From Pseudomonadota bacterium (GTDB taxonomy: Bacteria > Desulfobacterota > Desulfomonilia > Desulfomonilales > Desulfomonilaceae), in assembly GCA_043806215.1 (NCBI GenBank), contig JAZDHD010000402.1, forward strand, positions 3,661 to 67,660: 64,000 bases of DNA, given 5' to 3'. Positions 1-64,000 of this stretch are shown here, piece after piece (position 1 is the first letter of the stretch; every line of letters starts with the position of its first letter). Under the pieces are notes generated by a model. It did not search any database and was not told the DNA's origin. It worked only from the letters and a program-made list of their open reading frames with translations. A program made the position numbers and the translations under genes.

Positions 1-291
1 CATATGCCCGGTTGTCCGCGACCCCGGATATGGGAATGCTCAGAAAACAAACCGGCAAGATGCCTGTCCTCCGGGCTCTGCCCGGTCTTTGACCAGGAAG
101 TCCCCTCCGCGACAAACTTTCACGGTCCGTTGCGGCCGAGATGTCATGGCGGTTCCCCGAAGAGCCGGCGACGAACATCTCCAACGCACACCTTGTATAA
201 TTCTGTCTACATGTCGAAAATCCTCGACATCGGTCAGGTTTCCCGTCATACCTTTTCATATCAAGACCATACCATCCCCACCACTCACATA

Positions 292-309
292 TGTAGAGCA
301 TTCTCTACA
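292..309. promoter_or_regulatory. Perfect inverted repeat TGTAGAG-CATT-CTCTACA; candidate enhancer (UAS) about 100 nt upstream of the sigma-54 promoter at 408-423
   Basis: Read directly: the 7-bp arms are exact reverse complements. TGT-N12-ACA geometry and distance to the -24/-12 element fit NtrC-family activator sites. Confidence 0.35.
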
Positions 310-407
310 CACGCGCTTCTTGTGCCCACGTTCAAAATCTGCGACTCATCGAACAACTCACCGATAACATGAGACATCCTCAGCAGCTTTGCAGACGCCG
401 CATCACT

Positions 408-423
408 TGGCACCGAACTTGCT
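408..423 (+). promoter_or_regulatory. Sigma-54 (-24/-12) promoter TGGCAC-CGAAC-TTGCT upstream of the beta-oxidation operon
   Basis: Exact match to consensus TGGCAC-N5-TTGCW; lies about 55 nt upstream of the ATG at 479. Confidence 0.65.
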
Positions 424-478
424 TCGACTTGCAACGGGATGGTGATCCACCGTCCCCAATCAGACGAGGGTGAACGTA

Positions 479-1651
479 ATGGACATCGAACTACCGGAAA
501 GTCTGCGCATTATGCTGGACACGGTCCGGCGCTTCGTCAAACAGGATTTGGAGCCCATCAGCCGGCAGGTGGAGGAAGAAGACCGCATCCCCGACGATGT
601 GGTGCAAACGATGCGTGAACTCGGCTTGTTCGGGCTGGCAATTCCTGAAGAATACGGAGGACTGGGACTGGGTTGTTTCGCCGAGTGCCTGGTTTATGAG
701 GAGATGGGGAAGACCAACGCGTGCTTTCGGACGCGGATCGGCACGAACAACGGTATCGGCTCCCAGGGCATTATCTTGGACGGTACGCCCGATCAGAAAC
801 AGAGGTACCTGCCTAAGCTGGCAACAGGGGAATGGATCGGGTGCTTCGCTCTGACCGAGCCCGAAGCCGGCTCGGATGCGGCCAATATCAAGACCACCGC
901 ACAGCGGGACGGCGGTCATTGGGTGCTCAACGGCCGGAAGCATTTCATTACCAACGGCAATATCGCAGACATGGCGACGGTTTTCGCGCTTACGGACCGG
1001 AACAAGAGGGCTCAGGGCGGGATCACGGCCTTTGTCGTGGAAAAGACGTTTCCGGGCTTCTATGTGGGAACCATCGAGCGGAAGATGGGGATGCGGGGTT
1101 CCCATACCTGTGAGCTCATTTTCGACAATTGTGTGGTTCCGGCCGACAATGTTGTGGGCGGTGAGGCACTTGTAGGCCGAGGCTTTAAGACGGCCATGAA
1201 GACCTTGGACAAGGGTCGGCTCACCATGGGAGCATCGTCTCTGGGATCCGCCCAGAAATTGTTGGAACTTTCACTGGATTACGCGAAGCAACGTGTCCAG
1301 TTCGGTAAGCCTATTGCGCATTTTCAGGCTGTCCAGACAATGCTGGCCGACATGGCCACACAGATCTATGCCGCGCGTCAAATGGTCCGGCATGCCGCCA
1401 GTCTCAGAGACTCCACCGGGACGGCAGTGGTGAAGGAGGCCGCCATGGTTAAGTTGTTTTGCACCGAGACTGCCGACCGGGTGGCGGACATGGCGCTTCA
1501 GATTCATGGGGGCATGGGCTACATGAAGGACTATCCGGTGGAGCGTTTCTACCGGGACCTCCGCCTCACGCGAATCTATGAAGGCACCAGCGAGATTCAG
1601 CGGCTGGTGATTGCTCGGGAACTGCTCAAGGGCTCGGGGGACGGGCTATGA
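479..1651 (+). CDS. Acyl-CoA dehydrogenase
   Basis: ORF 470..1651. ATG at 479 has GAGGG 8 nt upstream. Motifs GCFALTEPEAGSDA and RIYEGTSEIQRLVIAR are typical of the ACAD family. Confidence 0.9.
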   Translation: MDIELPESLRIMLDTVRRFVKQDLEPISRQVEEEDRIPDDVVQTMRELGLFGLAIPEEYGGLGLGCFAECLVYEEMGKTNACFRTRIGTNNGIGSQGIILDGTPDQKQRYLPKLATGEWIGCFALTEPEAGSDAANIKTTAQRDGGHWVLNGRKHFITNGNIADMATVFALTDRNKRAQGGITAFVVEKTFPGFYVGTIERKMGMRGSHTCELIFDNCVVPADNVVGGEALVGRGFKTAMKTLDKGRLTMGASSLGSAQKLLELSLDYAKQRVQFGKPIAHFQAVQTMLADMATQIYAARQMVRHAASLRDSTGTAVVKEAAMVKLFCTETADRVADMALQIHGGMGYMKDYPVERFYRDLRLTRIYEGTSEIQRLVIARELLKGSGDGL

Positions 1652-1759
1652 GCGGTTAGGCTCTGTCACCAAATAGCCTGTCATCCCTCGGGCCTCTCTT
1701 CAATGGTATATCCATGGGGGCCGCCGGCAAGAGGAAATTAGGGGCGCCAAGGCCCGAGA

Positions 1760-1960
1760 GCACCTGAACCGTAGGGTCCCGCGCGGAACGCAGGATGCCT
1801 GCCCCGGGCACCCACAGGGGGGTGCCCCTACAAGTTAGGACCGTGGGGCGGTCCCGCGTTCCGCGCGGGATGCCCGCCGTCTCCCCGGCGCAGGCCGGGG
1901 TCCAGGAAGAAGAGACTGGTTCCCGGCTGCCGGGGGCAACCAAACCGATATTCGGGAGCC
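1760..1960. repeat. Mosaic GC-rich intergenic repeat block (hairpin modules) inside the beta-oxidation operon
   Basis: Contains modules seen elsewhere in the window: GTCCCGCGCGGAACGC(A)GGAT, CCCACAGGGGGGTGCCCCTACA and GGCCGGGGTCCAGGAAGAAGAGACTGGTTCCCGGC. Compare 13240-13400, 17050-17100, 45497 and 55040. Confidence 0.85.
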
Positions 1961-1995
1961 AATTTCCGAAGAAATCTTCGCGGAACGACAAGAAA

Positions 1996-2886
1996 ATGAA
2001 GATTAGTAGTATAGAGAGAGTAATGGTGGTCGGTGCCGGCCTGATGGGATCCGGCATCGCTCAGGTATGTGCAAGTGCGGGTTTCGAGGTGATCCTCTGC
2101 GATGTGGCCCACGACGCTCTCGAACGTGCGCTCAAGAACATCGCCTGGTCCGCCGGTAAGCTTGTGGAGAAGCAAAAGGTCAACGGGCCCGTTGAGTCCA
2201 TAATGGCCAGGATAACCGCCACCGGCGACGTGTCCGAAGCCGCGGGGGCGGATCTGTGCATCGAGGCGGTCTTCGAGAACGCCGGACTGAAGCGGGAAGT
2301 GTTCGGGAAACTATCTGCGGCCGTCGCGCCGGAAACGTTGCTTGCAAGTAATACCAGCGCAATTCCCATCAGCACCCTCGCGGCCGCGGTTCCGCATCCG
2401 GAACGGGTGCTGGGTCTCCATTTCTTCAGCCCGGTTCCCATGATGCAGGCGGTGGAGGTGGTACGCAGCCAATTCACCGGCGACGAAGTCTTCGCCCAAG
2501 GCAGGGTATTTGTCGAGGCCATCGGCAAGGAGCCCATCCTCGTCCACAAAGACGTGCCGGGCTTTCTCCTCAACCGCATCAACTTTCCGGCAACCATCGA
2601 GGCAATCCGCATGGTGGAGGCCGGCGTGGGCACGGTGGAAGATATCGACAAGGGGCTTCGCCTCGCGTTCGGCCGCCCGATGGGGATATTCGAAACCGGG
2701 GACATGGTGGGCCTGGATGTGACCTGCGGCGCGCTCACCGCAATCTATGAGGAAACCAAGGATCCGCGTTGGTTTCCGCCGGCCATGCTCAGACGCAAGG
2801 TCATGGCGGGACACCTCGGGAGGAAGACCGGTAAGGGGTGGTACGAGTACGACGCGGACGGTTCTCGGAAGGATCCGGCCGAATAA
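1996..2886 (+). CDS. 3-hydroxyacyl-CoA dehydrogenase (NAD-binding)
   Basis: ORF 1795..2886 trimmed to the ATG at 1996 (MKISSIERVMVVGAGLMGSGIAQ, a Rossmann GxGxxG motif). The upstream part of the ORF runs through repeat DNA. Confidence 0.88.
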   Translation: MKISSIERVMVVGAGLMGSGIAQVCASAGFEVILCDVAHDALERALKNIAWSAGKLVEKQKVNGPVESIMARITATGDVSEAAGADLCIEAVFENAGLKREVFGKLSAAVAPETLLASNTSAIPISTLAAAVPHPERVLGLHFFSPVPMMQAVEVVRSQFTGDEVFAQGRVFVEAIGKEPILVHKDVPGFLLNRINFPATIEAIRMVEAGVGTVEDIDKGLRLAFGRPMGIFETGDMVGLDVTCGALTAIYEETKDPRWFPPAMLRRKVMAGHLGRKTGKGWYEYDADGSRKDPAE

Positions 2887-2931
2887 GGTGTGGAGTAGTA
2901 GTCGGCTTTATGAATGCGGTCGCGTATTGTT

Positions 2932-3127
2932 GGAGACACTTAGGGCTTGTCCCAAGATAAACCTATCACATCGAGGGCTTCTCGGGCGAATGGTGTAGTC
3001 ATGGGGGCTTCCGGCAATCGGGGGACATGATCCGATTTCGCGAGTGGCGCCATGCGACCTAGCGAAACTCGGAATCGTGTCCCCCGATTGCCAACTTGCA
3101 AGATTTGTTTTGGAACAGACACTTAGC
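2932..3127. repeat. About 195-bp element bounded by direct AGACACTTAG copies and containing a long imperfect hairpin (15-bp perfect arms 3013-3027 / 3078-3092)
   Basis: GGCAATCGGGGGACA at 3013-3027 is the exact reverse complement of TGTCCCCCGATTGCC at 3078-3092. AGACACTTAG occurs at about 2934 and about 3115. Confidence 0.7.
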
Positions 3128-3258
3128 CGTCAGCCTGGACCATGGTAGGGTCCCGGCGCTCGGGCCATGGAAGAATACCGGCACGGAGGCCGGCGCTACC
3201 AAGCAGAGGTAGGCGCGGACACGCTACCGAACTAACGCATCCCGCCGTGGAGAAACGT

Positions 3259-4506
3259 ATGAAGGAAGTAACCATTGCAGCAGCGGTGAGAACCCCCGTG
3301 GGAAGGTACATGGGCTCACTCAAGGAGGTGCCTGCCTACGATCTTGCCGCACTGGTTCTGGACGAAGCCGTCAAACGTGCCGGAATCCCGCCGTCAATGG
3401 CGGACCAGGTCGTCATGGGGCAGGCCTACCAGAGTGGAGAGTACGTCAATATAGCCCGTATGGGTCTGCTCAAAGCCGGTTGGCCCGAAACCATCCCCGG
3501 CGTGACTCTGGACGCCCGTTGCTGTACCGGCCTCGATGTCGTCCGCTACGCGGCAGCCCTCATTGCATCCGACCAGGCGGACATCATCGTTGCAGGCGGC
3601 GTGGAAAGCATGAGCAACGCGGAATTCTATTTGCCGGGCAGCATGAAATGGGGGATCGGCGGCACCCGGGGAATGCCCAAGGGCCACGGCGACCTCTCAA
3701 TCTGGGGCGTTTCCCTGTACGACCGCATTCAAAGGGCCCGGGTGATGTCCCAGCCGGAGGAACGATACGGCATCCTCCCCGCCATGATGTCCTGGGCCGA
3801 GTCCGCGGCCGAGGAGCACAACATAACCCGCGGTCAATGCGACAAATGGTCCCTCGAAAGTCATCGCAAGGCCTGCGCGGCAATGGAAGCAGGGAAGTTC
3901 GCTGAAGAAATCGTCCCGGTAAGCGTCCCCCAACGCAGAGGGGATCCGATAATCGTGGATCGTGACGAGAATCCGAGGGCGGATACGACCCTTGAGGCAT
4001 TGGCTCGCCTCAAACCCGTGCTCGGCGGTGTCTGCACCGCGGGTAATTCATCCACCGAAAACGACGGCGCCGCTGCGGTGGTGGTCATGTCGGCTCCCAA
4101 GGCTCGGGATCTCGGCCTCCAACCGCTTGCTGTTCTCAAATCCTGTGCCTTCGTCGGCGACGATCCGCGAAGAACCTACCGGACGGTGCCTCGGGCCGCA
4201 CACAAAGCCTTGGACATGGCCGCGCTGTCTTTGCAGGACATCGATCTCATCGAAATCCAGGAGGCGTTCGCCGCCCAAGTCTTGGCCGATCTCGCGGAGA
4301 TGGGTATCGGGCCCGAAGACTATGCTCGAGTTAACGTCAACGGCTCGGGCATATCCCTCGGGCATCCCATAGCCTGCACCGGCGTGAGGGTCCTGGTGAG
4401 CTTGCTCCACGAAATGAAGAGACGCAACTCCCGGTACGGACTTGAATGCATCTGCGGCGGAGGCGGCCTTGGAATCGCGGCGGTTCTGGAAGGAATGGAC
4501 CATTAG
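3259..4506 (+). CDS. Thiolase family protein (acetyl-CoA C-acyltransferase-like)
   Basis: ORF 3142..4506 trimmed to the ATG at 3259 (GGAG 6 nt upstream). Motifs MKEVTIAAAVRTPVGRY, NGSGISLGHPIACTG and CICGGGGLG are present. Confidence 0.88.
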   Translation: MKEVTIAAAVRTPVGRYMGSLKEVPAYDLAALVLDEAVKRAGIPPSMADQVVMGQAYQSGEYVNIARMGLLKAGWPETIPGVTLDARCCTGLDVVRYAAALIASDQADIIVAGGVESMSNAEFYLPGSMKWGIGGTRGMPKGHGDLSIWGVSLYDRIQRARVMSQPEERYGILPAMMSWAESAAEEHNITRGQCDKWSLESHRKACAAMEAGKFAEEIVPVSVPQRRGDPIIVDRDENPRADTTLEALARLKPVLGGVCTAGNSSTENDGAAAVVVMSAPKARDLGLQPLAVLKSCAFVGDDPRRTYRTVPRAAHKALDMAALSLQDIDLIEIQEAFAAQVLADLAEMGIGPEDYARVNVNGSGISLGHPIACTGVRVLVSLLHEMKRRNSRYGLECICGGGGLGIAAVLEGMDH

Positions 4507-4518
4507 GAGGACCGGACA

Positions 4519-5709
4519 TTGTGTGCCGAATTACGTGATGCAGTGGTTGTCGATGCCGTGCGCACCCCGTTCGGACGCGCCGGCGAGAAGGGAATCTTTT
4601 GGCGGACCAGAGCCGAAGACCTTTGCGTTCCGCTCCTGAAGGCTCTGCTCGACCGTAACCCCGGAGTCGAACCGGAGATGATCGAAGACAGCATCTGGGG
4701 TGTCACCAATCAGGCAAAGGAACAGGGCGGAACCCTCGGAAGGATGATCCCGATGTTGGCAGACTGGGGCTGGGAGATTCCCGGATGCTCCATCGACCGA
4801 ATGTGTGCGAGCGGCTTGACCGGAATAAGCTTCGGCGCGGCGTTCATTGCGGCAGGAATGGCCGACTGCCTCATCTGTGGCGGTGTGGAGCACATGGGAC
4901 ATGTGCCCATGGGATTCATGAGGGACCCGCACCCAAGGGCCGAGGAAGTGATGGGCGATGCCTCGGCCTTCAACATGGGCATGACGGCCGAGAATATTCA
5001 CGATCGTTTCCCCGGATTCACGAGAGAAATGGCCGACGCCTATGCCCTTGCCTCCCAGCACAAGACCTATCTGGCGATCAAGGCGGGCAAGATGAACGAC
5101 ATGGTGGTGCCTATTGAAGTCGAATTGGAGGACGGCGCACGGGTACTGGTCGATAAGGATCAGCAGCCACGGCCGGAATCCACCATGGAGGGACTTTCGG
5201 CACTGAGGACCCCGTTCAGGGAGAACGGTCGGGTCACCGCGGGAAATGCCGCGGGGCTCAACGACGGAGCTTCCGCGGTGCTCCTGATGTCCCGGGCGCA
5301 GGCGGATCGTCTAAACCTGACGCCAAAGATGAGGTGGGTGGCTTCCGGTACCGCCGCCGTTGACCCGAGGATTATGGGAACCGCTCCGGTTCCGGCGACC
5401 AAAAAGGCACTGCAGCGGGCGGGGCTGACCATGGCGGATATGGATGTCATAGAGATGAATGAAGCATTTGCCGTTCAGGCACTCTATTGTCTCGATCGCT
5501 GGGGACTGGCGCCGGACGATCCAAGAGTCAACCGCTGGGGCGGATCCCTCGCGTACGGACACCCTCTTGCGGCTTCCGGCCCCCGCCTGACGGCCTTTCT
5601 GGCCGGGCTCTTCAAAGAGACCCCCGGAGCCCGTTACGGATTGACCACCATGTGTGTGGGCCGGGGACAGGGTTATTCGATCATATGGGAGAACCTTGTG
5701 TACGAGTGA
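4519..5709 (+). CDS. Thiolase family protein (second copy)
   Basis: TTG start at 4519 with AGGAGG 8 nt upstream. Motifs VVDAVRTPFGRA, DRMCASGL, GGSLAYGHPLAASG and MCVGRGQG are present. Confidence 0.88.
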   Translation: MCAELRDAVVVDAVRTPFGRAGEKGIFWRTRAEDLCVPLLKALLDRNPGVEPEMIEDSIWGVTNQAKEQGGTLGRMIPMLADWGWEIPGCSIDRMCASGLTGISFGAAFIAAGMADCLICGGVEHMGHVPMGFMRDPHPRAEEVMGDASAFNMGMTAENIHDRFPGFTREMADAYALASQHKTYLAIKAGKMNDMVVPIEVELEDGARVLVDKDQQPRPESTMEGLSALRTPFRENGRVTAGNAAGLNDGASAVLLMSRAQADRLNLTPKMRWVASGTAAVDPRIMGTAPVPATKKALQRAGLTMADMDVIEMNEAFAVQALYCLDRWGLAPDDPRVNRWGGSLAYGHPLAASGPRLTAFLAGLFKETPGARYGLTTMCVGRGQGYSIIWENLVYE

Positions 5710-5898
5710 GGGCATGCAGTTGCGTAGACGCGGCGTACTCCCGCACGCAGCCAATGCGGCCTCATCCTCACGGTGGAACATCGACGACGGTAAACCCGCC
5801 CTCACCGGGTTGTCTTGTCTTACAACCTGTCAAGGCCCCTGACACCCCAATCCTCCCATAGTGTCCCGATCCCGCAGCCCGAGCGGGGTTATCTTTTG

Positions 5899-5914
5899 TG
5901 GCATGTGAATTGCT
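5899..5914 (+). promoter_or_regulatory. Sigma-54 promoter TGGCAT-GTGAA-TTGCT upstream of the hybrid sensor kinase
   Basis: Matches TGGCAC-N5-TTGCW at 15 of 16 defined positions; lies about 140 nt upstream of the ATG at 6052. Confidence 0.55.
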
Positions 5915-6051
5915 GGACACGATTCAGTGCAATGAAGCCGAGTGCTCCGTGGCGCTAATACGGTCGCACAACCTGAGCCGTCTTCTCATTCTGAACCGAC
6001 GCGGCTTCATTGAAGTGGCGAGGCGCGTTTCGTCATGACGGATAGGCACGG

Positions 6052-8073
6052 ATGGAGGTCGGATTGTATAAGACAACCGGTGAATCACCAACCCGGCAGG
6101 CGGGCAAGAGACTCGACGAGCAGACATTGGGAAACATTCTGGCCGCCTGCCCTGTAGGACTTTGCGCGATAGAGGAAAGGAACTTCGTGTGGGTCAACCG
6201 GGCATTGATCAAGATGTTCGGTTACGATTCCGAAGAGCAGTTGGTGGGAAAGAACTCTCGGATGCTCTATGAATCGGACGAAGAATATGAACGGGTCGGT
6301 GCCGTGCTGTATACCGGGCGGCGCCGCCGGACGGTATTCGAAACGGACGCCAGGTTGATCCGAAGGGACGGAAGGGAATTTGAAGGGCACGTACGGATTA
6401 GTTCGCCGGATCCGTCCGACCTCATGAAAGGCACCATCGCCGCCGTTACCGACCGCACACCGATTAGAGAAGCGCAAGCGGACCTCATAGAATCCGAAAG
6501 ACGTTTTCGAGAGATTCTCGAAAATGTACGCCTTGTGGCATTGTGCCTGGACCCTCAAGGAAACATCACTTTCTGTAATGACTTTTTTCTGGAAACAACG
6601 GGCCGCAAGAGAGAAGAAGTTCTCGGAAGGAACTGGTTCGACCTCCTTGAAACGGAAAACTGGAAGGAGAGGCCGAAACGGTGGAACATTCCGTCCGCGT
6701 ACGAGCGAATCCGGCAGAACAACGAACAGATGCTGCCCACAAGAAACGGCGACCTCCGCTGCATACGTTGGAACACGACCATATTCCTTCGAGATCGGCA
6801 TGGGAATGTCGTTGGCCTGGCGAGCATCGGTGAAGACATTACCGAACGGAAGCGGGCAAACGAACTGCTTCTACGTACGGAACGGTTGAAGGCCGTCGGC
6901 GACATGGCGGCCGGAACGGCCCATAACTTCAACAACTTTCTCCAGATCGTCAGCGCAAGATGCTCAATCGCCCAGAAGCTTCTTGAATCGGGAGACACCG
7001 CCCAAGCACGGGCAACAATAGAACAGATATCCAGGACGGGCGATATGGCCGCCGAGATGATAAAGCGCCTCTTGGATTTTTCCAAGAGAGGAGATGAGAC
7101 TGCGGCAAGAGACTCCGAGGTGTTCGACCTCTCTCACACCGTGACACAGGTTGTCGAGATGACCAAGCCTTGGTGGAAAAGCGACGCGGAGAAAGCGGGA
7201 ATCACCGTCTCCCTGAAAACCGAACTAGGATCCGGGTGTCTTGTGAGGGGCAGGGAAAGCGAATTGTTCGAGGTTGCCGTCAACCTTGTAAAGAATGCCG
7301 TGGAAGCCTGTCGCGACGGCGGGGAAATGAGGGTTGACGTGTTTGCCGAAGCGGATCTCGTAGTCTTGCGCGTTCAAGATAACGGTGTTGGAATACATGA
7401 GGCCAATCTCGGGAAGGTTTTTCAACCTTTCTGGACCACCAAGGGCTTTCAGGGAACCGGCATGGGACTCTCCAGCTCGTACGGCATCGTCACACGGCAT
7501 GGAGGGGAGATATCCGTCGAGAGTGTCGAAGGGAGTGGGGCAACCTTCATCGTGAAACTACCTAGAGCTTCGAGCCGGACGATCTCGCGGACTCCGACCG
7601 CTTTCCAATTGCCCGATGTGCGTCTTCGAATCCTTCTCATCGACGATGACGAAACCCTGATCACAACTATTGGGGAAGGTCTCGTCCTGCACGGGCAAGA
7701 GGTCCTCACGGCAACCTCCGGCCGCAAGGCGCTGGCCATTCTCGACAAGAACACCGTTGACGTGGTCATCTGCGACTTGGGGATGGAAGAAATGAACGGG
7801 TGGGAAATAGGCGGGGCCGTCCATGAGACCTGTCTTCAGAAGAGAATACCGAAGCCGCCTTTCATACTTCTAACCGGATGGGGATCGCAGGTTTCGGAAC
7901 AAAGTGCCTATCGATTCTCTGTTGACATGATCGTTTCCAAACCGGTCTCGGTCCTCACGTTGTTGGAAAAGGTCATGGAAGCTCTCGACAATGCGGGGTC
8001 CGACTCGTGTCATCCGACGAGAGCAGCCGTGCCGATGCGCTGCACGCGAGTTTCCGGCAAAGAGTATCAGTGA
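6052..8073 (+). CDS. PAS-domain hybrid sensor histidine kinase with C-terminal receiver
   Basis: Two PAS-like segments, H-box AAGTAHNFNNFLQ, ATPase G-box GTGMGLSSSYGIV, and receiver ILLIDDDE...ICDLGMEEMNG. Confidence 0.88.
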   Translation: MEVGLYKTTGESPTRQAGKRLDEQTLGNILAACPVGLCAIEERNFVWVNRALIKMFGYDSEEQLVGKNSRMLYESDEEYERVGAVLYTGRRRRTVFETDARLIRRDGREFEGHVRISSPDPSDLMKGTIAAVTDRTPIREAQADLIESERRFREILENVRLVALCLDPQGNITFCNDFFLETTGRKREEVLGRNWFDLLETENWKERPKRWNIPSAYERIRQNNEQMLPTRNGDLRCIRWNTTIFLRDRHGNVVGLASIGEDITERKRANELLLRTERLKAVGDMAAGTAHNFNNFLQIVSARCSIAQKLLESGDTAQARATIEQISRTGDMAAEMIKRLLDFSKRGDETAARDSEVFDLSHTVTQVVEMTKPWWKSDAEKAGITVSLKTELGSGCLVRGRESELFEVAVNLVKNAVEACRDGGEMRVDVFAEADLVVLRVQDNGVGIHEANLGKVFQPFWTTKGFQGTGMGLSSSYGIVTRHGGEISVESVEGSGATFIVKLPRASSRTISRTPTAFQLPDVRLRILLIDDDETLITTIGEGLVLHGQEVLTATSGRKALAILDKNTVDVVICDLGMEEMNGWEIGGAVHETCLQKRIPKPPFILLTGWGSQVSEQSAYRFSVDMIVSKPVSVLTLLEKVMEALDNAGSDSCHPTRAAVPMRCTRVSGKEYQ

Positions 8074-8114
8074 GATTCCGAGGATGACGTGCCGAACAAA
8101 GACACGTACGTGCC

Positions 8115-8561
8115 CTACCCTTTCCTCGAGTTCATGATCGTTTCGTACGATTCGTGGACTTCCCTGAATCTCTTGTTGGCCGCGTCCCTCAAATAATCGG
8201 GAAGATCTTTGGGAAGACTGTCGACGTGACACTCCTTGATGATGGCTCTGTATCTCCGTTTGATCTCGGCATCGGAATCGGATGCCTTGCAGCCCAGGAT
8301 CCTGTATGCCTCCGCGAGGCCGTCCGGCGGGCGGGAGGACTGTGAAGAGCGGCCCCCGTTCCCGCCGGAACGACCGCTTTCCCGCTCTTGGTACGCGATG
8401 CGGCATGAAACACAAAAACCATCCTCCATAATCTCAGGAGGAAACGATCTACCGCACACCAGGCATTGCTCCCTCGGCCGGGGCCCTTCAGCCGGCGTTG
8501 CAAATCCCCCGGCTATTGCCTTGGCAATGAGCTTCTTCGCATAGGTTACCCAGAAGGCCAT
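8115..8561 (-). CDS. J-domain-like protein with zinc-ribbon (CxxC...CxxC); HPD replaced by HVD
   Basis: C-terminal AEAYRILGCKASDSDAEIKRRYRAIIKECHVDSLP matches J-domain helices I-II. CLVCG...CVSCR forms the zinc-ribbon. GGAG lies 7 nt upstream of the ATG. Confidence 0.7.
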   Translation of the reverse strand: MAFWVTYAKKLIAKAIAGGFATPAEGPRPREQCLVCGRSFPPEIMEDGFCVSCRIAYQERESGRSGGNGGRSSQSSRPPDGLAEAYRILGCKASDSDAEIKRRYRAIIKECHVDSLPKDLPDYLRDAANKRFREVHESYETIMNSRKG

Positions 8562-8589
8562 TCCCGTTCTCCGCTTTCAGGAACAGATC

Positions 8590-8850
8590 CAATTTCGATG
8601 GGGCAGTCGCCTGGGACTGTCCTATTACCTTGTCCGGTGGGAGGGGCGTCTCGCCTGTCCCCAGACCGTACGGGTCAAAGACCGGGCAGAGCCCGGAAAA
8701 CAGGCGTTCCCAGGCGGAGCCTGGGAACGAGAAGAACCGTGGGACGGGCGTCCCTGCCCGTCATCTTCAGGCCGGGGTTCGGGACAAGCAGACCGGTTCC
8801 CGGCCTACACCGGGAAGACGGCTCCGATTGTGCGACCATACCTATGAGAT
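8590..8850. repeat. Mosaic GC-rich intergenic repeat block
   Basis: Contains AAGACCGGGCAGAGCCCGG (reverse complement of the module at 75-95, 44575 and 45300), CGTTCCCAGGCGGAGCCTGGGAACG, GGGACGGGCGTCCCTGCCCGTCATCTTC, CCGGTTCCCGGCCTACACCGGGAAGACGG and TGTGCGACCATAC. Confidence 0.85.
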
Positions 8851-8860
8851 CGAGCACCTA

Positions 8861-9646
8861 CTATCTCTTCAGGGCCGCCAGCCGATCCGACACACTTGGC
8901 CGGAGCTGCAACGGAGAGTCACCAGAAACTGCCTTCAGAGCCGCTGCAACGTTGGAATCCTCGCTGTCGTGTTCGGGGCTCAACAGCTTTGCCTTCATGT
9001 CCGATGCCGCTGCTTTTGCCCGCGCTTCTTCTGCGGCCATATTCATGCCGGCCAGCGCTATCCCGAGATCGGATGCGTCTTTTCGCAAACCGGCAAGCTT
9101 CTCGGCCTTCGCTGCCTTCGCCGCGGCCTTCACCTCTTGCATCTTTGCTCTTTCCATATCGCGCTTGGCACGTTCGAGCGTCTCCCGGGCCGTCTTCACC
9201 TTCTCCGCGGTGATTCTCGCCACTTCCATGAGCTCGTTATAAAATTCCTTCGCCTCGACGGCCTCCCGGACTTCCCGCTCAAGCTCGGGTTTGAGCTTCT
9301 CCAGATCGTCAACGAGCCTGCTAATGCTGGATTCCAAGTCCGAAGCCTTTGCCGCGTTGCCGCCGGACTGAGCTTCCAGCATCTGTGATTCAAGCATCTG
9401 GGCTGCCGCGAGATGACGGTCATAGTTCTTTTGCGCAGCGTCGGCCTCTTTCTGTTCCTTGTCGAATTGCATTTTTGCCTTACCCGCTTCGCGAGTTATC
9501 TTGTCCAGTTCTCCGATCATGGACTCGATTTCAGCCTCGGTTGCCGTTTCCGGATCCCAAGCCACGATGCTGCGGGTGATGCTCTCGCCGATACTCCCAA
9601 TCTGCTTCTTTCCAAAAGTCGCAACAAAACCGAAAAGACCAGCCAT
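8861..9646 (-). CDS. Coiled-coil protein, PspA/IM30 (YjfJ-like) family candidate
   Basis: ATG at 9646 has GGGAGG 7 nt upstream. N-terminal amphipathic MAGLFGFVATFGKK is followed by a long heptad-rich Ala/Glu/Lys helix. The family call rests on remembered resemblance to E. coli PspA/YjfJ and the adjacent YjfK-like gene. Confidence 0.5.
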   Translation of the reverse strand: MAGLFGFVATFGKKQIGSIGESITRSIVAWDPETATEAEIESMIGELDKITREAGKAKMQFDKEQKEADAAQKNYDRHLAAAQMLESQMLEAQSGGNAAKASDLESSISRLVDDLEKLKPELEREVREAVEAKEFYNELMEVARITAEKVKTARETLERAKRDMERAKMQEVKAAAKAAKAEKLAGLRKDASDLGIALAGMNMAAEEARAKAAASDMKAKLLSPEHDSEDSNVAAALKAVSGDSPLQLRPSVSDRLAALKR

Positions 9647-9677
9647 ATCCAAACCTCCCTGTCTCTATTTCCACTCT

Positions 9678-10391
9678 CTAATAGACCACGAGCGATCCCG
9701 GGTCTATCTCGATCCCTACCATGATCTGAATTGCCGCGCCGTCGTCTTCTTCCACCGCCGACAACAACAGGTATTCATCCACGCGTTCGTTGACATGACG
9801 ACCATACAACATGGACCGATACTTGATGGACTCCCGGTGAGCTCCCTCCGGGTCGTGATAAACCGTTTCCTCGAATTCAAGAGGCAGTACTCGGTCGATC
9901 TGCCCGGTGCCGCTACGGCCGCCGGACCATACGCGGTTGTACAAGATCTCATCTTTTGTCTGAAACGCGTCCAATCCTATGGAACCGTCCTGGGGGCTTA
10001 ACCAGAAGTCCCAGTCGGCCACGGTTTCCGGATACACCTCGTCCAGCGGCATAAAGAGTTTGCATTCCTCGATCCGGTTGTTCCTATCGGCTGCAATTTG
10101 CAGCGTATAAATGTCCGAATCCGCCTCCAGATAGAACCTGTGAACTCCGCTCCCCCCGAGGTCGAACTTGCCGCACGCTGCAATAGGATTCCTCGTCCCT
10201 GGATGCTTGATCTTGAGATCGTCGCCTCCCAGGACGAAATCGACAATCGGCACCTCCACCATGCCGCTGATTCTCAGTCCCAGTGGAAGGTCCTTGTCGA
10301 TCCTCTCAGTCTTCGACTCCCGGAAAGCGGTTGAATACTCGTTGGCCTTTTTCTGCCAAATGCGCTTCAGGAGTCCCCAATTACTGGCCAT
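9678..10391 (-). CDS. DUF2491 (YjfK-like) protein
   Basis: ATG at 10391 has AAGGAG 5 nt upstream. The segments CKLFMPLDEV, YNRVWSGG and LLLSAVEE...VGIEIDPGSL parallel E. coli YjfK as I remember it. Confidence 0.5.
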   Translation of the reverse strand: MASNWGLLKRIWQKKANEYSTAFRESKTERIDKDLPLGLRISGMVEVPIVDFVLGGDDLKIKHPGTRNPIAACGKFDLGGSGVHRFYLEADSDIYTLQIAADRNNRIEECKLFMPLDEVYPETVADWDFWLSPQDGSIGLDAFQTKDEILYNRVWSGGRSGTGQIDRVLPLEFEETVYHDPEGAHRESIKYRSMLYGRHVNERVDEYLLLSAVEEDDGAAIQIMVGIEIDPGSLVVY

Positions 10392-10441
10392 AGTCACTCC
10401 TTTACTCCAAGTAATTGCGAGTTATCCATTCTCGGATGCAC

Positions 10442-12760
10442 CTATTCTCCGTGAACCAGTTTCAGCATGACGGGCTGAACATCCTTGACCGCCATCGTGA
10501 GGGAGTCAAAGACATGAGGCCCGTTTTTCTTTACCCAATCGGTTCCGACGGTCAGTACGGCCTTGACTGCCAAGGTCTCCACTTTGGAACTGAATATGAT
10601 GCCTTTCTGGAGGTTGGGATACGTCTTCTTCCCAATGGTGATGAACGTGTAGATGCGGTTCCCGTGCTGGTCCTTCTTGTCGTTGAAATCCCAGTCATCG
10701 ACCTCCGCAAGGCGCAACTTACCGCTCTTCTCGGTGTATTTCTCCGCCGCCTTGAGCAGAGGGCTGTTGAGCCCCCCCACAAAGAGCATCAAGGCCTTGG
10801 GGTCCGTTGCAACATTGGCGAGCGCTGTTTTGTAGTCTGCGTGCTTGACCGGGATTTTCGCGTACGCACTATCCTGTCCGCAGAGTTCCTGCCACGTAGC
10901 GGCCGTCCCCGATCCCTTGGGCCCCACGTAAATGTAGTTCTTCTTCGCGTCGATGTCTTTGACGCTCTTTATGCCCGCGGACCGGTTGGCAATCAATTGA
11001 ATCGCCTCTTCATAGAGGACCGTCTGCTCGGTCTCCTTATCGGGTATCTTCGTCAGCAGGTCCGACTGTACCAAGGCGGCGTCGGCTTTCCCGTTCCTGA
11101 GCAGGTCTACATTCTCAAGCGACCCCTCCGTGATGATAACCTCCACGTCGAGATCGCCGGCAGCCTTTTTCAGAAGCCTTCCAAATTCATAGTACATGCC
11201 GCCCCTTTGACCCGTAGCCAGGCGAAGTACCGATTTTTTCTTGGATTTAGCCGCAAGGACGGCTGAGGATACGGCAAGTTCGGGCGGAACGCCGTCGGGG
11301 AGATACGCGGGATCAACCTTGACTCCCTGGGCCTTCATCGCGGCCACTTGTTTGTCCATTTCCGCCAGCTGTTTACGCAGTTCCCCATCGGTCTTGGCCT
11401 GCTCTTCCGCCTGGCGCCGCCACTGCAAATACCCCGGATCGTTCTGGTGATGATACGCGAACGCCGCTGAATTGGGCCGGTTTGCCAGCGAAAGCATGCC
11501 GTACAGAAACGCTGCATCCCACAAGCCAAAAGAGGAAGGCCCTCCATACATCCTCGAGGAGTGGCCCACCCCTTGGTTGCGCCAGTAGTCGTCCCGTTGA
11601 CGGTAGTGATCCTGGTGGCTGAACCCCGGATTCGCGCCCGCCTTGCCGTAGATCGGGTTGTCGGCATACTTCCGATCGTCGAAGTCTTGGGTCCCGGACT
11701 TCTTGAACTTGGACTGCTCCGCCTGGTAGGCCGCCAGCGAGTCCTTGGACCTTTGCTTCCTGGAGTTCTCAATCACCTGCCTGTCGAAAGCACTTCCAAC
11801 AGCCGCTCCACCGACACCGGCAGCGGCCGCGCTCCTCTTGCGGGACAACGTTCCGGAGGAGTCATCCGAGGACTTCGTCTCACCGGCCTCGGTCTTCGCT
11901 CTTGACGTGAAGCGGCCTCTTGAGTCCCGAGGTTGTGCATGTGCCCGGTCTATCTTGCCGATGACATCGTCGACCGGTCTCGGGCCCGTCGAGCTCGACT
12001 TCTCGCCCTGATACCCGGAAAGCGACCTCTTTGCCCTTTCCTTCGCAGCGCCTTCGGACACGGACCTGTCGAACTTACTGCCGCCGGAGAATGTGCCGGC
12101 CGCGGTTCCATCGCCTTCCCCCGGTTTCGCGTATCCTGACGCGGAGCTCGCCCCGGGCCTATCCTGCTGCGCTCCGGCCGTAGACGACCGGCCGGCTCCC
12201 GGCTTGGCATAGCCTCCCGAAGGCGTGGACGCGCCCTCCCCGCGGGCCGCAGTTCCGGCCCGGTCCGCATCATACGTTGAAAGCGAACTCTTTGCCTTGT
12301 CTTTCCGGAGCTTATCCGCGATCTTCTGGTCGAGCGCGGACCCGCCCGTAAACCTCCCGCCCTGATCCGCGGCAGACGACCCCGGTTTCGAGTACCCCGG
12401 CGGGGGTGTCTTCTCAGGGCTCGCAGGCTGAAAACCCGTTCCGCCCAGGCCCGTTGCACCGGGCTTCGAGTATCCGGCGGAAGACTTCGCATCCGGAACC
12501 GGTTTCGCGGTGGTGCCCGGGACCGGCTTGGAATATCCGGAGACGGAGGTCTTGGTCTGGGAAGTGCCGAATATCCCGCCGCCCGACCGCTGCCCCCATA
12601 CCGATTGGCTCGGCTTTGAATACGACCCGGAGCTACTCCAACCCTTCGAGTATCCTCCCGACCTGCTCCGTGCATCGACCTCCGACGAGAACATCGCCGG
12701 ATAGGCCGCGACCAGTGACAAGGACACTGCAACCGAAAGAAAGCGTTTTGCCAAGCTCAC
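10442..12760 (-). CDS. Secreted fusion protein: signal peptide, about 325-aa low-complexity GYSKPG-repeat region, then a C-terminal TAXI-family (TRAP-type) solute-binding domain
   Basis: GTG at 12760 has AGGAGG 5 nt upstream. Signal peptide is MSLAKRFLSVAVSLSLVAAYPAMF. There are six or more G-Y-S/A-K-P motifs. C-terminal LRLATGQRGGMYYEFGRLL...TEGSLENVDLLRNGKADAALVQSD is TAXI-like. Confidence 0.7.
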   Translation of the reverse strand: MSLAKRFLSVAVSLSLVAAYPAMFSSEVDARSRSGGYSKGWSSSGSYSKPSQSVWGQRSGGGIFGTSQTKTSVSGYSKPVPGTTAKPVPDAKSSAGYSKPGATGLGGTGFQPASPEKTPPPGYSKPGSSAADQGGRFTGGSALDQKIADKLRKDKAKSSLSTYDADRAGTAARGEGASTPSGGYAKPGAGRSSTAGAQQDRPGASSASGYAKPGEGDGTAAGTFSGGSKFDRSVSEGAAKERAKRSLSGYQGEKSSSTGPRPVDDVIGKIDRAHAQPRDSRGRFTSRAKTEAGETKSSDDSSGTLSRKRSAAAAGVGGAAVGSAFDRQVIENSRKQRSKDSLAAYQAEQSKFKKSGTQDFDDRKYADNPIYGKAGANPGFSHQDHYRQRDDYWRNQGVGHSSRMYGGPSSFGLWDAAFLYGMLSLANRPNSAAFAYHHQNDPGYLQWRRQAEEQAKTDGELRKQLAEMDKQVAAMKAQGVKVDPAYLPDGVPPELAVSSAVLAAKSKKKSVLRLATGQRGGMYYEFGRLLKKAAGDLDVEVIITEGSLENVDLLRNGKADAALVQSDLLTKIPDKETEQTVLYEEAIQLIANRSAGIKSVKDIDAKKNYIYVGPKGSGTAATWQELCGQDSAYAKIPVKHADYKTALANVATDPKALMLFVGGLNSPLLKAAEKYTEKSGKLRLAEVDDWDFNDKKDQHGNRIYTFITIGKKTYPNLQKGIIFSSKVETLAVKAVLTVGTDWVKKNGPHVFDSLTMAVKDVQPVMLKLVHGE

Positions 12761-13169
12761 TGATTCCTCCTTGGTTTTCCGTTGCCTTTCAAAGGCTTTC
12801 CCGTCGTGTGAGTCGGGTTGACGCCGAATGAACGCCCCCCGGCATACTGCACCGTGCAGTCAATCTCAATTCGCAAACCATCCGGTGAACTGGATATGAT
12901 CCTGCAGTGCCGTATTCTCAAGGCGCTATAATTATTTGAAATGAATAAAAAATACGATGTCGTCTACGGCCGCCTTGGTCACCTGCACTTCATAAAAGCC
13001 CATCCCGAATAACCCCTCGTTTCTGCATTCTCTGCTTCAATGAATGCTCCTTCAAGCCTAATCGTTCAAGGGTTTGATGTCAAGACACGGCGGACGGGGT
13101 TTACGCCGCCGGCTTCGCCTCCAATCGGCAATTGTCTCTCATGCCAAGGGTTCACCAAGCAAGTGCTTC

Positions 13170-13445
13170 ATTTCATAAGTTCGGTCACACATTGTCGTCT
13201 CATTGCCATGTTGGGTGCCGGCAAGAATAATATCCGGGCATCCCGCGCGGAACGCGGGACCGGGCTACGAAGGACTGTCATGAGGCCTTATACCTGTTTT
13301 GTGGGGTCCCGCGGAACGCGGGATGCCCGTCATCTTCAAGGGCGGGCGTCCAGCCCGTCTCCCCGGCGAAGGCCGGGGTCCAAGAAAGAAGACTGGATCC
13401 CGGCCTTCGCCGGGATGACGGCTCATGTTGTGCGACCGTACTTGT
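13170..13445. repeat. Mosaic GC-rich intergenic repeat block; its last module overlaps the 3' end of the DUF523 gene
   Basis: Modules CATCCCGCGCGGAACGCGGGAC, GGGGTCCCGCGGAACGCGGGATGCCCGTCATCTTC, GGCCGGGGTCCAAGAAAGAAGACTGGATCCCGGCC and TGTGCGACCGTACTTGTGCCATAGAAC are present. Confidence 0.85.
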
Positions 13446-13902
13446 GCCATAGAACACCAAGGGAATCTTCTTCCGTCAGAATGGGAATGCCGTAACGCCT
13501 GACCAGAGCGGTGGCTACGCCGCAACCGGGCTGCTTTTCGCCCTCGATGTCGACCCTGCGGACACCGCAGGAGGGACTACCCTCCTTGAACAGAATGAAT
13601 CGAGGGGCCGTCAGTTGCACTACCCGGTCAACCTCTTGGGCTCCACGCACAAAACAGGCAGTGCAATCCCTGCCTGTTTGATCCATGATCTTGGCAGTAC
13701 CCTCCAAGACCCGGAAACCGTCCCCTCCTACGAAACGGCAGATCGGCCGGGGAATGCCCAGGCCGCCAAGCACCTCCGGGCAGACAGGCACCACTATCAG
13801 GCGCTCCGTGAGTTCCGCCAATCGTGGATAGGTGTGTGCCCGGCCGTCGTAGCGGGTACGCAAACCCGCCAGGCAGGCACTCATGAGGATCGTTTCACGC
13901 AT
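13423..13902 (-). CDS. DUF523 family protein (2-thiouracil desulfurase-like)
   Basis: Motifs MSACLAGLRTRYDG and VCPEVLGGLGIPRP are typical of DUF523. Confidence 0.75.
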   Translation of the reverse strand: MRETILMSACLAGLRTRYDGRAHTYPRLAELTERLIVVPVCPEVLGGLGIPRPICRFVGGDGFRVLEGTAKIMDQTGRDCTACFVRGAQEVDRVVQLTAPRFILFKEGSPSCGVRRVDIEGEKQPGCGVATALVRRYGIPILTEEDSLGVLWHKYGRTT

Positions 13903-14042
13903 TGTCGTCTGTCAAGCCTTGCTTTATTCCCTGTATCAGCCGTTCGTGCCGATGTTTCTCCACCAATTGTTCGGTCCATCCGTCCATGAACACTTCTCCT
14001 GTCTCGGGAAAGGCGGCCGCGATGAGGTACCGTACTCTTGCA

Positions 14043-15086
14043 TCACACAAACACCACGGCCTTTTCGGGATCCGTCCGGGCTCTGATTTCCCCGATAACC
14101 CACGCTTTCAGCCCGCTTCCGCCAAGCCTCTCCAGCACGTCCTCCGTGTAATCGGGGGGTACGATCACCACGTAGCCGATTCCCATATTGAACGTCCGAT
14201 GCATTTCATGGTCATCCAACCCTGCTTCTCTTCGTAGGACATGGAATATGCGCGGGACATCCCACGAGCCGTTCCGTATATACACGGAACAATCCGACGG
14301 CAATATCCGGGGCAGGTTGCCCACGAAGCCTCCGCCGGTAATATGAGCCATGCCCCGGACGGGAACGTGTGCGCAGAGATCCAGGACGGGCTTGACGTAG
14401 ATGGCGGTGGGAATAAGAAGCTCTTCGCCGAGCGGTTTGCCGATTTCCGCGATACGGCTGTCCACCGTGTAGCCCTTCACCTCCAAGAGGACCTTCCTCA
14501 CCAGGCTGAATCCGTTGCTGTGCAGTCCCGACGACGCAATACCGATCACCGTGTCGGCCGGTTTGACCGCGGATCCGTCGATAACCTTGGGCCTGTCCAC
14601 GATTCCCACACAAAAGCCGGCGAGATCGTATTCCCCCGGAGGGTAGAAATCCGGCATCTCCGCGGTTTCTCCTCCGATAAGTGCGCACCCCGCGTCCTCA
14701 CAGCCGTCCGCAATACCTGAAATTACGGACCGGACCGTGTCCGGCTCGATAGACCCTGTTGCAAAATAGTCCAGAAAAAAGAGCGGCTCGGCTCCGGTAA
14801 CCAGCAGGTCGTTCACGTTCATGGCCACCAGGTCTCTCCCCACGGTGTGGTGAACGCCCATGAGAAAAGCGATCTTCAGCTTGGTTCCCACCCCGTCGGT
14901 CGCGGACACGAGCAAAGGGTCCTCGTACCGGCGCCAATCCGGACGGAACAACGCGGCAAACCCGCCCATTTTCCCTGTAACTTCAGGCCTGAACGTGGCC
15001 TTGATGCGCTCCGACAAGGAGCCGATTACCTTGTCGGCCAACTCGATGTCGACGCCTGAATCCTTGTAGGTGATCTTCTCGGACAT
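14043..15086 (-). CDS. purM: Phosphoribosylformylglycinamidine cyclo-ligase (AIR synthetase)
   Basis: 347 aa. Motifs YKDSGVDI, GGFAALF and TDGVGTKL, with overall PurM-type layout. Confidence 0.92.
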   Translation of the reverse strand: MSEKITYKDSGVDIELADKVIGSLSERIKATFRPEVTGKMGGFAALFRPDWRRYEDPLLVSATDGVGTKLKIAFLMGVHHTVGRDLVAMNVNDLLVTGAEPLFFLDYFATGSIEPDTVRSVISGIADGCEDAGCALIGGETAEMPDFYPPGEYDLAGFCVGIVDRPKVIDGSAVKPADTVIGIASSGLHSNGFSLVRKVLLEVKGYTVDSRIAEIGKPLGEELLIPTAIYVKPVLDLCAHVPVRGMAHITGGGFVGNLPRILPSDCSVYIRNGSWDVPRIFHVLRREAGLDDHEMHRTFNMGIGYVVIVPPDYTEDVLERLGGSGLKAWVIGEIRARTDPEKAVVFV

Positions 15087-15149
15087 AGTTTATCCTTTAG
15101 CTCTGCCGGCACTATGTGCACGGTTCCATACATACGGCGACATATTGGG

Positions 15150-15235
15150 TTCCGTCCTCCCGGCGTAGGCCGGTCTTGGTAGGGGCGACCGGCGGTCGCC
15201 CGCGGGCGAATACCATTCGCCCCTACACCTCGACC
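15150..15235. repeat. GC-rich repeat module (GGTAGGGGCGACCGGCGGTCGCCCGCGG...CATTCGCCCCTACA)
   Basis: Near-identical core at 37199-37250; contains the palindrome GCGACCGGCGGTCGC. Confidence 0.8.
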
Positions 15236-15262
15236 GATGCGGTTCGCTTCGCTCACCTCATC

Positions 15263-16600
15263 CTACAATTCTCGTCTTTCCCGCCCAATCTCCGAAGCCA
15301 CGGTCCGTGCACGTGCCATGAACTCGGCCTCGTCCACCGTCGTTATCCGGCCGTGATCCACCACCAGCTTGCCGTTGACGATCACGTCGCGCACATCCGA
15401 TCCCCGTGCCGCATAGACCAGATGCGATTCCGGGACATACATGGGCGTAAGGTGGGGCCGGTCGAGGTCGATCACGATCACGTCCGCGAGTTTGCCCTGC
15501 TCCAGAGATCCGATACTGTCCTCCATTCCCAGAACCCGGGCTCCGTCAATGCAGGCCATTCGAAGCACGGTCCGTGCATCCAGGGCCTCCGGGTCGCCGG
15601 TTATGAGCTTTGCCATGAGCGAGGCACTGCGCATCTCCTCGAAGAGGTCCAGATTATTGTTGCTTGCCGGGCTGTCCGTACCGATCCCCAGCGGAATTCC
15701 CCTCCCGAGGAGGTCCTGTGCATCACAGGCCCCCGAGGCAAGCTTCATGTTGCTTTCCGGGCAGTGGACCACTCCGGCTCCCGACTCCGCCAGCACTTCC
15801 TTTTCTCTTTCCGAAAGATGAACAGCGTGGACCGCAACAAAGCTCTTCTTCAGAATGTCGAGAGCGTGCAGGTGCTCCACCGGACCAAGGCCGTACCTGC
15901 CCGTGACCTCGGAGACCTCCGGCGAGGTCTCCGAGACATGACAAAAGAGTAAGGTGCCGTGTTCCTCGGCCAAGCCGGCTGCGTCACAAAGGGTCTCGGG
16001 GCCGCAGAGGTAAGCCGAATGGCAGAACAACGCCGGTGTGATCAGAGAGTCCCGGGGACAGGATGCTAGAAACTCTTTCACCCGTTGCTTCCAGGCCCCC
16101 GGGGTCGGCGCATCCGGAGCCGGCACATCGAGGATACCCTGAGCGATAACCGCCCTGATCCCGATATCCATAGCTGCCCGTGCGGCGTGTTCCATGTGGA
16201 AATATCCGTCCGCGAACGTGGTGACGCCGTTGAGAACCATCTCCATTGCGGAAATCATGGTCCCCAGATACACGAAGTCCGGTCCCACATGTTTGCTCTC
16301 CGAGGGGAAAATGAACTCGTTGAGCCACCGGTGAAGAGGAAGATCGTCGGCAAGGCCTCTGAGCAGACTCATCGCGGCATGGCTGTGCCCGTTGATCAAC
16401 CCGGGCATGATCAGACAGTTGGAACAGTCTATGATCCGGCCGCCGTGCGCTGCGTCCGCGTCCTGCGGCACGTTCACCTCGAGCAGGCGGTCGCCGGAAA
16501 TCACCGTCATTCCATGGGGGACGGTTCCGGTTCTTCCGGGCTCGGTGAGAATCATGCCTCCCACCAGAACCGTGTCCACCGAAGTGGGGCTTTCCGTCAT
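15263..16600 (-). CDS. mtaD: Amidohydrolase, 5-methylthioadenosine/S-adenosylhomocysteine deaminase-like
   Basis: Contains MPGLINGHSHAAMSLLRGLADDLPLHRWL (HxH metal site); length and layout fit MtaD/chlorohydrolase family. Confidence 0.8.
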   Translation of the reverse strand: MTESPTSVDTVLVGGMILTEPGRTGTVPHGMTVISGDRLLEVNVPQDADAAHGGRIIDCSNCLIMPGLINGHSHAAMSLLRGLADDLPLHRWLNEFIFPSESKHVGPDFVYLGTMISAMEMVLNGVTTFADGYFHMEHAARAAMDIGIRAVIAQGILDVPAPDAPTPGAWKQRVKEFLASCPRDSLITPALFCHSAYLCGPETLCDAAGLAEEHGTLLFCHVSETSPEVSEVTGRYGLGPVEHLHALDILKKSFVAVHAVHLSEREKEVLAESGAGVVHCPESNMKLASGACDAQDLLGRGIPLGIGTDSPASNNNLDLFEEMRSASLMAKLITGDPEALDARTVLRMACIDGARVLGMEDSIGSLEQGKLADVIVIDLDRPHLTPMYVPESHLVYAARGSDVRDVIVNGKLVVDHGRITTVDEAEFMARARTVASEIGRERREL

Positions 16601-16614
16601 CTATTGTGTTCCTT

Positions 16615-17135
16615 AATGCTTCGTTTCCTGATTACGGTCGCACATTTTCGTCTCGCAGCCGTCTCGGGTGCCGGCAAAAACAAGATCCGGGCACGGAGGC
16701 CCGGGCTACGAAGAACAGAGACCAAGCCGGTCGTACACCGTGGGACGGGCGTCCCTGCCCGTCATCTTCCCGGCGTAGGCCTATAGGCGTTAACTTAAGC
16801 CTGTTGGTCGGCGTGGACTTGGGTTCATTCATAACGTCCCGAAGGGACCCGTCCCGCGTCTCGCGGGATTAGCCGGGCCTTTCAAGCCCAGGAAGAACTT
16901 CCGGGGGATGAATCCCCCGGCTAAATTCCTAAGTGCCTTCGGCACATTAAGATTGCTGCATCTCAACACCGAGAACGGTGTGCATGCCTCGATTCGTGTG
17001 CCGGTTGAAGCACGGGTTGCCGGCCGGAATCCTTAAGTTAACGTCTATGGGCGCAGGCCGGGGTCCGGAAAAAACAGACTGGTTCCCGGCCTACGCCGGG
17101 AAGACGGTTCAGCTTGTGCGACCGTATTTACGCCT
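16615..17135. repeat. Mosaic GC-rich intergenic repeat block (about 520 bp)
   Basis: Contains TACGGTCGCACA (reverse complement of TGTGCGACCGTA), CCGGGCACGGAGGCCCGGGCTACGAAGAAC, GGGACGGGCGTCCCTGCCCGTCATCTTCC, CCGGGGGATGAATCCCCCGGCTAAATTCCTAAGTGCC (inverted copy at 36727-36775) and a GGCCGGGGTCCGG...GGTTCCCGGCC module. Confidence 0.85.
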
Positions 17136-17189
17136 GGGAGCCCCAAGCCGGCGCCCATACGAGTCTTGAAGATCTCCCTCCCCGGAAAT

Positions 17190-18707
17190 CTACTTCTCAA
17201 GTACTCCGTATAACCGGCACATCACCTCGTCTCTGGAAACGGCATCCCCGGCTCGGAACCGGCACCCTCCCCCGCACGATTCCGCGTGGTCACAGTCACG
17301 GCACAGGGTGGAATCAATGGGGATGTGTTCCGCTTTGGCCCAAGCTTTCGCCAGTCCCTCTAGTACTGAACCATAGCGCATATCCGGATAGAGACCGCAT
17401 CGGCACACGTCGCCCGAAGGGAGCACCGCTGCCAAATGCCGTCCGCAGGTCCATCCGGGGGAGGTGCCGTGGTACGAACCTCCAAAACCGTAGGCCATGG
17501 CTACGGCCGCGTCGTCGAGCCCTACGGCGAGATCGGGATGCGAAACCCGCCTGCCGGCAACGCAGGGATAGTCGATGCTCCATTCCCGCACACCCAGTTC
17601 GGTCATCAGATCCTTCATCCGCCCGAATTCGCCGAGGTTACCCCGATGCACCATGGTTGCCGCGGACAGATCCAAGCCCGCATTCTTCACTGCGTGCAAG
17701 GCCCTCAGCGCCTTCTTGAACGCTCCTTTGCCCCGAATCATGTCATGGCCTTCTTCCATACCGTCAAGGCTGATCTGCACCTCATGAAAGTGCAGTTTGG
17801 AGACGGCTCTATCGTCAAGGGTCAGTCCGTTGCTCAGGAGCACGGCACGAACGGGATAATCCGGCAGCAGGTTGTTGAGGACATCGAAGTGCGGGTACAA
17901 TGTGGGCTCGCCGCCCGAAACAAGGACCCTCAGACCCTGCATTTCGCTGAACTGCTCCAGCAGAGGCTCGATAAGATCAGGGGGGAAATCCGTGTTGCTT
18001 GATTCCCCGAGATAGCAGTGAGCGCACGACAGATTGCACCTATACGTGACCAACCATTCCAGGTAACGCAATGACGGTATCGGCGAGCGCCCCCGGTACA
18101 ACTTCCCGGGCCTCGCTTCGGGGAGAAACTCCAGGAGATCCTCATCCATGCAGACACACAGAAACGCCGGATCGGGGTTCAGTTGTCTCACCGTGTGTTC
18201 GCCGTTGCACCGGTTGAGCATCTCAAAGGCTTCTGCGTTGACCTCGTACAGTTCATCGTGCTTCACGTGATACAGATAGTGCTCTTCAAGGTTCTTGATT
18301 GCAGTCCGGGGGGTCAGGCCGAGCCGACTGTCGAGATTGCGCCCGATAAGGTCGATTTCTCGAACCGCTTCCTCCGAGAGAGTGCCTTCCCTGAGAAGGC
18401 CGGAGATCAGAACGAGTCCTCCGCACGGCCGACAATTCTCCGGTGGATGCAATGACGTGAAGTCACAATCGTTTACGAGAAAAGGGCATGCCGAGCACAC
18501 ATGGTCTCTCAGGAAAGATCTCTTGAAATCCGGATCGAAGGGGGTGTCCGAGGAAAGCACGGGGCGGGATGACGTCATCGAAGAGAAGACCGAGGTTAGC
18601 TCATAACCTCGGCACCGCTCCTCTTCGGATGAGTTTTGTTTGTAGTAATTGCAGTGGGGACGGCAAACCCAATCTTCCTGGTCGGACAACTCAGATTCAC
18701 CTCTCAT
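17190..18707 (-). CDS. Radical SAM/SPASM-type peptide maturase candidate with N-terminal 8-Cys module and PqqD-like RRE
   Basis: CX3CX2C motif YRCNLSCAHCY (Cys224/228/231). C-terminal Cys cluster GDVCRCG...CRDCDHAESCGGGCRFRA is SPASM or twitch-like. LYEVNAEAFEMLNRCNGEHTVRQL resembles the PqqD/RRE motif. Confidence 0.85.
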   Translation of the reverse strand: MRGESELSDQEDWVCRPHCNYYKQNSSEEERCRGYELTSVFSSMTSSRPVLSSDTPFDPDFKRSFLRDHVCSACPFLVNDCDFTSLHPPENCRPCGGLVLISGLLREGTLSEEAVREIDLIGRNLDSRLGLTPRTAIKNLEEHYLYHVKHDELYEVNAEAFEMLNRCNGEHTVRQLNPDPAFLCVCMDEDLLEFLPEARPGKLYRGRSPIPSLRYLEWLVTYRCNLSCAHCYLGESSNTDFPPDLIEPLLEQFSEMQGLRVLVSGGEPTLYPHFDVLNNLLPDYPVRAVLLSNGLTLDDRAVSKLHFHEVQISLDGMEEGHDMIRGKGAFKKALRALHAVKNAGLDLSAATMVHRGNLGEFGRMKDLMTELGVREWSIDYPCVAGRRVSHPDLAVGLDDAAVAMAYGFGGSYHGTSPGWTCGRHLAAVLPSGDVCRCGLYPDMRYGSVLEGLAKAWAKAEHIPIDSTLCRDCDHAESCGGGCRFRAGDAVSRDEVMCRLYGVLEK

Positions 18708-18743
18708 TGGGAAGTTTGGGATTGCCGGGCAACATTTCCGTTG

Positions 18744-18806
18744 TCAGCAGGAGCTCTTGCACTTGCACATGCCTTTGGTCGACTTGGTCACTTTCTTGAT
18801 TGTCAT
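18744..18806 (-). CDS. Small ORF (20 aa) MTIKKVTKSTKGMCKCKSSC; candidate precursor peptide
   Basis: Hand-translated; it is below the ORF-track size cut-off. GGGAGG lies 5 nt upstream of the ATG (complement 18812-18817). The stop is 36 nt before the radical SAM start on the same strand. Confidence 0.5.
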   Translation of the reverse strand: MTIKKVTKSTKGMCKCKSSC

Positions 18807-19041
18807 GAATGCCTCCCGTATGATTAAATCCGCTGAGTTCATGGTGGAGCACGGCACGGCCCGAGTCAAGGCGAACTTCGCCGGAAACAACAAAAAAGTT
18901 TAAGAGTAGCAGTCGGTTACGCTACATGTTACTCGGCGGATATGACAACCGTATACATGCCACACTGTGCTACGGACGTTACTTAGATACTATGCTCCAT
19001 CCGCGCTGCGCGCATGCCGGGGAACCGGGGCGGAGGTTGGG

Positions 19042-19377
19042 ATGAAATCGTTCGATGTAAGAGCACTCGCCGCGGATGAAGGCGGCGAGTACGTTTTGGG
19101 AATGAAGGACCTCGACACTCATGCATGTTACCTTATCTACGGCACGCTGCGGCCGGGCGAAGGAGGCAGACGGGTCGAGCCGGGCCACGGGCACGAGGAG
19201 ATACTCTGTGTCGTTTCCGGAACGCTGCTGATTCATGCACCGGGAGAGGACTTCACGCTGGAGACCGGCCATGCGGTACATGTCCGGGAAGACGGGTCCT
19301 TCGAGATTTCCAATCCCGGGCGGGAGGAAGCCGTCTACGTAATGGCCGGCGGGCACCCTCGGCCTCATCACCACTGA
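19042..19377 (+). CDS. Cupin domain protein
   Basis: ORF 18967..19377 trimmed to the ATG at 19042 (GGAGG upstream). GHGHEEILCVVSGTL...GHAVHV is a cupin two-motif pattern. Confidence 0.7.
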   Translation: MKSFDVRALAADEGGEYVLGMKDLDTHACYLIYGTLRPGEGGRRVEPGHGHEEILCVVSGTLLIHAPGEDFTLETGHAVHVREDGSFEISNPGREEAVYVMAGGHPRPHHH

Positions 19378-19404
19378 TTCGGGCGACGGACCGGCCGTCC
19401 TGCG

Positions 19405-20199
19405 TCAGCTTTTCTCGAATGCGATGACGGCCGCACCCAATGCTCCGACAATCTGAGGATCGACGATGTCGGGGAATCCGACGAACCTGCACTCGAGGAT
19501 CTCTTCGAGTGTTTCCACGACCCCTCTATTCTTCGCCACTCCTCCGGTGATGACGATTTCCTTCTCCATGCCCACCCTCTTTGCCAAGGTGCGTATCCTG
19601 TTGGCAACGGACTTGTGAAGCCCCTTGATTATGGAAGGGAGCGGAACTTCCTCGTTGATGAGATTGATGACTTCGGATTCCGCAAAGACGCTGCACATGC
19701 TGCTGATCATGGCCGGATCGCCTTCGCCGAAGTGCAGCCGTACCATGTCCTTGATCTCTAGATCCATGGACCTGGCCATAAAATCCAAGAATCTTCCGGT
19801 ACCGGCGGCACACTTGTCATTCATGACAAAATCCGCCACCAGCCCTTCATTGTCGATTCTGATGGCCTTGGTGTCCTGTCCCCCTATGTCGACCACGGTC
19901 CTCACTTCCGGGAGCAAATGATGAGCACCCCGTGCATGACAGGAGATTTCCGAGACGTTTTCATCCGCGAACTCGACTCTGGCCCGGCCGTATCCGGTAC
20001 CTATGACATACGCAACCTGCTCTCGGGTAATACCCGCGGATGAAAGAGCCCGTTCGAAGACGAGCCGGGCGGTCTTGCTCGGACTGACCGAGCTCGGTCC
20101 TATGGAATACGAGGCAATCTCTCCCCCCGAGAGTATGACGGCCTTGCTCGTGGATGATCCGATATCGATGCCTGCCGTTATTGTGTCTCCGTTGGCCAA
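19405..20199 (-). CDS. Activator ATPase of 2-hydroxyacyl-CoA dehydratase type (BadF/BadG/BcrA/BcrD family)
   Basis: The long ORF 19405..20745 overlaps the upstream gene. It is trimmed to the TTG at 20199, which has GGGAGGG 6 nt upstream. Motifs GIDIGSSTSKAV and NDKCAAGTGRFLD are present. Confidence 0.8.
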   Translation of the reverse strand: MANGDTITAGIDIGSSTSKAVILSGGEIASYSIGPSSVSPSKTARLVFERALSSAGITREQVAYVIGTGYGRARVEFADENVSEISCHARGAHHLLPEVRTVVDIGGQDTKAIRIDNEGLVADFVMNDKCAAGTGRFLDFMARSMDLEIKDMVRLHFGEGDPAMISSMCSVFAESEVINLINEEVPLPSIIKGLHKSVANRIRTLAKRVGMEKEIVITGGVAKNRGVVETLEEILECRFVGFPDIVDPQIVGALGAAVIAFEKS

Positions 20200-20215
20200 T
20201 TGTAACCCTCCCACG

Positions 20216-21529
20216 CTATTTGTGTTTGCGGGGCAGGACAATGTCTTCGGCAAAGCGCCTGAATTCCTGCTTAAGCGTTTCGACGGACGTGACCCGGGGA
20301 TCGAACAAGTCGAACTCGAAGATAAGCACCGGAATGTCGGCTTCTCTGAGCGCCTCCTTGAGCAGCCCGGCGATGCCCCACGCATGTTTGCACGATATGT
20401 GGCCTGCAATGAGAGCACAATCGGCCTTATACTCTCGTGCCGCACGGACCAGATCGTCGATGAAGTAATCCGGCAACCCCGTGAAGTGGCGTCCCATGGG
20501 CATGAAGATCTGCTTCCTGGCCAAATCGTGCAGGATGGTCTCGGGAGTGGAAGTGTCCACGTACATTTCAGGGACCACGTAACTGAACATGTCCACGGGA
20601 ACGACCATGCCCAGATCGTTTTCCATCCAGTCGTACAAGCCGATATTGAACCACGTGGGCGAACCGAACCATATGGCCCTGACTCTCTCTCCTCCCGGCG
20701 CTGCGGACTTACCCGCCAAAACCCGTTCCTTGGCATCCGCTGCATACTCGGAAGCCACCCAGGTCGCTCCCTTGGTCCCGGAACCGTCCTGGAGCAGGAT
20801 ATACATGGTCGAGAGCATTTTGCTCATCTGAGGACACGGGACCGTTTTGCGAAGGTCAAGCCATTCCAATGCCTGCTCGATCATCCGGTTGCTTTCCTCG
20901 CAGATCTCCTTCAGCCTGTCCCAGTTCAGTCTCTTTCCCGTCTTCTCTTCGAGGAATGTGATCTGATCCTTCAGTTGTCGGGCAACGTGCATGATCTCCC
21001 GCTCGCCGTGAAGGTGCGGGATATCGATCAGAAAGACGTCCTCGCCGGTCTGCTCTTTGATGGTCTCGGCAAGTACCGTTTGGCTGTCGCACGGAGCGGT
21101 TACGAAAACCGAACAGGTAATTTCGGGAAGGAACTTCTTGGCCAGGTTCCCGAGTGTGGCCCTGTCCGCGGAACACACGTCGCTGCTCATTCCTTGGGAC
21201 TCGGCGATTTCCATGGCTTCTATGTTGTACTGGTAATCGCCGACCAATGATTGGAGAGCGACAACCTTCTCCATGGCAAAGGGAAATACCTCATTCTCGT
21301 TGTCCCCCAGTGCGAGCAGGATCTCCGGTATTCCTCCAAGATTGTAGGAGACTACCGGCACTCCGCTGTCCAGCGCGGCCGCAATTCCCTCCGTGGCCAT
21401 TTTGGCGGCCAGAAGAAACGCATTGAAGGCCCTTGAGTCCGGATCTCCCTGGTGGCGCTCCATCAGTCGGTTCACACCTTCATATATGGTTTCAAGCTCC
21501 TTGCCCCGGTCTTTTCCCAGCACCGTCAT
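20216..21529 (-). CDS. 2-hydroxyacyl-CoA dehydratase / benzoyl-CoA reductase B/C-family subunit (HGD-D family)
   Basis: 437 aa. ATGA overlap with the upstream subunit. Family-typical layout with conserved Cys (SDVCSADR, APCDSQ, HISCKH). Confidence 0.75.
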   Translation of the reverse strand: MTVLGKDRGKELETIYEGVNRLMERHQGDPDSRAFNAFLLAAKMATEGIAAALDSGVPVVSYNLGGIPEILLALGDNENEVFPFAMEKVVALQSLVGDYQYNIEAMEIAESQGMSSDVCSADRATLGNLAKKFLPEITCSVFVTAPCDSQTVLAETIKEQTGEDVFLIDIPHLHGEREIMHVARQLKDQITFLEEKTGKRLNWDRLKEICEESNRMIEQALEWLDLRKTVPCPQMSKMLSTMYILLQDGSGTKGATWVASEYAADAKERVLAGKSAAPGGERVRAIWFGSPTWFNIGLYDWMENDLGMVVPVDMFSYVVPEMYVDTSTPETILHDLARKQIFMPMGRHFTGLPDYFIDDLVRAAREYKADCALIAGHISCKHAWGIAGLLKEALREADIPVLIFEFDLFDPRVTSVETLKQEFRRFAEDIVLPRKHK

Positions 21530-22680
21530 CGCACGGCCCCTTTCTTGGATTTGGACTCGATGTTTTCAATGAACGCCTGTACCCGTGTCTTCACCTGGCC
21601 GTATCCGCCCGCCAAGTACTCGCGGTCGAGCACCAGGGTGGGTAGGCCGTTTTCCCGGCCGCGACGGATGAAGTTGTACAGATGGCCGGCATTGATGACG
21701 CACTGTTTCATGCGCTGCGCGATCAGGCCGTCCGCCTTGTAGGCCTGTTTGATCCGCTCGATGTTGGCGTAGCGGGGTGAAAAGCTGTTAAACATCCTGG
21801 CACACGGCACTCGATAGAAGTATCTCTCCGCGATCTTGTCGAGGGGATCTCCGTCTTCGGCCACGAGTTCTTCGTAGAACCTGGCTCCGAAACACGTGTC
21901 CTCGTACACCACCAGTCCGCCCTGCTCTTCTATTGCTTTCAGGAACTCGGGTTCATCCAGTTCCCCGCCGGTAACGATAAAGCGTGCCCTGTAGTTTCGC
22001 GGTTCCTCACCGCCGGCTGTTGCATCGAGGAGTTCACCGGCCAATTCATCGAAGTCCTTCAGCGGCATCAGATGAGCTGCCACCGTTACGGTAAGGGCTT
22101 CGCTTCCGCTGAGCGGAGGGTTGGATCCCCTTCTCAGTTCGTTGAGTTCGATCAGCTTTGTACGGACGGCATTGTGCAGGCCGATTGCTTCGCGCAACTC
22201 GTCCGGTCCGATCTTCACCTGGAAATCCTTTTCCATGGCGGCGATCAGATTCTCCAGTTCCTCCTTGTACCAGGAGAACAGTCTTTCCTCCGCGGCGCGA
22301 GGCACGGAAAGAAACGCATGAAACGGGATTTTGCTCTTCTGCTTCAGGACGTCGTGCGCCCTCCTCGCCTGATCGCAGCCATTCATACAGACTACCCCGG
22401 ACAGGAAGTCGAATTGTCCCTCCAGCGCCAGATTGACGGTATGCCTTACAAACGTGCAGACATTGGAGCTCATATGCACGTCGGCCAGGCCCGTGTCGTC
22501 GCTTCCCGCTCCCCTTATCCGGTACGGTACCATACCTGCGGCGGTCAATATTTCTCCCGGTATCAGGGTGCAGTAGTAGCCGCACACCTTCCCTCCTCCG
22601 GAAATCCATCCATCGAGATAGGTGTTGCGCGGTTTCTGCACAACCTGCTGAAATAGTCTCAATACTTCGGCCTTGTCCAT
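21526..22680 (-). CDS. 2-hydroxyacyl-CoA dehydratase-family subunit (HGD-D family)
   Basis: 384 aa. GGKVCGYYCTLIPGEILTAAGMVPYRI is the characteristic N-terminal motif. Further Cys at NVCTF, NGCDQ and DTCFGAR. Confidence 0.8.
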   Translation of the reverse strand: MDKAEVLRLFQQVVQKPRNTYLDGWISGGGKVCGYYCTLIPGEILTAAGMVPYRIRGAGSDDTGLADVHMSSNVCTFVRHTVNLALEGQFDFLSGVVCMNGCDQARRAHDVLKQKSKIPFHAFLSVPRAAEERLFSWYKEELENLIAAMEKDFQVKIGPDELREAIGLHNAVRTKLIELNELRRGSNPPLSGSEALTVTVAAHLMPLKDFDELAGELLDATAGGEEPRNYRARFIVTGGELDEPEFLKAIEEQGGLVVYEDTCFGARFYEELVAEDGDPLDKIAERYFYRVPCARMFNSFSPRYANIERIKQAYKADGLIAQRMKQCVINAGHLYNFIRRGRENGLPTLVLDREYLAGGYGQVKTRVQAFIENIESKSKKGAVR

Positions 22681-22683
22681 ATC

Positions 22684-23451
22684 TCAGTCTCCCTGAGCTT
22701 TGATAAGGATGTCGGTGATTTTTCTCACCGACTCCAGGATTGGCGAATCGGCTGGAAGGTCAAAAACTGATCGGCCAAGGGCATCGTTCCTCAGCAATCC
22801 CTCATCCTCGGGAATCACGCCCCACGTAAGATCGCGGAGATGTTGTGAGGAAAGGTCGGCATCCCCGCCCAGGTCTTGCCTGCGATTCAGAACGACTCCC
22901 AATCGGGCCTTCATGCCCAATTCACGCACCACCCGGACGATCAGGTCCATGGAGTGCCTGCTTCTCAGTGAGTTGTCCACGAGCACGACAATGGTGTCCA
23001 CAACCGACATGACTTCCCTGTTGATCTGTTCGATTCCGGCTTCCGCGTCCAGCAGCACCACGTCATAGTCCTGGGCGATGTTCTTGACGGATTCCTTCAA
23101 CAACGTGTTGAGGGGACAAAAACAGCCTCTGGAAAGAGGCCTCCCCATTGCCAGGAAACTGAGGTTCTCCGTTTCCGTAAGCGCCTCCAGCATCAGGTAA
23201 TCCATAATCCCGGCGATTTGTTCAGGATTGCGGTCTCTACGGGCCCTTTGTATGAGATCATCCCTGACTTGCCCGAGTGTCTTGATATCGGCGGACAATC
23301 CCACGAAATAGGACAGTCCCAGCGCCGGGTCGGCATCCACTGCGAGAACCCTGAGACCCCGTTCCGCCAGCACCCTGACGACGGCACCGCTGAAAACGGT
23401 CTTACCCACACCTCCTTTACCGCATACGGCAATAACGGTTTGGTTCCCCAT
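22684..23451 (-). CDS. CooC/AcsF-type P-loop ATPase (Ni-insertion accessory protein family)
   Basis: ORF trimmed to the ATG at 23451. Deviant Walker A VCGKGGVGKT, plus RGCFCP (the CXC metal-binding motif I associate with CooC). Confidence 0.7.
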   Translation of the reverse strand: MGNQTVIAVCGKGGVGKTVFSGAVVRVLAERGLRVLAVDADPALGLSYFVGLSADIKTLGQVRDDLIQRARRDRNPEQIAGIMDYLMLEALTETENLSFLAMGRPLSRGCFCPLNTLLKESVKNIAQDYDVVLLDAEAGIEQINREVMSVVDTIVVLVDNSLRSRHSMDLIVRVVRELGMKARLGVVLNRRQDLGGDADLSSQHLRDLTWGVIPEDEGLLRNDALGRSVFDLPADSPILESVRKITDILIKAQGD

Positions 23452-23459
23452 GGTTTTCC

Positions 23460-24206
23460 CTACACCCGTTTCTTCTTCCTCGTTATCGCAACCGCATCTT
23501 TCAGAACCCGGCAAACCTGGTTTTCCGGGCATTCGTTACAATCCACCCCGCTTGTGCACTCGCCCATCTCCCTTATCTCGGCCCTGTACCGATCTCTCTT
23601 CTCCTCGGCCACTCTTTCGGCAGTCGGCCGCAGCATCTCGATATGATTCGCGTCGGAAGAGATAAGGATCACGTTGGCTTTGGTGAACATGTGGCGATCC
23701 TTAAAGATTTCTGCAACAAGTCGCCGACCGATTGCCGCCAGGGTGATGCCGTGATCCAGGGCTTCTTGACGAACCCGAAGCCACATCTTGTCGAGAGCCG
23801 CCCTTGCCGTCACTCCCTGAAAACGGTCACAGACGGAGAGTTTTCCGGACAGAGCCCGCCTGCTGCGCTCGTCGGCCTCAACGACCTCCGCAAGGACGAT
23901 GAGGGCAAAGGGGTGACGCCCGGGAGCGAGCTCGTGGAGTTCGCCGCCCAGGACCAATACCCCGTTATCCCCTATCAGACCGTTTGTCCGCGTGATCAAA
24001 CAGAGGCAGATGGAAGGCGTGGATGGATGCCCCAATTCGAGGACCGTATTCCCGGCGCCGATGATGCGGCGGGGAGCCTCGCCTCTGCACGGGCTCTCGT
24101 CTTCAATACCGGGAAAGACCCGGTAGCGCCGGGCCGGCACCCCTGCCTTTTCCAGTGCCTCCGCCGGCATCTTGATTTCCGCTATGAAGCGACCGTCGTC
24201 CGACAT
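23460..24206 (-). CDS. Short acetyl-CoA synthase (ACS/CdhC) beta-subunit-like protein; middle domain plus start of the cluster-binding Cys motif
   Basis: 248 aa. The segments DNGVLVLGGELHELAPGRHPFALIV, WLRVRQEALDHGITLAAIGRRLVAEIFK, VILISSDANHIE...EEKRDRYR and CTSGVDCNECPENQVC parallel the ACS central region as I remember it. A CooC gene is adjacent. Confidence 0.45.
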   Translation of the reverse strand: MSDDGRFIAEIKMPAEALEKAGVPARRYRVFPGIEDESPCRGEAPRRIIGAGNTVLELGHPSTPSICLCLITRTNGLIGDNGVLVLGGELHELAPGRHPFALIVLAEVVEADERSRRALSGKLSVCDRFQGVTARAALDKMWLRVRQEALDHGITLAAIGRRLVAEIFKDRHMFTKANVILISSDANHIEMLRPTAERVAEEKRDRYRAEIREMGECTSGVDCNECPENQVCRVLKDAVAITRKKKRV

Positions 24207-24271
24207 GCGGGCATCCCCTATCCCATGGTCTGTTCATCAATCCGGCTAATGGTCGATTCCGGGCAGATTCA

Positions 24272-25504
24272 CTACCCACAATCGTAGTACCCGCGGCACA
24301 CGTCCAGGCGTCCCAGCTGGCCGCCCCCCACCCACAGCTGAATCATCTTGCAATCCCGCCAGTACTTCTCCACATCGTAGTCGCGCACGTAACCGTATGC
24401 ACCCATGAGCTCCATTGCCTTGTTCGTCACCGACACGGCAACATCGCATGCATGCATTTTCGCAATGCTCGCTCTGGACAACATGGAATTCGACGTAGGC
24501 GGACCGTAGTCCCCGGGATGATCATACATGTATGCAGCCGCATAGGCATACTGCCGAGCAGTTTCTATGCCCACGGCCATGTCGGCCAGTATGCACGCGG
24601 CCACGGAGTGATCTCGGATCGGTTTGTCGGCGACGACTCTCTCGCCGGTGTATTTGAGAACCGTTTCAAACGCGCCCTGTGCTTGGCCCACGGCCAGAGC
24701 GGCGGTAACCAGACGTCCAAGGATCAGGTTGTTGAGAAGCAATTGGCCATCTTGGCCCGGCCCCGCGGCCCGGAATTCCTTGGGCACCCGTACGTCGTCC
24801 AGGAAGGCCGCATGATTCTTGTCCCCCTGCATGCCCGCTTTCTTCTCGTTCTTGCCGAAAGTGAGCCCTTTGCTGTCTCCGGGCACGTATATTATCGCAA
24901 TCCCCTCATCCCCGAGTCCGGGATCGGTTGTACAGACCACGCAATAGGCATTCGCTATGCCGCTGTTGGATGCCCACATCTTCCGGCCGTTGATAACCCA
25001 TTCGTCCCCGTCGAGTCTGGCCGTGGTTCGAATCTTCTTTCCCTTCAAGGCAACATTCTCTATGTCGCAGCCGCCCCCGCCGTGGGGTCCGCCCGGCTCC
25101 GTCATGGAAAAACAGCCCAATTTCAGGACGTTACCGCAAAACTCAGGAGCGAAGCGATCCAAGACGGCTTTGTTCCCCGCGGCAAGCGCCGGCACAAATG
25201 CCCACCCGGTCACGTTGAAGGCCGTGCAGATCCCGCTGTCGCCGCGGCCGAGTTCTTCGTGCACCACCGCGTTGGTGACGACCGAGGCCGCGCCGCTGCC
25301 GCCGTATTCCTCAGGAAAGGGAGCCTTTTGGATCCCCAGATCCGTCAACCCCTGAAGGACTTTGTGTACCAGCACGTGTTCCTTGTCGTCGTCCACTTGC
25401 TGCCGGATAGGTACGATCTCGTTGTTGACGAACTTGCGGAGCACGTCCCTCAACATGTGATCTTCCTTCTTCAGATACACATCCACCTGCGATTTCATCG
25501 TCAT
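24272..25504 (-). CDS. Acyl-CoA dehydrogenase family protein
   Basis: ORF 24272..25645 trimmed to the ATG at 25504 (AGGAG 7 nt upstream). GCFSMTEPGGPHGGGGCD and the C-terminal ACAD helices are present. Confidence 0.85.
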   Translation of the reverse strand: MTMKSQVDVYLKKEDHMLRDVLRKFVNNEIVPIRQQVDDDKEHVLVHKVLQGLTDLGIQKAPFPEEYGGSGAASVVTNAVVHEELGRGDSGICTAFNVTGWAFVPALAAGNKAVLDRFAPEFCGNVLKLGCFSMTEPGGPHGGGGCDIENVALKGKKIRTTARLDGDEWVINGRKMWASNSGIANAYCVVCTTDPGLGDEGIAIIYVPGDSKGLTFGKNEKKAGMQGDKNHAAFLDDVRVPKEFRAAGPGQDGQLLLNNLILGRLVTAALAVGQAQGAFETVLKYTGERVVADKPIRDHSVAACILADMAVGIETARQYAYAAAYMYDHPGDYGPPTSNSMLSRASIAKMHACDVAVSVTNKAMELMGAYGYVRDYDVEKYWRDCKMIQLWVGGGQLGRLDVCRGYYDCG

Positions 25505-25715
25505 AGATCCGCTCCTGTTTTTTTCGCGGCCGTGGCCTGCCGGCCTGTTGGAAGGGATTTCGTCGGCGTTCCCGTCGTTTTGCGGTTTGGCCGGGTTTCC
25601 GCCTCTGCTTTCAAGGACATTTCCACGTAGGAGTTGGATAGGCATTCGGCGCTCAGGCTTCCCGCTTCCTGCCGCTGACCGGAGGTTGTGCCCAAAGCCT
25701 ATCCGCTCAACACCA

Positions 25716-25731
25716 AGCAGGATTCATGCCG
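25716..25731 (-). promoter_or_regulatory. Weak sigma-54 promoter candidate CGGCAT-GAATC-CTGCT (minus strand) upstream of the dehydrogenase/dehydratase operon
   Basis: GG-N10-GC spacing is conserved; both flanking T positions are mismatched. Lies about 215 nt upstream of the ATG at 25504. Confidence 0.3.
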
Positions 25732-25807
25732 GAATGGTCGACGACCGGAACACCCTGTCATTACGGGAATAGAGCCTCACCGTCCACAGCAACCAAAGCG
25801 GAGGATT

Positions 25808-25825
25808 TGTCAAGACATGTTGACA
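25808..25825. promoter_or_regulatory. Perfect inverted repeat TGTCAA-GACATG-TTGACA; candidate activator (UAS) site
   Basis: Arms are exact reverse complements; lies about 80 nt upstream (minus sense) of the candidate -24/-12 element. Confidence 0.35.
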
Positions 25826-25883
25826 TCGAGGAAACTTGTCGAGGAATCTCAGGGCCGGAAGTGATGATGGGCGAGGAAAAGCT

Positions 25884-25901
25884 TTCTTGATACGTCAAGA
25901 A
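25884..25901. promoter_or_regulatory. Perfect inverted repeat TTCTTGA-TACG-TCAAGAA, followed by a third CTTGATACG copy
   Basis: The 7-bp arms are exact reverse complements. CTTGATACG recurs at about 25904-25912. Confidence 0.35.
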
Positions 25902-26267
25902 ACCTTGATACGAAAATTCCTTACATGAGGAGATCGTCTTCGCGGAGACTGTCCGGCCATGTCGGTCAAGCGGTATTGTCCCGGATCTCTCGGACTTGGT
26001 GAATTCACGTAACGTAGTACCGGCAAATGCCCTACGATTGGTTACAGTATCATCCGTCCCACCGATCCGGCCATCCCCCATTCCTCCGAGTTTGATCTGC
26101 CTCGTATGAGAGGATTGTAACGGCTATGGGACGGCGAAGACAACAACCTTGATCTTCGGAACCAAACGTACCCACTGGTCCCCCCTGAAGTGACTTTTCC
26201 ACCGAGGGAGGTCTTCCCGGGAGTTCGATGCTGCGGGTCCGTTAAGGGTACCAATTGAAGAAATTGC

Positions 26268-26296
26268 TTGACATTACTGAGGACAATTCTTACTGT
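26268..26296 (+). promoter_or_regulatory. Sigma-70-type promoter TTGACA-N17-TACTGT upstream of the NYN gene
   Basis: Consensus -35, 17-nt spacer and an acceptable -10; about 160-nt leader to the ATG at 26459. Confidence 0.45.
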
Positions 26297-26458
26297 ATGT
26301 TAACGGGAGTGGTGAGCGGCTTCCTCACCATTTTCCGAAACTGTAATCACCCCCATGTTTGCGGACATGGGCAGACGGGCTCCCTTCGGGGGGCCTTATC
26401 GCATTCAGCGAGCTTTCCTTTTCCATAACCTACCCATCCGGCGCGGCGCAAGGGACCC

Positions 26459-27121
26459 ATGGACACCTGTATTTATATAGACGGGTTCAACTTCTATTAC
26501 GGTGCGGTCAAGGACACACCTCACAAGTGGCTTGATTTCAAGTCTCTCTTTCAGAGTATCCTGCCCCCGAATTATGTTATTAGCTCGATCAAATATTTCA
26601 CGGCTCGAGTCTCGGCCACTCCACATGACCCGGGAAAGCCTAACCGGCAAGATCGCCTTATTGAGGCTCTCAAAGCGCACATTCCTGAGATCGAGATACA
26701 TGAAGGAAATTTCACCACTCACGAGAGATGGTTCAATCTCAGTAATCATAGGGGTGATCAACTGCGCTCCAACGATTTCCTAGCCGCCAGAGTGGACGAG
26801 ACCAAAGAAAAAGGCTCTGACGTGAAACTCGCGGTTCATCTCGTAAATGATGCACACAAACAGTCATATGAGTGCTTTGTTGTGGTCTCAAATGATAGTG
26901 ACCTGGCGGAGGCTATGAAGATTGTCAAAGGGATGCCGAGGACTCTGGTCATTCTTATGACGCCCCCACGTTTTAAGAGAACGCGATCTACGCTCTTGAA
27001 GACGCATTCCCATCAAGCTTGGAAGATCAAATCATCACATTTGGCCGATAGCCAATTACCTGATCCGGTAGTGGATTCGACTACGGGTAAGCGCTATGCA
27101 AGACCTGCGGAGTGGTGGTAG
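26459..27121 (+). CDS. NYN-domain (LabA/PIN-like) putative ribonuclease
   Basis: IYIDGFNFYYG at the N-terminus and EKGSDVKLAV...VVVSNDSDLAEA are the acidic motifs of NYN domains. The DNA is visibly AT-richer than its neighbours. Confidence 0.7.
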   Translation: MDTCIYIDGFNFYYGAVKDTPHKWLDFKSLFQSILPPNYVISSIKYFTARVSATPHDPGKPNRQDRLIEALKAHIPEIEIHEGNFTTHERWFNLSNHRGDQLRSNDFLAARVDETKEKGSDVKLAVHLVNDAHKQSYECFVVVSNDSDLAEAMKIVKGMPRTLVILMTPPRFKRTRSTLLKTHSHQAWKIKSSHLADSQLPDPVVDSTTGKRYARPAEWW

Positions 27122-27290
27122 TCCAGGCTGTAGGGTTACTGGGCAGGTTTCTTGTTTGTCGGCCATGCGGGGGTAGGTCCCGGCAACTCGCAAGCCCCAG
27201 GACGGGGGGTATCGCGGTCACAGTAACAACCAGTTTTGGCGCTGCCTAGTCAATGGTTTGCGGACGGCCCCTCAAGTCGGCCTTCCCCGG

Positions 27291-28721
27291 TCAATCACCA
27301 CGTTTGTTCTTCAAGCGCTGATTCAGTGCCTGGGGCGTAATCCCCAACATGAATGCCGCGGCCCGCTGATTCCCGTTCGAGCGGTGCAGCGCCTCGCTGA
27401 TGAGTGCCGCGGTCGCTTCCTTGATGGTGGGAAGCTGATCCAGGTGAGCAAATGATGGCTCGACCGACGACGAGGGCCGGACGAAGCCATGGATGGTTGC
27501 GGCTCCTTCACTGCCCTGTATGGCTGTCTTGAAGAGATCCGTCGAGAGCACTTCCGACCGGCTTCTTCCCACTGCGTCCACCACCAGTGACTTGAGTTCT
27601 CTCACATTGCCCGGGAAGTGATGGCTTTGGAGAAGTTCGACAAGATCTTGACCGTATGTCGGTCTTTCTCTATCAAACTCTCTTGCCGCCTCTTCGATGA
27701 AGCAATCGAGAAGGATCGGGATGTCGTCCAAGCGCTCCCGCAGGGGAGGAATGCGCACGGTGTGCGTGCGGAGTCTGTAGAAGAGGTCTTCTCGGAACCG
27801 CCGTTCCTGTACCAACTTCGACAGATCCCTGTGGGTGGCGAAGAGAAACCTCACGTTTGCAGGCTTGGCCACATCAGCGCCCAAGGGAACGTACTCCTGC
27901 TTGTCGAGAAGGCGCAACAGCTTCACCTGTGAGTTCAGACTGAGGTCCCCGATTTCATCCAGGAACAGACTGCCTCCCGCGGCTCGCTCGATCCGGCCCA
28001 ACCTTACGCCGGCCGCGTCGGTGAATGCGCCTTTTACGTGGCCGAAAAGGGTATCCGCGAACATGTTGTCGTCGACACCCGCGGCATTGACCGCAACAAG
28101 ATCTCCTTCCCTTTCGCTGAGGGCATGGATGGCTTCGGCAATGAGTTCCTTGCCGACACCGGACTCGCCGGTTATCAGCACCGGGTGGGTTCCCACCGCA
28201 ATTGCCTCACAGTACCGGAATATGGCCTTCATGTTGCGGTTGCGTGTGACAATTCGTGAGAACTTGTCGGGATCCTCGGGTGAGTCGGAGAAAAAGCGGT
28301 GGATGAGTCTGGCATTCTCCCGCTTCAATTGGCGCATCTCGGTCGCCCTGCGGACAATGGGGAGCAGCCGCTCCCTGTCGACGGGTTTGAGGACGTAGTC
28401 GAATGCACCCCTTTGCATACACCGGACCGCCGTCTCCACCTCGTTTACTCCCGTTACCATTATGACGGGAATCTCCGGATATTTGACGACGAGGCTCGAC
28501 AGGATCTCTTCGCCCGAGAGATCGGGCATCAGCAGGTCCAGGAGGATAAGTTCAGCCTCCATGCCGGCAAGAATCTCGAACACCCGCGGACTTTCCGAGC
28601 AAGTGACGATGTTGGTGTAGCCTCCGGTGCGCAGTGCAACTTCGAAGCTCTTGACGGCATGAATTTCGTCGTCGACAATGAGTATGGGCTTGTGGGGCGC
28701 CCTGCCTCGCTTGCCGATCAT
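27291..28721 (-). CDS. Sigma-54-dependent response regulator (NtrC family enhancer-binding protein)
   Basis: Trimmed to the ATG at 28721 (GGAGGGG upstream, ATGA overlap with the kinase stop). Receiver ILIVDDE...DLLMPDLSG, AAA+ GESGVGKE and GAFTDA loop, C-terminal Fis-type HTH. Confidence 0.9.
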   Translation of the reverse strand: MIGKRGRAPHKPILIVDDEIHAVKSFEVALRTGGYTNIVTCSESPRVFEILAGMEAELILLDLLMPDLSGEEILSSLVVKYPEIPVIMVTGVNEVETAVRCMQRGAFDYVLKPVDRERLLPIVRRATEMRQLKRENARLIHRFFSDSPEDPDKFSRIVTRNRNMKAIFRYCEAIAVGTHPVLITGESGVGKELIAEAIHALSEREGDLVAVNAAGVDDNMFADTLFGHVKGAFTDAAGVRLGRIERAAGGSLFLDEIGDLSLNSQVKLLRLLDKQEYVPLGADVAKPANVRFLFATHRDLSKLVQERRFREDLFYRLRTHTVRIPPLRERLDDIPILLDCFIEEAAREFDRERPTYGQDLVELLQSHHFPGNVRELKSLVVDAVGRSRSEVLSTDLFKTAIQGSEGAATIHGFVRPSSSVEPSFAHLDQLPTIKEATAALISEALHRSNGNQRAAAFMLGITPQALNQRLKNKRGD

Positions 28722-30934
28722 TCTTTTCCCCTCCGGCAGACGCAGGCATATGCGCCCAGGACCGCATCGGCCTCTTGAGGCAAGCAATGGGGATGGTGGG
28801 AGGCGGAAGACAACTCGTCCCCATCGGCACATGCAGCGCAGCACACGCCCGAGTCCACGGCCGGCAAACGAAGATACACCTTGGTACCGGCGCCGAATTT
28901 CGACTCGAATTCCAGTCTCCCATTATGTTCTTTTACTATCCCTGCACATACGGACAATCCGAGGCCGGTCCCGCCGACGTCCGCCTTTGTCGTGAAGAAC
29001 GGATCGAGGACATGATCCATGTGTTCGGGCCGGATACCCGTGCCCTCATCCGCAATGCACACCACAACCTCATTATCTTCCGGAACATGAGATGTCGTGA
29101 CGACAATTCCCTTATTCCGGTCGGGCAATGCTTGACAGGCATTCTGGATGAGGTTGACCACCACCTGTTCCAGCCTTTGCAGGCTTCCCCTTACCAAAGG
29201 CAGATTCTTTGGACAGTCCACAAATACCGACCGAGTAGACTTCTTGATTTGATGTGCCGTAAGGCTCAGGGCCGCGGTAACGACATCGTTCACGTTCACC
29301 TTGTGCGTCACATCCGCACTATCCCTCTTGGCATAGTTCTTCATGTTCGCGATGATCCGGCTGATCCGTTTCGACCCTTCCCATATCCCATCGAACAGAT
29401 TGGTGATTTCGCTTCGCATCTCCGAATAGGGGATGTTCGACACCAGAAAATCGCCGCACTCCTCATGGTATTTGTCGAGAACCGGGAGGACGTCCTCCCA
29501 CGCATTGCGAAGAACCGAGGAGTTCATCATGATGAAGTTGTTCGGGTTGTTGATTTCATGGGCAACCCCCGACGCCACGACGCCCAATGAAGCCAGTTTG
29601 TCGGCTTCCACCAATTGGCGCCGTCTAAGTTCCGCCTCTTCCTCCATCTTTCTCTTGTCCGTGATATCGATCCCGATGGAGACAATGTGGGCCTTCATCT
29701 CCTTCGTGTCTCCCATGAGGCTGTTGGACCAGGAGATGAGCCGCCGTTGGCCCCCCCTGGTCACCCAGTGATTCTCAAAAGACGCAGGGGGAGCCTTCTC
29801 TTCGGTCAATGGAAATATCCCCTTGACGCAGTCGCTTTCCTTGGGGGAAACAAGGAAGTCCCAGACATGGCTCCCCACCGTTTCCTCGGCGGAGTACCCC
29901 GTCAATCGTTCACAAGCCTCATTGAAGAGCACGATGCGGCCCTCATGGTCCGTAACCAGTATGAGGGCGCCTCTGTTGTTGAGGACGGCCCCCGTGAATT
30001 TTCTCTCTTCGTTGAGCTTCTCCTCGGTTTGCCTCCGTCGTATCTCGGCCCCGAGACGATTGGCAACCGCCTGAACGGCATCGATCATAAGATTCGTTTC
30101 AAGGCGTTCAATGGTGTCGGCAAGCACTATGGCGCCTATGGCATTGCCTTCAACGTTCAGAGGCACGGCGAGAATCGTTTCAGCACCGGCCTCCCTGAGC
30201 ACATATCCTCTGAACTCATCGGTCTTACTCAGTCCCGTCACATTGACTGTTTCCCTGTCCCGGACCACCTTCCACGAAAAGCATCGTTCAGGCGGCAGGC
30301 GTTTGGCCGTACGCAGGAGTTTGCCTGAGAAATCGACTTCTCCCAGCACAAGTATCTCGTCCGCTGGTTCGTCGTACAGACAGATCACTCCGTAGGGGTA
30401 ATCGAATCGTTCGACAATCATTGCCACGAGCTGTCCGCAAATCTCCGATAACGTCTTAGGGGAATGAAATATCTCGGAAATCGAGTTGAGGACCTCGGTC
30501 ACGCTGTACCGGTTCCTCAGATAGGAAACGTCCTGAGCCACGATCAGCCGGCCCGGGATCTTCTCATCCGCACAAGTGACGGGGTACGATCTGGTGTAAT
30601 ACAGGCGCCCAATGAGCAGGCTGCTTTCTATGACCTCGATGCGTTCGGACGATGGGCCCTTCACTACGGGACAGCCTTCGCAGGGGACTTCGAATTGACA
30701 GGCGACATCGAAAAACCGATTTCCGACCATCTCCTCCCGCGTGCGGCCGACAAATTCCGCCGCTGCCTGATTCGTCCAAAGGACGTTCAGGTTATGGTCG
30801 TGATAGACGATCATTTCGGGCATGGCGTCGAGAAACGATTCGAGCAGGTCCCCCTTCTTCTCTTTGTCCATCTCGTGCACGGGAATCGAGAGTTGCGCCG
30901 GGTGCGGGCGGAATTCGGTCATTTCTCCCTCCAT
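28718..30934 (-). CDS. Cytoplasmic PAS-GAF-PAS sensor histidine kinase with Cys/His-rich C-terminal tail
   Basis: H-box ASGVAHEINNPNNF and G-box GGTGLGLSVCAGIV. No obvious TM segment. The tail is GVCCAACADGDELSSASHHPHCLPQ...ACVCRRGKE. Confidence 0.88.
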   Translation of the reverse strand: MEGEMTEFRPHPAQLSIPVHEMDKEKKGDLLESFLDAMPEMIVYHDHNLNVLWTNQAAAEFVGRTREEMVGNRFFDVACQFEVPCEGCPVVKGPSSERIEVIESSLLIGRLYYTRSYPVTCADEKIPGRLIVAQDVSYLRNRYSVTEVLNSISEIFHSPKTLSEICGQLVAMIVERFDYPYGVICLYDEPADEILVLGEVDFSGKLLRTAKRLPPERCFSWKVVRDRETVNVTGLSKTDEFRGYVLREAGAETILAVPLNVEGNAIGAIVLADTIERLETNLMIDAVQAVANRLGAEIRRRQTEEKLNEERKFTGAVLNNRGALILVTDHEGRIVLFNEACERLTGYSAEETVGSHVWDFLVSPKESDCVKGIFPLTEEKAPPASFENHWVTRGGQRRLISWSNSLMGDTKEMKAHIVSIGIDITDKRKMEEEAELRRRQLVEADKLASLGVVASGVAHEINNPNNFIMMNSSVLRNAWEDVLPVLDKYHEECGDFLVSNIPYSEMRSEITNLFDGIWEGSKRISRIIANMKNYAKRDSADVTHKVNVNDVVTAALSLTAHQIKKSTRSVFVDCPKNLPLVRGSLQRLEQVVVNLIQNACQALPDRNKGIVVTTSHVPEDNEVVVCIADEGTGIRPEHMDHVLDPFFTTKADVGGTGLGLSVCAGIVKEHNGRLEFESKFGAGTKVYLRLPAVDSGVCCAACADGDELSSASHHPHCLPQEADAVLGAYACVCRRGKE

Positions 30935-30973
30935 CTCGTAACCCGGGCCGGAGGCCGGCCGGGGCAGGGACGG

Positions 30974-31495
30974 CTAGAGAGAATCCTCCAAACTCTCCCC
31001 CAGTGAGGATTGCTCAAATGCCGTCAATTCGGATCGATCTTTCCCGTTGGTCTGGCGGAGAATATCCTGCAACGTGCTCAGGAGAGCGTTTCTTTGTGGA
31101 GCGGAGTATCTCGTCAAGTATTCCCGCAGGCTCCGCTCTTTCCGGTCGGAAATCGCCTTCAGGACTTCGGTGCCCATCGGAGTGATTTGCAGCCTCTTTA
31201 TGCGGTCGTCGTCCGGATCGCTTTTCCTCACGATGAACCCGCTCTTTTCCAGTCTCTTGGCGATACCGGTCATATTGGCACTGGAAACCAACATGATCCG
31301 GTTAACGTTCCTCATTGTATTCTCGCCGTCTTCCGAGGCATCCAGAACCCTGAGCACGTTATACTGAGAAAAGGTCAGCCCCCACTTCTTGACTACCGCG
31401 GCGGAATCCTTCTTGAAGCGTTCGGCAATTCGTACCATGGCCATCATGACCTTCTCATCGATACTCATATCATTCTTATAACCGGAATCGGACAC
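30974..31495 (-). CDS. MarR family transcriptional regulator
   Basis: 173 aa. Winged-helix core LTFSQYNVLRVL...ANMTGIAKRLEKSGFIVRKSDPDDDR. Confidence 0.85.
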   Translation of the reverse strand: MSDSGYKNDMSIDEKVMMAMVRIAERFKKDSAAVVKKWGLTFSQYNVLRVLDASEDGENTMRNVNRIMLVSSANMTGIAKRLEKSGFIVRKSDPDDDRIKRLQITPMGTEVLKAISDRKERSLREYLTRYSAPQRNALLSTLQDILRQTNGKDRSELTAFEQSSLGESLEDSL

Positions 31496-31533
31496 CGTGG
31501 GAGAACCGTCCTGAACAACGTATTTTTCCTCAT

Positions 31534-31562
31534 ATGTTAAAAGTTAACGAGTAAATTGTCAA
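31534..31562 (-). promoter_or_regulatory. Sigma-70-type promoter (TTGACA-N17-TAACAT, minus strand) overlapping palindrome GTTAAAAGTTAAC (31536-31548); candidate MarR operator
   Basis: Read on the reverse complement. The palindrome arms GTTAA/TTAAC overlap the -10 box. Confidence 0.45.
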
Positions 31563-31659
31563 TAGTTTAATGAATAATCCCGACTCTCCCCCGGGAGCCG
31601 ACTTAAGCGGCGAGTAAGACCGAAAGGGACTATAGGTATTCAGGAATTCTTCCGGAATT

Positions 31660-34383
31660 TCAAAGGTATCCAGTATCAAGGACCTTCCGGATTGCCGAAA
31701 GAATGTCCCGGCTGTCGTAGGGCTTGCTCACGAAACCTCCGGCTCCCCTGCCCCTTTCGTTCCGGGTCAGTCCATTGGAAGGGTAACCGCTTGCGACAAT
31801 GACCTTTGCGTCGGGGTCGATGCTCAAGAGTTCTTCCAGACAACGTTTGCCGCCCATTCCCGGCATGATCAAATCGAGGATGATGAGATCAATGTCCTTC
31901 CGACTGCGGGCGTACAGGTCCAGGGCTTCCTCTCCGCTGTGAACCGTGATCACCTTGTACCCGCCGACCTCTATCATTTGCCTTGCCATTGTCCGGACAC
32001 GTTCGTCGTCGTCCACCAGGAGAATGGTTTCGGTTCCCATTGCCGGCATTTCCCTTGCCGCCGCCTTGTCCGGCAAGAGTTCCCCCGAGGAGACGGGGAA
32101 GAAGATCTTGAACGAAGTGCCCCGGCCCGGTTCACTGTAGCACCTGATGTATCCCCCGTGCTGGGAGACAATCCCATGAACGGTGGATAAGCCGAGACCG
32201 GTGCCTTGTCCGTTGATCTTGGTCGTGAAAAAGGGCTCGAATATTCGGTCCATCACCTCGGGTTCCATGCCGGATCCGGTGTCTGAAACGGCAAGGAGAA
32301 CGTAGAGTCCCGGTTTGATACCCAGGTGGGTGCGGACATATTCATCGTTCAGGGAGACATGTTTCGTCTCTATGAGGATCTGTCCCCCATTGGGCATCGC
32401 GTGCTGTGCGTTCACGGCGAGATTGAGAAGTACCTGTTCCACCTGCGCGGGGTCGGCATCGATGACGGCCGGCTTCTCGTCGAGCACCAGCCTGATCTCG
32501 ATCATTCGTGGTACGGTTCGGCGCAGCAGTCGTTGTGCCTTTCGAATCTGTTCATTCAGGTCAATGGGACGGGTCCGGGACTCGAGCTTCCTGCTGAACG
32601 TAAGAATGCGTGAAACGAGGTCGGCCCCATCCCTTGCAGCTTGTTGAATGACCTCGATCTTCCTGCAATCACGGTCTTCCTTATCCTTGCCCAACAGGAG
32701 AAGCTCCGAATATCCCAAGATTGCTTGAAGCAGGTTGTTGAAGTCATGGGCTATTCCGCCGGCAAGCGTACCGACGGCCTGCATCTTCTGTGCATGCAGG
32801 AGTTGTTTGGAAAGCTCCATCTGCTCCGTAATATCGCGCTTCATTCCGACAAAGTTCGTTATCGCTCCCGAGACGTCCCGCACCGGTGAAATGGTCGCGT
32901 CCTCCGTGTAGAGGGTTCCATCCTTTCTTCTGTTGACTAGTCTCCCCGTCCAGATCTCGCCGCCCCTTATCGTGTTCCACAACTGCCCGTAGAATGTGGA
33001 ATCCTGCTCTCCGCTCTTGAGGATACGAGGATTCTTGCCCAAGAGCTCGTCTTTCGCGTACCCGGTCATCCTCTCAAGAGCCGGATTCACGTACTGCATG
33101 GTGCCCTCCGGGTCGGTGATGACAACACCTTCCGCAGCGTATTCCAAAGCGATTGCCGACCGCCGCTGAACCATGTCGGAGTGTTTTCTTTCAGTTATGT
33201 CCCGGGCAACTCCATGGACGGCTACGGGACGGCCGTTCTTCCGGATCGTCCGGCTCCTGACCTCAATCCATTTCCGAGCTCCGTCCAATGTCCGTATCCG
33301 CAATTCGTACGGGCCGGCTTCATCCACTCCGTCTTCAGTTTTCCGTCGAAGCTGTTCCAGCGCCAAAGGAAGATCATCCTCCACCACGACATCCCGGACA
33401 TTGAGGGTGAGAAGCCGCTCTCTGGCGGCCCCCATCAGGTGTTCGGCCGCCTTGTTGGCCGATATGAAATTCCCCCGCAGATCCTCGGTGAAGATTGCAT
33501 CGACGGCATTCTCGAAGAGATCCTTGTACCGTGCCTCACTTTGCCTAAGGGCTTCTTCAGCGAGCCTACGGCCGGAGACATCCCGTATCGCTGCGACCCG
33601 TATCCGTCGGTCTCCATAATCGATCATCTTTCCCCGTATCTCACAGGGAAACGTCGTGCCGTCCTTGCGGAGAGCCTGCGCCTCGTAGGGTTCCTCGTAT
33701 CCGGAGCGAACGTTCTCCAGAACGCGATCTCTATCTTCCGGAACGAACAGAATAGCGCCCGTCTTCCCAACCAATTCCTCCGCGGGGTACCCAAACATCG
33801 TTTCGGCGGCGAGATTCTGCTCTATGACGATTACTCCCTCAGAGAGTAGTATCGCCTCAAAGGTAGCCTCGGAAAGGGCCCGAAACTTTCTTTCGCTTTC
33901 CTGAAGTGCTTCTTCGACCTTCCTGCGGTCCGAAATGTCCTCGACGATTCCCAGGAATCCAACCGCCTTGCCTTCACCGTCCCGTTGGAGGACCGCATTC
34001 AACGACACCAGGCACAGCGTGCCGTCCTTCCTGCCGGAAAGGACCTCACGATTCTTGAGGATTTCCTCTTCCAGGAGATCCTTTACGAGATCTTCCCGAT
34101 CCGAGGCGTTTACACAAAATCCCCGGGCATGTCCGGCAAGGAATTCGTCAACTCCGTCGTAACCCGCGATATGAGCCATCTTGGAATTTGCCTGGAGAAT
34201 AACCCCCTCCATGTTGGACAGAAAAACCCCGACGTTGAGGTTATCCAAAAGCATTCCGTAGTTCCGCCGGTTCTCTTCAAGAGCCCGCTCGGCGCGCTGG
34301 AGGCGTGTCCGCAACTCCTCCGACTCGGCGGACTTCTCTTGCGGCGTATACTCCATGTCGGTCATTGGTTCCTTCAGTGTCAT
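31660..34383 (-). CDS. Multi-PAS hybrid sensor histidine kinase with receiver
   Basis: ORF 31660..34539; start uncertain (the ATG at 34383 was chosen). Several PAS repeats, H-box GGIAHDFNNLLQAILG, G-box GTGLGLSTVHGIV, receiver ILLVDDDE...ILDLIMPGMGG. Confidence 0.85.
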   Translation of the reverse strand: MTLKEPMTDMEYTPQEKSAESEELRTRLQRAERALEENRRNYGMLLDNLNVGVFLSNMEGVILQANSKMAHIAGYDGVDEFLAGHARGFCVNASDREDLVKDLLEEEILKNREVLSGRKDGTLCLVSLNAVLQRDGEGKAVGFLGIVEDISDRRKVEEALQESERKFRALSEATFEAILLSEGVIVIEQNLAAETMFGYPAEELVGKTGAILFVPEDRDRVLENVRSGYEEPYEAQALRKDGTTFPCEIRGKMIDYGDRRIRVAAIRDVSGRRLAEEALRQSEARYKDLFENAVDAIFTEDLRGNFISANKAAEHLMGAARERLLTLNVRDVVVEDDLPLALEQLRRKTEDGVDEAGPYELRIRTLDGARKWIEVRSRTIRKNGRPVAVHGVARDITERKHSDMVQRRSAIALEYAAEGVVITDPEGTMQYVNPALERMTGYAKDELLGKNPRILKSGEQDSTFYGQLWNTIRGGEIWTGRLVNRRKDGTLYTEDATISPVRDVSGAITNFVGMKRDITEQMELSKQLLHAQKMQAVGTLAGGIAHDFNNLLQAILGYSELLLLGKDKEDRDCRKIEVIQQAARDGADLVSRILTFSRKLESRTRPIDLNEQIRKAQRLLRRTVPRMIEIRLVLDEKPAVIDADPAQVEQVLLNLAVNAQHAMPNGGQILIETKHVSLNDEYVRTHLGIKPGLYVLLAVSDTGSGMEPEVMDRIFEPFFTTKINGQGTGLGLSTVHGIVSQHGGYIRCYSEPGRGTSFKIFFPVSSGELLPDKAAAREMPAMGTETILLVDDDERVRTMARQMIEVGGYKVITVHSGEEALDLYARSRKDIDLIILDLIMPGMGGKRCLEELLSIDPDAKVIVASGYPSNGLTRNERGRGAGGFVSKPYDSRDILSAIRKVLDTGYL

Positions 34384-34732
34384 ATCCAGATCCCCCACAA
34401 ATGCGGCCGGCGCACCTCGCCAATTTCTATTCATCTGCGCATGCAAATATTGTTGCGCCCGGCGCTTCAGATTAGCGCGTGTACCTGCCCAAGTCAAAGG
34501 CCTTGTCCGCGTCGGCAATGGACGAAAGGGGCCCGGCATTGAATTTCCCGGTTGCGTGCACTATCCTGAGTTCCACCCGGGAGTTCCGTTTGCCCCATCG
34601 TTCATGAGCATGGACTCCTGGCAGGGGCTTCGTGGACAACAAGTTGTTATTACAATGCTTTCACAATGACCGCCAAGCCCTGCCGCCGTCATGGCAAGAA
34701 CCGCCGCTCCGTTGCGGTTACGAGGTACGGAA

Positions 34733-36607
34733 ATGCATGGTATCCGTTCGATAAGAACTTACATCGTCCGCCGAATGCCGATCATTGAATGGTTTCCCCA
34801 ATACCGAAAGGCGTGGTTAAGGCCGGATCTCATGGCCGGCATGACCCTCGCCGCATTCACCATCCCGGAGGCCATAGCGTATGCAGAGCTGGCCGGTCTG
34901 CCGCCCCAGGCAGGCCTCTATGCCTCCATCGTTCCGCCGATGCTCTACACCGTCTTCGGCACGTCCCGCCACCTTGTCATAGGACCCACGGCGGCAATCT
35001 CCGTGCTTCTCGCTTCCGGGTTGGGTGCCCTTGCAGTGAACTCTCCGGAGCAGTATGTAGGTTTGGCCGCGCTCACCGCACTTCTTATCGGCGTGATGGC
35101 CTTCACGGCCTATGCATTGAGACTCGGTTTTCTCGTGAATTACATATCCGAATCGGTCCTCGTGGGATTTGCCACGGGAGCCGGCCTGTATATTGCCTCA
35201 ACCCAGATCGCGAAGCTGTTCGGCATCGCCGGCTCCACGGGTCATTTCTTTGAGAGAATCTCCTATCTTGTCCACCACCTGGGAGCAACCAACCTTTGGG
35301 CTCTGTCGCTGGGGACCGCCGGCCTCGCCCTCATCGTCGTGGGTGAACGTCGCTCTCACAGGCTGCCGTGGCCCCTCATGGTGGTCTTGGGCTCAATCGG
35401 ACTGAGCAGCCTCATGGATCTGGTCGGCCGGGGTGTGCACATCGTAGGGGATATCCCGGAGGGCTTGCCTGATCTCAGCCCCCCTGCGTTCGTGCTCGGC
35501 GATCTGCCCGACATCATGGTCCTGGCCGCGGCGGCGTTTCTGCTCTCCTACCTCGAGGGCATGAGCATGGTACGGACCTTTGCCGCGAAACACCGGTACC
35601 GGACCGATTCCAACCAGGAACTCCTCGCGTTGGGGTTTGCAAGTCTCGGAGCGGCCTTCACCCAATCTTATCCCGTCGCGGGGAGTTTCTCGAGGACTGC
35701 CTTGAACGATGCCGCGGGTGCAAAGACTCAGCTCGCCAATGGGATATGCGGTGTTTTCATTGCCCTCGTGGTCATGTTCCTCACGGGTCTGTTCACCTAC
35801 CTACCCGAACCGATCCTGGCGGCGGTGGTCCTCGTAGCGGTACGCGGTCTGGTGAAGTTCCCCGAGTTGCGGAAGCTCTATGCCCTGAGACGTGCCGAAT
35901 TCTGGCCTGCAATGGGGGCTCTTATTGCAGTGTTGCTGCTCGGAATTCTCGAAGGTGTGGTCATTGGAGCACTCATCTCGCTCCTCATAGTCATTGGACG
36001 TGCCTCGGAACCACGTATAAGCGTTCTTGGGAAAATACCCGGCGAACCGCAGTTTGCCGATGTCCGCGACAACCCGGAAAACATTACCGTCCCGGGCCTC
36101 CTGATCGTCCGGATAGACGAAGGGATATTCTATGCCAACGCAGAGGCCATCCGCGACAAGATCGTCAATCTTGTCCGGGAGAGCGGTCAACCGGTGCAGA
36201 CCGTGGTTCTGGACTTGGAGATGACCGGTGATTTGGACTTGGCCGGGGCCCATATGCTTGCCGACCTGCGGCGGGAGTTGTCCGATCCGGGCGTTCACAT
36301 GCGGCTGAGCCGGGTCCAACCCGCGGCCCGCATCCTGTTGGAACGCACAGGGGTCTTGGCTCAAATCGGAGAGGACAACATTCACCCGCGCACTCTCTTC
36401 GCCGTAGCGGCATATCTCACGGGCGAGGGAGTGAGCGGCCGCATGGCATTCGACATTCTGCCGGACCTGGTCCGATGCGTGAAGGAACTGGTCGGCGCCC
36501 GTGTGGACCGGTGCGAAGGTGATGAACGAGACCGGCTGGAGACCATTTCCCGTCAACTGGAAACCATTCTCCAAGAACTGGAAGACATGTGCGGGGTACC
36601 GTCGTGA
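34733..36607 (+). CDS. SulP family anion permease with C-terminal STAS domain
   Basis: ATG at 34733 has GAGG upstream (34691 and 34775 are also possible starts). AGMTLAAFTIPEAIAYAELAGLPPQAGLYAS, multiple TM segments and a STAS-like C-terminus. Confidence 0.88.
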   Translation: MHGIRSIRTYIVRRMPIIEWFPQYRKAWLRPDLMAGMTLAAFTIPEAIAYAELAGLPPQAGLYASIVPPMLYTVFGTSRHLVIGPTAAISVLLASGLGALAVNSPEQYVGLAALTALLIGVMAFTAYALRLGFLVNYISESVLVGFATGAGLYIASTQIAKLFGIAGSTGHFFERISYLVHHLGATNLWALSLGTAGLALIVVGERRSHRLPWPLMVVLGSIGLSSLMDLVGRGVHIVGDIPEGLPDLSPPAFVLGDLPDIMVLAAAAFLLSYLEGMSMVRTFAAKHRYRTDSNQELLALGFASLGAAFTQSYPVAGSFSRTALNDAAGAKTQLANGICGVFIALVVMFLTGLFTYLPEPILAAVVLVAVRGLVKFPELRKLYALRRAEFWPAMGALIAVLLLGILEGVVIGALISLLIVIGRASEPRISVLGKIPGEPQFADVRDNPENITVPGLLIVRIDEGIFYANAEAIRDKIVNLVRESGQPVQTVVLDLEMTGDLDLAGAHMLADLRRELSDPGVHMRLSRVQPAARILLERTGVLAQIGEDNIHPRTLFAVAAYLTGEGVSGRMAFDILPDLVRCVKELVGARVDRCEGDERDRLETISRQLETILQELEDMCGVPS

Positions 36608-36609
36608 GG

Positions 36610-37330
36610 AGGCGGTCCTTGTCCGCAGTTGAGGCTCCCGAGCCCCGACAGGGGCGGCCGAATGTATCACATCACACAACTCATTGGATGCACACAGTTT
36701 TCGGGCTTCGTAAGTCCGCGATCTTGATGTGCTGAAGGCACTTAGGAATTTAGCCGGGGGATTAATCCCCCGGAAGAACGGGATAAAGCGAGCAGGATTT
36801 CCGTCCCGAAGGGACGGCGCACGTGGACGCATTCACAATGGAGAGCATTCCGGCGTCCCTTCAGAAAGCGTTGTGAATGTTCGGCCGCCAAGGCTTCCGG
36901 GCCTTGAAAGGCCCGGCTAGCATCGCGTGCCCCTCCGGGACGTTAAGGCTCCCGAGCCTCGACAAGGGCGGCCGAATGTAAGCCGGCATGGGCACCCACA
37001 GGGGGGCGCCCCTACACCATGCCGCCGTCTTGCTGCCGAAGCCCCCCCCCATGGCCGCACATCCTCTTCAATGGGACCCAGCGCCTCGCTAGGTCGTCTT
37101 CCTTCCGTCATCCCGGCGCGGGCCCGTCCAGGATTCATTCCACAATGGAGGCAGAGCCTCCGGCCAGGCATTCCAAGGCGGAGCCCGGGAACGAGATAGG
37201 TAGGGGCGACCGGTGGTCGCCCGCGGAACGCGGGAATGCCATTCGCCCGTTGTGTGTTAATACCAGGTACTGATTTCACCGCGGGCACGGCACGCCGTGC
37301 CCCTACACCGTGGCGGCGAACGGAGGCCGG
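36610..37330. repeat. Mosaic GC-rich intergenic repeat block (about 720 bp) between convergent genes
   Basis: Holds inverted copies of the 16868-16950 modules, CCCACAGGGGGGCGCCCCTACA, GGTAGGGGCGACCGGTGGTCGCCCGCGGAACGCGGGAATGCC and CCAGGCATTCCAAGGCGGAGCCCGGGAACGAG. Confidence 0.85.
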
Positions 37331-37354
37331 CGCCCCGGTCCCCGCTCGTCCGGT

Positions 37355-38566
37355 CTATCCCACCTTGAAGATCATGGATGCGCCGGTATCGCCGGCCGCA
37401 CAACCGGTCCAGAGGCAATATCCTCCGCCCAGATCCACCATCTCCTCCAACATCTCCGCGATGATCCTCCCCGCGGTGGGCGCCTGGGGATGGCCGTAGA
37501 TCAAAGAACATCCGTAGTTGTTCATCTGCATCACATCGATGCCGAGTTTCTTGGCGAAATTGACGTCATTGACGGCAAAAGGGTTATGGCTCTTGATGGC
37601 CTTCATTTCCGTTATCTTCATGCCCGCATTGGCAAGTGCCATTTCCGCCGCGGGTACCGGCGCTGCGGCCATGAGGCCCGGCCCGACCCGTGAAAAGCCG
37701 TAGGAGACGATTTGGATCTCCACGGCGGGATTTGTGCTCAACTCTTTTGCCTTGTCACGGGTGGTGACGATGAAACCGCAGTTCCCGTCCGCGGGAAAAG
37801 TCTGGGCCCCGAAGCTGTGGACGCCTCCCGGCTCCACCGGTCTCAGCTTTGCCAGCCCCTCCGCGTTGGTGGCGGTTACTCCCTCATCCTCCTCGATAAG
37901 TTTGGTCTTCTTCCTGCTGAGCCTCACCTCTACGGGGAACATGTAGCGCTTCTGGAAGGCTCGGTCGTTCTCCAAAGACATGAGATACTGCTCGTAGCGG
38001 CGGAGCACCACCGCATCGACTTCCTCCCTGGTGATGCCCGCTTGCTTGGCCACATTCTCCGCGGTCTGGAGCATCTTGAGGGGCGGCTTGACGTTGGGGT
38101 CGGAGTTGATGTTGTCCAGAAACCAGTTCTCGTGTATTACCTCTCCTCCGGGCCCTCCCGGGTTGGGCCATACACTGTGTGCTCCGTTGGAGCACCGGTC
38201 CGTCATGAGGCCGAAGCCCACTTCGAACGCACCCTGTTCAATGGCCAGGGCCGCGAGGTTCAAGATCGTGGTGGAAGTGGAGCAGGCCTGGTGAATGAAC
38301 AGTCCGGCCAGTCCCTTCTGATTGTCCACGAGTATGCCGCCCGACCAGGTGTGCCCATAGAAGAGATGCTTCTGGTGATTCGTGATTCCGAAATAGAGGT
38401 AGTCGATGATTGTCGGGTCGATATTCCTTTTTTCCAGAAACCATTTCCTTGCCGTTTTTCCGCCCAACTCGATGGCGTTCTCATTCTGCATGGACCCCTG
38501 CCAACGGCAGAAGGGCGTCGAATAGTAACCGCCGTACGGGATGTATGCCTTTGAAAAGGTGTTCAT
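37355..38566 (-). CDS. Thiolase-like protein
   Basis: 403 aa. Motifs IHQACSTS, CSLIYGHPQAPTAGR and TGCAAGDTGAS. Confidence 0.8.
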   Translation of the reverse strand: MNTFSKAYIPYGGYYSTPFCRWQGSMQNENAIELGGKTARKWFLEKRNIDPTIIDYLYFGITNHQKHLFYGHTWSGGILVDNQKGLAGLFIHQACSTSTTILNLAALAIEQGAFEVGFGLMTDRCSNGAHSVWPNPGGPGGEVIHENWFLDNINSDPNVKPPLKMLQTAENVAKQAGITREEVDAVVLRRYEQYLMSLENDRAFQKRYMFPVEVRLSRKKTKLIEEDEGVTATNAEGLAKLRPVEPGGVHSFGAQTFPADGNCGFIVTTRDKAKELSTNPAVEIQIVSYGFSRVGPGLMAAAPVPAAEMALANAGMKITEMKAIKSHNPFAVNDVNFAKKLGIDVMQMNNYGCSLIYGHPQAPTAGRIIAEMLEEMVDLGGGYCLWTGCAAGDTGASMIFKVG

Positions 38567-38632
38567 GAAACTTGTCTCCTATGAGTCTTGGTTGAGGATG
38601 TTTTCATCCTGCAATGGGGTTGTCCGCACTGC

Positions 38633-39394
38633 CTAGAACACGAACAGGTCGAGACCGCCCATCATGTTCATGATGGATCCCGTCATATAGGCTGCGCTGT
38701 CCGAGCACAAATACGCTATGGCGTCGGCGATTTCCGTAGTGGTTGCGGGTCTCCGGAAGGCCGTCTTCTTTTCAACGGCCTGGCGGACCGGCTCGGGGAG
38801 GCCTTCATAGCTGTCGGTGGCACATATGCCGATGAGCACGCAGTTTGCCGTGATGTTGAACCGTGCACCTTCCAGGGCGGCAGATTTGGCAAGCGCTATG
38901 AGACCGGCCTTGGCGGCACCATAACTTGACTGCCCCGCACCGCCCAACACTCCGGCCACCGACGACATGTTTACGATACGGCCCCACTTCTTGGCGCACA
39001 TGTCCGGCCATGCCTGCTTGATGCAATAGAATGCGGAATTGAGACAAAGCTTCACTTCATAGTCCCATTCTTCCACAGTGGTCTTGGCAATGCTTATGTT
39101 GTGCCCCATGAGCGCCGCATTGTTTACCAGGATATCGACGGACCCGATCTCCTGCTTGATGGCGGCGAAGCCTTTTGCAACATCCTCGGCATCAGTCGCA
39201 TCCATCCGGACGGCAAGAGCCTTTCTGCCCATTGCCCTGATTTCTTCCGCGAGGGCCTCGACCCCTTCCATGTGATTAAAGCCCGTTACCGCCACATCCG
39301 CTCCCTGCCTTGCCAGCGTAAGGGCGGCGTGCCTCCCGACGCCTTTCGGCATGGAAGCGCCTGTTACCAATGCAAGCTTTCCGTCCAACGACAT
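38633..39394 (-). CDS. Short-chain dehydrogenase/reductase (3-oxoacyl reductase-like)
   Basis: LVTGAS..GVG dinucleotide motif, NNAA, and SSYGAAK (the catalytic YxxxK). Confidence 0.88.
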   Translation of the reverse strand: MSLDGKLALVTGASMPKGVGRHAALTLARQGADVAVTGFNHMEGVEALAEEIRAMGRKALAVRMDATDAEDVAKGFAAIKQEIGSVDILVNNAALMGHNISIAKTTVEEWDYEVKLCLNSAFYCIKQAWPDMCAKKWGRIVNMSSVAGVLGGAGQSSYGAAKAGLIALAKSAALEGARFNITANCVLIGICATDSYEGLPEPVRQAVEKKTAFRRPATTTEIADAIAYLCSDSAAYMTGSIMNMMGGLDLFVF

Positions 39395-39759
39395 GACTTC
39401 CTCCTGTGTGATAATGTTGATGACGAATGCGTACGCCGCCGGGATAACGGGTCTGCTCGAATGCTTTCTCCCGTTCCCTTACGGCCGTCTGAACGTTTCA
39501 AATGGATGTCCCGCAGGACACCGTGTGAAGCGGATGAAGATACTCCAAGCGGTTGAGGCGGATGCGGCCCACGGGGCACACCTCCGGCGGTCCGGCCCGA
39601 CCCGGGATTTAAATCCATGGATAGGAGAACGGAATAGAGAAGAGGTTTGCCCGGTTACGGATCCCAAGACCGCAACCGGTTGCGCAAAACCGCTGCAACG
39701 TTCAAGTTGAACGAGTATCCTGAATTACGGTTACGTTTCCTTCTCCCGCGTAGTACCGG

Positions 39760-40245
39760 TTACGATCCGGAACCGGCCAGTTGCTTTCCTTTGCGGACAA
39801 CCTGCTTGAGAACCTCCAGGATCTCTTCCTTCCGTTCCGGCGGACAGGTCTCCAGGTATTCGGCAACGTGCGGTATCTGAATCCTTACTATTTCTTCAAG
39901 TGCCTTCAAACCGACCGGAGTGATTTGGAGCATGGTGAGACGTTCGTCCCTATCGTCGCTCTTTCTTTCTATGAGACCGGCCCTCTCCATCCGTTTGGCG
40001 AGTCCGGTCACACTCGCGCCCGTGACCAGCATATGCCTGCTGACATTGCCGGACGTGTCCTTACCCAATTCGCATGAAGCCAAATACTTGAGGAGATTGT
40101 AATGTGAAAAAGTCAGTCCGTGCCGGCGAAAGATCGCCGAAGAACGCTTCTTGAACAGTTCCGAAGCCATTACAATGAAGATCATGACCTTTTCGTCCAA
40201 GGTCATGTCGATTTCTCGTTTTGCTTTCAGCATGTATTCCTTCAT
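39760..40245 (-). CDS. MarR family transcriptional regulator
   Basis: 161 aa. LTFSHYNLLKYL...ASVTGLAKRMERAGLIERKSDDRDER. Confidence 0.85.
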   Translation of the reverse strand: MKEYMLKAKREIDMTLDEKVMIFIVMASELFKKRSSAIFRRHGLTFSHYNLLKYLASCELGKDTSGNVSRHMLVTGASVTGLAKRMERAGLIERKSDDRDERLTMLQITPVGLKALEEIVRIQIPHVAEYLETCPPERKEEILEVLKQVVRKGKQLAGSGS

Positions 40246-40286
40246 GCGAGTGTGCAGATCACTCCAAAGCGGCCGTTATTGGACAT

Positions 40287-40309
40287 GTAAACTATTTACT
40301 AGTAAACTA
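40287..40309. promoter_or_regulatory. Operator-like motif: direct GTAAACTA repeats flanking the perfect palindrome TTTACTAGTAAA
   Basis: GTAAACTA at 40287-40294 and 40302-40309; palindrome at 40295-40306. Lies in the divergent region between the MarR and methyltransferase genes, next to a TTGACA on the minus strand (40317-40322). Confidence 0.4.
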
Positions 40310-40449
40310 ATTTCCTTGTCAAGCACTTTTCGACATTAACTACGCGTTGCGGGACCGAAAAACCTCCCAACCGTCTTCTAACCCGCCCTTAGCACGCACC
40401 TAACCTGAGAGGAAATAATGGTGTGCATGTGTCTCTCGGGAGTCAAACG

Positions 40450-41226
40450 ATGAAATTGAAGAGAATTTGGAAGAGTGCTGCGCAGGAGTCATCGCTTTTC
40501 GCCGGCTCGGAAGCGGCGGTCCTGGATTGCGGCACAACCGACTTCAGCCTCAACGGCCGCATGTTAAAGGACATTCTGGTTCACGCCAAGCCCTTGGGCC
40601 ATAATCAGAAACGACGCAACCACAATCTCGGGTTCGGGTTCATCTACTACGGCGTGGTCCGTGCGATCCGTCCGAAACACACGGTGGTCATCGGATCCGG
40701 TTACGGATTCAGCGTTGTCTGCCTGGCGCTGGCCATAAGGGACAACGGCGCGGGGCGCCTCAGCTTCGTCGATCCGGCCTATTCTCTCATCAAGGACGGT
40801 CCCGGCAAGACGGTGGGCGGACGGGGGACGTGGAAGGACCCGGAAACGGTCACGAACCATTTCAGGCGATTCGGCGTGGACGACGTGGTAACGCATTACA
40901 GGTTCAGAAGCGACCAGTTCTTTCCCGAGTACGAAAGGCTCCAATTACCTCCGATCGACCTGGCCTTTATAGACGGATCGCATACCTATGAAAACGTCCG
41001 ATACGATTTCCTCGAGGCACTCCGGAGGTCCCGCAAGAACACCTATTTCTTCCTCCACGACACGAATATCTACGTCCGGGAAGCGATACGGAATGCGGGC
41101 GTGAAGAAGTGGTTGGACATTATCAAGAAGGAAGACAAGGCTTTCGAGGTCGTCAACTTTCCCTTCTCTTCCGGAGTGGCACTCATTCGCATTGTGGACC
41201 CGAGCATATGGAAGCGATTTCAGTAA
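40450..41226 (+). CDS. Class I SAM-dependent methyltransferase (Methyltransf_24 / CmcI-like)
   Basis: ATG at 40450 has GGGAG 7 nt upstream. VVIGSGYGFS glycine-rich motif and AFIDGSHTYENV. Confidence 0.65.
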   Translation: MKLKRIWKSAAQESSLFAGSEAAVLDCGTTDFSLNGRMLKDILVHAKPLGHNQKRRNHNLGFGFIYYGVVRAIRPKHTVVIGSGYGFSVVCLALAIRDNGAGRLSFVDPAYSLIKDGPGKTVGGRGTWKDPETVTNHFRRFGVDDVVTHYRFRSDQFFPEYERLQLPPIDLAFIDGSHTYENVRYDFLEALRRSRKNTYFFLHDTNIYVREAIRNAGVKKWLDIIKKEDKAFEVVNFPFSSGVALIRIVDPSIWKRFQ

Positions 41227-41909
41227 TCGGCATTTTCGCTGCGCTCTGTGTGGTGCTCGCCGGAGCATTTCTGTTTTGGCGCAAGGTGTGGTTCTTCAGA
41301 AATCCTCCCCGGCGGATTCCCGAGGGAGAGAATATCGTGAGCCCCGCGGACGGAACCGTGGTCTATGTGGAGAAACTGGAACCGGGACGCGAAGTGATCT
41401 CCGTGAAGAGCGGAACCGAAATCACGATAGAGGACATTGTGCGGGAAGATGTGGAGTTGCCCAAGCTGTTGATTGGCGTATTCATGAGTCCGTTTGACGT
41501 CCACTACAACCGCGCCCCCCTGGCCTCGGTCGTGGAAGAAATACGTCATCATCCGGCGAAAAAACGGAACATCGACATGCGGCCGATGCATATTCGGACG
41601 TTGTTCAACATCCACCCATTGTATTGGAACAGCATGCACCTTATCCAAAACGAGCGGACGGTGACCCGCATGTCCGGGTCGTTCAAGGGCCGCCCCATAA
41701 CCTTTTACGTGGTGCAGATTGCCGGCGGTCACGTGAGGGGTATCGACAGTTATTTCTCCCGGCAAGGCCGTCCGGCCAAAGGAGAAATATTCGGCATGAT
41801 CAGGATCGGGTCGCAGGTTGACCTGGTTCTTCCATTGTTGCCCGACATGAACGTTAGAGTCGGTCCCGGAGACAGGGTAAAGGCCGGAGAGACGATCTTC
41901 GTCGATTGA
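41208..41909 (+). CDS. Phosphatidylserine decarboxylase-related protein (short, membrane-anchored form)
   Basis: ORF trimmed to the ATG at 41208. N-terminal TM segment, FMSPFDVHYNRAP, and GMIRIGSQVD (G-S self-cleavage type site). Confidence 0.7.
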   Translation: MEAISVIGIFAALCVVLAGAFLFWRKVWFFRNPPRRIPEGENIVSPADGTVVYVEKLEPGREVISVKSGTEITIEDIVREDVELPKLLIGVFMSPFDVHYNRAPLASVVEEIRHHPAKKRNIDMRPMHIRTLFNIHPLYWNSMHLIQNERTVTRMSGSFKGRPITFYVVQIAGGHVRGIDSYFSRQGRPAKGEIFGMIRIGSQVDLVLPLLPDMNVRVGPGDRVKAGETIFVD

Positions 41910-41951
41910 CGGCCCGGACCAACGACGGATTCTTCACTGGAGGAAGAAATC

Positions 41952-44438
41952 ATGAAGGCGGATCTTCACGTCCACTCGGAGTTCTCCAAGAGGCCCTCGG
42001 AATGGATACTCAAGAAGTTGGACTGTCCCGAAAGCTTCACGCCGCCGGCCGGTTTATACAAGATCCTGCGTGAACGGGGCATGTCAATGGTCACGGTCAC
42101 GGATCACAACTCCATAGAGGGCTGCATGGAAATCGCTCACCTTCCGGGAGTCTTCATCAGTGAAGAAGTGACGACCTACTTCCCTGAGGACCGGTGCAAA
42201 CTGCATGTTCTCGTCTGGGATATCGACGAGAACATCCACAAGGATTTGCAGGAAGTCCGCGGGAATGTGTACGAGATGGTCCGCTACCTTAATGAACGAT
42301 GCATAACCCACGGATTGGCCCATCCGCTCTACAGCATCAACCGGAAGCTCACTCCCGACCATTTCGAAAAGAGTCTTCTCCTGTTCAAGAATTTCGAGAT
42401 CAACGGCGCCCGCAGCGATGAACAGAACAGGCAACTTGAACTGATCCTTTCCATGCTGGACCGTGAAGTGCTGGACATGCTTCAGGAGAAACACGATCTT
42501 CCGGCGATTCACGAATTCCCTTGGAAGAAGAACTTGACGGGCGGATCCGACGACCACAGCGGGCTCACCCCCGGACGTGTATGCACGGCCGTGGAGGGAT
42601 CTCATACCTTGAAGGAATTCCTGCAAGGGATCGAGAACCATGAGGCGCGGGTTCACGGCCACGCCTCGTCTCCCCAGGCGCTCGCTCACAATCTCTACAG
42701 CATCGCGTACCAGTATTATGCACACAAGTTCCAGCTCGCCGGCAGGGCTCACAATGATGTGGCCATGGGGTTTCTCGAACGTTTCCTTGTCCCGGGGGAA
42801 ACCCGTCAACCGACCTGGCGGGCCCTGGTGAATTCGTATCTCATTCACAGGAAATCCGTAAGGGGCGAATCGGCCGGGGTAACGAAAATTCTCGAAATGA
42901 TCAGACGGGAGGCCAACGAACTGATCCGTGACGATCCTCAGCTCAAGGAAATACTTTACGGCCGGAACGGGGAAGGCCGGGATATGGAGCAGGAGTGGTT
43001 CAGATTCGTCAACACCGTGTCGAACAAAGTGCTGTGTCATTTTGCCGATCATGTCATGGACTGTCTCGCCGGTGCCCATTTGCTCAACCTGTTCAATTCC
43101 CTGGGATCGGCAGCAGGCCTCTACGCACTCCTCGCGCCGTATTTCATCTCATTTTCGGTCTTTTCTCAGGGGCGCAGTCTTGCGGACAAGGTATTCAAGA
43201 ACTTCGTGCAGCCTACCTGGGCCGAGTCGTCCGATTGTTCCCAAGTGAAAGTGGCCCACTTCACCGACACCTTCTATGAAATCAACGGAGTGACGTGGAC
43301 TCTCAAACGTCAGTTGCAGCACGCTCAAAGCGCCGGCAGGCACTACACTATTCTTACCTGCGACGCGGAGAACGCTTCCGTCCTCAAGGGAGTCCGGAAC
43401 TTCAAGCCCATCAGAACCTACGAACTGTCGGTCTATCCGGAACAGAAGCTTTTCTATCCCCCGTTCCTGGAAATGCTGAATTACTGTTACCAGGAAGGGT
43501 TTACCCACATCCATTCCGCAACCCCGGGTCCCTTGGGGCTGGCGGCCCTTGCAATCGCCGGAATACTCAAGCTCCCCCTCGTTGGAACCTATCACACGGC
43601 CATACCCCAGTATGCCCAGTATCTCACGGAAGATCCGGGAGTTGCCGATATCGTGTGGTCATACATCCTGTGGTACTATGATCAGATGGATTTCGTGTAC
43701 GCTCCGTCCGCGAGTACCGCCAAGGAGTTGGTCGAAAAGGGAATCAACAGCCGGAAAATCCGGATGTTTCCACGCGGCGTCGATACGGACCTTTTCCATC
43801 CTTCTCACAAAAATGGAAGTCTGGACTCACTCTGCCCCCCGGAGAACGGATGGAGACTCCTTTATGTCGGACGGGTATCCAAGGAGAAGAATCTCTCGTT
43901 GCTCGTCAACGTGTTCAAGTCGCTGTGCCGGTCGGCAGGCAATGTCAATCTCATCGTAGTGGGGGACGGACCTTACCGGGAAGAAATGCAGCAAGAGTTG
44001 GCAGGGACGCCGGCCGTTTTCACGGGATACCTGGAAGGAGAAGGATTGGCGTCGGCTTTCGCTTCCTGCGATCTGTTCATTTTCCCCAGCACCACCGACA
44101 CGTTCGGGAACGTCGTCCTGGAGGCTCAAGCGTCGGGGTTGCCGGTCATCGTAACCGATTGCGGAGGTCCCCGGGAGAATGTCATCGTCGGCGAAACAGG
44201 GTTGATTGTGAAAGGAGACGATGAGGAGAGTTTCCTGGAGGGAATCCGGCATCTATTGGAACGGCCCGAAAAGATGAAACGGATGGGAACGGTCGCACGG
44301 GTCTACGCGGAAGGACGCTCTCTTGAAAAGGCCTTCGAGGAAGCTTGGGACCTCTATCGTGAGAGCGGGCCTTCGGAGCGCGGCGATCTTCCCTCGGCCC
44401 CTTTGCCTTTTCCCACAAACGCGGCCAGGACGGCATAG
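41952..44438 (+). CDS. PHP-domain / glycosyltransferase family 1 (GT4) fusion protein
   Basis: N-terminus ADLHVHSEFS...VTVTDHNSIEG (PHP). C-terminus GRVSKEKN...FPSTTDTFGNVVLEAQASGLPVIVTD (GT-B, EX7E). Confidence 0.8.
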   Translation: MKADLHVHSEFSKRPSEWILKKLDCPESFTPPAGLYKILRERGMSMVTVTDHNSIEGCMEIAHLPGVFISEEVTTYFPEDRCKLHVLVWDIDENIHKDLQEVRGNVYEMVRYLNERCITHGLAHPLYSINRKLTPDHFEKSLLLFKNFEINGARSDEQNRQLELILSMLDREVLDMLQEKHDLPAIHEFPWKKNLTGGSDDHSGLTPGRVCTAVEGSHTLKEFLQGIENHEARVHGHASSPQALAHNLYSIAYQYYAHKFQLAGRAHNDVAMGFLERFLVPGETRQPTWRALVNSYLIHRKSVRGESAGVTKILEMIRREANELIRDDPQLKEILYGRNGEGRDMEQEWFRFVNTVSNKVLCHFADHVMDCLAGAHLLNLFNSLGSAAGLYALLAPYFISFSVFSQGRSLADKVFKNFVQPTWAESSDCSQVKVAHFTDTFYEINGVTWTLKRQLQHAQSAGRHYTILTCDAENASVLKGVRNFKPIRTYELSVYPEQKLFYPPFLEMLNYCYQEGFTHIHSATPGPLGLAALAIAGILKLPLVGTYHTAIPQYAQYLTEDPGVADIVWSYILWYYDQMDFVYAPSASTAKELVEKGINSRKIRMFPRGVDTDLFHPSHKNGSLDSLCPPENGWRLLYVGRVSKEKNLSLLVNVFKSLCRSAGNVNLIVVGDGPYREEMQQELAGTPAVFTGYLEGEGLASAFASCDLFIFPSTTDTFGNVVLEAQASGLPVIVTDCGGPRENVIVGETGLIVKGDDEESFLEGIRHLLERPEKMKRMGTVARVYAEGRSLEKAFEEAWDLYRESGPSERGDLPSAPLPFPTNAARTA

Positions 44439-44499
44439 GCTCACGTGGTGGATTTCATGAATTCGGTTACGGAAGACGACCGGCAGGATGCCGGTCCCA

Positions 44500-44885
44500 C
44501 TGAAGAGGGTGTCCCGCCATGGGGGGTCCCTTTCCTTCTCGTTCCCAGGCTCCTGCCTTGGAATGCATGTCCTCCGGGCTCTGCCCGGTCTTGGTGGGAC
44601 TCCCGCGTTCGGCGCGGGATGCCCGTCTTCTTCCGGATCTCATGCAGTGCTTGCCTTCTCGATTTCCGGGCACGGAGGCCCGGGCTACGGAAGAACTCAC
44701 CGACATGCCTCTTGCCTTCGTGGGACTCCCGCGTTCTGCGCGGGATGCCCGTCTCTTCCGGATCTCATGCAGCTGCTTGCCTTCCCGGTTTCCGGGCACG
44801 GAGGCCCGGGCTACGGAAGAACTCACCGACATGACTCTTGCCTTCGTGGGACTCCCGCGTTCTGCGCGGGATGCCCGTCTTCTTC
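44500..44885. repeat. Mosaic repeat block including about 2.3 tandem copies of a 125/126-bp unit (44595, 44720, 44846)
   Basis: The unit GTGGGACTCCCGCGTTC(G/T)GCGCGGGATGCCCGTC...CCGGGCACGGAGGCCCGGGCTACGGAAGAACTCACCGACATG.CTCTTGCCTTC repeats with only a few substitutions. Confidence 0.9.
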
Positions 44886-45189
44886 ACGCGTTCTTCATCG
44901 CCCAAGTCTTTCGGAAGCGGTATATGCGTTTGGAAAGCCACCCAACGGCAACGAGGAATGCAATGATTCCAACGAGAACCGACAGATTTGCAATCGTCGT
45001 GGGAACCAGAGGCCTCAAGAATTCCTGGCACACGGAGATAAGATAGGAAAAGGGCCAAATGAGAGCCACAAAAGGAATGGCCCGGTCGATGAACGTTGCA
45101 TGGATCTCCTCTTCTCCCGATTCCTCGGACCAGATGGTTTCCGGAATCCCGCAGCAGGATTGTTCCTTGTCTTCATGTATCGCCGGCAT
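44884..45189 (-). CDS. Hypothetical small membrane protein (two predicted TM helices)
   Basis: 101-aa ORF with hydrophobic stretches AIPFVALIWPFSYLISV and IANLSVLVGIIAFLVAVGWL. The DNA is AT-richer and wedged between two repeat blocks. AGGAA-type RBS. Confidence 0.4.
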   Translation of the reverse strand: MPAIHEDKEQSCCGIPETIWSEESGEEEIHATFIDRAIPFVALIWPFSYLISVCQEFLRPLVPTTIANLSVLVGIIAFLVAVGWLSKRIYRFRKTWAMKNA

Positions 45190-45214
45190 CTCTTGTTTCC
45201 TTTCTAGTTCCTCA

Positions 45215-45605
45215 ATCTTCCGTGAACAGGCCGGGCCTATTCGGCCGTATTGTTCCTTCCTCTCGTTCCCAGGCTCCTGCCTGGGAATGCCTATCCACCG
45301 GGCTCTGCCCGGTCTTCGGCCCGGAACACCGAGGGATCTTCATGGTCGGTTGTGATCCCGGAACCATGGAGGTTTGTGCCCTTAACACTTAGTGCTCCAC
45401 GGCGCAAATACGGTGTCGTATCCAAGGCAGCAAAGCCCGCTTTGGTAGCGCCGGCTCCGTGCCGGATTGGTAGGGGTAGGCCCCTGTGCCTACCCATGGG
45501 CACCCACAGGGGGGTGCCCCTACAAAGACGCCCGGCAGCGACGCCGGGACGCTACCGCGTGTTCACTGAATGTGCGACCGTATTTATGCCATAGAGCACT
45601 TAGCT
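45215..45605. repeat. Mosaic repeat block containing an about 215-bp MITE-like element (45388-45603)
   Basis: A second copy lies at 54937-55145 with a nearly identical core of about 125 bp. CTTAG/CTAAG motifs sit at both ends. Confidence 0.85.
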
Positions 45606-45609
45606 GCGT

Positions 45610-48240
45610 TCACGACTCCAATGCGGATCCCAGGTGTTCCGAGTCGGGCCACAGGAACGTGTTGATGTCGCTCCTGAACTTGTTCTTGTACCTGGCGACT
45701 TCTTTTTCGTTGGCCATGACCATGTCCAACTGCCGTGTGTGCATGATGAGATATCCAAGCACCTTCAGGCGGCTCGTCATGAACTCCTCATCCGCGTTCT
45801 CCATGCGGCAGAACAAGCTGTCTTCCTTCACTTCCGCACGGAACCCGTACTCTTCCATGATCCCCTTCATCAGACGGGCCCGCATCAATCGACGCTGATA
45901 GTCGGCTGCGCCCCCTTTGAACGCGAAGTGGATATAGTTTTCCTCGGGCTTTGCATCCACATGGCTTTCGAGAGTGGAAAAATGAAAACCAAAGCGGGAA
46001 TGCAGGCTGCAGTAGTTTCTGGTTACCAGGAAGAGATTTCGCGTGGAAAAGCCCGATCTGAGCGTGGCTTCGATATGGGGATTGGACGCGGATTCGGCCA
46101 GAACGGACATGAATCCCCGTGCATCGACCTGCGGAGAGCCCTGCCAAGGAACCGCGGTTATCCCGTCCCACACGGCCAGCATGGGAACGGAAGCAATATC
46201 TTCCAGCCGGACATACTTGCCTTGAATGTCCCCCCGGAAACCGTCTTCCAGATTAAGAACCCACCACTGCATCGGGACCTTGTAGAACAGCTGCTTGGTG
46301 GAACCCGGACGGAAATCGTGCTCGTCGCCGAAGTTGAACATCTCTTCGATGGATTTTTCATGCACGAAACGGGTAATATCGTGGAAGCTGCGGCAGTTTT
46401 CAGGTGCGAACTCCGGTGACTCCGGATCGAGAAGATTCAGCGGCACGATATGGCCCGCCGCTTCCTTGAGGGCTTCGTAAACGGGGCTCCCTTCCATGAG
46501 GTTCCTCCGGGGCACCGCCAAAGCCGAGAGATCGGCGAGCTTGCCTTCATAAACGGCACGCCCGTCGGCATCCACCGTAACCATCTCACCCTGACGGAGC
46601 AGTTCCACGGCGCGGTGCACGCCGCAGAGGGCGGGAACCCCGAATTCCCTCGCGACGTTGGCCAGATGCCCGGCAACTCCTCCCACATTCGTGACAACCG
46701 CGGCAGACCTCGAGAGCAACGGGGCCCACTCCGGCAAAGCCTCGTTCGCGACAAGTACCGCGCCCTCGGGAAACCTCAACCGGTCTTCAAGATCTCTAAC
46801 AACGAACACTTCGCCGTACGCCGTACCGGGGGAAGCGGTTACCCCGCCCTTGAGCAGTACGGGAGCATCAACCGGGGAATTTCGCGCAGCAATGCCGCCA
46901 AAGGACTTAGGTCCCTCAAGAGGCCTGCATTGGAGAATCCGGATTCCGCCCTGTTTCTCGATCGCCCATTCGATGTCCTGCGGGCAACCATAATAATCCT
47001 CCAAACGGATCGCCATAGAGGCCAGAAGGATTGCCTGTCCGTCGCTCAGCGATGCCTCTTGCCCGTTATCGGCGTCCGGACCTGCCGGGATTTCTTCCCT
47101 TGAAACCGCGTTCGGTCCCCGATCATCCGCTGAGGAAATCTTCTTCTCGACCACCTTCATGGGATCGGTGCGGCTCACCACGAACACATCGGGGTCTACG
47201 CTTCCCTCGACAACCGCCTTGGGTAACCCTCTCACGGAATTGATTACAATGGACCTATCCCTGATGTCCGTGGGATTGACCGAGTACATGACTCCGCCTG
47301 AGACGGCATCCACCATGGCCATGCAACCCACGCACATGGCTACGCTCTCGTCGGGAATTCCTCTACTCAAACGGTAAGTGATGGCGGGTAGCCCATACTT
47401 GCTCGCCAGTATTTCCTTGTACCCGTGAGCAATACCGTCCGGACTCACATGGAGTTTCGTTTGAAACTGGCCTGCAAAAGAGGCGCCCAAAGCATCCTCG
47501 CCCAGGGCGCTGCTTCTCAGAGAGACCCGGAGCCCCCTACCCGCCTCACTTTCCAAATCGCCGTAAGCACTTTCGAGCGCCTGCTCCAATTCAACGGGGA
47601 TCGGAGCGTCTGTGATGATCTTCTGGAGCGCTGCGCTTAGATCGCTCAGACTCTCCAAGGAGGAGGTGTCCACATCTCGAATCCGCCGCTCGATTTCCAC
47701 GTGGAGATCGCCGTGATGAATGAAGGCCTCGTACGCGGCAGAGGTGACGGCGAATCCCGGGGGTACTGGAAGGCCGATATTATTACGTATTTCACCAATG
47801 TTTGCCATCTTGTTCCCAACCTGGTCAACCAGCTTTCGATCTATTCCGCTCAACGGAATGACCAGCTTGCCCCCAACTTCAATCTTGCGGGGAACCAATA
47901 TTTCGTTGACGACGTTCTGAATCTTTTCGAACGACTGAAAGAGTCCTGAATACACCCCCGGGACCATCTGGTCGAGATGTTGAATCATTCTGAAAACGTT
48001 TACGGAAACCACGGTTGATGCAGACCGCACGAAAGACATGCCGAACGGCCTGCCGCCCGCTAAAGCCATTTCCATTTCACTCATGACGTCGAGTGCTTTG
48101 GTATTTGAGGACAGTATTGCCTTGAAGTTCTGATAGCGTGCCTTGAAGGTCAGCCGGAGCTCTTCGGTCCGACGGGCGGATTCCTCTCCGGAAGCCTCTT
48201 GGGAAATGAGTCTCTTTATCCATTGGAGAATCTTCCTCAT
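45610..48240 (-). CDS. PEP synthase / pyruvate-water dikinase-like protein (ATP-grasp, swivel His domain, divergent C-terminal domain)
   Basis: Trimmed to the ATG at 48240. Motifs VGNKMANIGE, SLRSSALGEDA..SFAGQF, PQDIEWAI..GGIRILQCRPL and VTNVGGVAGHLANVAREFGVPAL are present. Confidence 0.75.
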   Translation of the reverse strand: MRKILQWIKRLISQEASGEESARRTEELRLTFKARYQNFKAILSSNTKALDVMSEMEMALAGGRPFGMSFVRSASTVVSVNVFRMIQHLDQMVPGVYSGLFQSFEKIQNVVNEILVPRKIEVGGKLVIPLSGIDRKLVDQVGNKMANIGEIRNNIGLPVPPGFAVTSAAYEAFIHHGDLHVEIERRIRDVDTSSLESLSDLSAALQKIITDAPIPVELEQALESAYGDLESEAGRGLRVSLRSSALGEDALGASFAGQFQTKLHVSPDGIAHGYKEILASKYGLPAITYRLSRGIPDESVAMCVGCMAMVDAVSGGVMYSVNPTDIRDRSIVINSVRGLPKAVVEGSVDPDVFVVSRTDPMKVVEKKISSADDRGPNAVSREEIPAGPDADNGQEASLSDGQAILLASMAIRLEDYYGCPQDIEWAIEKQGGIRILQCRPLEGPKSFGGIAARNSPVDAPVLLKGGVTASPGTAYGEVFVVRDLEDRLRFPEGAVLVANEALPEWAPLLSRSAAVVTNVGGVAGHLANVAREFGVPALCGVHRAVELLRQGEMVTVDADGRAVYEGKLADLSALAVPRRNLMEGSPVYEALKEAAGHIVPLNLLDPESPEFAPENCRSFHDITRFVHEKSIEEMFNFGDEHDFRPGSTKQLFYKVPMQWWVLNLEDGFRGDIQGKYVRLEDIASVPMLAVWDGITAVPWQGSPQVDARGFMSVLAESASNPHIEATLRSGFSTRNLFLVTRNYCSLHSRFGFHFSTLESHVDAKPEENYIHFAFKGGAADYQRRLMRARLMKGIMEEYGFRAEVKEDSLFCRMENADEEFMTSRLKVLGYLIMHTRQLDMVMANEKEVARYKNKFRSDINTFLWPDSEHLGSALES

Positions 48241-48369
48241 ATCGGCCGAACTCCTATCGTCTGAGAGGCGGTGCCTGTAAGTCCGGAGACCTGCACCACC
48301 ACCGCGGGGCACTCGATGGGGGATGCTTGGGAAGGGGGGAGATGAGCCTCCCCCAGGTTCATCCCCCGG

Positions 48370-48705
48370 CTACTTCTTTCTGAGATCTTGTTTTGAAACG
48401 TTCATGATCCGAACCGCTTCTTTCATGTCGCCTTTCCGGTTGTACGCAATCCTGATTACGTCTCCCGGCGCCGGTGGAATGCCGATGAGCGCCTTTGACG
48501 TGTCGAAAGACGCCTGTTGGCCGGTGGGCTCGCCGTAGCGGTGTTCCTTCGAGAATTTTGTGTTGTATTCCTCGATGGTAAGCTGTTTCTTCTCGTTGTC
48601 ATAGGCCGTACACTTTCCTTGGGTTACTTCGGCTGCAAACACCGGCACAGCCGCGCAGACAATCAGGAGAAGTAATAGGACTAAGGAAAGGATCTTGGTT
48701 CTCAT
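48370..48705 (-). CDS. Small exported protein of unknown function
   Basis: Signal peptide MRTKILSLVLLLLLIVCAAVPVFA, then a hydrophilic domain of about 85 aa. Confidence 0.55.
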   Translation of the reverse strand: MRTKILSLVLLLLLIVCAAVPVFAAEVTQGKCTAYDNEKKQLTIEEYNTKFSKEHRYGEPTGQQASFDTSKALIGIPPAPGDVIRIAYNRKGDMKEAVRIMNVSKQDLRKK

Positions 48706-48869
48706 TGTAAACTCCCTCACTGGTCACGGTTTCTCGCCGCCGTTCACGGGAATCCCTGGGCGGGACCGCCCGGGGTGATCATGGAAAAGGCGAGCAACCC
48801 GCCATCTCCGGATCTCTTGGGAATGCTCGGGATTCATATCCCGGTTCCTCTCTGTTGCGTAGTCTTTCC

Positions 48870-49913
48870 TCAAGCCTGCGGGTATGATGCCGCCAACTTC
48901 TGTGCGGCGTTCTTCTCACGGAGTTCCTCGGCCGCTCCCTTGAACATGATGATGCAGATATAGAGGCAGATCAAACCGACTGCGCCGAGAATGATCACCG
49001 TGGCCGGAGTGCCGTAATTGAATTGTTTCAAGATGATGGACACCATGCATGCCACCACCGCAAGGCCGAAAGCCACCCTGATCCCATAGCCCCGGGCGTA
49101 CTTGGTTGCCACGGTACCAATCTGCGCACCGATGGCTGCTCCGCACAGCATCACGAAAACCGCCCAGATCTCGATGCGCCCCTTCGCTCCGAACGTGAAC
49201 GTTCCATACAAACCGGAGATCATCACTTCAAAAAGGTCGGTCCCCACGGCGATATGAGTCGGACAGCCGATCAAGTACACCAGCGCCGGCATCCGGAGCA
49301 GTCCGCCGCCGATCCCAAGAAATCCTGCCAGAACTCCCGTAAGGAGGCTCACCATTATGGGCAGCCACGCCGAACAGGTAATTCCCGCCGCCTCGAAGTG
49401 CATGACCGGGGGTATCTTGATCCTGTGGAGCGTCTTGTACCAGGTGATTCCTTCCGCTCCGTGTTCGCCGACAATGCCGGCCTTCTTCTTCCGAACGGCT
49501 TTCCAATAGTCGACGAACACCATGGTTGCTATAAGCAGGAGCACGACCACGTAGACCCACCGTACCACCGAGCCGATCCGGCCGATGCTTTCCAGCCACA
49601 TGACGATCTGAGCACCACATTCGATTCCGATCACGGTGCCGACGACCATTACGACGCCAAGTTTGTAATCTACGTTGCCGAATTTGGAATGCCGGATGGT
49701 GGAGATCATCGACTTGCCGGCAATATGGGAGATATCGGTTCCAATTGCGAACGCCATGGGAAAACCGAGTATGTTCAGACCGGGAGTTACCATCCAAGCC
49801 CCGCCCATACCGAAGAAGCCTCCGATGACGCCCACGGAAAACCCGATGAGCACCAAGCCCGGCCAGAAGATGTTCACCCCGGCAATGGGCATGTACATGT
49901 ACAGCCAGTCCAT
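48870..49913 (-). CDS. TauE/SafE (TSUP, DUF81) family anion exporter
   Basis: Polytopic membrane protein with the duplicated motifs GGFFGMGGAW and AGFLGIGGGLL. ATG at 49913 has GGAG 8 nt upstream. Confidence 0.8.
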   Translation of the reverse strand: MDWLYMYMPIAGVNIFWPGLVLIGFSVGVIGGFFGMGGAWMVTPGLNILGFPMAFAIGTDISHIAGKSMISTIRHSKFGNVDYKLGVVMVVGTVIGIECGAQIVMWLESIGRIGSVVRWVYVVVLLLIATMVFVDYWKAVRKKKAGIVGEHGAEGITWYKTLHRIKIPPVMHFEAAGITCSAWLPIMVSLLTGVLAGFLGIGGGLLRMPALVYLIGCPTHIAVGTDLFEVMISGLYGTFTFGAKGRIEIWAVFVMLCGAAIGAQIGTVATKYARGYGIRVAFGLAVVACMVSIILKQFNYGTPATVIILGAVGLICLYICIIMFKGAAEELREKNAAQKLAASYPQA

Positions 49914-49941
49914 TTTCACATCTCCTCATGGTCTCGTGAAA

Positions 49942-50241
49942 TCAATGCTCCACGATTTTGCGGGATTTGAGGTCAATCCCGGTTCGTTTCATGACAAAGT
50001 CGGTGATGATTCCCAACCCGCACCCCAGGACGGTGGTCACGATGACGCAGAGAAGCCCGAAGCCCATGGGGTTGGTATTATAGAGATCGAGCAAATAGAG
50101 ATTTACGCCGGACGACACTTGCCTGGTGTCCGCAACCACCACCAGCATTTCGGCACCGCCCTCTGCGGCCCATAGGAGTTCGGGCAAGAGCAGAGCGGCC
50201 AAGCCGGCAAAGAGCAGCAGTCTTGAGGATGCGGTTTTCAT
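49942..50241 (-). CDS. Small membrane protein (signal peptide plus one C-terminal TM helix)
   Basis: AAGGAGG lies 8 nt upstream of the ATG. Contains MKTASSRLLLFAGLAALLLP and GFGLLCVIVTTVLGCGLGII. Confidence 0.6.
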   Translation of the reverse strand: MKTASSRLLLFAGLAALLLPELLWAAEGGAEMLVVVADTRQVSSGVNLYLLDLYNTNPMGFGLLCVIVTTVLGCGLGIITDFVMKRTGIDLKSRKIVEH

Positions 50242-50315
50242 ATGGTCAGCCTCCTTGTTATCCGTTTTCGATCAGTGAAGAAGGGGCCCTGTTTCACGAA
50301 TGCCGACCGGCTTAA

Positions 50316-50331
50316 TGCAATTCATGTGCCG
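50316..50331 (-). promoter_or_regulatory. Sigma-54 promoter CGGCAC-ATGAA-TTGCA (minus strand)
   Basis: Reverse complement of TGCAATTCATGTGCCG; lies about 75 nt upstream of the ATG at 50241. Confidence 0.6.
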
Positions 50332-50468
50332 GCTCAAACGCCGGCATAGCGGTTCCTCCCTTATTCTTAAACTACAGGCGGAAGGCCATGGCCCAAACGA
50401 CGAGTCTCCATCGCCTTGTGCGGCGCCGCCCGGTGTCAGGACTCTTGACATCCTGTAAATGTAACTGC

Positions 50469-50486
50469 AATTACATGCTTGCCTCC
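50469..50486. promoter_or_regulatory. Inverted repeat ATGTAA-CTGCAA-TTACAT midway between two divergent sigma-54 promoters; candidate shared UAS
   Basis: Arms are exact reverse complements. It lies about 140 nt from the minus-strand promoter and about 150 nt from the plus-strand promoter. Confidence 0.35.
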
Positions 50487-50634
50487 CGCTTCCGTTCCAT
50501 GCACCGGTCCCGTTATGACGCCGCGGTCGCCTCGAAACTGCCTTGACCGGACAAGAAAAGGTCAAGGCTTTTGCCCGTTTCCCGCCGGCGCGTGCCGTGC
50601 CCCCGCTACACGGAAAATCGGAGACTCGGGGAAC

Positions 50635-50650
50635 GGGTACGGAAATTGCT
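50635..50650 (+). promoter_or_regulatory. Sigma-54 promoter candidate GGGTAC-GGAAA-TTGCT
   Basis: GG-N10-GC spacing and a perfect -12 TTGCT, with two mismatches in the -24 hexamer. Lies about 60 nt upstream of the ATG at 50711. Confidence 0.4.
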
Positions 50651-50710
50651 TGTAATGGTCGGTCGTCATTTCCCAAAATCCGATGAGTTCTCCATGAACC
50701 GGAGAAACCC

Positions 50711-53326
50711 ATGAAACAAGTCTTGTCGCAACTTGCAGAACGCGTACGGTCGTGGGCCCGAGGCAGGAACAGGATGCCCGCAGACAAGGTGTCCCGTGCA
50801 TTCAAGTTCCGGTACGCATGCTTCAAAGATCTGCTTGCATCGAACACTGAACTCCTCAATATTATTGCCAATATAGAAGAGAAGCTAAATGGGCGCGAGG
50901 TGTTCGGTATGTCCTACGTGAGATCTCAGGCAACGCGTGCAGTCTTCCACACGCTCCGCATGGTGAAGAGCCTTGACGATCTTTCGGGACACCATTATCC
51001 GTCGCTCTTTGCCCGTGTGGCGGAAATCAACGACGCGATCGAAAAGGAACTGTCGAGGGCCAAAGAGATAGATCTCCCTGCTTTGGTGCTGCCCTACTCA
51101 CGGGTGACCAAGGAGATGGTCGACTGGGTGGGCGGGAAGAACGCCAATCTCGGAGAATTGCTCAACAGAGTCCACTTGCCCGTACCTCGCGGTTTCGCCA
51201 TAACGACCCAAGGGTACAAGCTGTTCGTCCAACGGAACCAACTCGAGGAAGAGATCGACGGCTTCAAGATGAGCCTGGACCTGGACGATCCCGATTCCAT
51301 CGATTCGGTGAGCCGGAACATCCGGCGGTTGATCGTTGAAGCGCCGGTTCCGGCCGAGCTGGAAAAAGCAATCCGCAAGGCCTACGAGAACATGGTCGAG
51401 CAAGGTCCAGCGACTCCGGGCATCGATGTGGGGGCTCCCGTACGCGTCGCTTTGCGCAGCAGCGCAATAGGCGAGGACGGTGAATTGTCGTATGCCGGCC
51501 AATACCTCTCGGTTCTCAACGTCGTCCCGGAGAAGATCGTCGAGACGTACAAGCAAGTCCTGGCAAGTCTTTTCACGCCCCGTGCAATGGTGTATCGCCT
51601 GAACAAGGGTTTGAGGGACGACGATATCGCCATGAGCGTGGCATGCATCGAAATGGTGGAATCCGTTGCCGGAGGAGTTGCTTATTCAGTCGATCCATCG
51701 CGCATGCTGGAGGATTTCATCCTCATCAGCGGAGTTTGGGGACTGGGGCCCTACGCGGTGGACGGCGTCGTTTCGCCGGATACCTACGTAGTGTCGAAGA
51801 AACATGGATTCCCCATCGTCGAACAGTCGGTGTCGCAGAAGCCCGTGAAACTTGTCACCTATGCCGAAGGCGGTGTCCGGGAGGTGCCGGTGGAACCGGA
51901 ATTGCAGGGCAGACCGTGCCTGACCCCCGATCAGGCAGGCACCCTTGCGTCGCACGTTTTGGCCCTGGAAAAACACCATTCCTATCCTCAGGACGTAGAG
52001 TGGGCTCTGGATAGGAACGGACGCATATTCATACTTCAAACCCGGCCGCTCCACCTGGAAAGGATCGAGCTGAAGACTCCCGAATTGATACGGAACCGCC
52101 GGGTCCTGTTGGAGGGAGGAATCACCGCGTACCCCGGGGTCGGCTGCGGAACGGCCTTTCACGTTGACGGCGATGACGACCTCGCTCAGTTTCCCGACAA
52201 CGGTGTTCTGGTGGCCAAACGCTCGACCCCTCAGTTCGTGATCGTCATGCGAAAGGCACAGGCGATCGTAACGGATGTTGGAAGCATCACCGGGCACATG
52301 GCGTCGCTGGCAAGGGAATTCTGCGTGCCGACGATAGTCGACGCGCAGACAGCGGTCACATCCATACCCCATGGAGTGGAAGTCACGGTGGACGCATACT
52401 CGGGACGGGTCTATGAAGGGCGGGTGCCGGAACTGGTCGCCTTGCGCAGAAAACAAGACGCCGCGATGAAGGATACCCCCATATTTGAGACCCTTCGCCG
52501 GACCGCGGCGCTTATCGTGCCCCTCAAGCTCGTGAATCCGAAGTCCGCAAACTTCGCCCCGGAACACTGCACGACCCTGCACGACGTCATGAGATTTGTC
52601 CACGAACTCTCTTACAGAGAAATGTTCAATATCAGCGACATGGTTTCGGACACCGAAGGAGGGGGTTCGGTGAAACTGCGGGCTCCCATCCCGTTGGACC
52701 TTCACATCATCGATCTTGGAGACGGACTCTCCGGAGTCTCGCGGTATTCCAGGACCGTCACCGCGGATCAGATTGCCTCGGTGCCGTTCAAGGCAATTCT
52801 CAGGGGGATGATGGACGACCGCCTGCTGCAAGTAGGCCCGCGTGCCATCGACATGGGAGGATTTCTTTCCGTGGTGCGTGAGCAAATGTTGGCTCCCGGA
52901 AACGTGGAAGAACGGTTCGGCGACCGGAGTTACGCCATCGTATCGGATCACTACGTGAACTTCAGCTCCCGCATCGGCTACCACTACAGCGTCCTCGATT
53001 CGTACTGTTGCGACACGGTGAGCAAGAATTACATTACCTTCGCATTCAAGGGAGGCGCGGCCGATGAGGTCCGGCGGAATCGGCGGGTAAGAGCCATCGC
53101 TAGTATATTCAAGGCGTACGACTTTAACGTCGAGGTGCGCGAAGACAGGGTCGACGCCAGGTATTACAAATTCGATGAAGCCTCGACAATCCTGAACCTG
53201 GAAATGCTTGGACGGTTGCTGCAATTCACGCGTCAAATGGACATGTTGATGCATTCGGAGAATTCCGTGGAGACCATTACCCGCAGCTTCCTGAACGGCG
53301 ATTACAATCTTCACGGAGAACCGTAG
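50711..53326 (+). CDS. PEP synthase-like protein, paralog of 45610-48240
   Basis: Motifs VGGKNANLGE, ALRSSAIGEDGELSYAGQY, PQDVEWALDRNGRIFILQTRPL and VTDVGSITGHMASLAREFCVPTIV. GGAG RBS. Confidence 0.78.
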   Translation: MKQVLSQLAERVRSWARGRNRMPADKVSRAFKFRYACFKDLLASNTELLNIIANIEEKLNGREVFGMSYVRSQATRAVFHTLRMVKSLDDLSGHHYPSLFARVAEINDAIEKELSRAKEIDLPALVLPYSRVTKEMVDWVGGKNANLGELLNRVHLPVPRGFAITTQGYKLFVQRNQLEEEIDGFKMSLDLDDPDSIDSVSRNIRRLIVEAPVPAELEKAIRKAYENMVEQGPATPGIDVGAPVRVALRSSAIGEDGELSYAGQYLSVLNVVPEKIVETYKQVLASLFTPRAMVYRLNKGLRDDDIAMSVACIEMVESVAGGVAYSVDPSRMLEDFILISGVWGLGPYAVDGVVSPDTYVVSKKHGFPIVEQSVSQKPVKLVTYAEGGVREVPVEPELQGRPCLTPDQAGTLASHVLALEKHHSYPQDVEWALDRNGRIFILQTRPLHLERIELKTPELIRNRRVLLEGGITAYPGVGCGTAFHVDGDDDLAQFPDNGVLVAKRSTPQFVIVMRKAQAIVTDVGSITGHMASLAREFCVPTIVDAQTAVTSIPHGVEVTVDAYSGRVYEGRVPELVALRRKQDAAMKDTPIFETLRRTAALIVPLKLVNPKSANFAPEHCTTLHDVMRFVHELSYREMFNISDMVSDTEGGGSVKLRAPIPLDLHIIDLGDGLSGVSRYSRTVTADQIASVPFKAILRGMMDDRLLQVGPRAIDMGGFLSVVREQMLAPGNVEERFGDRSYAIVSDHYVNFSSRIGYHYSVLDSYCCDTVSKNYITFAFKGGAADEVRRNRRVRAIASIFKAYDFNVEVREDRVDARYYKFDEASTILNLEMLGRLLQFTRQMDMLMHSENSVETITRSFLNGDYNLHGEP

Positions 53327-53342
53327 AAGAGGGCGATTGCCG

Positions 53343-53771
53343 TCAAGGCAGATCGGCACGCCCTTCGCGTGGGCCGGCACCGGTCAGGCGCAGTCTTGCC
53401 TGCTTTCGATCAAAGGCCGCCCGGATCTTCTCCACCAGTTCGTCAATATCATAGGGTTTGAGCATATAGTCGTAGGCTCCCCGCGCCAGAATGACCTTAG
53501 CCGTATCCAGAGAAGCGTACGCGGTCATTATGATGACTTCGATCGTAGGATCGGCCTCCTTCATCTCGGAAAGGAGGTCCACTCCGTTCATCTCCGGCAT
53601 TTTGACGTCCACTATGGCCACATCGAACGATCTGCCCCTCATGATGTCCAATGCGTCCAGGCCCGTTCCCGCGGTGACGGCATCCAGGCCGCGGGTGCCC
53701 AGCAGCTTGGACATGGTCGTCCGGAACCTCTGTTCGTCGTCCACGATCAATACTCTCGGGTCTTCACTCAT
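53343..53771 (-). CDS. Single-domain response regulator (receiver only)
   Basis: VLIVDDEQRF...IVDVKMPEMNG...AYDYMLKP. Confidence 0.88.
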   Translation of the reverse strand: MSEDPRVLIVDDEQRFRTTMSKLLGTRGLDAVTAGTGLDALDIMRGRSFDVAIVDVKMPEMNGVDLLSEMKEADPTIEVIIMTAYASLDTAKVILARGAYDYMLKPYDIDELVEKIRAAFDRKQARLRLTGAGPREGRADLP

Positions 53772-54514
53772 GGTCGTTCTCCCTGTTTCTCATACCAATC
53801 TACGGACAACTGTACGGTAAACGTAGTGGACCGGCCCACTTCGCTTTGTACGGAAATAGTCCCGCCGAGTTTCTCCACAATCCCTCTGCAGAGAGCCAAG
53901 CCCAGACCTGCCCCCTTGCCTTCGCGCCGCGTCGAAAAGAACGGCGTGAAGATCTTGGACAGGTTCTCTTTGGGAATGCCGCAGCCCGCATCATGAACCG
54001 AGATTTCAATGGTCCCGCCTGCCGCCGCCTTTGTCCTAACCCAAATAACGCCGCCTTCCGCCGACGCCCGAATCGCGTTTACCATCAGGTTGAGCAATAC
54101 TTGCCGAAGCAGGGGTGAATCGCTGTCGATAGAGGGAAGATCATCTTGCAGGCTCAGGAGGATCTCCAGCCTTTTTTGGGCTGCCTCCGGCTCCAGAAGT
54201 CCCATCATTTCATCGATGAGGTCGTTCACGTCGACCTTTTGCACGACCGGTCCCGCCTGACGGGCCAGGCTGAGAAGTTTCTCCACGATTTCTCGACACC
54301 GTCGGACCTGCTCTGCTATTTCCCGCAGTGAATCGGCCATGTCTTCCCGTTCGGGAATGGTAGTGAAGGAAGAACTCCCCAATAGGTCTTTGAGAAGCTG
54401 GGTTTCCTGCGCGATAATGCCCAGGGGATTGTTGATTTCATGAGCGATGCCGGCGGAAAGTTCATCCACCGAAGAAAACAACCCGCCTGAGAATCGTGTA
54501 TCATCCGATGACAT
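53768..54514 (-). CDS. Histidine kinase core (DHp plus ATPase) without recognizable sensor domain
   Basis: H-box SAGIAHEINNPLG begins about 20 aa from the N-terminus. G-box GAGLGLALCRGIV. ATGA overlap with the regulator gene. Confidence 0.85.
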   Translation of the reverse strand: MSSDDTRFSGGLFSSVDELSAGIAHEINNPLGIIAQETQLLKDLLGSSSFTTIPEREDMADSLREIAEQVRRCREIVEKLLSLARQAGPVVQKVDVNDLIDEMMGLLEPEAAQKRLEILLSLQDDLPSIDSDSPLLRQVLLNLMVNAIRASAEGGVIWVRTKAAAGGTIEISVHDAGCGIPKENLSKIFTPFFSTRREGKGAGLGLALCRGIVEKLGGTISVQSEVGRSTTFTVQLSVDWYEKQGERP

Positions 54515-55140
54515 TTCTTGATTCCCGCTCCGGGAATCCTCCCCGGGGAGATTGAGACCGGAAAAAAACGGGCACGGAGGGCCGGGCTGCGGAAGAACTC
54601 ACCGACATCCCACCTGCCTCTGTTGGACGGGCGTCCCGTCTCTTCCGGATCTCATGCAGCTGCAAGCCTTCCCAATTTCCGGGCACGGAGGCCCGGGCTA
54701 CGAAAGACAGAGACCAAGCCCGTCGTACATAGTGGGACTCCCGCGTTCTGCGCGGGATGCCCGTCATCTTCCGGGGCTCAGGTTGTGCGACCGCATTTAT
54801 GCCCTAGAACCCATAGTGACCGTCCCGAAATAGACGTTGCACATGGGCGGGAGTGCCGCCTCGTAGGGGCTCGGCGTGCCGCGCCCGCAGAACGAAAAGG
54901 TTCCGCGAGATCGAACCGTTTATTCTGAGACGAACCCTAAGTGCTCCGTGGCAGTGTCACATTTGTGGCGATTATCCCTGCTTTGGTAGCGCCGGCCTCC
55001 GTGCCGGATTGGTAGGGGTAGGCCCCTGTGCCGACCCATGGGCACCCACAGGGGGGTGCCCCTACAAACACGCCCGGCAGGGACGCCGGGACGCTACCGA
55101 GCGTTTACGGAATCCGTGACCGTATTTATGCCCTAGAACC
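54515..55140. repeat. Mosaic GC-rich repeat block (about 625 bp) containing the second about 210-bp MITE-like copy (54937-55145)
   Basis: Shares the CGGGCACGGAGG(G)CCGGGCT(G/A)CGGAAGAACTCACCGACAT, GGGACTCCCGCGTTCTGCGCGGGATGCCCGTC and CCCACAGGGGGGTGCCCCTACA modules with 44500-45605. Confidence 0.88.
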
Positions 55141-55533
55141 CTAAGCGATACGTTCCTGCTCGATGGTCTTTCTCTCATATGCCAAAGAGATCTGCTTGAT
55201 CAGTTCCTCGATCTTTGCCGGCTTCATGATGTAGTTGTATGCGCCGAGCTGCAATCCCTTGATTCCCGAATCCACCGATCCGTGGCCGGTAAGCATGATG
55301 ACCTCCAGCAACGGATGTCTCTTCTTGAGTTCTCTGAGCGTTTCTATTCCATCCATGCGAGGCATCCGGACGTCGAGAATCACCACGTCGAATTCCTGTT
55401 TTTCCGCGAGTTCCAGCGCCTGCATACCGCCGGTGGCGCCGACCGCGTGAAGCCCCCTGCCTCCAAGGCGCTTGACAATCGACTCGACGAATTCTTCTTC
55501 GTCGTCCACAATGAGTACTCTGATGCTCTCCAT
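55141..55533 (-). CDS. Single-domain response regulator
   Basis: VLIVDDEEEF...ILDVRMPRMDG...AYNYIMKP. Confidence 0.88.
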   Translation of the reverse strand: MESIRVLIVDDEEEFVESIVKRLGGRGLHAVGATGGMQALELAEKQEFDVVILDVRMPRMDGIETLRELKKRHPLLEVIMLTGHGSVDSGIKGLQLGAYNYIMKPAKIEELIKQISLAYERKTIEQERIA

Positions 55534-55701
55534 TCGCCTGCCTCCTACTTGCCTCGGCGTGGGATTGTCGTGTTTGATGCTCGTGCTCCACGGCGGATGT
55601 ACCGTAACGTGTCGGACGAAGCCCGCCCTGTCTTGCCAATAAGCGCGGACTCAACCTGCGAATTGTCGGAGATTGCGCCGGCGCATTTATGTCGCGGACT
55701 A

Positions 55702-57378
55702 CTACACATCCGTGACCGTACCGAGCGGAAGGCTGATGGTAAACGTGGTGCCCCGCCCGGGCTCGCTGTCAACGGTTATCCGCCCTCCAAGCTTCACCAT
55801 AATGCTGTGGCTGATTGAAAGTCCCAGCCCCGTCCCTTGGTTCACCGCCTTGGTTGTGAAAAGCGGATCGAAAATCTTCTTCAGCACGTCCTTGGGAATC
55901 CCCGGACCGTTGTCCGAAATCTCCACTACCGCGGCTTTTCCGTCGACGCCGGTCTTTACGAACGTCCGCATCGTGATCTTGCCGCCGTTGCCCACTGCGT
56001 CGATGGCGTTGTCGATGATGTTCAACAACACCTGCTGCAATTGCGACGCGTCGGTGGTCACCGTAGGAAGATCCTCGTCATACGAGGTCGAAATCTCGAT
56101 GTCCCTGTGATAGGCCTCGTTCTCAAGAAACGTCAAAGTCTCCCGAAGGATGTGATTGATATCCGTCACCTCGAAGGTTGGATCCATCCTGCGGCCGAAC
56201 CGCAGCATCCGGTGGGTGATGTGCCGACACCGTTCAACTTGCCGCTCGATCTTCTTGACGCAGTCGTCGAACTCCTCGAAATTCGGACTTGCCTTCACGT
56301 CCTCCTGGGCCAGCAAATCACACATCCAACCGGCCTTTTCACTTATGACTTGAAGCGGATTGTTTATCTCGTGGGCAACGCCTGCGGCCATCTTTCCCAA
56401 CGCGGCCATCTTGCTCGATTGCATGAGCACTTCCTCGCCTGCCGCCTTTTCCCGTTGCACGCGGATCAGCTCGTTGGTCATCGAGCGGGTGGTCAATACG
56501 GTGCCGGTCACCACAATCAGCACTCCCGCCAGGATTACCAACGCCGAGTAGTACCGGGCAGCAAAGATCGGTGCGAGAACTTCCCCGGGATCCTCCTCGA
56601 TCACGAGAACCCACTTTGGGTCCACCATGGGACTTACGGCAAAGACCAGTTCCTTTCCCTGGTATTCGCTTCGTTCGACACCAGTGGCAACCGTGTCCGA
56701 GAAATCCGGTCCCTTGGGCCTCCCCAGGACCTCTCCGCCAAACCGTGAAGTAGTCTGCAATACGTTGCTTTTGTTGATGAGGTAGGCGTCTCCCCGCTTG
56801 CCCGACTGCCCTTGTCTTACGATGTGCTCGATAATGTCCGAATTTATGGTCGCCCGCAGTATCCAGGTCCGGTTCCGTTGAGTTGCGGTGACGGCGATAA
56901 TGAAATGAGGCACCTTGCGGTGTCCCATGAAGACGTCGCTGATGTAGGTGCCCGACGACATCACGGCATGAAACCATGGGGTATCTGCGTAATTCACCGA
57001 CTTCAGCTGCTCGTAGTATGGGCCGACGTACGCCACGTGGTTTCCCTTGTCGTCAATGATGCCGATGTCGATGAAGGATTTGGACCGGGATTGCATGAGC
57101 GCGAACACACCGGACAGGTAGGCTTCGTCCCTGAGGTGGCCGAGGGACTCGGAATGAGTAAGCGTAATGAGTTGGGCAATGCGCTCGCGGAAGAACAGCT
57201 CGAGGGAATCCCGCCGATTTTCCACAAGCGTTCTTGCGGCTTCCTCTATTCTGTTCCAATAGGCTTCCGAGAATTGGTAGTATACGGTCGTGCCTACCCC
57301 GATTAGCGGCAATAGTGCGAAGCATAAGGTCGTAACAATCATGCGCATTCTGAGGAGATGGAAGTCTCTCGCGTCCAT
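55702..57378 (-). CDS. Membrane sensor histidine kinase with periplasmic Cache-like domain
   Basis: Trimmed to the ATG at 57378 (AAGGAG 7 nt upstream). Two TM segments flank an extracytoplasmic region of about 250 aa. H-box AAGVAHEINNPLQ and G-box GTGLGLSISHSIM. Confidence 0.85.
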   Translation of the reverse strand: MDARDFHLLRMRMIVTTLCFALLPLIGVGTTVYYQFSEAYWNRIEEAARTLVENRRDSLELFFRERIAQLITLTHSESLGHLRDEAYLSGVFALMQSRSKSFIDIGIIDDKGNHVAYVGPYYEQLKSVNYADTPWFHAVMSSGTYISDVFMGHRKVPHFIIAVTATQRNRTWILRATINSDIIEHIVRQGQSGKRGDAYLINKSNVLQTTSRFGGEVLGRPKGPDFSDTVATGVERSEYQGKELVFAVSPMVDPKWVLVIEEDPGEVLAPIFAARYYSALVILAGVLIVVTGTVLTTRSMTNELIRVQREKAAGEEVLMQSSKMAALGKMAAGVAHEINNPLQVISEKAGWMCDLLAQEDVKASPNFEEFDDCVKKIERQVERCRHITHRMLRFGRRMDPTFEVTDINHILRETLTFLENEAYHRDIEISTSYDEDLPTVTTDASQLQQVLLNIIDNAIDAVGNGGKITMRTFVKTGVDGKAAVVEISDNGPGIPKDVLKKIFDPLFTTKAVNQGTGLGLSISHSIMVKLGGRITVDSEPGRGTTFTISLPLGTVTDV

Positions 57379-57463
57379 CCTGCAGCTCCTTGCGGCCCTT
57401 GGCGGGGCATAGTTCGGAGGGTTCATGGTGAACCGGGATCACCCCGGGGCGCATTATCGGGTT

Positions 57464-57479
57464 TGCAATCATTGTGCCA
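57464..57479 (-). promoter_or_regulatory. Sigma-54 promoter TGGCAC-AATGA-TTGCA (minus strand) upstream of the Cache kinase / regulator operon
   Basis: Reverse complement of TGCAATCATTGTGCCA; a perfect consensus match. Confidence 0.65.
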
Positions 57480-57754
57480 CGCATTCCACCGCGAGACGGC
57501 CCCCGGACCGAAGGCCCGCGGTTGTTGCGGTTGCAGCCGGAAGGCTTCTCGCAGGCAGGCCCGGTTCCGCGGTACTGTCGGATAATTTTACACTCTGACA
57601 AGGCTCTTCAGATTCCTGTAGTGAAGGTCCGGCGAAAAAGGGTCATACGGTCCGGCAGGCCGGTTTTCGCTTGAAAAGCAAACCGTGAGGCTGTACTCCT
57701 TATACAAAGTCTCAAACCATCGAGAGAAGCCCGTTCCCGAGAGGATCTTGTCTC

Positions 57755-59650
57755 ATGACCGTTCACCGTGCCACAGTCCCGCAACCGGTCCGCCGGACCT
57801 GGTGTTGCCTCAAGCCCGTTGATTACCTCAACGAACCTGATTACGGCCTCCCGCCCTTAGAGATCTCCGAACGTATGCGCAGGAGGATCCTTTTCAAGTT
57901 GGAGGTCTTGTACGGGCTGCAGAGGGCCCGGCCGGTCATAACGGAACTCGAACGCCTGATGAAAGTCTTCTATGCCCACAAACCTGATGAACTGAGGGAA
58001 TGGGACAAGGGGTTTGTTCCGGAAGAACGTTTCACCGAGAAAGACGTGATTCTCATAACCTATGGCGATCTCATAGAAGATGCGCACAAGCCTCCCCTGA
58101 AGACGCTCGCGTCCTTGGCCGAACGTTTTCTGAAAGGAACGATTAACACCGTTCACCTTCTGCCGTTCTTTCCCTATTCTTCGGACCGGGGATTCTCGGT
58201 GATGGACTTCGAGAGCGTGGATCCCAAGCTGGGAATCTGGGAGGACATAGCGGAGTTGAACAAGGAGTTCCGGCTCATGTTTGACGGCGTTATCAACCAT
58301 GTGTCCGCCAAGAGCCGTTGGTTCCAGGAATTTCTGAACGGAAACCCGGACTTTTCGGACTTCTTCATCAAGTTCTCGACAAAGGAGGCTATTCCCGACC
58401 ATTTGTTGCAGTTGATCCTCAGGCCCCGGACATCCCAGTTGTTGACTCCATACCCGGCCATTGACGGAGAGAAATATGTGTGGACAACCTTTAGCCCGGA
58501 TCAAATCGACCTCAACTATCATTCCGAGAAGGTTCTCCTCAAAATGATCGAAATACTCCTTTTCTACGTCAGGAAGGGAGCCGACATCATACGAATGGAC
58601 GCCATCTCCTATCTGTGGGAGGAAGTGGGCACCCCCTGTGTCCACTTGTCTCAGACTCACACGATAGTCCAGCTCTTCCGCGACATATTGGACTGCGTTG
58701 CTCCACACGCGGCACTGATCACCGAGACGAACGTGCCCCACAACGAGAATATCGAGTATTTCGGGAACGGAAGAAACGAAGCTCAGATGGTGTACAATTT
58801 CGCTCTTCCGCCGTTGGTCCTGCACACCTTCTACGTTCAGGATTCGTCCATCCTCACGGCCTGGGCCGATACGCTTGAAAAGGTCTCCGACACCGCCACC
58901 TTCTTGAATTTCCTCGACTCGCACGACGGTATCGGAGTTCTCCCCGCGCAGGACCTGCTCCCTGCCGAAGCCATTGACGGAATGTGCCGGCAGATCAAGG
59001 AACATGGCGGCTTCATCTCGTATAGAAACGACGGTGAAGGCGGTGAGAAACCCTATGAACTCAACTCGACGTGGTTCAGCGCACTCAACGATCCCAATTC
59101 ACCGGAAAGCCCAACGCTCCAAGTGGACAGGTTCATGGCTTCGCGGTCCATAGCCCTTGCCCTGAGAGGCGTACCGGCGATATATCTTCACGGAATGCTG
59201 GGTTCGCACAATGATGCCCAAAGCGTTCTCATTACCAGGTCTCTCAGGTCCATAAACCGTCACAACATTAACGAGGAGCAACTTCTGAAAGAACTCGAGG
59301 ATCCTGAAAGTCACGTACATCGGATCTCCCGGCGTATGGTGAAGATGATTCGCGCCCGTATTGGGTACAGGGCCTTCCATCCAAACGGCGGTCAAAGAGT
59401 TCTGAGGGTCTCCGAGCGGGTGTTTGCACTGCTTCGTGTCTCCCCGGACGGCAACGAAAAGGTGGTCTGTTTGACCAATGTGACGGATCGGGATCTCCGG
59501 CTGTCGGTAAGCGCTCAAACGCTTGAAGAGTCGGCCGCCTCCTGGAAGGACGTTATTTCTCGCAGGACCTTTGCCACGGAATCCGGGGACCTGAAGCTGA
59601 CCATGAAGCCCTATGAGGTTCTGTGGCTTACCCCCATTGAAGGAATGTGA
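57755..59650 (+). CDS. GH13 sugar phosphorylase (sucrose phosphorylase / glucosylglycerate phosphorylase YcjM-like)
   Basis: DVILITYGD, VHLLPFFPYSSDRGFSVMDF and FDGVINHVS parallel E. coli YcjM as I remember it. Confidence 0.75.
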   Translation: MTVHRATVPQPVRRTWCCLKPVDYLNEPDYGLPPLEISERMRRRILFKLEVLYGLQRARPVITELERLMKVFYAHKPDELREWDKGFVPEERFTEKDVILITYGDLIEDAHKPPLKTLASLAERFLKGTINTVHLLPFFPYSSDRGFSVMDFESVDPKLGIWEDIAELNKEFRLMFDGVINHVSAKSRWFQEFLNGNPDFSDFFIKFSTKEAIPDHLLQLILRPRTSQLLTPYPAIDGEKYVWTTFSPDQIDLNYHSEKVLLKMIEILLFYVRKGADIIRMDAISYLWEEVGTPCVHLSQTHTIVQLFRDILDCVAPHAALITETNVPHNENIEYFGNGRNEAQMVYNFALPPLVLHTFYVQDSSILTAWADTLEKVSDTATFLNFLDSHDGIGVLPAQDLLPAEAIDGMCRQIKEHGGFISYRNDGEGGEKPYELNSTWFSALNDPNSPESPTLQVDRFMASRSIALALRGVPAIYLHGMLGSHNDAQSVLITRSLRSINRHNINEEQLLKELEDPESHVHRISRRMVKMIRARIGYRAFHPNGGQRVLRVSERVFALLRVSPDGNEKVVCLTNVTDRDLRLSVSAQTLEESAASWKDVISRRTFATESGDLKLTMKPYEVLWLTPIEGM

Positions 59651-59865
59651 GGCTGGTCCGACGGCGCCCGGCGCTCCAGACGTGATGACGATGGGGAACG
59701 AAGACGGGAGATGGAAGAGTGCTCGGAGCACGAGCAGGCGACCTCATCGGGTCGGAGCACGAAGACCGGCTCATCGAGACAACCGATTTTCCCCTCTTTC
59801 ACATCTCCACGAGCGCCCGGCACACTCATGACGCGCAATAGGGGCGGTGCTTTCAGCCGAGGGGC

Positions 59866-60600
59866 CTACCGGCCGCCCTGGAGGCTCGAAGCCTTTGCAG
59901 CGGTCTTGGGGAGCTGAATGAGGTAACGCACACGAAGGGTTTCCTCCAAAGGATCCGTGGTCTCGATCTTTGCAACGCCGATGCAATATCGGCGTTCGGT
60001 GTTCTTGACCGGTATCGACATCTCGAAACGAACCGAATCACCCGGTGGGACGACGACATCCCGAGGGGTCAAGCGGATGCCGTCCGGTTTACCGTTCTCC
60101 GGAGATTTCAACGTTATCGGCTCTGTCCAGTGATTCGTTGCCGTCAGCCGAAGCGTCGCCCTTTCCTTCATTTCCTTCAGTGCCACGGCGACCGACTGCG
60201 GCTGGATGCTTATGTGGCGAATGACGGTATAAACCAACTTGAGCCGCACCTCCGGACGCCCTGGATCGTTGGATTTCACCGTGATCGTGTTGCCGTGCCG
60301 GCCGGGCGGCAATCCGTCGGTGTGGATTTGTGCGGTGACCGTGCTCGATGAACCCGGACCGACCTCACGGTCGCCTCGAATCCCCTTTGTGCACCCACAG
60401 TCGGAATCAAGCCGTTTGATTATGAGCTTTTGATCGCCGCTGTTCGTGAATTTCAGTTCGATTGTCGGCGAAGTCCCGTGATTGACTTCTCCGAAGTCGT
60501 GCATCTCCGATTCGAAGCTGATTTTGGGGCCGGCTCCCCCCAGGGCAACGCCGGTACACATGATCAAGTTCAACAGGACAACAAGTATTCTCTTCACCAT
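59866..60600 (-). CDS. DUF1573 domain-containing secreted protein
   Basis: Signal peptide MVKRILVVLLNLIMCTGVALG; motif HDFGEV...LKFTNSGDQKLII...DCGCT. Confidence 0.75.
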   Translation of the reverse strand: MVKRILVVLLNLIMCTGVALGGAGPKISFESEMHDFGEVNHGTSPTIELKFTNSGDQKLIIKRLDSDCGCTKGIRGDREVGPGSSSTVTAQIHTDGLPPGRHGNTITVKSNDPGRPEVRLKLVYTVIRHISIQPQSVAVALKEMKERATLRLTATNHWTEPITLKSPENGKPDGIRLTPRDVVVPPGDSVRFEMSIPVKNTERRYCIGVAKIETTDPLEETLRVRYLIQLPKTAAKASSLQGGR

Positions 60601-60750
60601 GGCATCCTTTTCCTTTCGTATACGGTGGGAAACGCAGTCTCGGTTGACAGTGGGCCGTACGCTGCCGTAATCTCTAACCGATCACCAAAACCGGGTCAAA
60701 CGGTACGTTTTGGCCATACCAATCGACAATTTCGAACGCTCAGGAAAACA

Positions 60751-61647
60751 ATGGAACTCCGACAACTCAAAACCTTCCGGACCGTAGCCACACTGCTCAG
60801 TTTCAATCGGGCCGCGGACATCCTCAACTATGCCCAGTCAACGGTATCCGCCCAGATCCGCGGCCTCGAGGATGATCTCGGGGTGCGTCTATTCGACCGA
60901 TTGGGCAAACGTATCGTATTGACCGAAGCGGGCGAGCTGCTGGCGCAATACGCACAGAAGATGCTGGACATTGAAGCGGAAACTCTCGCGGAAGTGAGGA
61001 ACAGGAAGCAGCCCCACGGTTCGTTGACCATCAGGATGCCCCAGACGGTGGGCATGTACTATCTGCCCACCATACTGAGCCGATTTCAGAGACAATTCCC
61101 CAGGGTTGGGTTTCACTTCCACCAGTGCGCGTTCCACAACCTCGAACATGAACTTCAGACGGGCACCACTGATTTGGGATTTCTCCTCGCGGAATCCATC
61201 ACCTCGCCCAACCTGGTTGCCGAACCGCTCCGTTTCGAACCTCTCGTCTTGGCGGCCAACCCGGACAATGTCTTGGCCGGAAGACCGCACATTTCACTCC
61301 ATGATCTGGAGGATCAACCGCTCTTTCTTGCACTTGCGGACTGCGGCTATCGGATGATGTTCGAACGCGTCCTTGCGGAAAACAGGGTCGAGCCGCAGAC
61401 AATCCTGGAATTCAGCAGTATCGAGTGCATGAAGGAATCGGTAAAGGCCGGACGGGGGGTGACCATCCTTCCGGAGATAGCGGTCCGTGGGGAGATCGAA
61501 CAGGGCACACTTGTGCAACTCCCCTTGATGGACGAGCCCTTGGAAAGTGCGGTCCTCATGATATGGCACAAAGACAAGTGGATGTCCCCGACGCTCCGGG
61601 CCTTCATGGACGAGGCCCGTGCAGTGATGGGCGCGGGGATTCGTTGA
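60751..61647 (+). CDS. LysR family transcriptional regulator
   Basis: ORF trimmed to the ATG at 60751. HTH region is LRQLKTFRTVATLLSFNRAADILNYAQSTVSAQIRGLEDDLGVRLFDR. Confidence 0.9.
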   Translation: MELRQLKTFRTVATLLSFNRAADILNYAQSTVSAQIRGLEDDLGVRLFDRLGKRIVLTEAGELLAQYAQKMLDIEAETLAEVRNRKQPHGSLTIRMPQTVGMYYLPTILSRFQRQFPRVGFHFHQCAFHNLEHELQTGTTDLGFLLAESITSPNLVAEPLRFEPLVLAANPDNVLAGRPHISLHDLEDQPLFLALADCGYRMMFERVLAENRVEPQTILEFSSIECMKESVKAGRGVTILPEIAVRGEIEQGTLVQLPLMDEPLESAVLMIWHKDKWMSPTLRAFMDEARAVMGAGIR

Positions 61648-61739
61648 GCTTCCGGTCCCGGTTTTTTGGTGTAAGTCCGAATCGGTATCACTTGACAGGA
61701 GAACCATCCGACGTTAGCATTGTCACACCATCCAGAGAC

Positions 61740-61825
61740 GGAGGGATGGCCGAGCGGTTTAAGGCGGCGGTCTTGAAAACCGTTGATCGAAAGATCCGGG
61801 GGTTCGAATCCCTCTCCCTCCGCCA
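61740..61825 (+). tRNA. tRNA-Ser (anticodon UGA), CCA encoded
   Basis: Hand-folded. Acceptor GGAGGGA/TCCCTCC, anticodon loop CTTGAAA, long variable arm TGATCGAAAGATCC, T-arm GGGGG-TTCGAAT-CCCTC, discriminator G, then CCA. Confidence 0.9.
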
Positions 61826-61869
61826 TAGAATCAGCGATTTCCCGTTCATAATTCGGTGAAGCGAGCGCA

Positions 61870-62094
61870 TCAGGCAACAGGCGGAACCGCTCCGAAGCAC
61901 GGGAAATTACGGCCCTTCCGGTTTGGCGTCAATGTCGGCCGTCCCTGAGAAAACATGAGAAGACTGGGCATAAATACCCATATTTCAAGCCTGACCTCTC
62001 TCTCGCTCAAACGCTGCATGAGAGCCCTGTGCTTCTGGAGTGTCTGTTCGTTTAGACCTAACCGCCGAGCCAGGTCGGGCACTGTTAAGATCAT
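61870..62094 (-). pseudogene. Possible remnant of a small HTH (excisionase/AlpA-like) gene next to the tRNA
   Basis: The N-terminal MILTVPDLARRLGLNEQTLQKH looks like an HTH. The rest of the 74-aa ORF has no recognisable fold signature and ends 45 nt from the tRNA. Confidence 0.25.
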
Positions 62095-62101
62095 TACGGT
62101 T

Positions 62102-62884
62102 TCAGTCTTTGCCCGCTTCTCCCAGCTTATAGCCGTGCCTGATCCAAGCCTCCTTCATTTCCGGGTTTATATTGAGATAGGCGTCAACCAGATCTTTGGG
62201 GACTTTATTGAGGGGACAGGAGAAGTTTACGCATCTCGGACAATTATTTGCCCGCAACACAGCTAGGAATTGGATTCCGCATACAGTTACTGCAAAACAC
62301 ATCCCGATCATTCCGAGCAGGGCCGCGAGTCCAAAAGCCTGATAATTTGTCGCTATGTAGTAAATTCCGTAGCCTGTCCATCCTATCGGCCAAACGAGGG
62401 CCGGAATAATGAAAAGAAGGTAAACCACAACGAATTGCTCTACCCTGTTCAACGGCCTGGGATCATATTTCCACCACTTAGGCATCCACCTCAAGGCCCA
62501 GCAGGTAAGAGTCTTTTTATCGTCGGTGAAGAATGGGCAATGCCTGCAGAGAACGAACGATTCAAGCCCGAGCGGCCAGATAATTACAATCCAAGCCCAT
62601 ATGGCCATGCTCCACCAATTGCCTGTAATGACCCCTAGAATGATAAACGCGCACATCATTATGAGGACCTGAGGTGTTTGGATAAGGCCCATTATGAAAT
62701 TATATTCTTTGGGATCCCATCTGCAGGCAAGAGGGCCGTGCAGCCTACAGTCCCTTTCGGCACAATTCGACTCAGGCAGCCACGTACATGCCACAGGCGA
62801 AGCCTTACCTTCTCTTTTGCTTTCATGATCCGGTGTGGCAGCGCTTTTCGAACGCTGACGAGCTGTTTCTCCGTATTCAGTCAC
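62102..62884 (-). CDS. Polytopic membrane protein with conserved-looking Cys motifs, unknown function
   Basis: 260 aa, 5 to 6 hydrophobic helices. Cys motifs CRLHGPLAC, LCRHCPFF and NNCPRCVNFSCP. The DNA is AT-richer. Confidence 0.55.
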   Translation of the reverse strand: MTEYGETARQRSKSAATPDHESKREGKASPVACTWLPESNCAERDCRLHGPLACRWDPKEYNFIMGLIQTPQVLIMMCAFIILGVITGNWWSMAIWAWIVIIWPLGLESFVLCRHCPFFTDDKKTLTCWALRWMPKWWKYDPRPLNRVEQFVVVYLLFIIPALVWPIGWTGYGIYYIATNYQAFGLAALLGMIGMCFAVTVCGIQFLAVLRANNCPRCVNFSCPLNKVPKDLVDAYLNINPEMKEAWIRHGYKLGEAGKD

Positions 62885-63254
62885 GTTTCCCTCCTACTAT
62901 TTCGCTAACGCACAATTCTCCCCTTTCCTGCCGTATTGGAGATATCTGACGGGGACTTGGGGCTTGGCACCGTGCCTCTGAGGGACAGGAAGCCTCAGCA
63001 TGGCCCTCCCGCAGGCAATTATGCGGCGGTCTTGCCGTTCTGCCAGTTCTGGAACGCGTGAGAGGTTCAGAGATCCGTCAGTGTGCGGAGTGTGCCACGG
63101 TACCAGCAAGAGACAAAACCGTCGTCATCTTTATGAAGAAGCCTTCTTTATCCAGCCCCTGATCGTATATCACCTTCCGTGGCTGCGTCAACAGTTTTTC
63201 CAGCGCGCTCGCCACCCGAACACCACACGGTAATATGGAGCCAGTAACCGGCTA

Positions 63255-63885
63255 AGTTAAGTGACCCCCGGCAAAGCCGGGGGCATACTCCTGTTAGCCC
63301 CTCAAAGGGGCCTGTTCATGAGCCCCCTGAAGGGGGCTTCTCCGCATGGAACATGTTGAGCTGTTCGAGGCGTCGGTCTTCCGCCTCCTGGTCCCGAATG
63401 TACTTTCTGACCGACTCTTCGTCCAATCCCACGGTGGAGACGTAATATCCGCGTGCCCAGAAGCTTTCCCCCGTGAAATTCCGCTTCTTCGCCGTGAAGT
63501 TCCTTGCGATTGAGATTGCGCTCTTGCCCTTGATGTAACCGATCACACTCGATACTGCGAACTTTGGTGGAATACTGACGCACATGTGGACATGATCCGA
63601 GCACAGATGACCCTCCACGATCTTTGACTCCTTCTGACGAGCCAACTCATGAAAAATCTCCCCAAGGTGCTTTCTGATGACCCCATAAATCTGTTTCCTG
63701 CGCCGCTTGGGGATGAAAACCACATGGTACTTGCAATCCCATTTGGTGTGGTTTAGGCTTTGATAGTCCTTCATCATAACCTCCCAGAACTCAAACTTGG
63801 TGTATTCTGGGAGGTTTCCCACTACTGCCTCACACGGTCAAACCTTGGCGAGTCACCCCGGCAAAGCCGGGGGCTTACCGATTTG
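63255..63885 (-). mobile_element. IS200/IS605-family insertion sequence (tnpA only)
   Basis: The Y1 transposase gene is flanked by near-identical subterminal hairpins: CCCCCGGCAAAGCCGGGGG (63265-63283) and CCCCGGCAAAGCCGGGG (63856-63873). Confidence 0.8.
63316..63777 (-). CDS. tnpA: IS200/IS605 family Y1 transposase
   Basis: Motifs HTKWDCKYHVVFIPKRRRK, SDHVHMCVSIPPK and ESFWARGYYVSTVG (HUH and catalytic Tyr). Trimmed to the ATG at 63777. Confidence 0.9.
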   Translation of the reverse strand: MMKDYQSLNHTKWDCKYHVVFIPKRRRKQIYGVIRKHLGEIFHELARQKESKIVEGHLCSDHVHMCVSIPPKFAVSSVIGYIKGKSAISIARNFTAKKRNFTGESFWARGYYVSTVGLDEESVRKYIRDQEAEDRRLEQLNMFHAEKPPSGGS

Positions 63886-64000
63886 TTGGTTACTTGGACT
63901 TGCGACGACATTGAGGATCGTGTCGGGGGCAGCCTTGACACATTGATATTTGAGTCTATGGTAGGCTCATGGAACGGAGGGCACGCATTCACTTACCCGG

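Follow-up and report, generated by a model that had tools for sequence, protein, structure and literature searches.

A conserved 20-codon gene beside a radical SAM/SPASM enzyme: a probable ribosomal peptide maturation system of unknown chemistry

The stretch of 64,000 nucleotides analyzed here (the window) contains an open reading frame of only 20 codons immediately 5′ of a gene for a radical SAM/SPASM enzyme, raising the question of whether so short a frame is a gene at all and, if it is, whether the enzyme acts on its product. An earlier note on this DNA had proposed the pair as a candidate peptide-modification locus, a proposal that the conservation of the peptide, its linkage to the enzyme, and the architecture of the enzyme all support. 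The short frame is a real gene, maintained by selection and in tight linkage with the enzyme family; translation and modification of the peptide are unproven, there being no expression data. We consider that the peptide and enzyme very probably form a new ribosomal peptide maturation system, the chemistry of which is unknown.

The peptide gene and its conservation

On the minus strand, the peptide ORF runs from ATG (18806..18804) to TGA (18746..18744) and encodes a strongly basic product. This frame, the GGGAGG preceding it, and the 36-nt spacer (18743..18708) to the ATG of the 505-aa ORF were all found where the earlier note had placed them (Table 1). The 505-aa ORF ascribed there to the enzyme is likewise present, but the in-frame TTG at 18689, after GAGAGGTGA, is the more likely predicted start, giving a protein of 499 aa and a spacer of 54 nt; we favor it because it is the start called for an 84%-identical ortholog (P0002). 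The putative promoter block upstream is kept in the closest relative (L162), where the surrounding intergenic DNA has diverged, and its weak −10 element (CACCAT) fell short in a consensus promoter scan. When 16400..19600 was scanned against Rfam, neither a riboswitch nor a leader turned up 5′ of the peptide.

Table 1 Features of the locus, with positions in the window; residue numbers of the enzyme count from ATG 18707.
Feature	Position	Strand	Details
Radical SAM/SPASM enzyme, probable peptide maturase	17190..18707	−	505 aa from ATG 18707; PF04055
SPASM domain, residues 421–497	17217..17447	−	Seven cysteines, all invariant, predicted to ligate two auxiliary [4Fe-4S] clusters
Radical SAM cluster motif CNLSCAHC	18015..18038	−	C224-x3-C228-x2-C231; invariant in 75 orthologs
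Putative RRE/PqqD-like peptide-recognition domain, residues ~126–205	18093..18332	−	AF2 fold, SuiB alignment, weak PqqD match
Helical 7-Cys domain, residues 1–125	18333..18707	−	C15, C19, C32, C71, C74, C81, C95, then G96
Probable precursor peptide gene, 20 codons	18744..18806	−	MTIKKVTKSTKGMCKCKSSC + TGA, read directly
Putative leader, peptide residues 1–13			Conserved M-x-I-[KR]-K-V
Core, peptide residues 14–20			Conserved C-K-C-K-x-S-C
Shine-Dalgarno GGGAGG	18812..18817	−	5 nt 5′ of peptide ATG
Putative sigma-70-type promoter (inferred)	18841..18869	−	TTGACT (18869..18864), 17 nt, CACCAT (18846..18841)
Small cupin	19042..19377	+	111 aa from ATG 19042; divergent; Cupin_2 E 5.9e-07

If the short ORF were a gene, the earlier note reasoned, it should be conserved beside orthologs of the enzyme and carry a translation signal, and both expectations are borne out. 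A peptide of the same family adjoins orthologs of the 505-aa enzyme in approximately 83 of 98 related loci and is present in 37 of the 39 with more than 1.2 kb of flank on both sides; a GGAGG-like Shine-Dalgarno sequence lies 5–10 nt upstream of it in almost all related loci. Peptides conform to the consensus M-[KT]-I-[KR]-K-V-x-[KR]-x-x-x-G-L-C-K-C-K-x-S-C and are 20 residues long except at three loci (18 residues in one, 21 in two). The gene lies upstream of a fused enzyme in 34 loci and of a split enzyme in 25. Desulfobacterota-type loci show this upstream order, whereas 20 loci of the Nitrospirota/Actinomycetota type carry the peptide gene on the downstream side; peptide–enzyme gaps are mostly of 1–100 nt. 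The pair thus meets the criterion for a RiPP precursor, a short conserved gene co-located with an enzyme, the linkage being kept through changes in gene order. Five loci have the enzyme without a nearby peptide (L004, L007, L120, L124, and L127); the L004 contig may stop short of the peptide's usual position.

Synonymous codons in the peptide gene vary freely. The ratio pN/pS is 0.31 with pS saturated, 61 distinct peptides are encoded by 74 distinct DNA sequences, G12 occurs with all four codons, and TAA, TGA, and TAG are all used at codon 21; even the closest relative's peptide differs in three variable residues and the stop codon. Such a pattern of codons shows that the protein is under purifying selection. 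Near-invariant positions include I3, K5, V6, G12, L13, K15, K17, and S19, all of which lay outside the pattern used to search for the peptide. The Actinomycetota peptide ends in CKCNKSCG, with Asn in place of K17 and Gly after the last Cys.

The peptide–enzyme pair occurs in anaerobes belonging to Desulfobacterota, Nitrospirota, and Actinomycetota, together with one archaeal case (a contig with an archaeal-type PheT gene, binned to Geoglobus), and the peptide gene is single-copy and almost invariant across phyla. A genome-wide scan with a generic radical SAM pattern yielded mostly unrelated radical SAM loci; because that pattern was unspecific, the metagenome scan was run with an N-terminal alignment.

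The peptide family, which the earlier note did not recognize, has no annotation, database, or literature match. NCBIfam and Pfam scans assigned the 20-mer to no family, searches of 10 exact peptide variants against 15 billion proteins returned no match, and a full-text literature search located neither the core motifs (among them CKCKSSC and GLCKCK) nor any paper on the peptide family. The peptide gene escapes gene callers, and the annotation of L162 has a 46-aa gene running across it on the opposite strand. What is new here is a defined peptide family annotated by no pipeline, together with a dedicated radical SAM enzyme.

Enzyme domains and genomic neighbors

The enzyme matches PF04055 (E 2.7e-16, 60.6 bits versus a cut-off of 29.5) and has more than 100 orthologs of ~500 aa with 38–84% identity. 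The CNLSCAHC motif and C-terminal auxiliary-cluster cysteines pointed out in the earlier note proved to be invariant, and the latter form a canonical SPASM domain: the pattern C421-x10-G-x4-C437, C469-x2-C472-x5-C478-x3-C482, C497 is kept in all 75 orthologs compared, as is G432, and the SPASM model TIGR04085 scored above its cut-off (31.8 versus 27 bits). Matches to Pfam PF13186 were weak and limited to 6 of 75 members.

Foldseek searches with the AF2 model of the enzyme (pLDDT 91.9) gave SkfB (first, E 9e-15), SuiB, TigE, anSME, and PqqE as top matches, with target-normalized TM values of up to 0.65 for anSME and an alignment to SuiB that extends over 456 columns and so takes in almost all of SuiB. 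The best PDB matches by sequence were SkfB, BlsE, PqqE, and CteB. The enzyme has the architecture of a RiPP maturase, its RRE part being sub-threshold by sequence, and the peptide-maturase domain logic inferred before any database search (RRE, radical SAM, SPASM) is upheld at the level of fold. Residues 128–195 of the model form short strands followed by helices, and we count the N-terminal RRE of SuiB as aligned because the alignment covers nearly the whole length of SuiB. The fold is therefore consistent with the PqqD-like segment claimed previously, but sequence support is only suggestive: PqqD was the sole NCBIfam match to the segment (E 0.13, residues 153–177), Pfam PqqD was weakly detected in 5 of 75 members (best E 0.013), and a profile of the segment found no meaningful match among PDB sequences.

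The enzyme fell under the cut-off of every named NCBIfam family. The best of these was MftC (TIGR03962, 86.3 versus 265 bits), and here the peptide ends in CKCKSSC rather than GVY and no mft genes are nearby. PqqE (TIGR02109) reached 55.9 versus 381 bits, and the peptide contains no Glu or Tyr and so no E-x3-Y. Sactipeptide and ranthipeptide maturase models were below cut-off too (StsB 60.9 versus 625 bits; PapB, SCIFF, and AlbA likewise). Anaerobic sulfatase maturase (TIGR03942) gave 45.4 versus 349 bits, and its C/S-x-P/A-x-R motif is absent from the peptide; with these low scores and no sulfatase neighbors, a sulfatase-maturase reading was rejected. The tetrapyrrole enzymes NirJ and AhbD were among the high-ranking matches. 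The type of reaction is not readable from the radical SAM–SPASM sequence, as the nearest named families (MftC, NirJ, and AhbD) differ greatly in chemistry.

The N-terminal 7-Cys domain, missed in the earlier note, is novel: it is a separate unit without a known family or fold. Its seven cysteines are invariant both in 75 fused orthologs and in stand-alone genes of ~120 aa, the domain being a separate gene in type-B loci, in L008, and in many genomes. Neither Pfam nor NCBIfam yielded a match to it, and Foldseek of the domain alone against the PDB returned nothing with E below 4. The domain presumably binds metal or Fe-S.

Recurrent neighbors of the enzyme are limited to the peptide, the 7-Cys domain (whether fused or encoded separately), and one small cupin, also missed previously, which is a probable accessory component of the system. 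The cupin has putative metal ligands (H, C, H, E/E, H) and a His-rich C-terminus (HPRPHHH). Its homologs flank the enzyme in 31 related loci, and the divergent arrangement recurs in L001, L081, L161, and L162; among well-flanked loci, it is found in 13 of 18 of the fused type and 17 of 39 overall, and is thus missing from more than half. No exporter, peptidase, or sulfatase cluster recurs beside the enzyme across clades. This accords with the earlier observation that neither a protease nor an exporter is adjacent, and the protein-sized substrate (for example, a sulfatase) that the same note thought might be linked to orthologs instead was not found.

Other neighbors were considered and rejected. 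The amidohydrolase (15263..16600), PurM, and 2-hydroxyacyl-CoA dehydratase genes do not recur beside the enzyme across related loci; the dehydratase genes are shared with L162 only, and between the amidohydrolase and the enzyme lie ~590 nt of dispersed repeats. ClpX-like, Lon, NifS/NifU, ATP-grasp, and second radical SAM neighbors are clade-specific and all absent from the window.

Proposed maturation and competing explanations

We think it likely that the locus is a minimal ribosomal peptide maturation system, with the role of the peptide as substrate, the type of cross-link, and the function all being inferences. Under the scheme we propose, transcription from the promoter 5′ of 18806 would give a two-gene transcript encoding the peptide and then a four-domain enzyme (7-Cys, RRE-like, radical SAM core, and SPASM). 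The RRE-like domain may hold the N-terminal M-x-I-[KR]-K-V of the peptide as an added β-strand, so that the G-L-C-K-C-K-x-S-C core would sit in the active site, flanked by the SAM cluster and the first auxiliary cluster. SAM, cleaved reductively, would then yield a 5′-deoxyadenosyl radical able to take a hydrogen atom from the core, leading to at least one intramolecular cross-link at the cysteines, likeliest a thioether (sactionine or ranthionine), with the auxiliary clusters binding thiolate and accepting an electron. The 7-Cys domain would probably contribute extra Fe-S or metal centers for electron supply or substrate handling, and the His-rich cupin would probably act on the modified peptide or load metal onto it. 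Counting against this scheme, the core has no classic acceptor pattern, sequence support for the RRE is weak, five loci lack a nearby peptide, and the cupin is missing from many loci.

It is possible, though on present evidence doubtful, that the peptide is the substrate of a chemistry other than thioether formation. Candidates include formylglycine formation from Cys (as in anSME) with condensation onto the invariant lysines, a thio-oxazole (as in SbtM), a C–C cross-link, or a C-terminal modification like that made by MftC. The lysines K15 and K17, which lie between the cysteines, are as invariant as these, hinting that they have a chemical role, and the enzyme's likenesses reach into these families: anSME ranks with the best matches by fold, the highest NCBIfam score is that of MftC, and SbtM has the same layout, with its radical SAM core starting near residue 200 of a 516-position model. 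However, the anSME, MftC, and SbtM scores are far under the family cut-offs, the peptide has no C/S-x-P-x-R sulfatase motif, and the thioether-forming SkfB is the top match by both fold and sequence. The Actinomycetota variant also weighs against these options: it lacks K17, and the Gly that follows its last Cys argues against any chemistry needing a C-terminal Cys.

An improbable alternative is that the peptide is not a substrate and instead serves as a Cys-rich partner subunit of a radical SAM enzyme whose target is a small molecule (a tetrapyrrole, for instance, or a metal cofactor); it might, for example, donate metal or Fe-S, or have a regulatory part. The high rank of NirJ and AhbD would fit such a role, as would the resemblance of the cupin to a metal-binding protein, the NifS and NifU genes adjoining the system in one clade, and the second radical SAM protein of some loci, which is like a tungsten-cofactor oxidoreductase maturase (163 bits versus a cut-off of 380). 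Yet NifSU, the second radical SAM protein, and ATP-grasp are clade-restricted, with none in the window; the enzyme includes an RRE-like domain in its own chain, and its fold is nearest to peptide maturases over its whole extent; and the conserved N-terminal motif of the peptide, devoid of Cys, looks like a leader. Finally, a regulatory uORF or leader peptide (such as a cysteine-sensing attenuator) or a chance ORF, which the position of the frame in the window directly 5′ of the enzyme gene and on the same strand might suggest, can be set aside because the peptide is 3′ of the enzyme in 20 loci; moreover, nearly every locus provides the peptide with a strong Shine-Dalgarno sequence of its own, the Rfam scan was negative upstream of it, and residue conservation with free synonymous change across phyla is unexpected for an attenuator.

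Returning to the peptide as a modified substrate, we infer that the product is more likely intracellular and conserved (a metal-binding or redox cofactor-like peptide) than an antibiotic, because the peptide is single-copy and near-invariant across phyla and has no conserved exporter, leader protease, or immunity gene in its vicinity. The earlier note had likewise preferred a cofactor-like to a bacteriocin-like locus; peptide conservation and the absence of exporter and protease fit that preference, but it remains an inference only. A further suggestion, which is speculative and which we advance with considerable reserve, is that strict anaerobes use the modified 20-mer as a peptide-derived cofactor, or as a metal-binding prosthetic peptide, of a kind not known before. 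It would be conserved in Archaeoglobi as well as in Desulfobacterota, Nitrospirota, and Actinomycetota, made by a single radical SAM–SPASM enzyme with a new 7-Cys Fe-S domain, and handled by the His-rich cupin.

Across one archaeal lineage and no fewer than three bacterial phyla, the core heptapeptide hardly changes. Antimicrobial RiPPs are not usually so constant, and constancy of this kind is the signature of peptide-derived cofactors (PQQ, mycofactocin) or essential small proteins. Were the product a cofactor or metallopeptide, it would be a new metabolic component of syntrophs, sulfate and metal reducers, and Nitrospirota; a cofactor would be a counterpart of PQQ and mycofactocin, overlooked because so short a gene is not called. 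If it is no more than a cross-linked peptide, the system would still offer a compact model for RRE recognition, and the precursor, with its 13-residue leader, would be among the shortest RiPP precursors known to us. In either case, the enzyme brings with it a 7-Cys domain that has no fold relative in the PDB.

Relation to known radical SAM systems

The sactipeptide and ranthipeptide systems (SkfA/SkfB, CteA/CteB, SCIFF/ScfB, and PapA/PapB) share with this locus the arrangement of a radical SAM–SPASM enzyme with an N-terminal RRE (putative here) beside a short Cys-containing precursor, and it is among them that SkfB, best by sequence and fold, and CteB, also matched, are found. In contrast to these systems, the enzyme here falls far under their NCBIfam cut-offs and carries an extra 7-Cys domain, its precursor is much shorter (20 aa) and near-invariant across phyla, no exporter or protease is conserved, and the chemistry is unknown.

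The most complete structural alignment was to SuiB (456 columns over RRE, radical SAM, and SPASM), which with SuiA makes streptide through a Lys–Trp cross-link on a substrate that is likewise short and contains Lys. However, identity to SuiB is only 12–13%, and the peptide here has no aromatic residue. Streptide loci are regulated by quorum sensing and include an exporter.

The thio(seleno)oxazole maturase SbtM (TIGR04082) is similar in size and also has ~200 residues before its radical SAM core (model positions 200–336 of 516). Its substrate is rich in Cys/Sec, and its hosts are anaerobic organisms of the Desulfobacterota type. The enzyme here nevertheless scored only 62 bits where the cut-off is 350, the precursors belong to different families, and the 7-Cys domain is unmatched.

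Mycofactocin (MftA/MftB/MftC) and PQQ (PqqA/PqqD/PqqE) differ from this system in several respects: the core here consists of Cys, Lys, and Ser only, without Tyr or Glu; there is no peptidase (MftE, PqqF) and no downstream tailoring set; and the RRE-like domain forms part of the enzyme instead of having a gene to itself. The likenesses are nonetheless considerable. MftC is the top NCBIfam match and PqqE a fold match, and, like these pathways, the locus described here combines a very short conserved precursor (PqqA is ~23 aa and MftA ~30 aa) with one radical SAM–SPASM enzyme and a PqqD-type module (putative here), and we infer for this peptide a role that is likewise conserved and intracellular, not antibiotic.

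A small gene under selection beside a radical SAM enzyme

The earlier note had read, by hand translation, a 20-codon minus-strand gene ahead of a radical SAM (rSAM) gene, and this peptide gene, its GGGAGG sequence and the 36-nt spacing from its stop to the ATG of the 505-aa ORF were all recovered. The enzyme ORF is the sole long ORF on the minus strand 3' of the peptide gene. In the window's closest relative (L162) the peptide is MTIKKVAKLSKGMCKCKSSC, with stop codon TAA, and a TTGACT-17-CACCAT block is kept between the two loci while the intergenic DNA around it has diverged. A 46-aa gene is called across the L162 peptide gene on the opposite strand (3790-3930, minus); this call is likely a mis-annotation masking the real small gene.

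Features of the window
Feature	Coordinates	Strand	Remark
Peptide gene, 20 codons	ATG 18806..18804, TGA 18746..18744	-	encodes MTIKKVTKSTKGMCKCKSSC
Shine-Dalgarno GGGAGG	18817..18812	-	5 nt 5' of peptide ATG
TTGACT-17-CACCAT block	18869..18864 and 18846..18841		upstream of peptide gene; common to window and L162
Enzyme ORF, 505 aa	17190..18707	-	ATG at 18707
Small cupin	19042..19377	+	divergent from peptide gene
Dehydratase-type cluster	19405-23532	-	beside cupin
Acido-Lenti-1 sRNA match (RF01687)	16901-16946	+	37.4 bits; gathering score 37
Inverted copy of 59-nt element	36718-36776		93%-complementary
Dispersed repeats (examples)	1887-1927, 8764-8864, 13365-13464, 17050-17150, 45562-45606, 54775-54819, others
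Tandem repeat copies	44594-44902		126-nt spacing

We compared 98 loci encoding enzyme relatives, made up of 16 true relatives from species-representative genomes, 80 from metagenomes (scanned with an alignment of the family-specific N-terminal region as seed) and two from exact orthologue look-ups. A peptide of the same family was present in about 83 of them and in 37 of the 39 loci whose flanks exceed 1.2 kb on each side, with a GGAGG-type Shine-Dalgarno sequence before the ATG in nearly all loci; the peptide-less loci were mostly contigs ending inside or right beside the enzyme gene. No local peptide was seen in five loci (L004, L007, L120, L124 and L127), and the L004 contig possibly ends short of the peptide's usual place.

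The peptide is 20 residues long in all but three loci, the exceptions being an 18-residue form (one locus) and a 21-residue Actinomycetota form ending in CKCNKSCG, and its consensus is M-[KT]-I-[KR]-K-V-x-[KR]-x-x-[KRS]-G-L-C-K-C-K-x-[ST]-C. Apart from a loosely defined basic motif, our search pattern constrained nothing but the three cysteines; outside what it fixed, I3, K5, V6, G12, L13, K15, K17 and S19 are near-invariant, while their codons vary freely (G12 is GGT, GGG, GGC or GGA) and codon 21 may be TAA, TGA or TAG. Together with a pN/pS of 0.31 (pS saturated at 0.86; 74 distinct DNA sequences), this shows that the gene is selected at the protein level. The small ORF thus withstood the lack of conservation or of purifying selection that would have refuted it, and stands as a translated-looking gene under selection.

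Architecture of the enzyme

The enzyme probably starts at the in-frame TTG at 18689, after GAGAGGTGA; an 84%-identical orthologue (P0002) has that start. The predicted rSAM and SPASM domains were both confirmed: the C224-x3-C228-x2-C231 motif is invariant, the PF04055 match is significant, the seven-cysteine SPASM pattern (C421, G432, C437, C469, C472, C478, C482, C497) is invariant across 75 orthologues, and TIGR04085 scores 31.8 bits against a cut-off of 27. No NCBIfam family reaches its cut-off for the enzyme; MftC comes closest (86 bits versus 265), followed by NirJ, AhbD, ScmE, WgkB, SbtM, PqqE and anSME. An AF2 model built from the 75 orthologues (pLDDT 91.9, pTM 0.88) matched SkfB (6efn, E 9e-15) and SuiB (5v1t) in a Foldseek search of the PDB, the latter over 456 columns, essentially the whole protein including its N-terminal RRE; TigE, anSME, BlsE, PqqE and ChlB also matched, and the best solved relatives by sequence are SkfB, BlsE, PqqE and CteB. 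At the level of fold, the enzyme has the architecture of an RRE-dependent rSAM-SPASM peptide maturase.

The proposed PqqD-like recognition segment fared less clearly. Residues ~126-205 form short strands and then helices in the model and align with the SuiB fold, and the sole NCBIfam match there, PqqD, falls exactly on the flagged LYEVNAEAFEMLNRCNGEHTVRQL. However, that match is sub-threshold (E 0.13), Pfam PqqD is weak (5 of 75 members), and a profile of the segment found nothing among PDB sequences, leaving the sequence evidence that this region is an RRE suggestive only.

The N-terminal domain (residues 1-125) is helical and holds seven invariant cysteines (C15, C19, C32, C71, C74, C81 and C95, then G96); no Pfam or NCBIfam family matches it, and no PDB structure matches its fold. 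When residues 1-221 were compared by phmmer with 1.84 billion cluster representatives, 185 clusters were returned (E up to 0.001), most of them stand-alone proteins of ~110-125 aa, and the cysteines are just as invariant in stand-alone genes. In one 1805-aa protein (P0155), 14 separate stretches match the C-x2-C-x6-C...PCGG half of the domain (query residues 73-102), so in other contexts the motif also forms a tandem repeat module.

Proposed chemistry

Conserved linkage and maturase architecture support the earlier interpretation as a peptide-modification locus, and the peptide is very probably the substrate of the enzyme, with the modification itself inferred. The KI[KR]KV N-terminal stretch would act as a leader bound by the RRE-like domain, and the invariant GLCKCKxSC would be the core; a 5'-deoxyadenosyl radical would take a hydrogen atom, after which at least one cross-link would form at the cysteines. 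By analogy, we favour a thioether for this link, an assignment in which we have slightly less than even confidence: SkfB, the nearest structural and sequence relative, makes thioethers, as does CteB, and in sacti- and ranthipeptides a cysteine-rich core paired with a SPASM enzyme usually becomes thioether-linked. The lysines between the cysteines are as invariant as the cysteines, hinting at chemical involvement, and non-thioether chemistry such as lysine condensing with formylglycine may instead apply; any version needing a C-terminal cysteine is disfavoured, since the Actinomycetota peptide ends in glycine.

Gene order, neighbours and possible role

Three gene orders occur: peptide then fused ~500-aa enzyme (34 loci, including the window's type); peptide, a separate ~120-aa cysteine-rich gene, then a ~390-aa RRE-rSAM-SPASM gene (25 loci); and a ~385-aa enzyme whose gene precedes that of the peptide (20 loci of the Nitrospirota and Actinomycetota types; in one of them, L008, the seven-cysteine protein is encoded divergently). 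Peptide-enzyme linkage is tight and persists through rearrangement. An attenuator or leader-peptide role for the small ORF is excluded by the 20 loci with the peptide downstream. Members are found in Desulfobacterota (Syntrophaceae, Desulfobacterales, Geobacteraceae), in Nitrospirota and in Actinomycetota, and one further contig, binned to Geoglobus, carries the family beside an archaeal-type phenylalanyl-tRNA synthetase beta chain gene.

Cupin homologues occur in 31 related loci, usually directly 3' of the enzyme gene, and in 13 of the 18 well-flanked loci of the fused type. We read their invariant H28, Y31, R44, H52, E54 and H106, with near-invariant C30 and E53 and a His-rich C-terminus, as a putative metal site, from alignment alone. 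Other neighbours are clade-restricted. Some loci (L099 3022-4128, L100 4725-5831, L104 7198-8301) encode, after the cupin, a second rSAM of ~368 aa that best matches a tungsten-cofactor-oxidoreductase rSAM maturase (163 bits; cut-off 380). In a Nitrospirota-type clade (L141-L160), the gene immediately after that of the peptide (e.g. L151 5284-6195) encodes an ATP-grasp-like protein of 303 aa, which has only weak RimK and GAK-grasp matches (E about 5e-4) and may perform a lineage-specific tailoring step, e.g. ligation at the C-terminus or a lysine; NifS and NifU lie divergently upstream in the same clade. The clade closest to the window has a ClpX-like ATPase next to the system. All of these genes are missing from the window, where ~590 nt of dispersed repeats separate the enzyme gene from the next, an amidohydrolase gene, so the unit there is peptide, enzyme and divergent cupin.

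The dehydratase-type cluster (BcrAD/BadFG-type activator, two 2-hydroxyacyl-CoA dehydratase-like subunits, and an ATPase judged by eye to be CooC-like) has called HGD-D and BcrAD_BadFG counterparts on the same side in L162 and is not kept beside the system in other clades. REP/MITE-like intergenic repeat families of ~40-100 nt are dispersed throughout the window; the RF01687 match sits in the repeat-filled region downstream of the rSAM gene, within a 59-nt element with an inverted copy about 20 kb off.

Whereas RRE-dependent rSAM-SPASM maturation of short precursors is already known as a system type, this peptide-enzyme family seems not to have been described, nor do its seven-cysteine domain and the cupin that partners it: a set of 15 billion proteins lacks the exact peptide, no curated Pfam or NCBIfam family covers the peptide, the domain or (as equivalog) the enzyme, and a full-text literature search found nothing on the family. 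This one is a clean experimental target, and its conservation is unusually deep; uncharacterised rSAM-peptide families are, however, numerous.

The absence of an adjacent protease or exporter, noted at the outset, extends to the related loci, which share no recurrent exporter, leader peptidase or sulfatase; a sulfatase-maturase context is thus not supported. The precursor is single-copy, its core hardly changes between phyla, its surroundings show no conserved exporter, protease or immunity gene, and a His-rich cupin often accompanies it; from this we infer a conserved role inside the cell, for instance that of a metal-binding or redox cofactor-like peptide, rather than a secreted antibiotic. 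That the product is a true cofactor or metallopeptide we consider rather unlikely; PQQ and mycofactocin serve as models for the conserved, cofactor-like intracellular role proposed for the peptide.

Follow-up and report, generated by a model that had tools for sequence, protein, structure and literature searches.

A small acetyl-CoA-synthase-related protein and its CooC-like ATPase are usually encoded with benzoyl-CoA-reductase-like radical enzymes

To our knowledge, the domains of acetyl-CoA synthase (ACS; AcsB/CdhC) and the metal chaperones CooC and AcsF have been discussed solely in the context of CO/CO2 fixation. HGD-D family proteins with ATP-dependent ASKHA-type activators are found in several described systems, i.e., the class I benzoyl-CoA reductase BzdNOPQ (Bzd type) and the 3-methylbenzoyl-CoA reductase MbdNO, the double-cubane protein DCCP with its reductase DCCP-R from Carboxydothermus hydrogenoformans, and 2-hydroxyacyl-CoA dehydratases such as HadBC/HadI, HgdAB/HgdC, FldBC/FldI, and LcdAB. 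Here we describe a locus in which a small ACS-related protein (mini-ACS) and a CooC-like ATPase are encoded together with two HGD-D subunits and their activator. Full-text literature searches found no description of such a cassette, the review that we searched makes no mention of an ACS-like or CooC-like partner of DCCP, and a preprint on SAO/double-cubane proteins describes a different gene neighbourhood (10.1101/2022.07.06.499078).

The locus lies in a 64-kb stretch of DNA from a Pseudomonadota bacterium (the window). An earlier sequence-only reading had named here the genes of the ATPase, with its P-loop and RGCFCP motif, and of the ACS-like protein; we find both at the coordinates given, on the minus strand, and Pfam confirms the neighbours that it had named, i.e., an acyl-CoA dehydrogenase (ACAD), two HGD-D subunits, and a BcrAD_BadFG activator:

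19405..20196, minus strand: ASKHA-type ATP-dependent activator (BcrAD_BadFG / acyl-CoA dehydratase activase), 263 aa; Pfam, 200 bits
20216..21529, minus strand: BzdO-like catalytic HGD-D subunit, 437 aa; Pfam HGD-D, 179 bits
21526..22680, minus strand: BzdN/DCCP-like HGD-D subunit, 384 aa; Pfam HGD-D, 274 bits
22684..23451, minus strand: CooC-family ATPase (by sequence), 255 aa; P-loop, SIMIBI, CXC motif, best PDB match CooC1
23460..24206, minus strand: mini-ACS, 248 aa; Pfam CdhC, NCBIfam cdhC, PDB profile, AF2 model
24272..25507, minus strand: ACAD, 411 aa, opens the operon; Pfam finds each of the four ACAD domains
25716..25731, minus strand: weak sigma-54 -24/-12-like site cGGCATgaatcCTGCt; read by eye from the sequence
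27291..28721, minus strand: sigma-54-dependent response regulator; Pfam Response_reg, Sigma54_activat, and HTH_8
28718..30934, minus strand: PAS/GAF sensor histidine kinase, partner of the response regulator; Pfam PAS, GAF, and HATPase_c

The intergenic gaps from the ACAD gene down to the activator gene measure 65, 8, 3, -4, and 19 nt, and this gene set therefore reads as one operon. Orthologues of the ATPase begin with MGNQ or an equivalent, which marks the 282-aa ORF reaching to 23532 as an upstream extension; the start of the activator was set by comparison with its 264-aa orthologue in a related locus (L001), and the likely true start of the response regulator is M42 of the listed ORF.

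The proposal that the 248-aa protein is related to the central domain of ACS, and to this part alone, is borne out by both profile and structure comparison. The protein reaches 25.7 bits against Pfam CdhC (cut-off 24) and matches the NCBIfam cdhC/ACS models with E values of 5e-11 to 6e-7, with matches limited to positions 20-208 of the CdhC model or 313-479 of the bacterial ACS model, and its NCBIfam scores of 28-42 bits lie below the full-length family cut-offs of 356-809. Searching the PDB with a profile of its family returned ACS/CdhC only (E 1.4e-25), a single-sequence search likewise found only ACS, and all 23 of the 23 significant Foldseek matches of its AF2 model (pLDDT 92.6) are ACS, with the model superposing on the ACS middle domain at an rmsd of 2.1-3.0 Å over about 165-173 columns. 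As judged from sequence and modelling, the core of mini-ACS is an ACS A2 domain, with no other homologue in the PDB. A helix and a strand at the N-terminus (residues ~1-48) precede this CoA-binding middle domain (~49-210), which shares fold and sequence family with ACS over some 160-170 central residues. Mini-ACS keeps the WxR motif (…W-V/L-R-I/V-S…) whose Trp and Arg stack on and bind the adenine-diphosphate end of CoA in ACS, with W142 and R144 aligning with W426 and R428 of ACS_Ch; by numbering offset, not from a printed alignment, W142 corresponds to Trp405 of the Clostridium autoethanogenum enzyme, which stacks the adenine of acetyl-CoA.

Directly after the A2 domain, mini-ACS continues as C217-x5-C223-x2-C226-x5-C232 and then a basic helix (…RKKKRV). 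The sequence-only reading had pointed to a short Cys motif at the end of the protein, at the place where the A-cluster ligands of ACS begin; this motif (CTSGVDCNECPENQVC) is present, and in a profile alignment its CxxC coincides with the first CxxC of the A-cluster cubane. However, its spacing is C-x2-C-x5-C, whereas ACS has C-x2-C-x8-C-x9-C, and the catalytic Arg/His pair of ACS (Arg383/His386 in CaACS) is replaced by Gly121/Ser124. Mini-ACS also lacks the A1 and A3 domains of ACS, the fourth cubane cysteine (Mt C528), and the Ni-binding Cys595-Gly-Cys597, since the protein ends 16 residues past the third cysteine and the alignments stop at ACS_Ch residues 509-523. With A3, the fourth cubane cysteine, and the Cys-Gly-Cys all absent, no canonical A-cluster is possible, and we ruled out a canonical ACS for want of the A3 domain or a Ni site. 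Instead of a cubane, the four cysteines could hold Zn or a lone metal ion. The partners of ACS are missing, too: as the sequence-only reading had stated, none of the window's ORFs of at least 200 aa contains a CODH, corrinoid Fe-S protein (CFeSP), or methyltransferase (pterin-binding) domain, and none was found in the Pfam-annotated related loci either.

The same reading had described the protein as truncated, which is apt in an evolutionary sense, but what we find is a stand-alone family and not a truncation. Like mini-ACS itself (about 250 aa), its members are stand-alone proteins of about 230-290 aa, with at least 150 representatives at 50% identity (up to 281 as profile matches), and they are almost always encoded next to a CooC-like ATPase of their own. 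Among 135 family members, C223, C226, C232, and G59 do not vary, and at least 90% keep W142 and R144; the C-x2-C-x5-C pattern is invariant throughout, and the fourth, upstream cysteine is found in 104 of 137 representatives. A pseudogene or truncation artefact was ruled out because protein length and stop position are conserved across the family. Close orthologues are few, with 3 proteins in 5.8 billion from a word-indexed search with the single protein and only a Desulfomonilaceae MAG from a genome-contig search with close sequences; the word-indexed search with the family profile gave 15 relatives, and an exhaustive profile search was needed to reveal the family. This scarcity, together with a single-sequence Pfam score just 1.7 bits over the cut-off, could be read as chance resemblance or as a decaying ACS/AcsF remnant without function of its own. 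Such a reading is refuted by the conservation data and we give it practically no weight: the family profile matches ACS and nothing else, the structural match is confident, the cysteines and glycine are invariant and the Trp/Arg pair nearly so, and gene length, order, and partner are maintained from Bacteria to Archaea. The family is obscured by current annotations, which label mini-ACS as "hypothetical protein" or "CO dehydrogenase/acetyl-CoA synthase beta subunit" and the ATPase as "AAA family ATPase".

By sequence, the partner ATPase belongs to the CooC family. It carries a deviant Walker A motif (VCGKGGVGKT, with CGKGGVGKT at residues 10-18) and, within RGCFCP, the dimer-interface motif G109-C110-F-C112-P-x-N115. 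The P-loop is invariant in 57 homologues, as are the CXC and N115 (alignment A7), and every one of the 27 complete partner ATPases of related loci carries the CXC. Of the solved structures, CooC1 (3kje) comes closest, at E 2e-14 for residues 7-230 and with the C-F-C lined up on the C-Y-C of CooC1, followed by MinD (4e-9) and BchL/NifH (about 3e-4), and every named JGI homologue is called "CO dehydrogenase maturation factor"; these results speak for the CooC type that had been read from the sequence. The protein resembles CooC and AcsF in its size, its deviant Walker A, the position of its CXC(xxN) in the alignment, and the location of its gene beside that of an ACS-related target. Unlike them, it forms a clade of its own (sequences with 38% or more identity to the window protein), is only 26% identical to CooC1, and has a presumed target without a Ni site of known kind; nickel is thus a possible metal of the pair on the grounds of family membership. 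A MinD/ParA-type positioning ATPase was ruled out by the invariant CXC and the fixed pairing with mini-ACS. In a fold search with the AF2 model, FlhG, BchL, MinD, CooC1, and NifH all score between E 1e-12 and 1e-10, and the fold alone cannot tell CooC from the others.

Among solved structures, the N-type HGD-D subunit is closest to BzdN (8s02_B, E 5e-40), followed by DCCP (E 6e-29) and HadC (E 3e-19), and its NCBIfam scores lie below both the double_cubane (191 vs 350 bits) and bzdN (137 vs 454 bits) cut-offs. Its C37, C75, C102, C263, C293, and C327 align with Cys36/73/100/263/293/327 of BzdN, the listed ligands of the [8Fe-9S] double cubane (PMC11971306), and the six are kept in 33-35 of 35 N-subunit homologues from cassettes. 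The O-type subunit matches BzdO (8s02_A, E 3e-11) before HadB (1e-5), with 49 bits against a bzdO cut-off of 449. Its C119, C147, and C380 align with Cys95/128/380 of BzdO, and C119 and C147 are invariant across cassette homologues along with C371/C380, a pattern that suggests a three-Cys [4Fe-4S] cluster with an open site. The proton-relay residue His131 of BzdO is a Gln here, while Glu65 of BzdO falls outside the aligned region. The activator scores 253 bits against TIGR00241, above the cut-off of 125.

In sum of its parts, i.e., an N-like six-Cys subunit, an O-like three-Cys subunit, and an ASKHA activator, the locus resembles BzdNOPQ / MbdNO, but it has one activator gene where these have a P/Q pair, its NCBIfam scores fall far short of the equivalog thresholds, and mini-ACS, the CooC-like ATPase, and the ACAD are extra. 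DCCP shares the HGD-D fold with [8Fe-9S] ligands and a homodimer-type ASKHA activator, though it is a single-subunit homodimer as opposed to the N/O heteromer of the cassette. The 2-hydroxyacyl-CoA dehydratases likewise combine an HGD-D alpha/beta pair with an activator and have flavoenzyme neighbours of the ACAD/ETF or 2-hydroxyacid dehydrogenase type, as in reductive amino-acid fermentation pathways. However, they are more distant from the cassette's HGD-D proteins than BzdNO or DCCP, and the cassette differs from them in the six cluster cysteines of its N-like subunit and in the missing CoA-transferase gene. What had been called an acyl-CoA dehydratase-type operon does encode HGD-D proteins as proposed, but by sequence these stand closer to the BzdNO/double-cubane type than they do to the classical dehydratases.

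In the window and in related loci L001, L002, L004, L006-L009, L059, L060, L062, and L063, the mini-ACS and ATPase genes lie side by side or overlap. All 16 loci with at least 3.5 kb of DNA on each side have HGD-D genes no more than 6 kb away, accompanied by an activator gene in 15 and a CooC-like gene in 14 of these. The pair occurs with two HGD-D genes in the window's orthologues and in four of six other subfamilies that we looked up, with the activator beside them wherever the DNA reaches, and the reverse look-up from the ATPase (members at 41-68% identity) found the cassette in 4/4 cases. The linkage to HGD-D genes, for which a survey had been suggested, is conserved and is seen again in independent subfamilies of both Bacteria and Asgard archaea, although the pair stands without HGD-D in the available DNA of two sampled loci (L006 and L007), in which a profile search for divergent HGD-D proteins found none. 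Sources of the cassette include Desulfomonilaceae (relatives of sulfate reducers), Desulfitobacterium (Firmicutes), Actinobacteria, and Asgard archaea, a taxonomic spread that rests on MAG and metagenome labels. Neither Ni transporter nor hyp or nik genes were found in Pfam-annotated neighbourhoods. The pair is thus widespread and usually accompanies benzoyl-CoA-reductase-like radical enzymes, not CO-fixing machinery.

Part of the Pfam-annotated loci have a flavoprotein/Fe-S oxidoreductase gene in or beside the cassette (none was seen in L007, L010, L062, or L063), and a GlcD/CCG oxidoreductase operon accompanies the pair in a locus that lacks HGD-D. The cassette contains no ferredoxin gene, which class I benzoyl-CoA reductase clusters usually carry. 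These observations would fit an ATP-coupled electron-transfer module in which the CooC-like dimer works in the manner of NifH/BchL, through the cluster of mini-ACS or its own two bridging CXC motifs, and passes low-potential electrons from flavoenzymes (ACAD, ETF/FixCX, GMC, GlcD/CCG) to the activator or the HGD-D enzyme; the AF2 model of the ATPase indeed fits BchL and NifH as well as CooC1. We nevertheless consider this rather unlikely. The ATPase is nearer in sequence to CooC1 (E 2e-14) than to NifH/BchL (2.6e-4) and has the CooC CXC in place of the NifH cluster cysteine pattern, an ATP-driven electron activator is already encoded in the cassette, and we know of no CooC-family member that transfers electrons.

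Classical 2-hydroxyacyl-CoA dehydratase operons also carry a CoA-transferase gene (hadA, fldA, gctAB), and no CoA-transferase or AMP-forming ligase domain was found in any Pfam-annotated cassette. This absence, the retained CoA-binding domain of mini-ACS, and the Pfam CbiA assignment that puts the ATPase with the ligase-type enzymes CobQ/CobB might hint at a replacement of that gene, i.e., an ATP-dependent device that forms CoA thioesters or handles CoA. Such a function is very improbable, given that the signature Lys of the deviant Walker A and the CXC are those of a MinD/NifH/CooC-type dimer switch and not of a BioD/CobQ-type ligase, that the acetyl-transfer residues of ACS are not conserved in mini-ACS, and that little can be concluded from an operon that lacks a transferase gene.

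We tentatively favor, at a little below an even chance, that the pair is an accessory module which assists an ATP-dependent radical enzyme of the benzoyl-CoA-reductase/double-cubane type (HGD-D family) with a CoA ester as its substrate, the ATPase loading the metal site of mini-ACS. As to the two proteins, mini-ACS is most likely an accessory Fe-S (and possibly Ni) CoA-binding protein and the ATPase its maturation factor. Mini-ACS would bind a [4Fe-4S]-type center, possibly plus an extra metal, as well as the CoA part of the substrate or free CoA, and could serve a BzdNO-like enzyme as an auxiliary redox or substrate-handling protein, while electrons would run from the activator via the [8Fe-9S] cluster of the N-subunit to the open-site [4Fe-4S] cluster of the O-subunit. 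ATP binding and hydrolysis by the CooC-like ATPase would load or complete the metal site of mini-ACS, in parallel to AcsF acting on ACS and CooC on CODH. In L023, L026, and L045, two HGD-D/activator sets surround just one pair, and a pair that can serve two or three such sets is more in keeping with a shared accessory than with a fixed subunit of the catalyst. Against this reading speak the missing A3 domain, fourth cubane cysteine, and Cys-Gly-Cys, the replaced Arg/His of ACS, a Cys motif that may hold Zn or one metal ion, the lack of Ni-transport, hyp, or nik genes in the annotated neighbourhoods, the two loci without HGD-D, the undiscriminating fold search, and the production of BzdNO without such helpers.

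A pair shared by several HGD-D sets would also be expected of a maturation factor for the HGD-D enzyme itself, in which case the ATPase, with mini-ACS as a scaffold or adaptor and not as a working redox or CoA-binding component, would mature the [8Fe-9S] or open-site [4Fe-4S] center. CooC-family proteins are maturation factors, after all, and the linked HGD-D proteins keep all six double-cubane cysteines. Still, we regard this as unlikely: the CoA-adenine Trp/Arg of mini-ACS are conserved without an obvious use in a scaffold, the pair is found without HGD-D in L006 and L007, and DCCP reportedly acquired its clusters in E. coli without such helpers. BzdNO, too, has been produced with its clusters in E. 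coli in the absence of helper proteins of this kind (PMC11971306), so that enzymes of this class do not, as a rule, need the pair.

Beyond an accessory module, the pair might be a new kind of ATP-dependent metallo-module that takes an active redox or CoA-activating part alongside the benzoyl-CoA-reductase-like radical enzymes of Bacteria and Asgard archaea, which we consider distinctly unlikely. In one version, it might form a minimal, split A-cluster-like center in which mini-ACS provides the cubane cysteines and the Cys-X-Cys of the ATPase a nickel-type site, by analogy mirroring the Cys-Gly-Cys of ACS; in another, it might represent a fourth class of electron-energizing metallo-ATPase. If true, this would mean that the A2 domain of ACS and AcsF/CooC had a life outside the Wood-Ljungdahl pathway. 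More broadly, the cassette points to an unrecognized component of an enzyme class that performs some of the hardest reductions in biology, which could be an extra metal center, an electron donor, or a CoA-handling subunit. It also offers a five-gene expressible system for testing roles of CooC-type ATPases beyond Ni insertion into CODH/ACS, and the mini-ACS family bears on the domain assembly of ACS.

Upstream of the operon, the sigma-54-dependent response regulator is its probable regulator. The site cGGCATgaatcCTGCt lies ~210 nt upstream of the ACAD start codon and has GG/GC at the correct 12-nt spacing, with 3 mismatches to TGGCAC-N5-TTGCW. A consensus search found no match with 2 or fewer mismatches near the operon and overall no more matches than expected by chance; with its 3 mismatches, and since such matches are not rarer than chance, the site is only suggestive. 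The best NCBIfam matches of the ACAD are cyclohexane-1-carbonyl-CoA dehydrogenase and the acryloyl-CoA reductase AcrC, both far below their cut-offs. An ACAD gene is kept upstream of mini-ACS in L001, L002, L059, and L057, and the kinase and regulator genes also precede the operon in L001 and L059.

The window encodes a system of the HGD-D/benzoyl-CoA reductase (BCR) type together with a new accessory pair that derives from acetyl-CoA synthase (ACS) and CooC: an ACS-like protein (mini-ACS) and the product of the adjoining CooC-like ATPase gene. Six minus-strand genes form the operon, with gaps of 65, 8, 3, -4 and 19 nt from the acyl-CoA dehydrogenase to the activator:

Genes of the operon in the window
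24272-25507, minus strand, acyl-CoA dehydrogenase (ACAD)
23460-24206, minus strand, ACS-like protein (mini-ACS), 248 aa
22684-23451, minus strand, P-loop ATPase, 255 aa
21526-22680, minus strand, HGD-D protein, 384-aa subunit
20216-21529, minus strand, HGD-D protein, 437-aa subunit
19405-20196, minus strand, BcrAD_BadFG / acyl-CoA dehydratase activase (activator)

Comparison with orthologues places the activator start at the ATG at 20196 (263 aa). The mechanical ORF list has a 446-aa ORF here (19405-20745, minus strand), which runs ca. 530 nt into the HGD-D gene before it. A protein identical to the mini-ACS of the window occurs in a MAG labelled "Pseudomonadota bacterium", and its closest relatives come from Desulfomonilaceae and Desulfomonile MAGs. 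Among window ORFs of at least 200 aa, we found no CODH (prismane), corrinoid Fe-S protein or pterin-binding methyltransferase domains. No description of the cassette, i.e., the pair with the HGD-D genes and activator, was found in full-text searches of the openly accessible literature, and partners of CooC-like or ACS-like kind go unmentioned in the double-cubane/BCR reviews and structural papers examined (including PMC11971306).

Mini-ACS has the fold of A2, the middle CoA-binding domain of ACS, as a domain on its own and is not an ACS. The Pfam CdhC model barely recognizes the single sequence (25.7 bits, cut-off 24), while NCBIfam cdhC/ACS models match at E 5e-11 to 6e-7 with scores far under the family cut-offs and always over one part (CdhC 20-208 or bacterial ACS 313-479). 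An exhaustive profile search gave 281 representatives at 50% identity (E <=1e-3), of which the best 150 are all stand-alone proteins of ca. 113-319 aa, most of 230-290, whereas full-length ACS may be among the remainder. With a profile built from 135 representatives, matches in the PDB were confined to ACS/CdhC chains (E 1.4e-25), and the confident AF2 model (pLDDT 92.6, pTM 0.86) retrieved nothing but ACS with Foldseek at E <=1e-3 (23/23 matches; ca. 165-173 columns, rmsd 2.1-3.0 Å). Mini-ACS ends 16 residues past its last Cys and so has neither the A3 domain of ACS nor its fourth cubane ligand and Ni-binding Cys-Gly-Cys.

G59, C223, C226 and C232 are invariant across the family, and conservation is 90% or more at E57, L58, P61, G87, G131, W142 and R144. 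Of 137 full-length representatives, 104 have the C-terminal motif C-x(2-5)-C-x2-C-x5-C and 33 the form C-x2-C-x5-C. In the profile alignment the CxxC of the motif coincides with the initial CxxC of the A-cluster cubane in ACS, and the motif may hold a cubane-type centre. W142 and R144 align to W426 and R428 of C. hydrogenoformans ACS and would bind the CoA nucleotide. The W142 counterpart in C. autoethanogenum ACS, identified through the numbering offset without a printed alignment, is Trp405, which stacks the adenine of bound acetyl-CoA (bioRxiv 10.1101/2024.08.05.606187). In contrast, Arg383 and His386 of that enzyme, proposed for acetyl transfer (bioRxiv 10.1101/2024.08.05.606187), correspond to Gly121 and Ser124, so the acetyl-transfer pair is not conserved; that mini-ACS and its ATPase form a CoA thioester in place of the missing CoA-transferase is very improbable.

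The ATPase carries a deviant Walker A motif (CGKGGVGKT) and G-C-F-C-P-x-N. Its nearest solved structure is CooC1 (3kje; E 2e-14, full length, 26% identity, CXC aligned), ahead of MinD (E 4e-9) and BchL (3e-4). C110, C112 and N115 do not vary among 57 homologues, G-C-[FY]-C-x-x-N recurs in 27/27 complete partner ATPases of related loci, and each named homologue bears the JGI name "CO dehydrogenase maturation factor". In a fold search, CooC1 was not separable from FlhG, MinD, BchL and NifH, so the probable CooC-like identity is assigned by sequence and motif. An Fe-protein-like module for ATP-coupled electron transfer is an unlikely alternative.

The 384-aa subunit is nearest to BzdN (E 5e-40) and next to the double-cubane cluster protein (DCCP). 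Its C37, C75, C102, C263, C293 and C327 align to BzdN Cys36/73/100/263/293/327, the six [8Fe-9S] ligands (PMC11971306), and are kept in 33-35 of 35 cassette homologues. The 437-aa subunit aligns to BzdO and retains the three [4Fe-4S] Cys, whereas His131 of BzdO is replaced by Gln. These likenesses, with both subunits under all equivalog cut-offs, point to a BCR/DCCP-like enzyme. That the pair matures the clusters of this enzyme itself is also unlikely, slightly more so than the Fe-protein-like module.

Conservation extends to the pair as a unit and to its linkage with HGD-D enzymes. Three close orthologue sources (a Desulfomonilaceae MAG, a JGI contig and a D. tiedjei MAG) share the identical six-gene operon. 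Distant members (18-28% identity) were examined for gene arrangement: two Sigynarchaeota assemblies encode SCP2, GlcD-like, CCG, mini-ACS and CooC-like proteins, with two HGD-D genes and two activators divergently upstream; other orders are GMC oxidoreductase, mini-ACS, CooC-like, HGD-D; HGD-D, HGD-D, activator, mini-ACS, CooC-like, ETF, FixCX; and CooC-like, HGD-D, HGD-D, activator, small ORF, mini-ACS. Two pair-bearing loci of distant members have no HGD-D gene in the available DNA. One of them (L006) has a 604-aa ORF between the CCG protein and mini-ACS (6139-7953, plus strand) with no Pfam match and no similarity to HGD-D profiles.

A metagenome scan with a different mini-ACS subfamily yielded 48 loci. 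Counting the 16 non-redundant ones with at least 3.5 kb on each side, an HGD-D gene lies within 6 kb in 16/16, an activator in 15/16 and a CooC-like gene in 14/16. The commonest order is BzdN-like subunit (N), BzdO-like subunit (O), activator, mini-ACS, a weak SCP2-like ORF and CooC-like gene. One pair can lie between two complete N/O/activator sets (L023, L026, L044/L045; three in L045), and a second set is often downstream, which argues that one pair serves two sets. Conversely, all four homologues looked up from the ATPase (41-68% identity; labelled D. tiedjei, a MAG found in 54 collection blocks, Desulfitobacterium sp. and Actinobacteria) lie in the same cassette. HGD-D genes are expected to be rare in genomes, so the linkage pattern is not attributable to chance. 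That the pair itself is a remnant or a chance resemblance is barely credible.

An SCP2 (sterol-carrier/acyl-CoA-binding type) ORF recurs beside the pair (L011-L058, e.g., L041 5360-6130, plus strand; L004 4913-5323; L006 3020-3451). It lies between mini-ACS and the CooC-like gene in one bacterial subfamily (weak in Pfam, 20 bits vs a cut-off of 21.3) and opens the SCP2, GlcD-like, CCG, mini-ACS, CooC-like operon of Asgard-type loci. Its recurrence is a hint that the substrates are hydrophobic CoA esters. In L041, genes 3' of the cassette (7006-10713; HMG-CoA-lyase-like, enoyl-CoA hydratase and acyl-CoA carboxyltransferase, translations judged by eye) resemble a branched-chain CoA pathway of leucine / acyclic-terpene type.

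The results show that a protein made of a CoA domain and a conserved Cys motif forms a fixed pair with a CooC-type ATPase, and that the pair is linked to a double-cubane HGD-D enzyme and its activator. ATP-dependent loading or completing of a metal centre is the role of AcsF for ACS and of CooC for CODH. By using ATP, the CooC-like ATPase would similarly load or complete the mini-ACS centre, and mini-ACS would then assist at least one N/O enzyme as a shared accessory that carries electrons and/or handles CoA esters. We tentatively prefer this view as a whole, at slightly less than an even chance. Counting against it, the annotated neighbourhoods contain no nickel-related genes, mini-ACS lacks the known Ni ligands, and BzdNO needs no helpers to gain its clusters in E. 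coli (PMC11971306).

Upstream of the operon lie a PAS/GAF histidine kinase and a sigma-54-dependent response regulator (27291-30934, minus strand), whose genes share 4 nt if M42 is the start of the regulator; both also precede the operon in the two orthologous loci of the Desulfomonilaceae and D. tiedjei MAGs (L001 and L059). A weak -24/-12-like site, cGGCATgaatcCTGCt (25716-25731, minus strand; ca. 210 nt 5' of the ACAD gene), has three mismatches and is not above chance. Downstream of the operon is a 505-aa radical SAM/SPASM protein (17190-18707, minus strand) with a Cys-rich N-terminal extension of ca. 200 aa; a 499-aa homologue holds the equivalent relative position in L001, and L059 instead has an aldehyde:ferredoxin oxidoreductase and a ThiS-like gene. 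Other fatty-acid/CoA-ester genes in the window (470-5709, plus strand, and 37355-39394, minus strand) encode an ACAD, a 3-hydroxyacyl-CoA dehydrogenase, two thiolases, another thiolase and an SDR, and two PEP-utilising (PPDK_N) proteins are encoded at 45610-48312 and 50711-53326.
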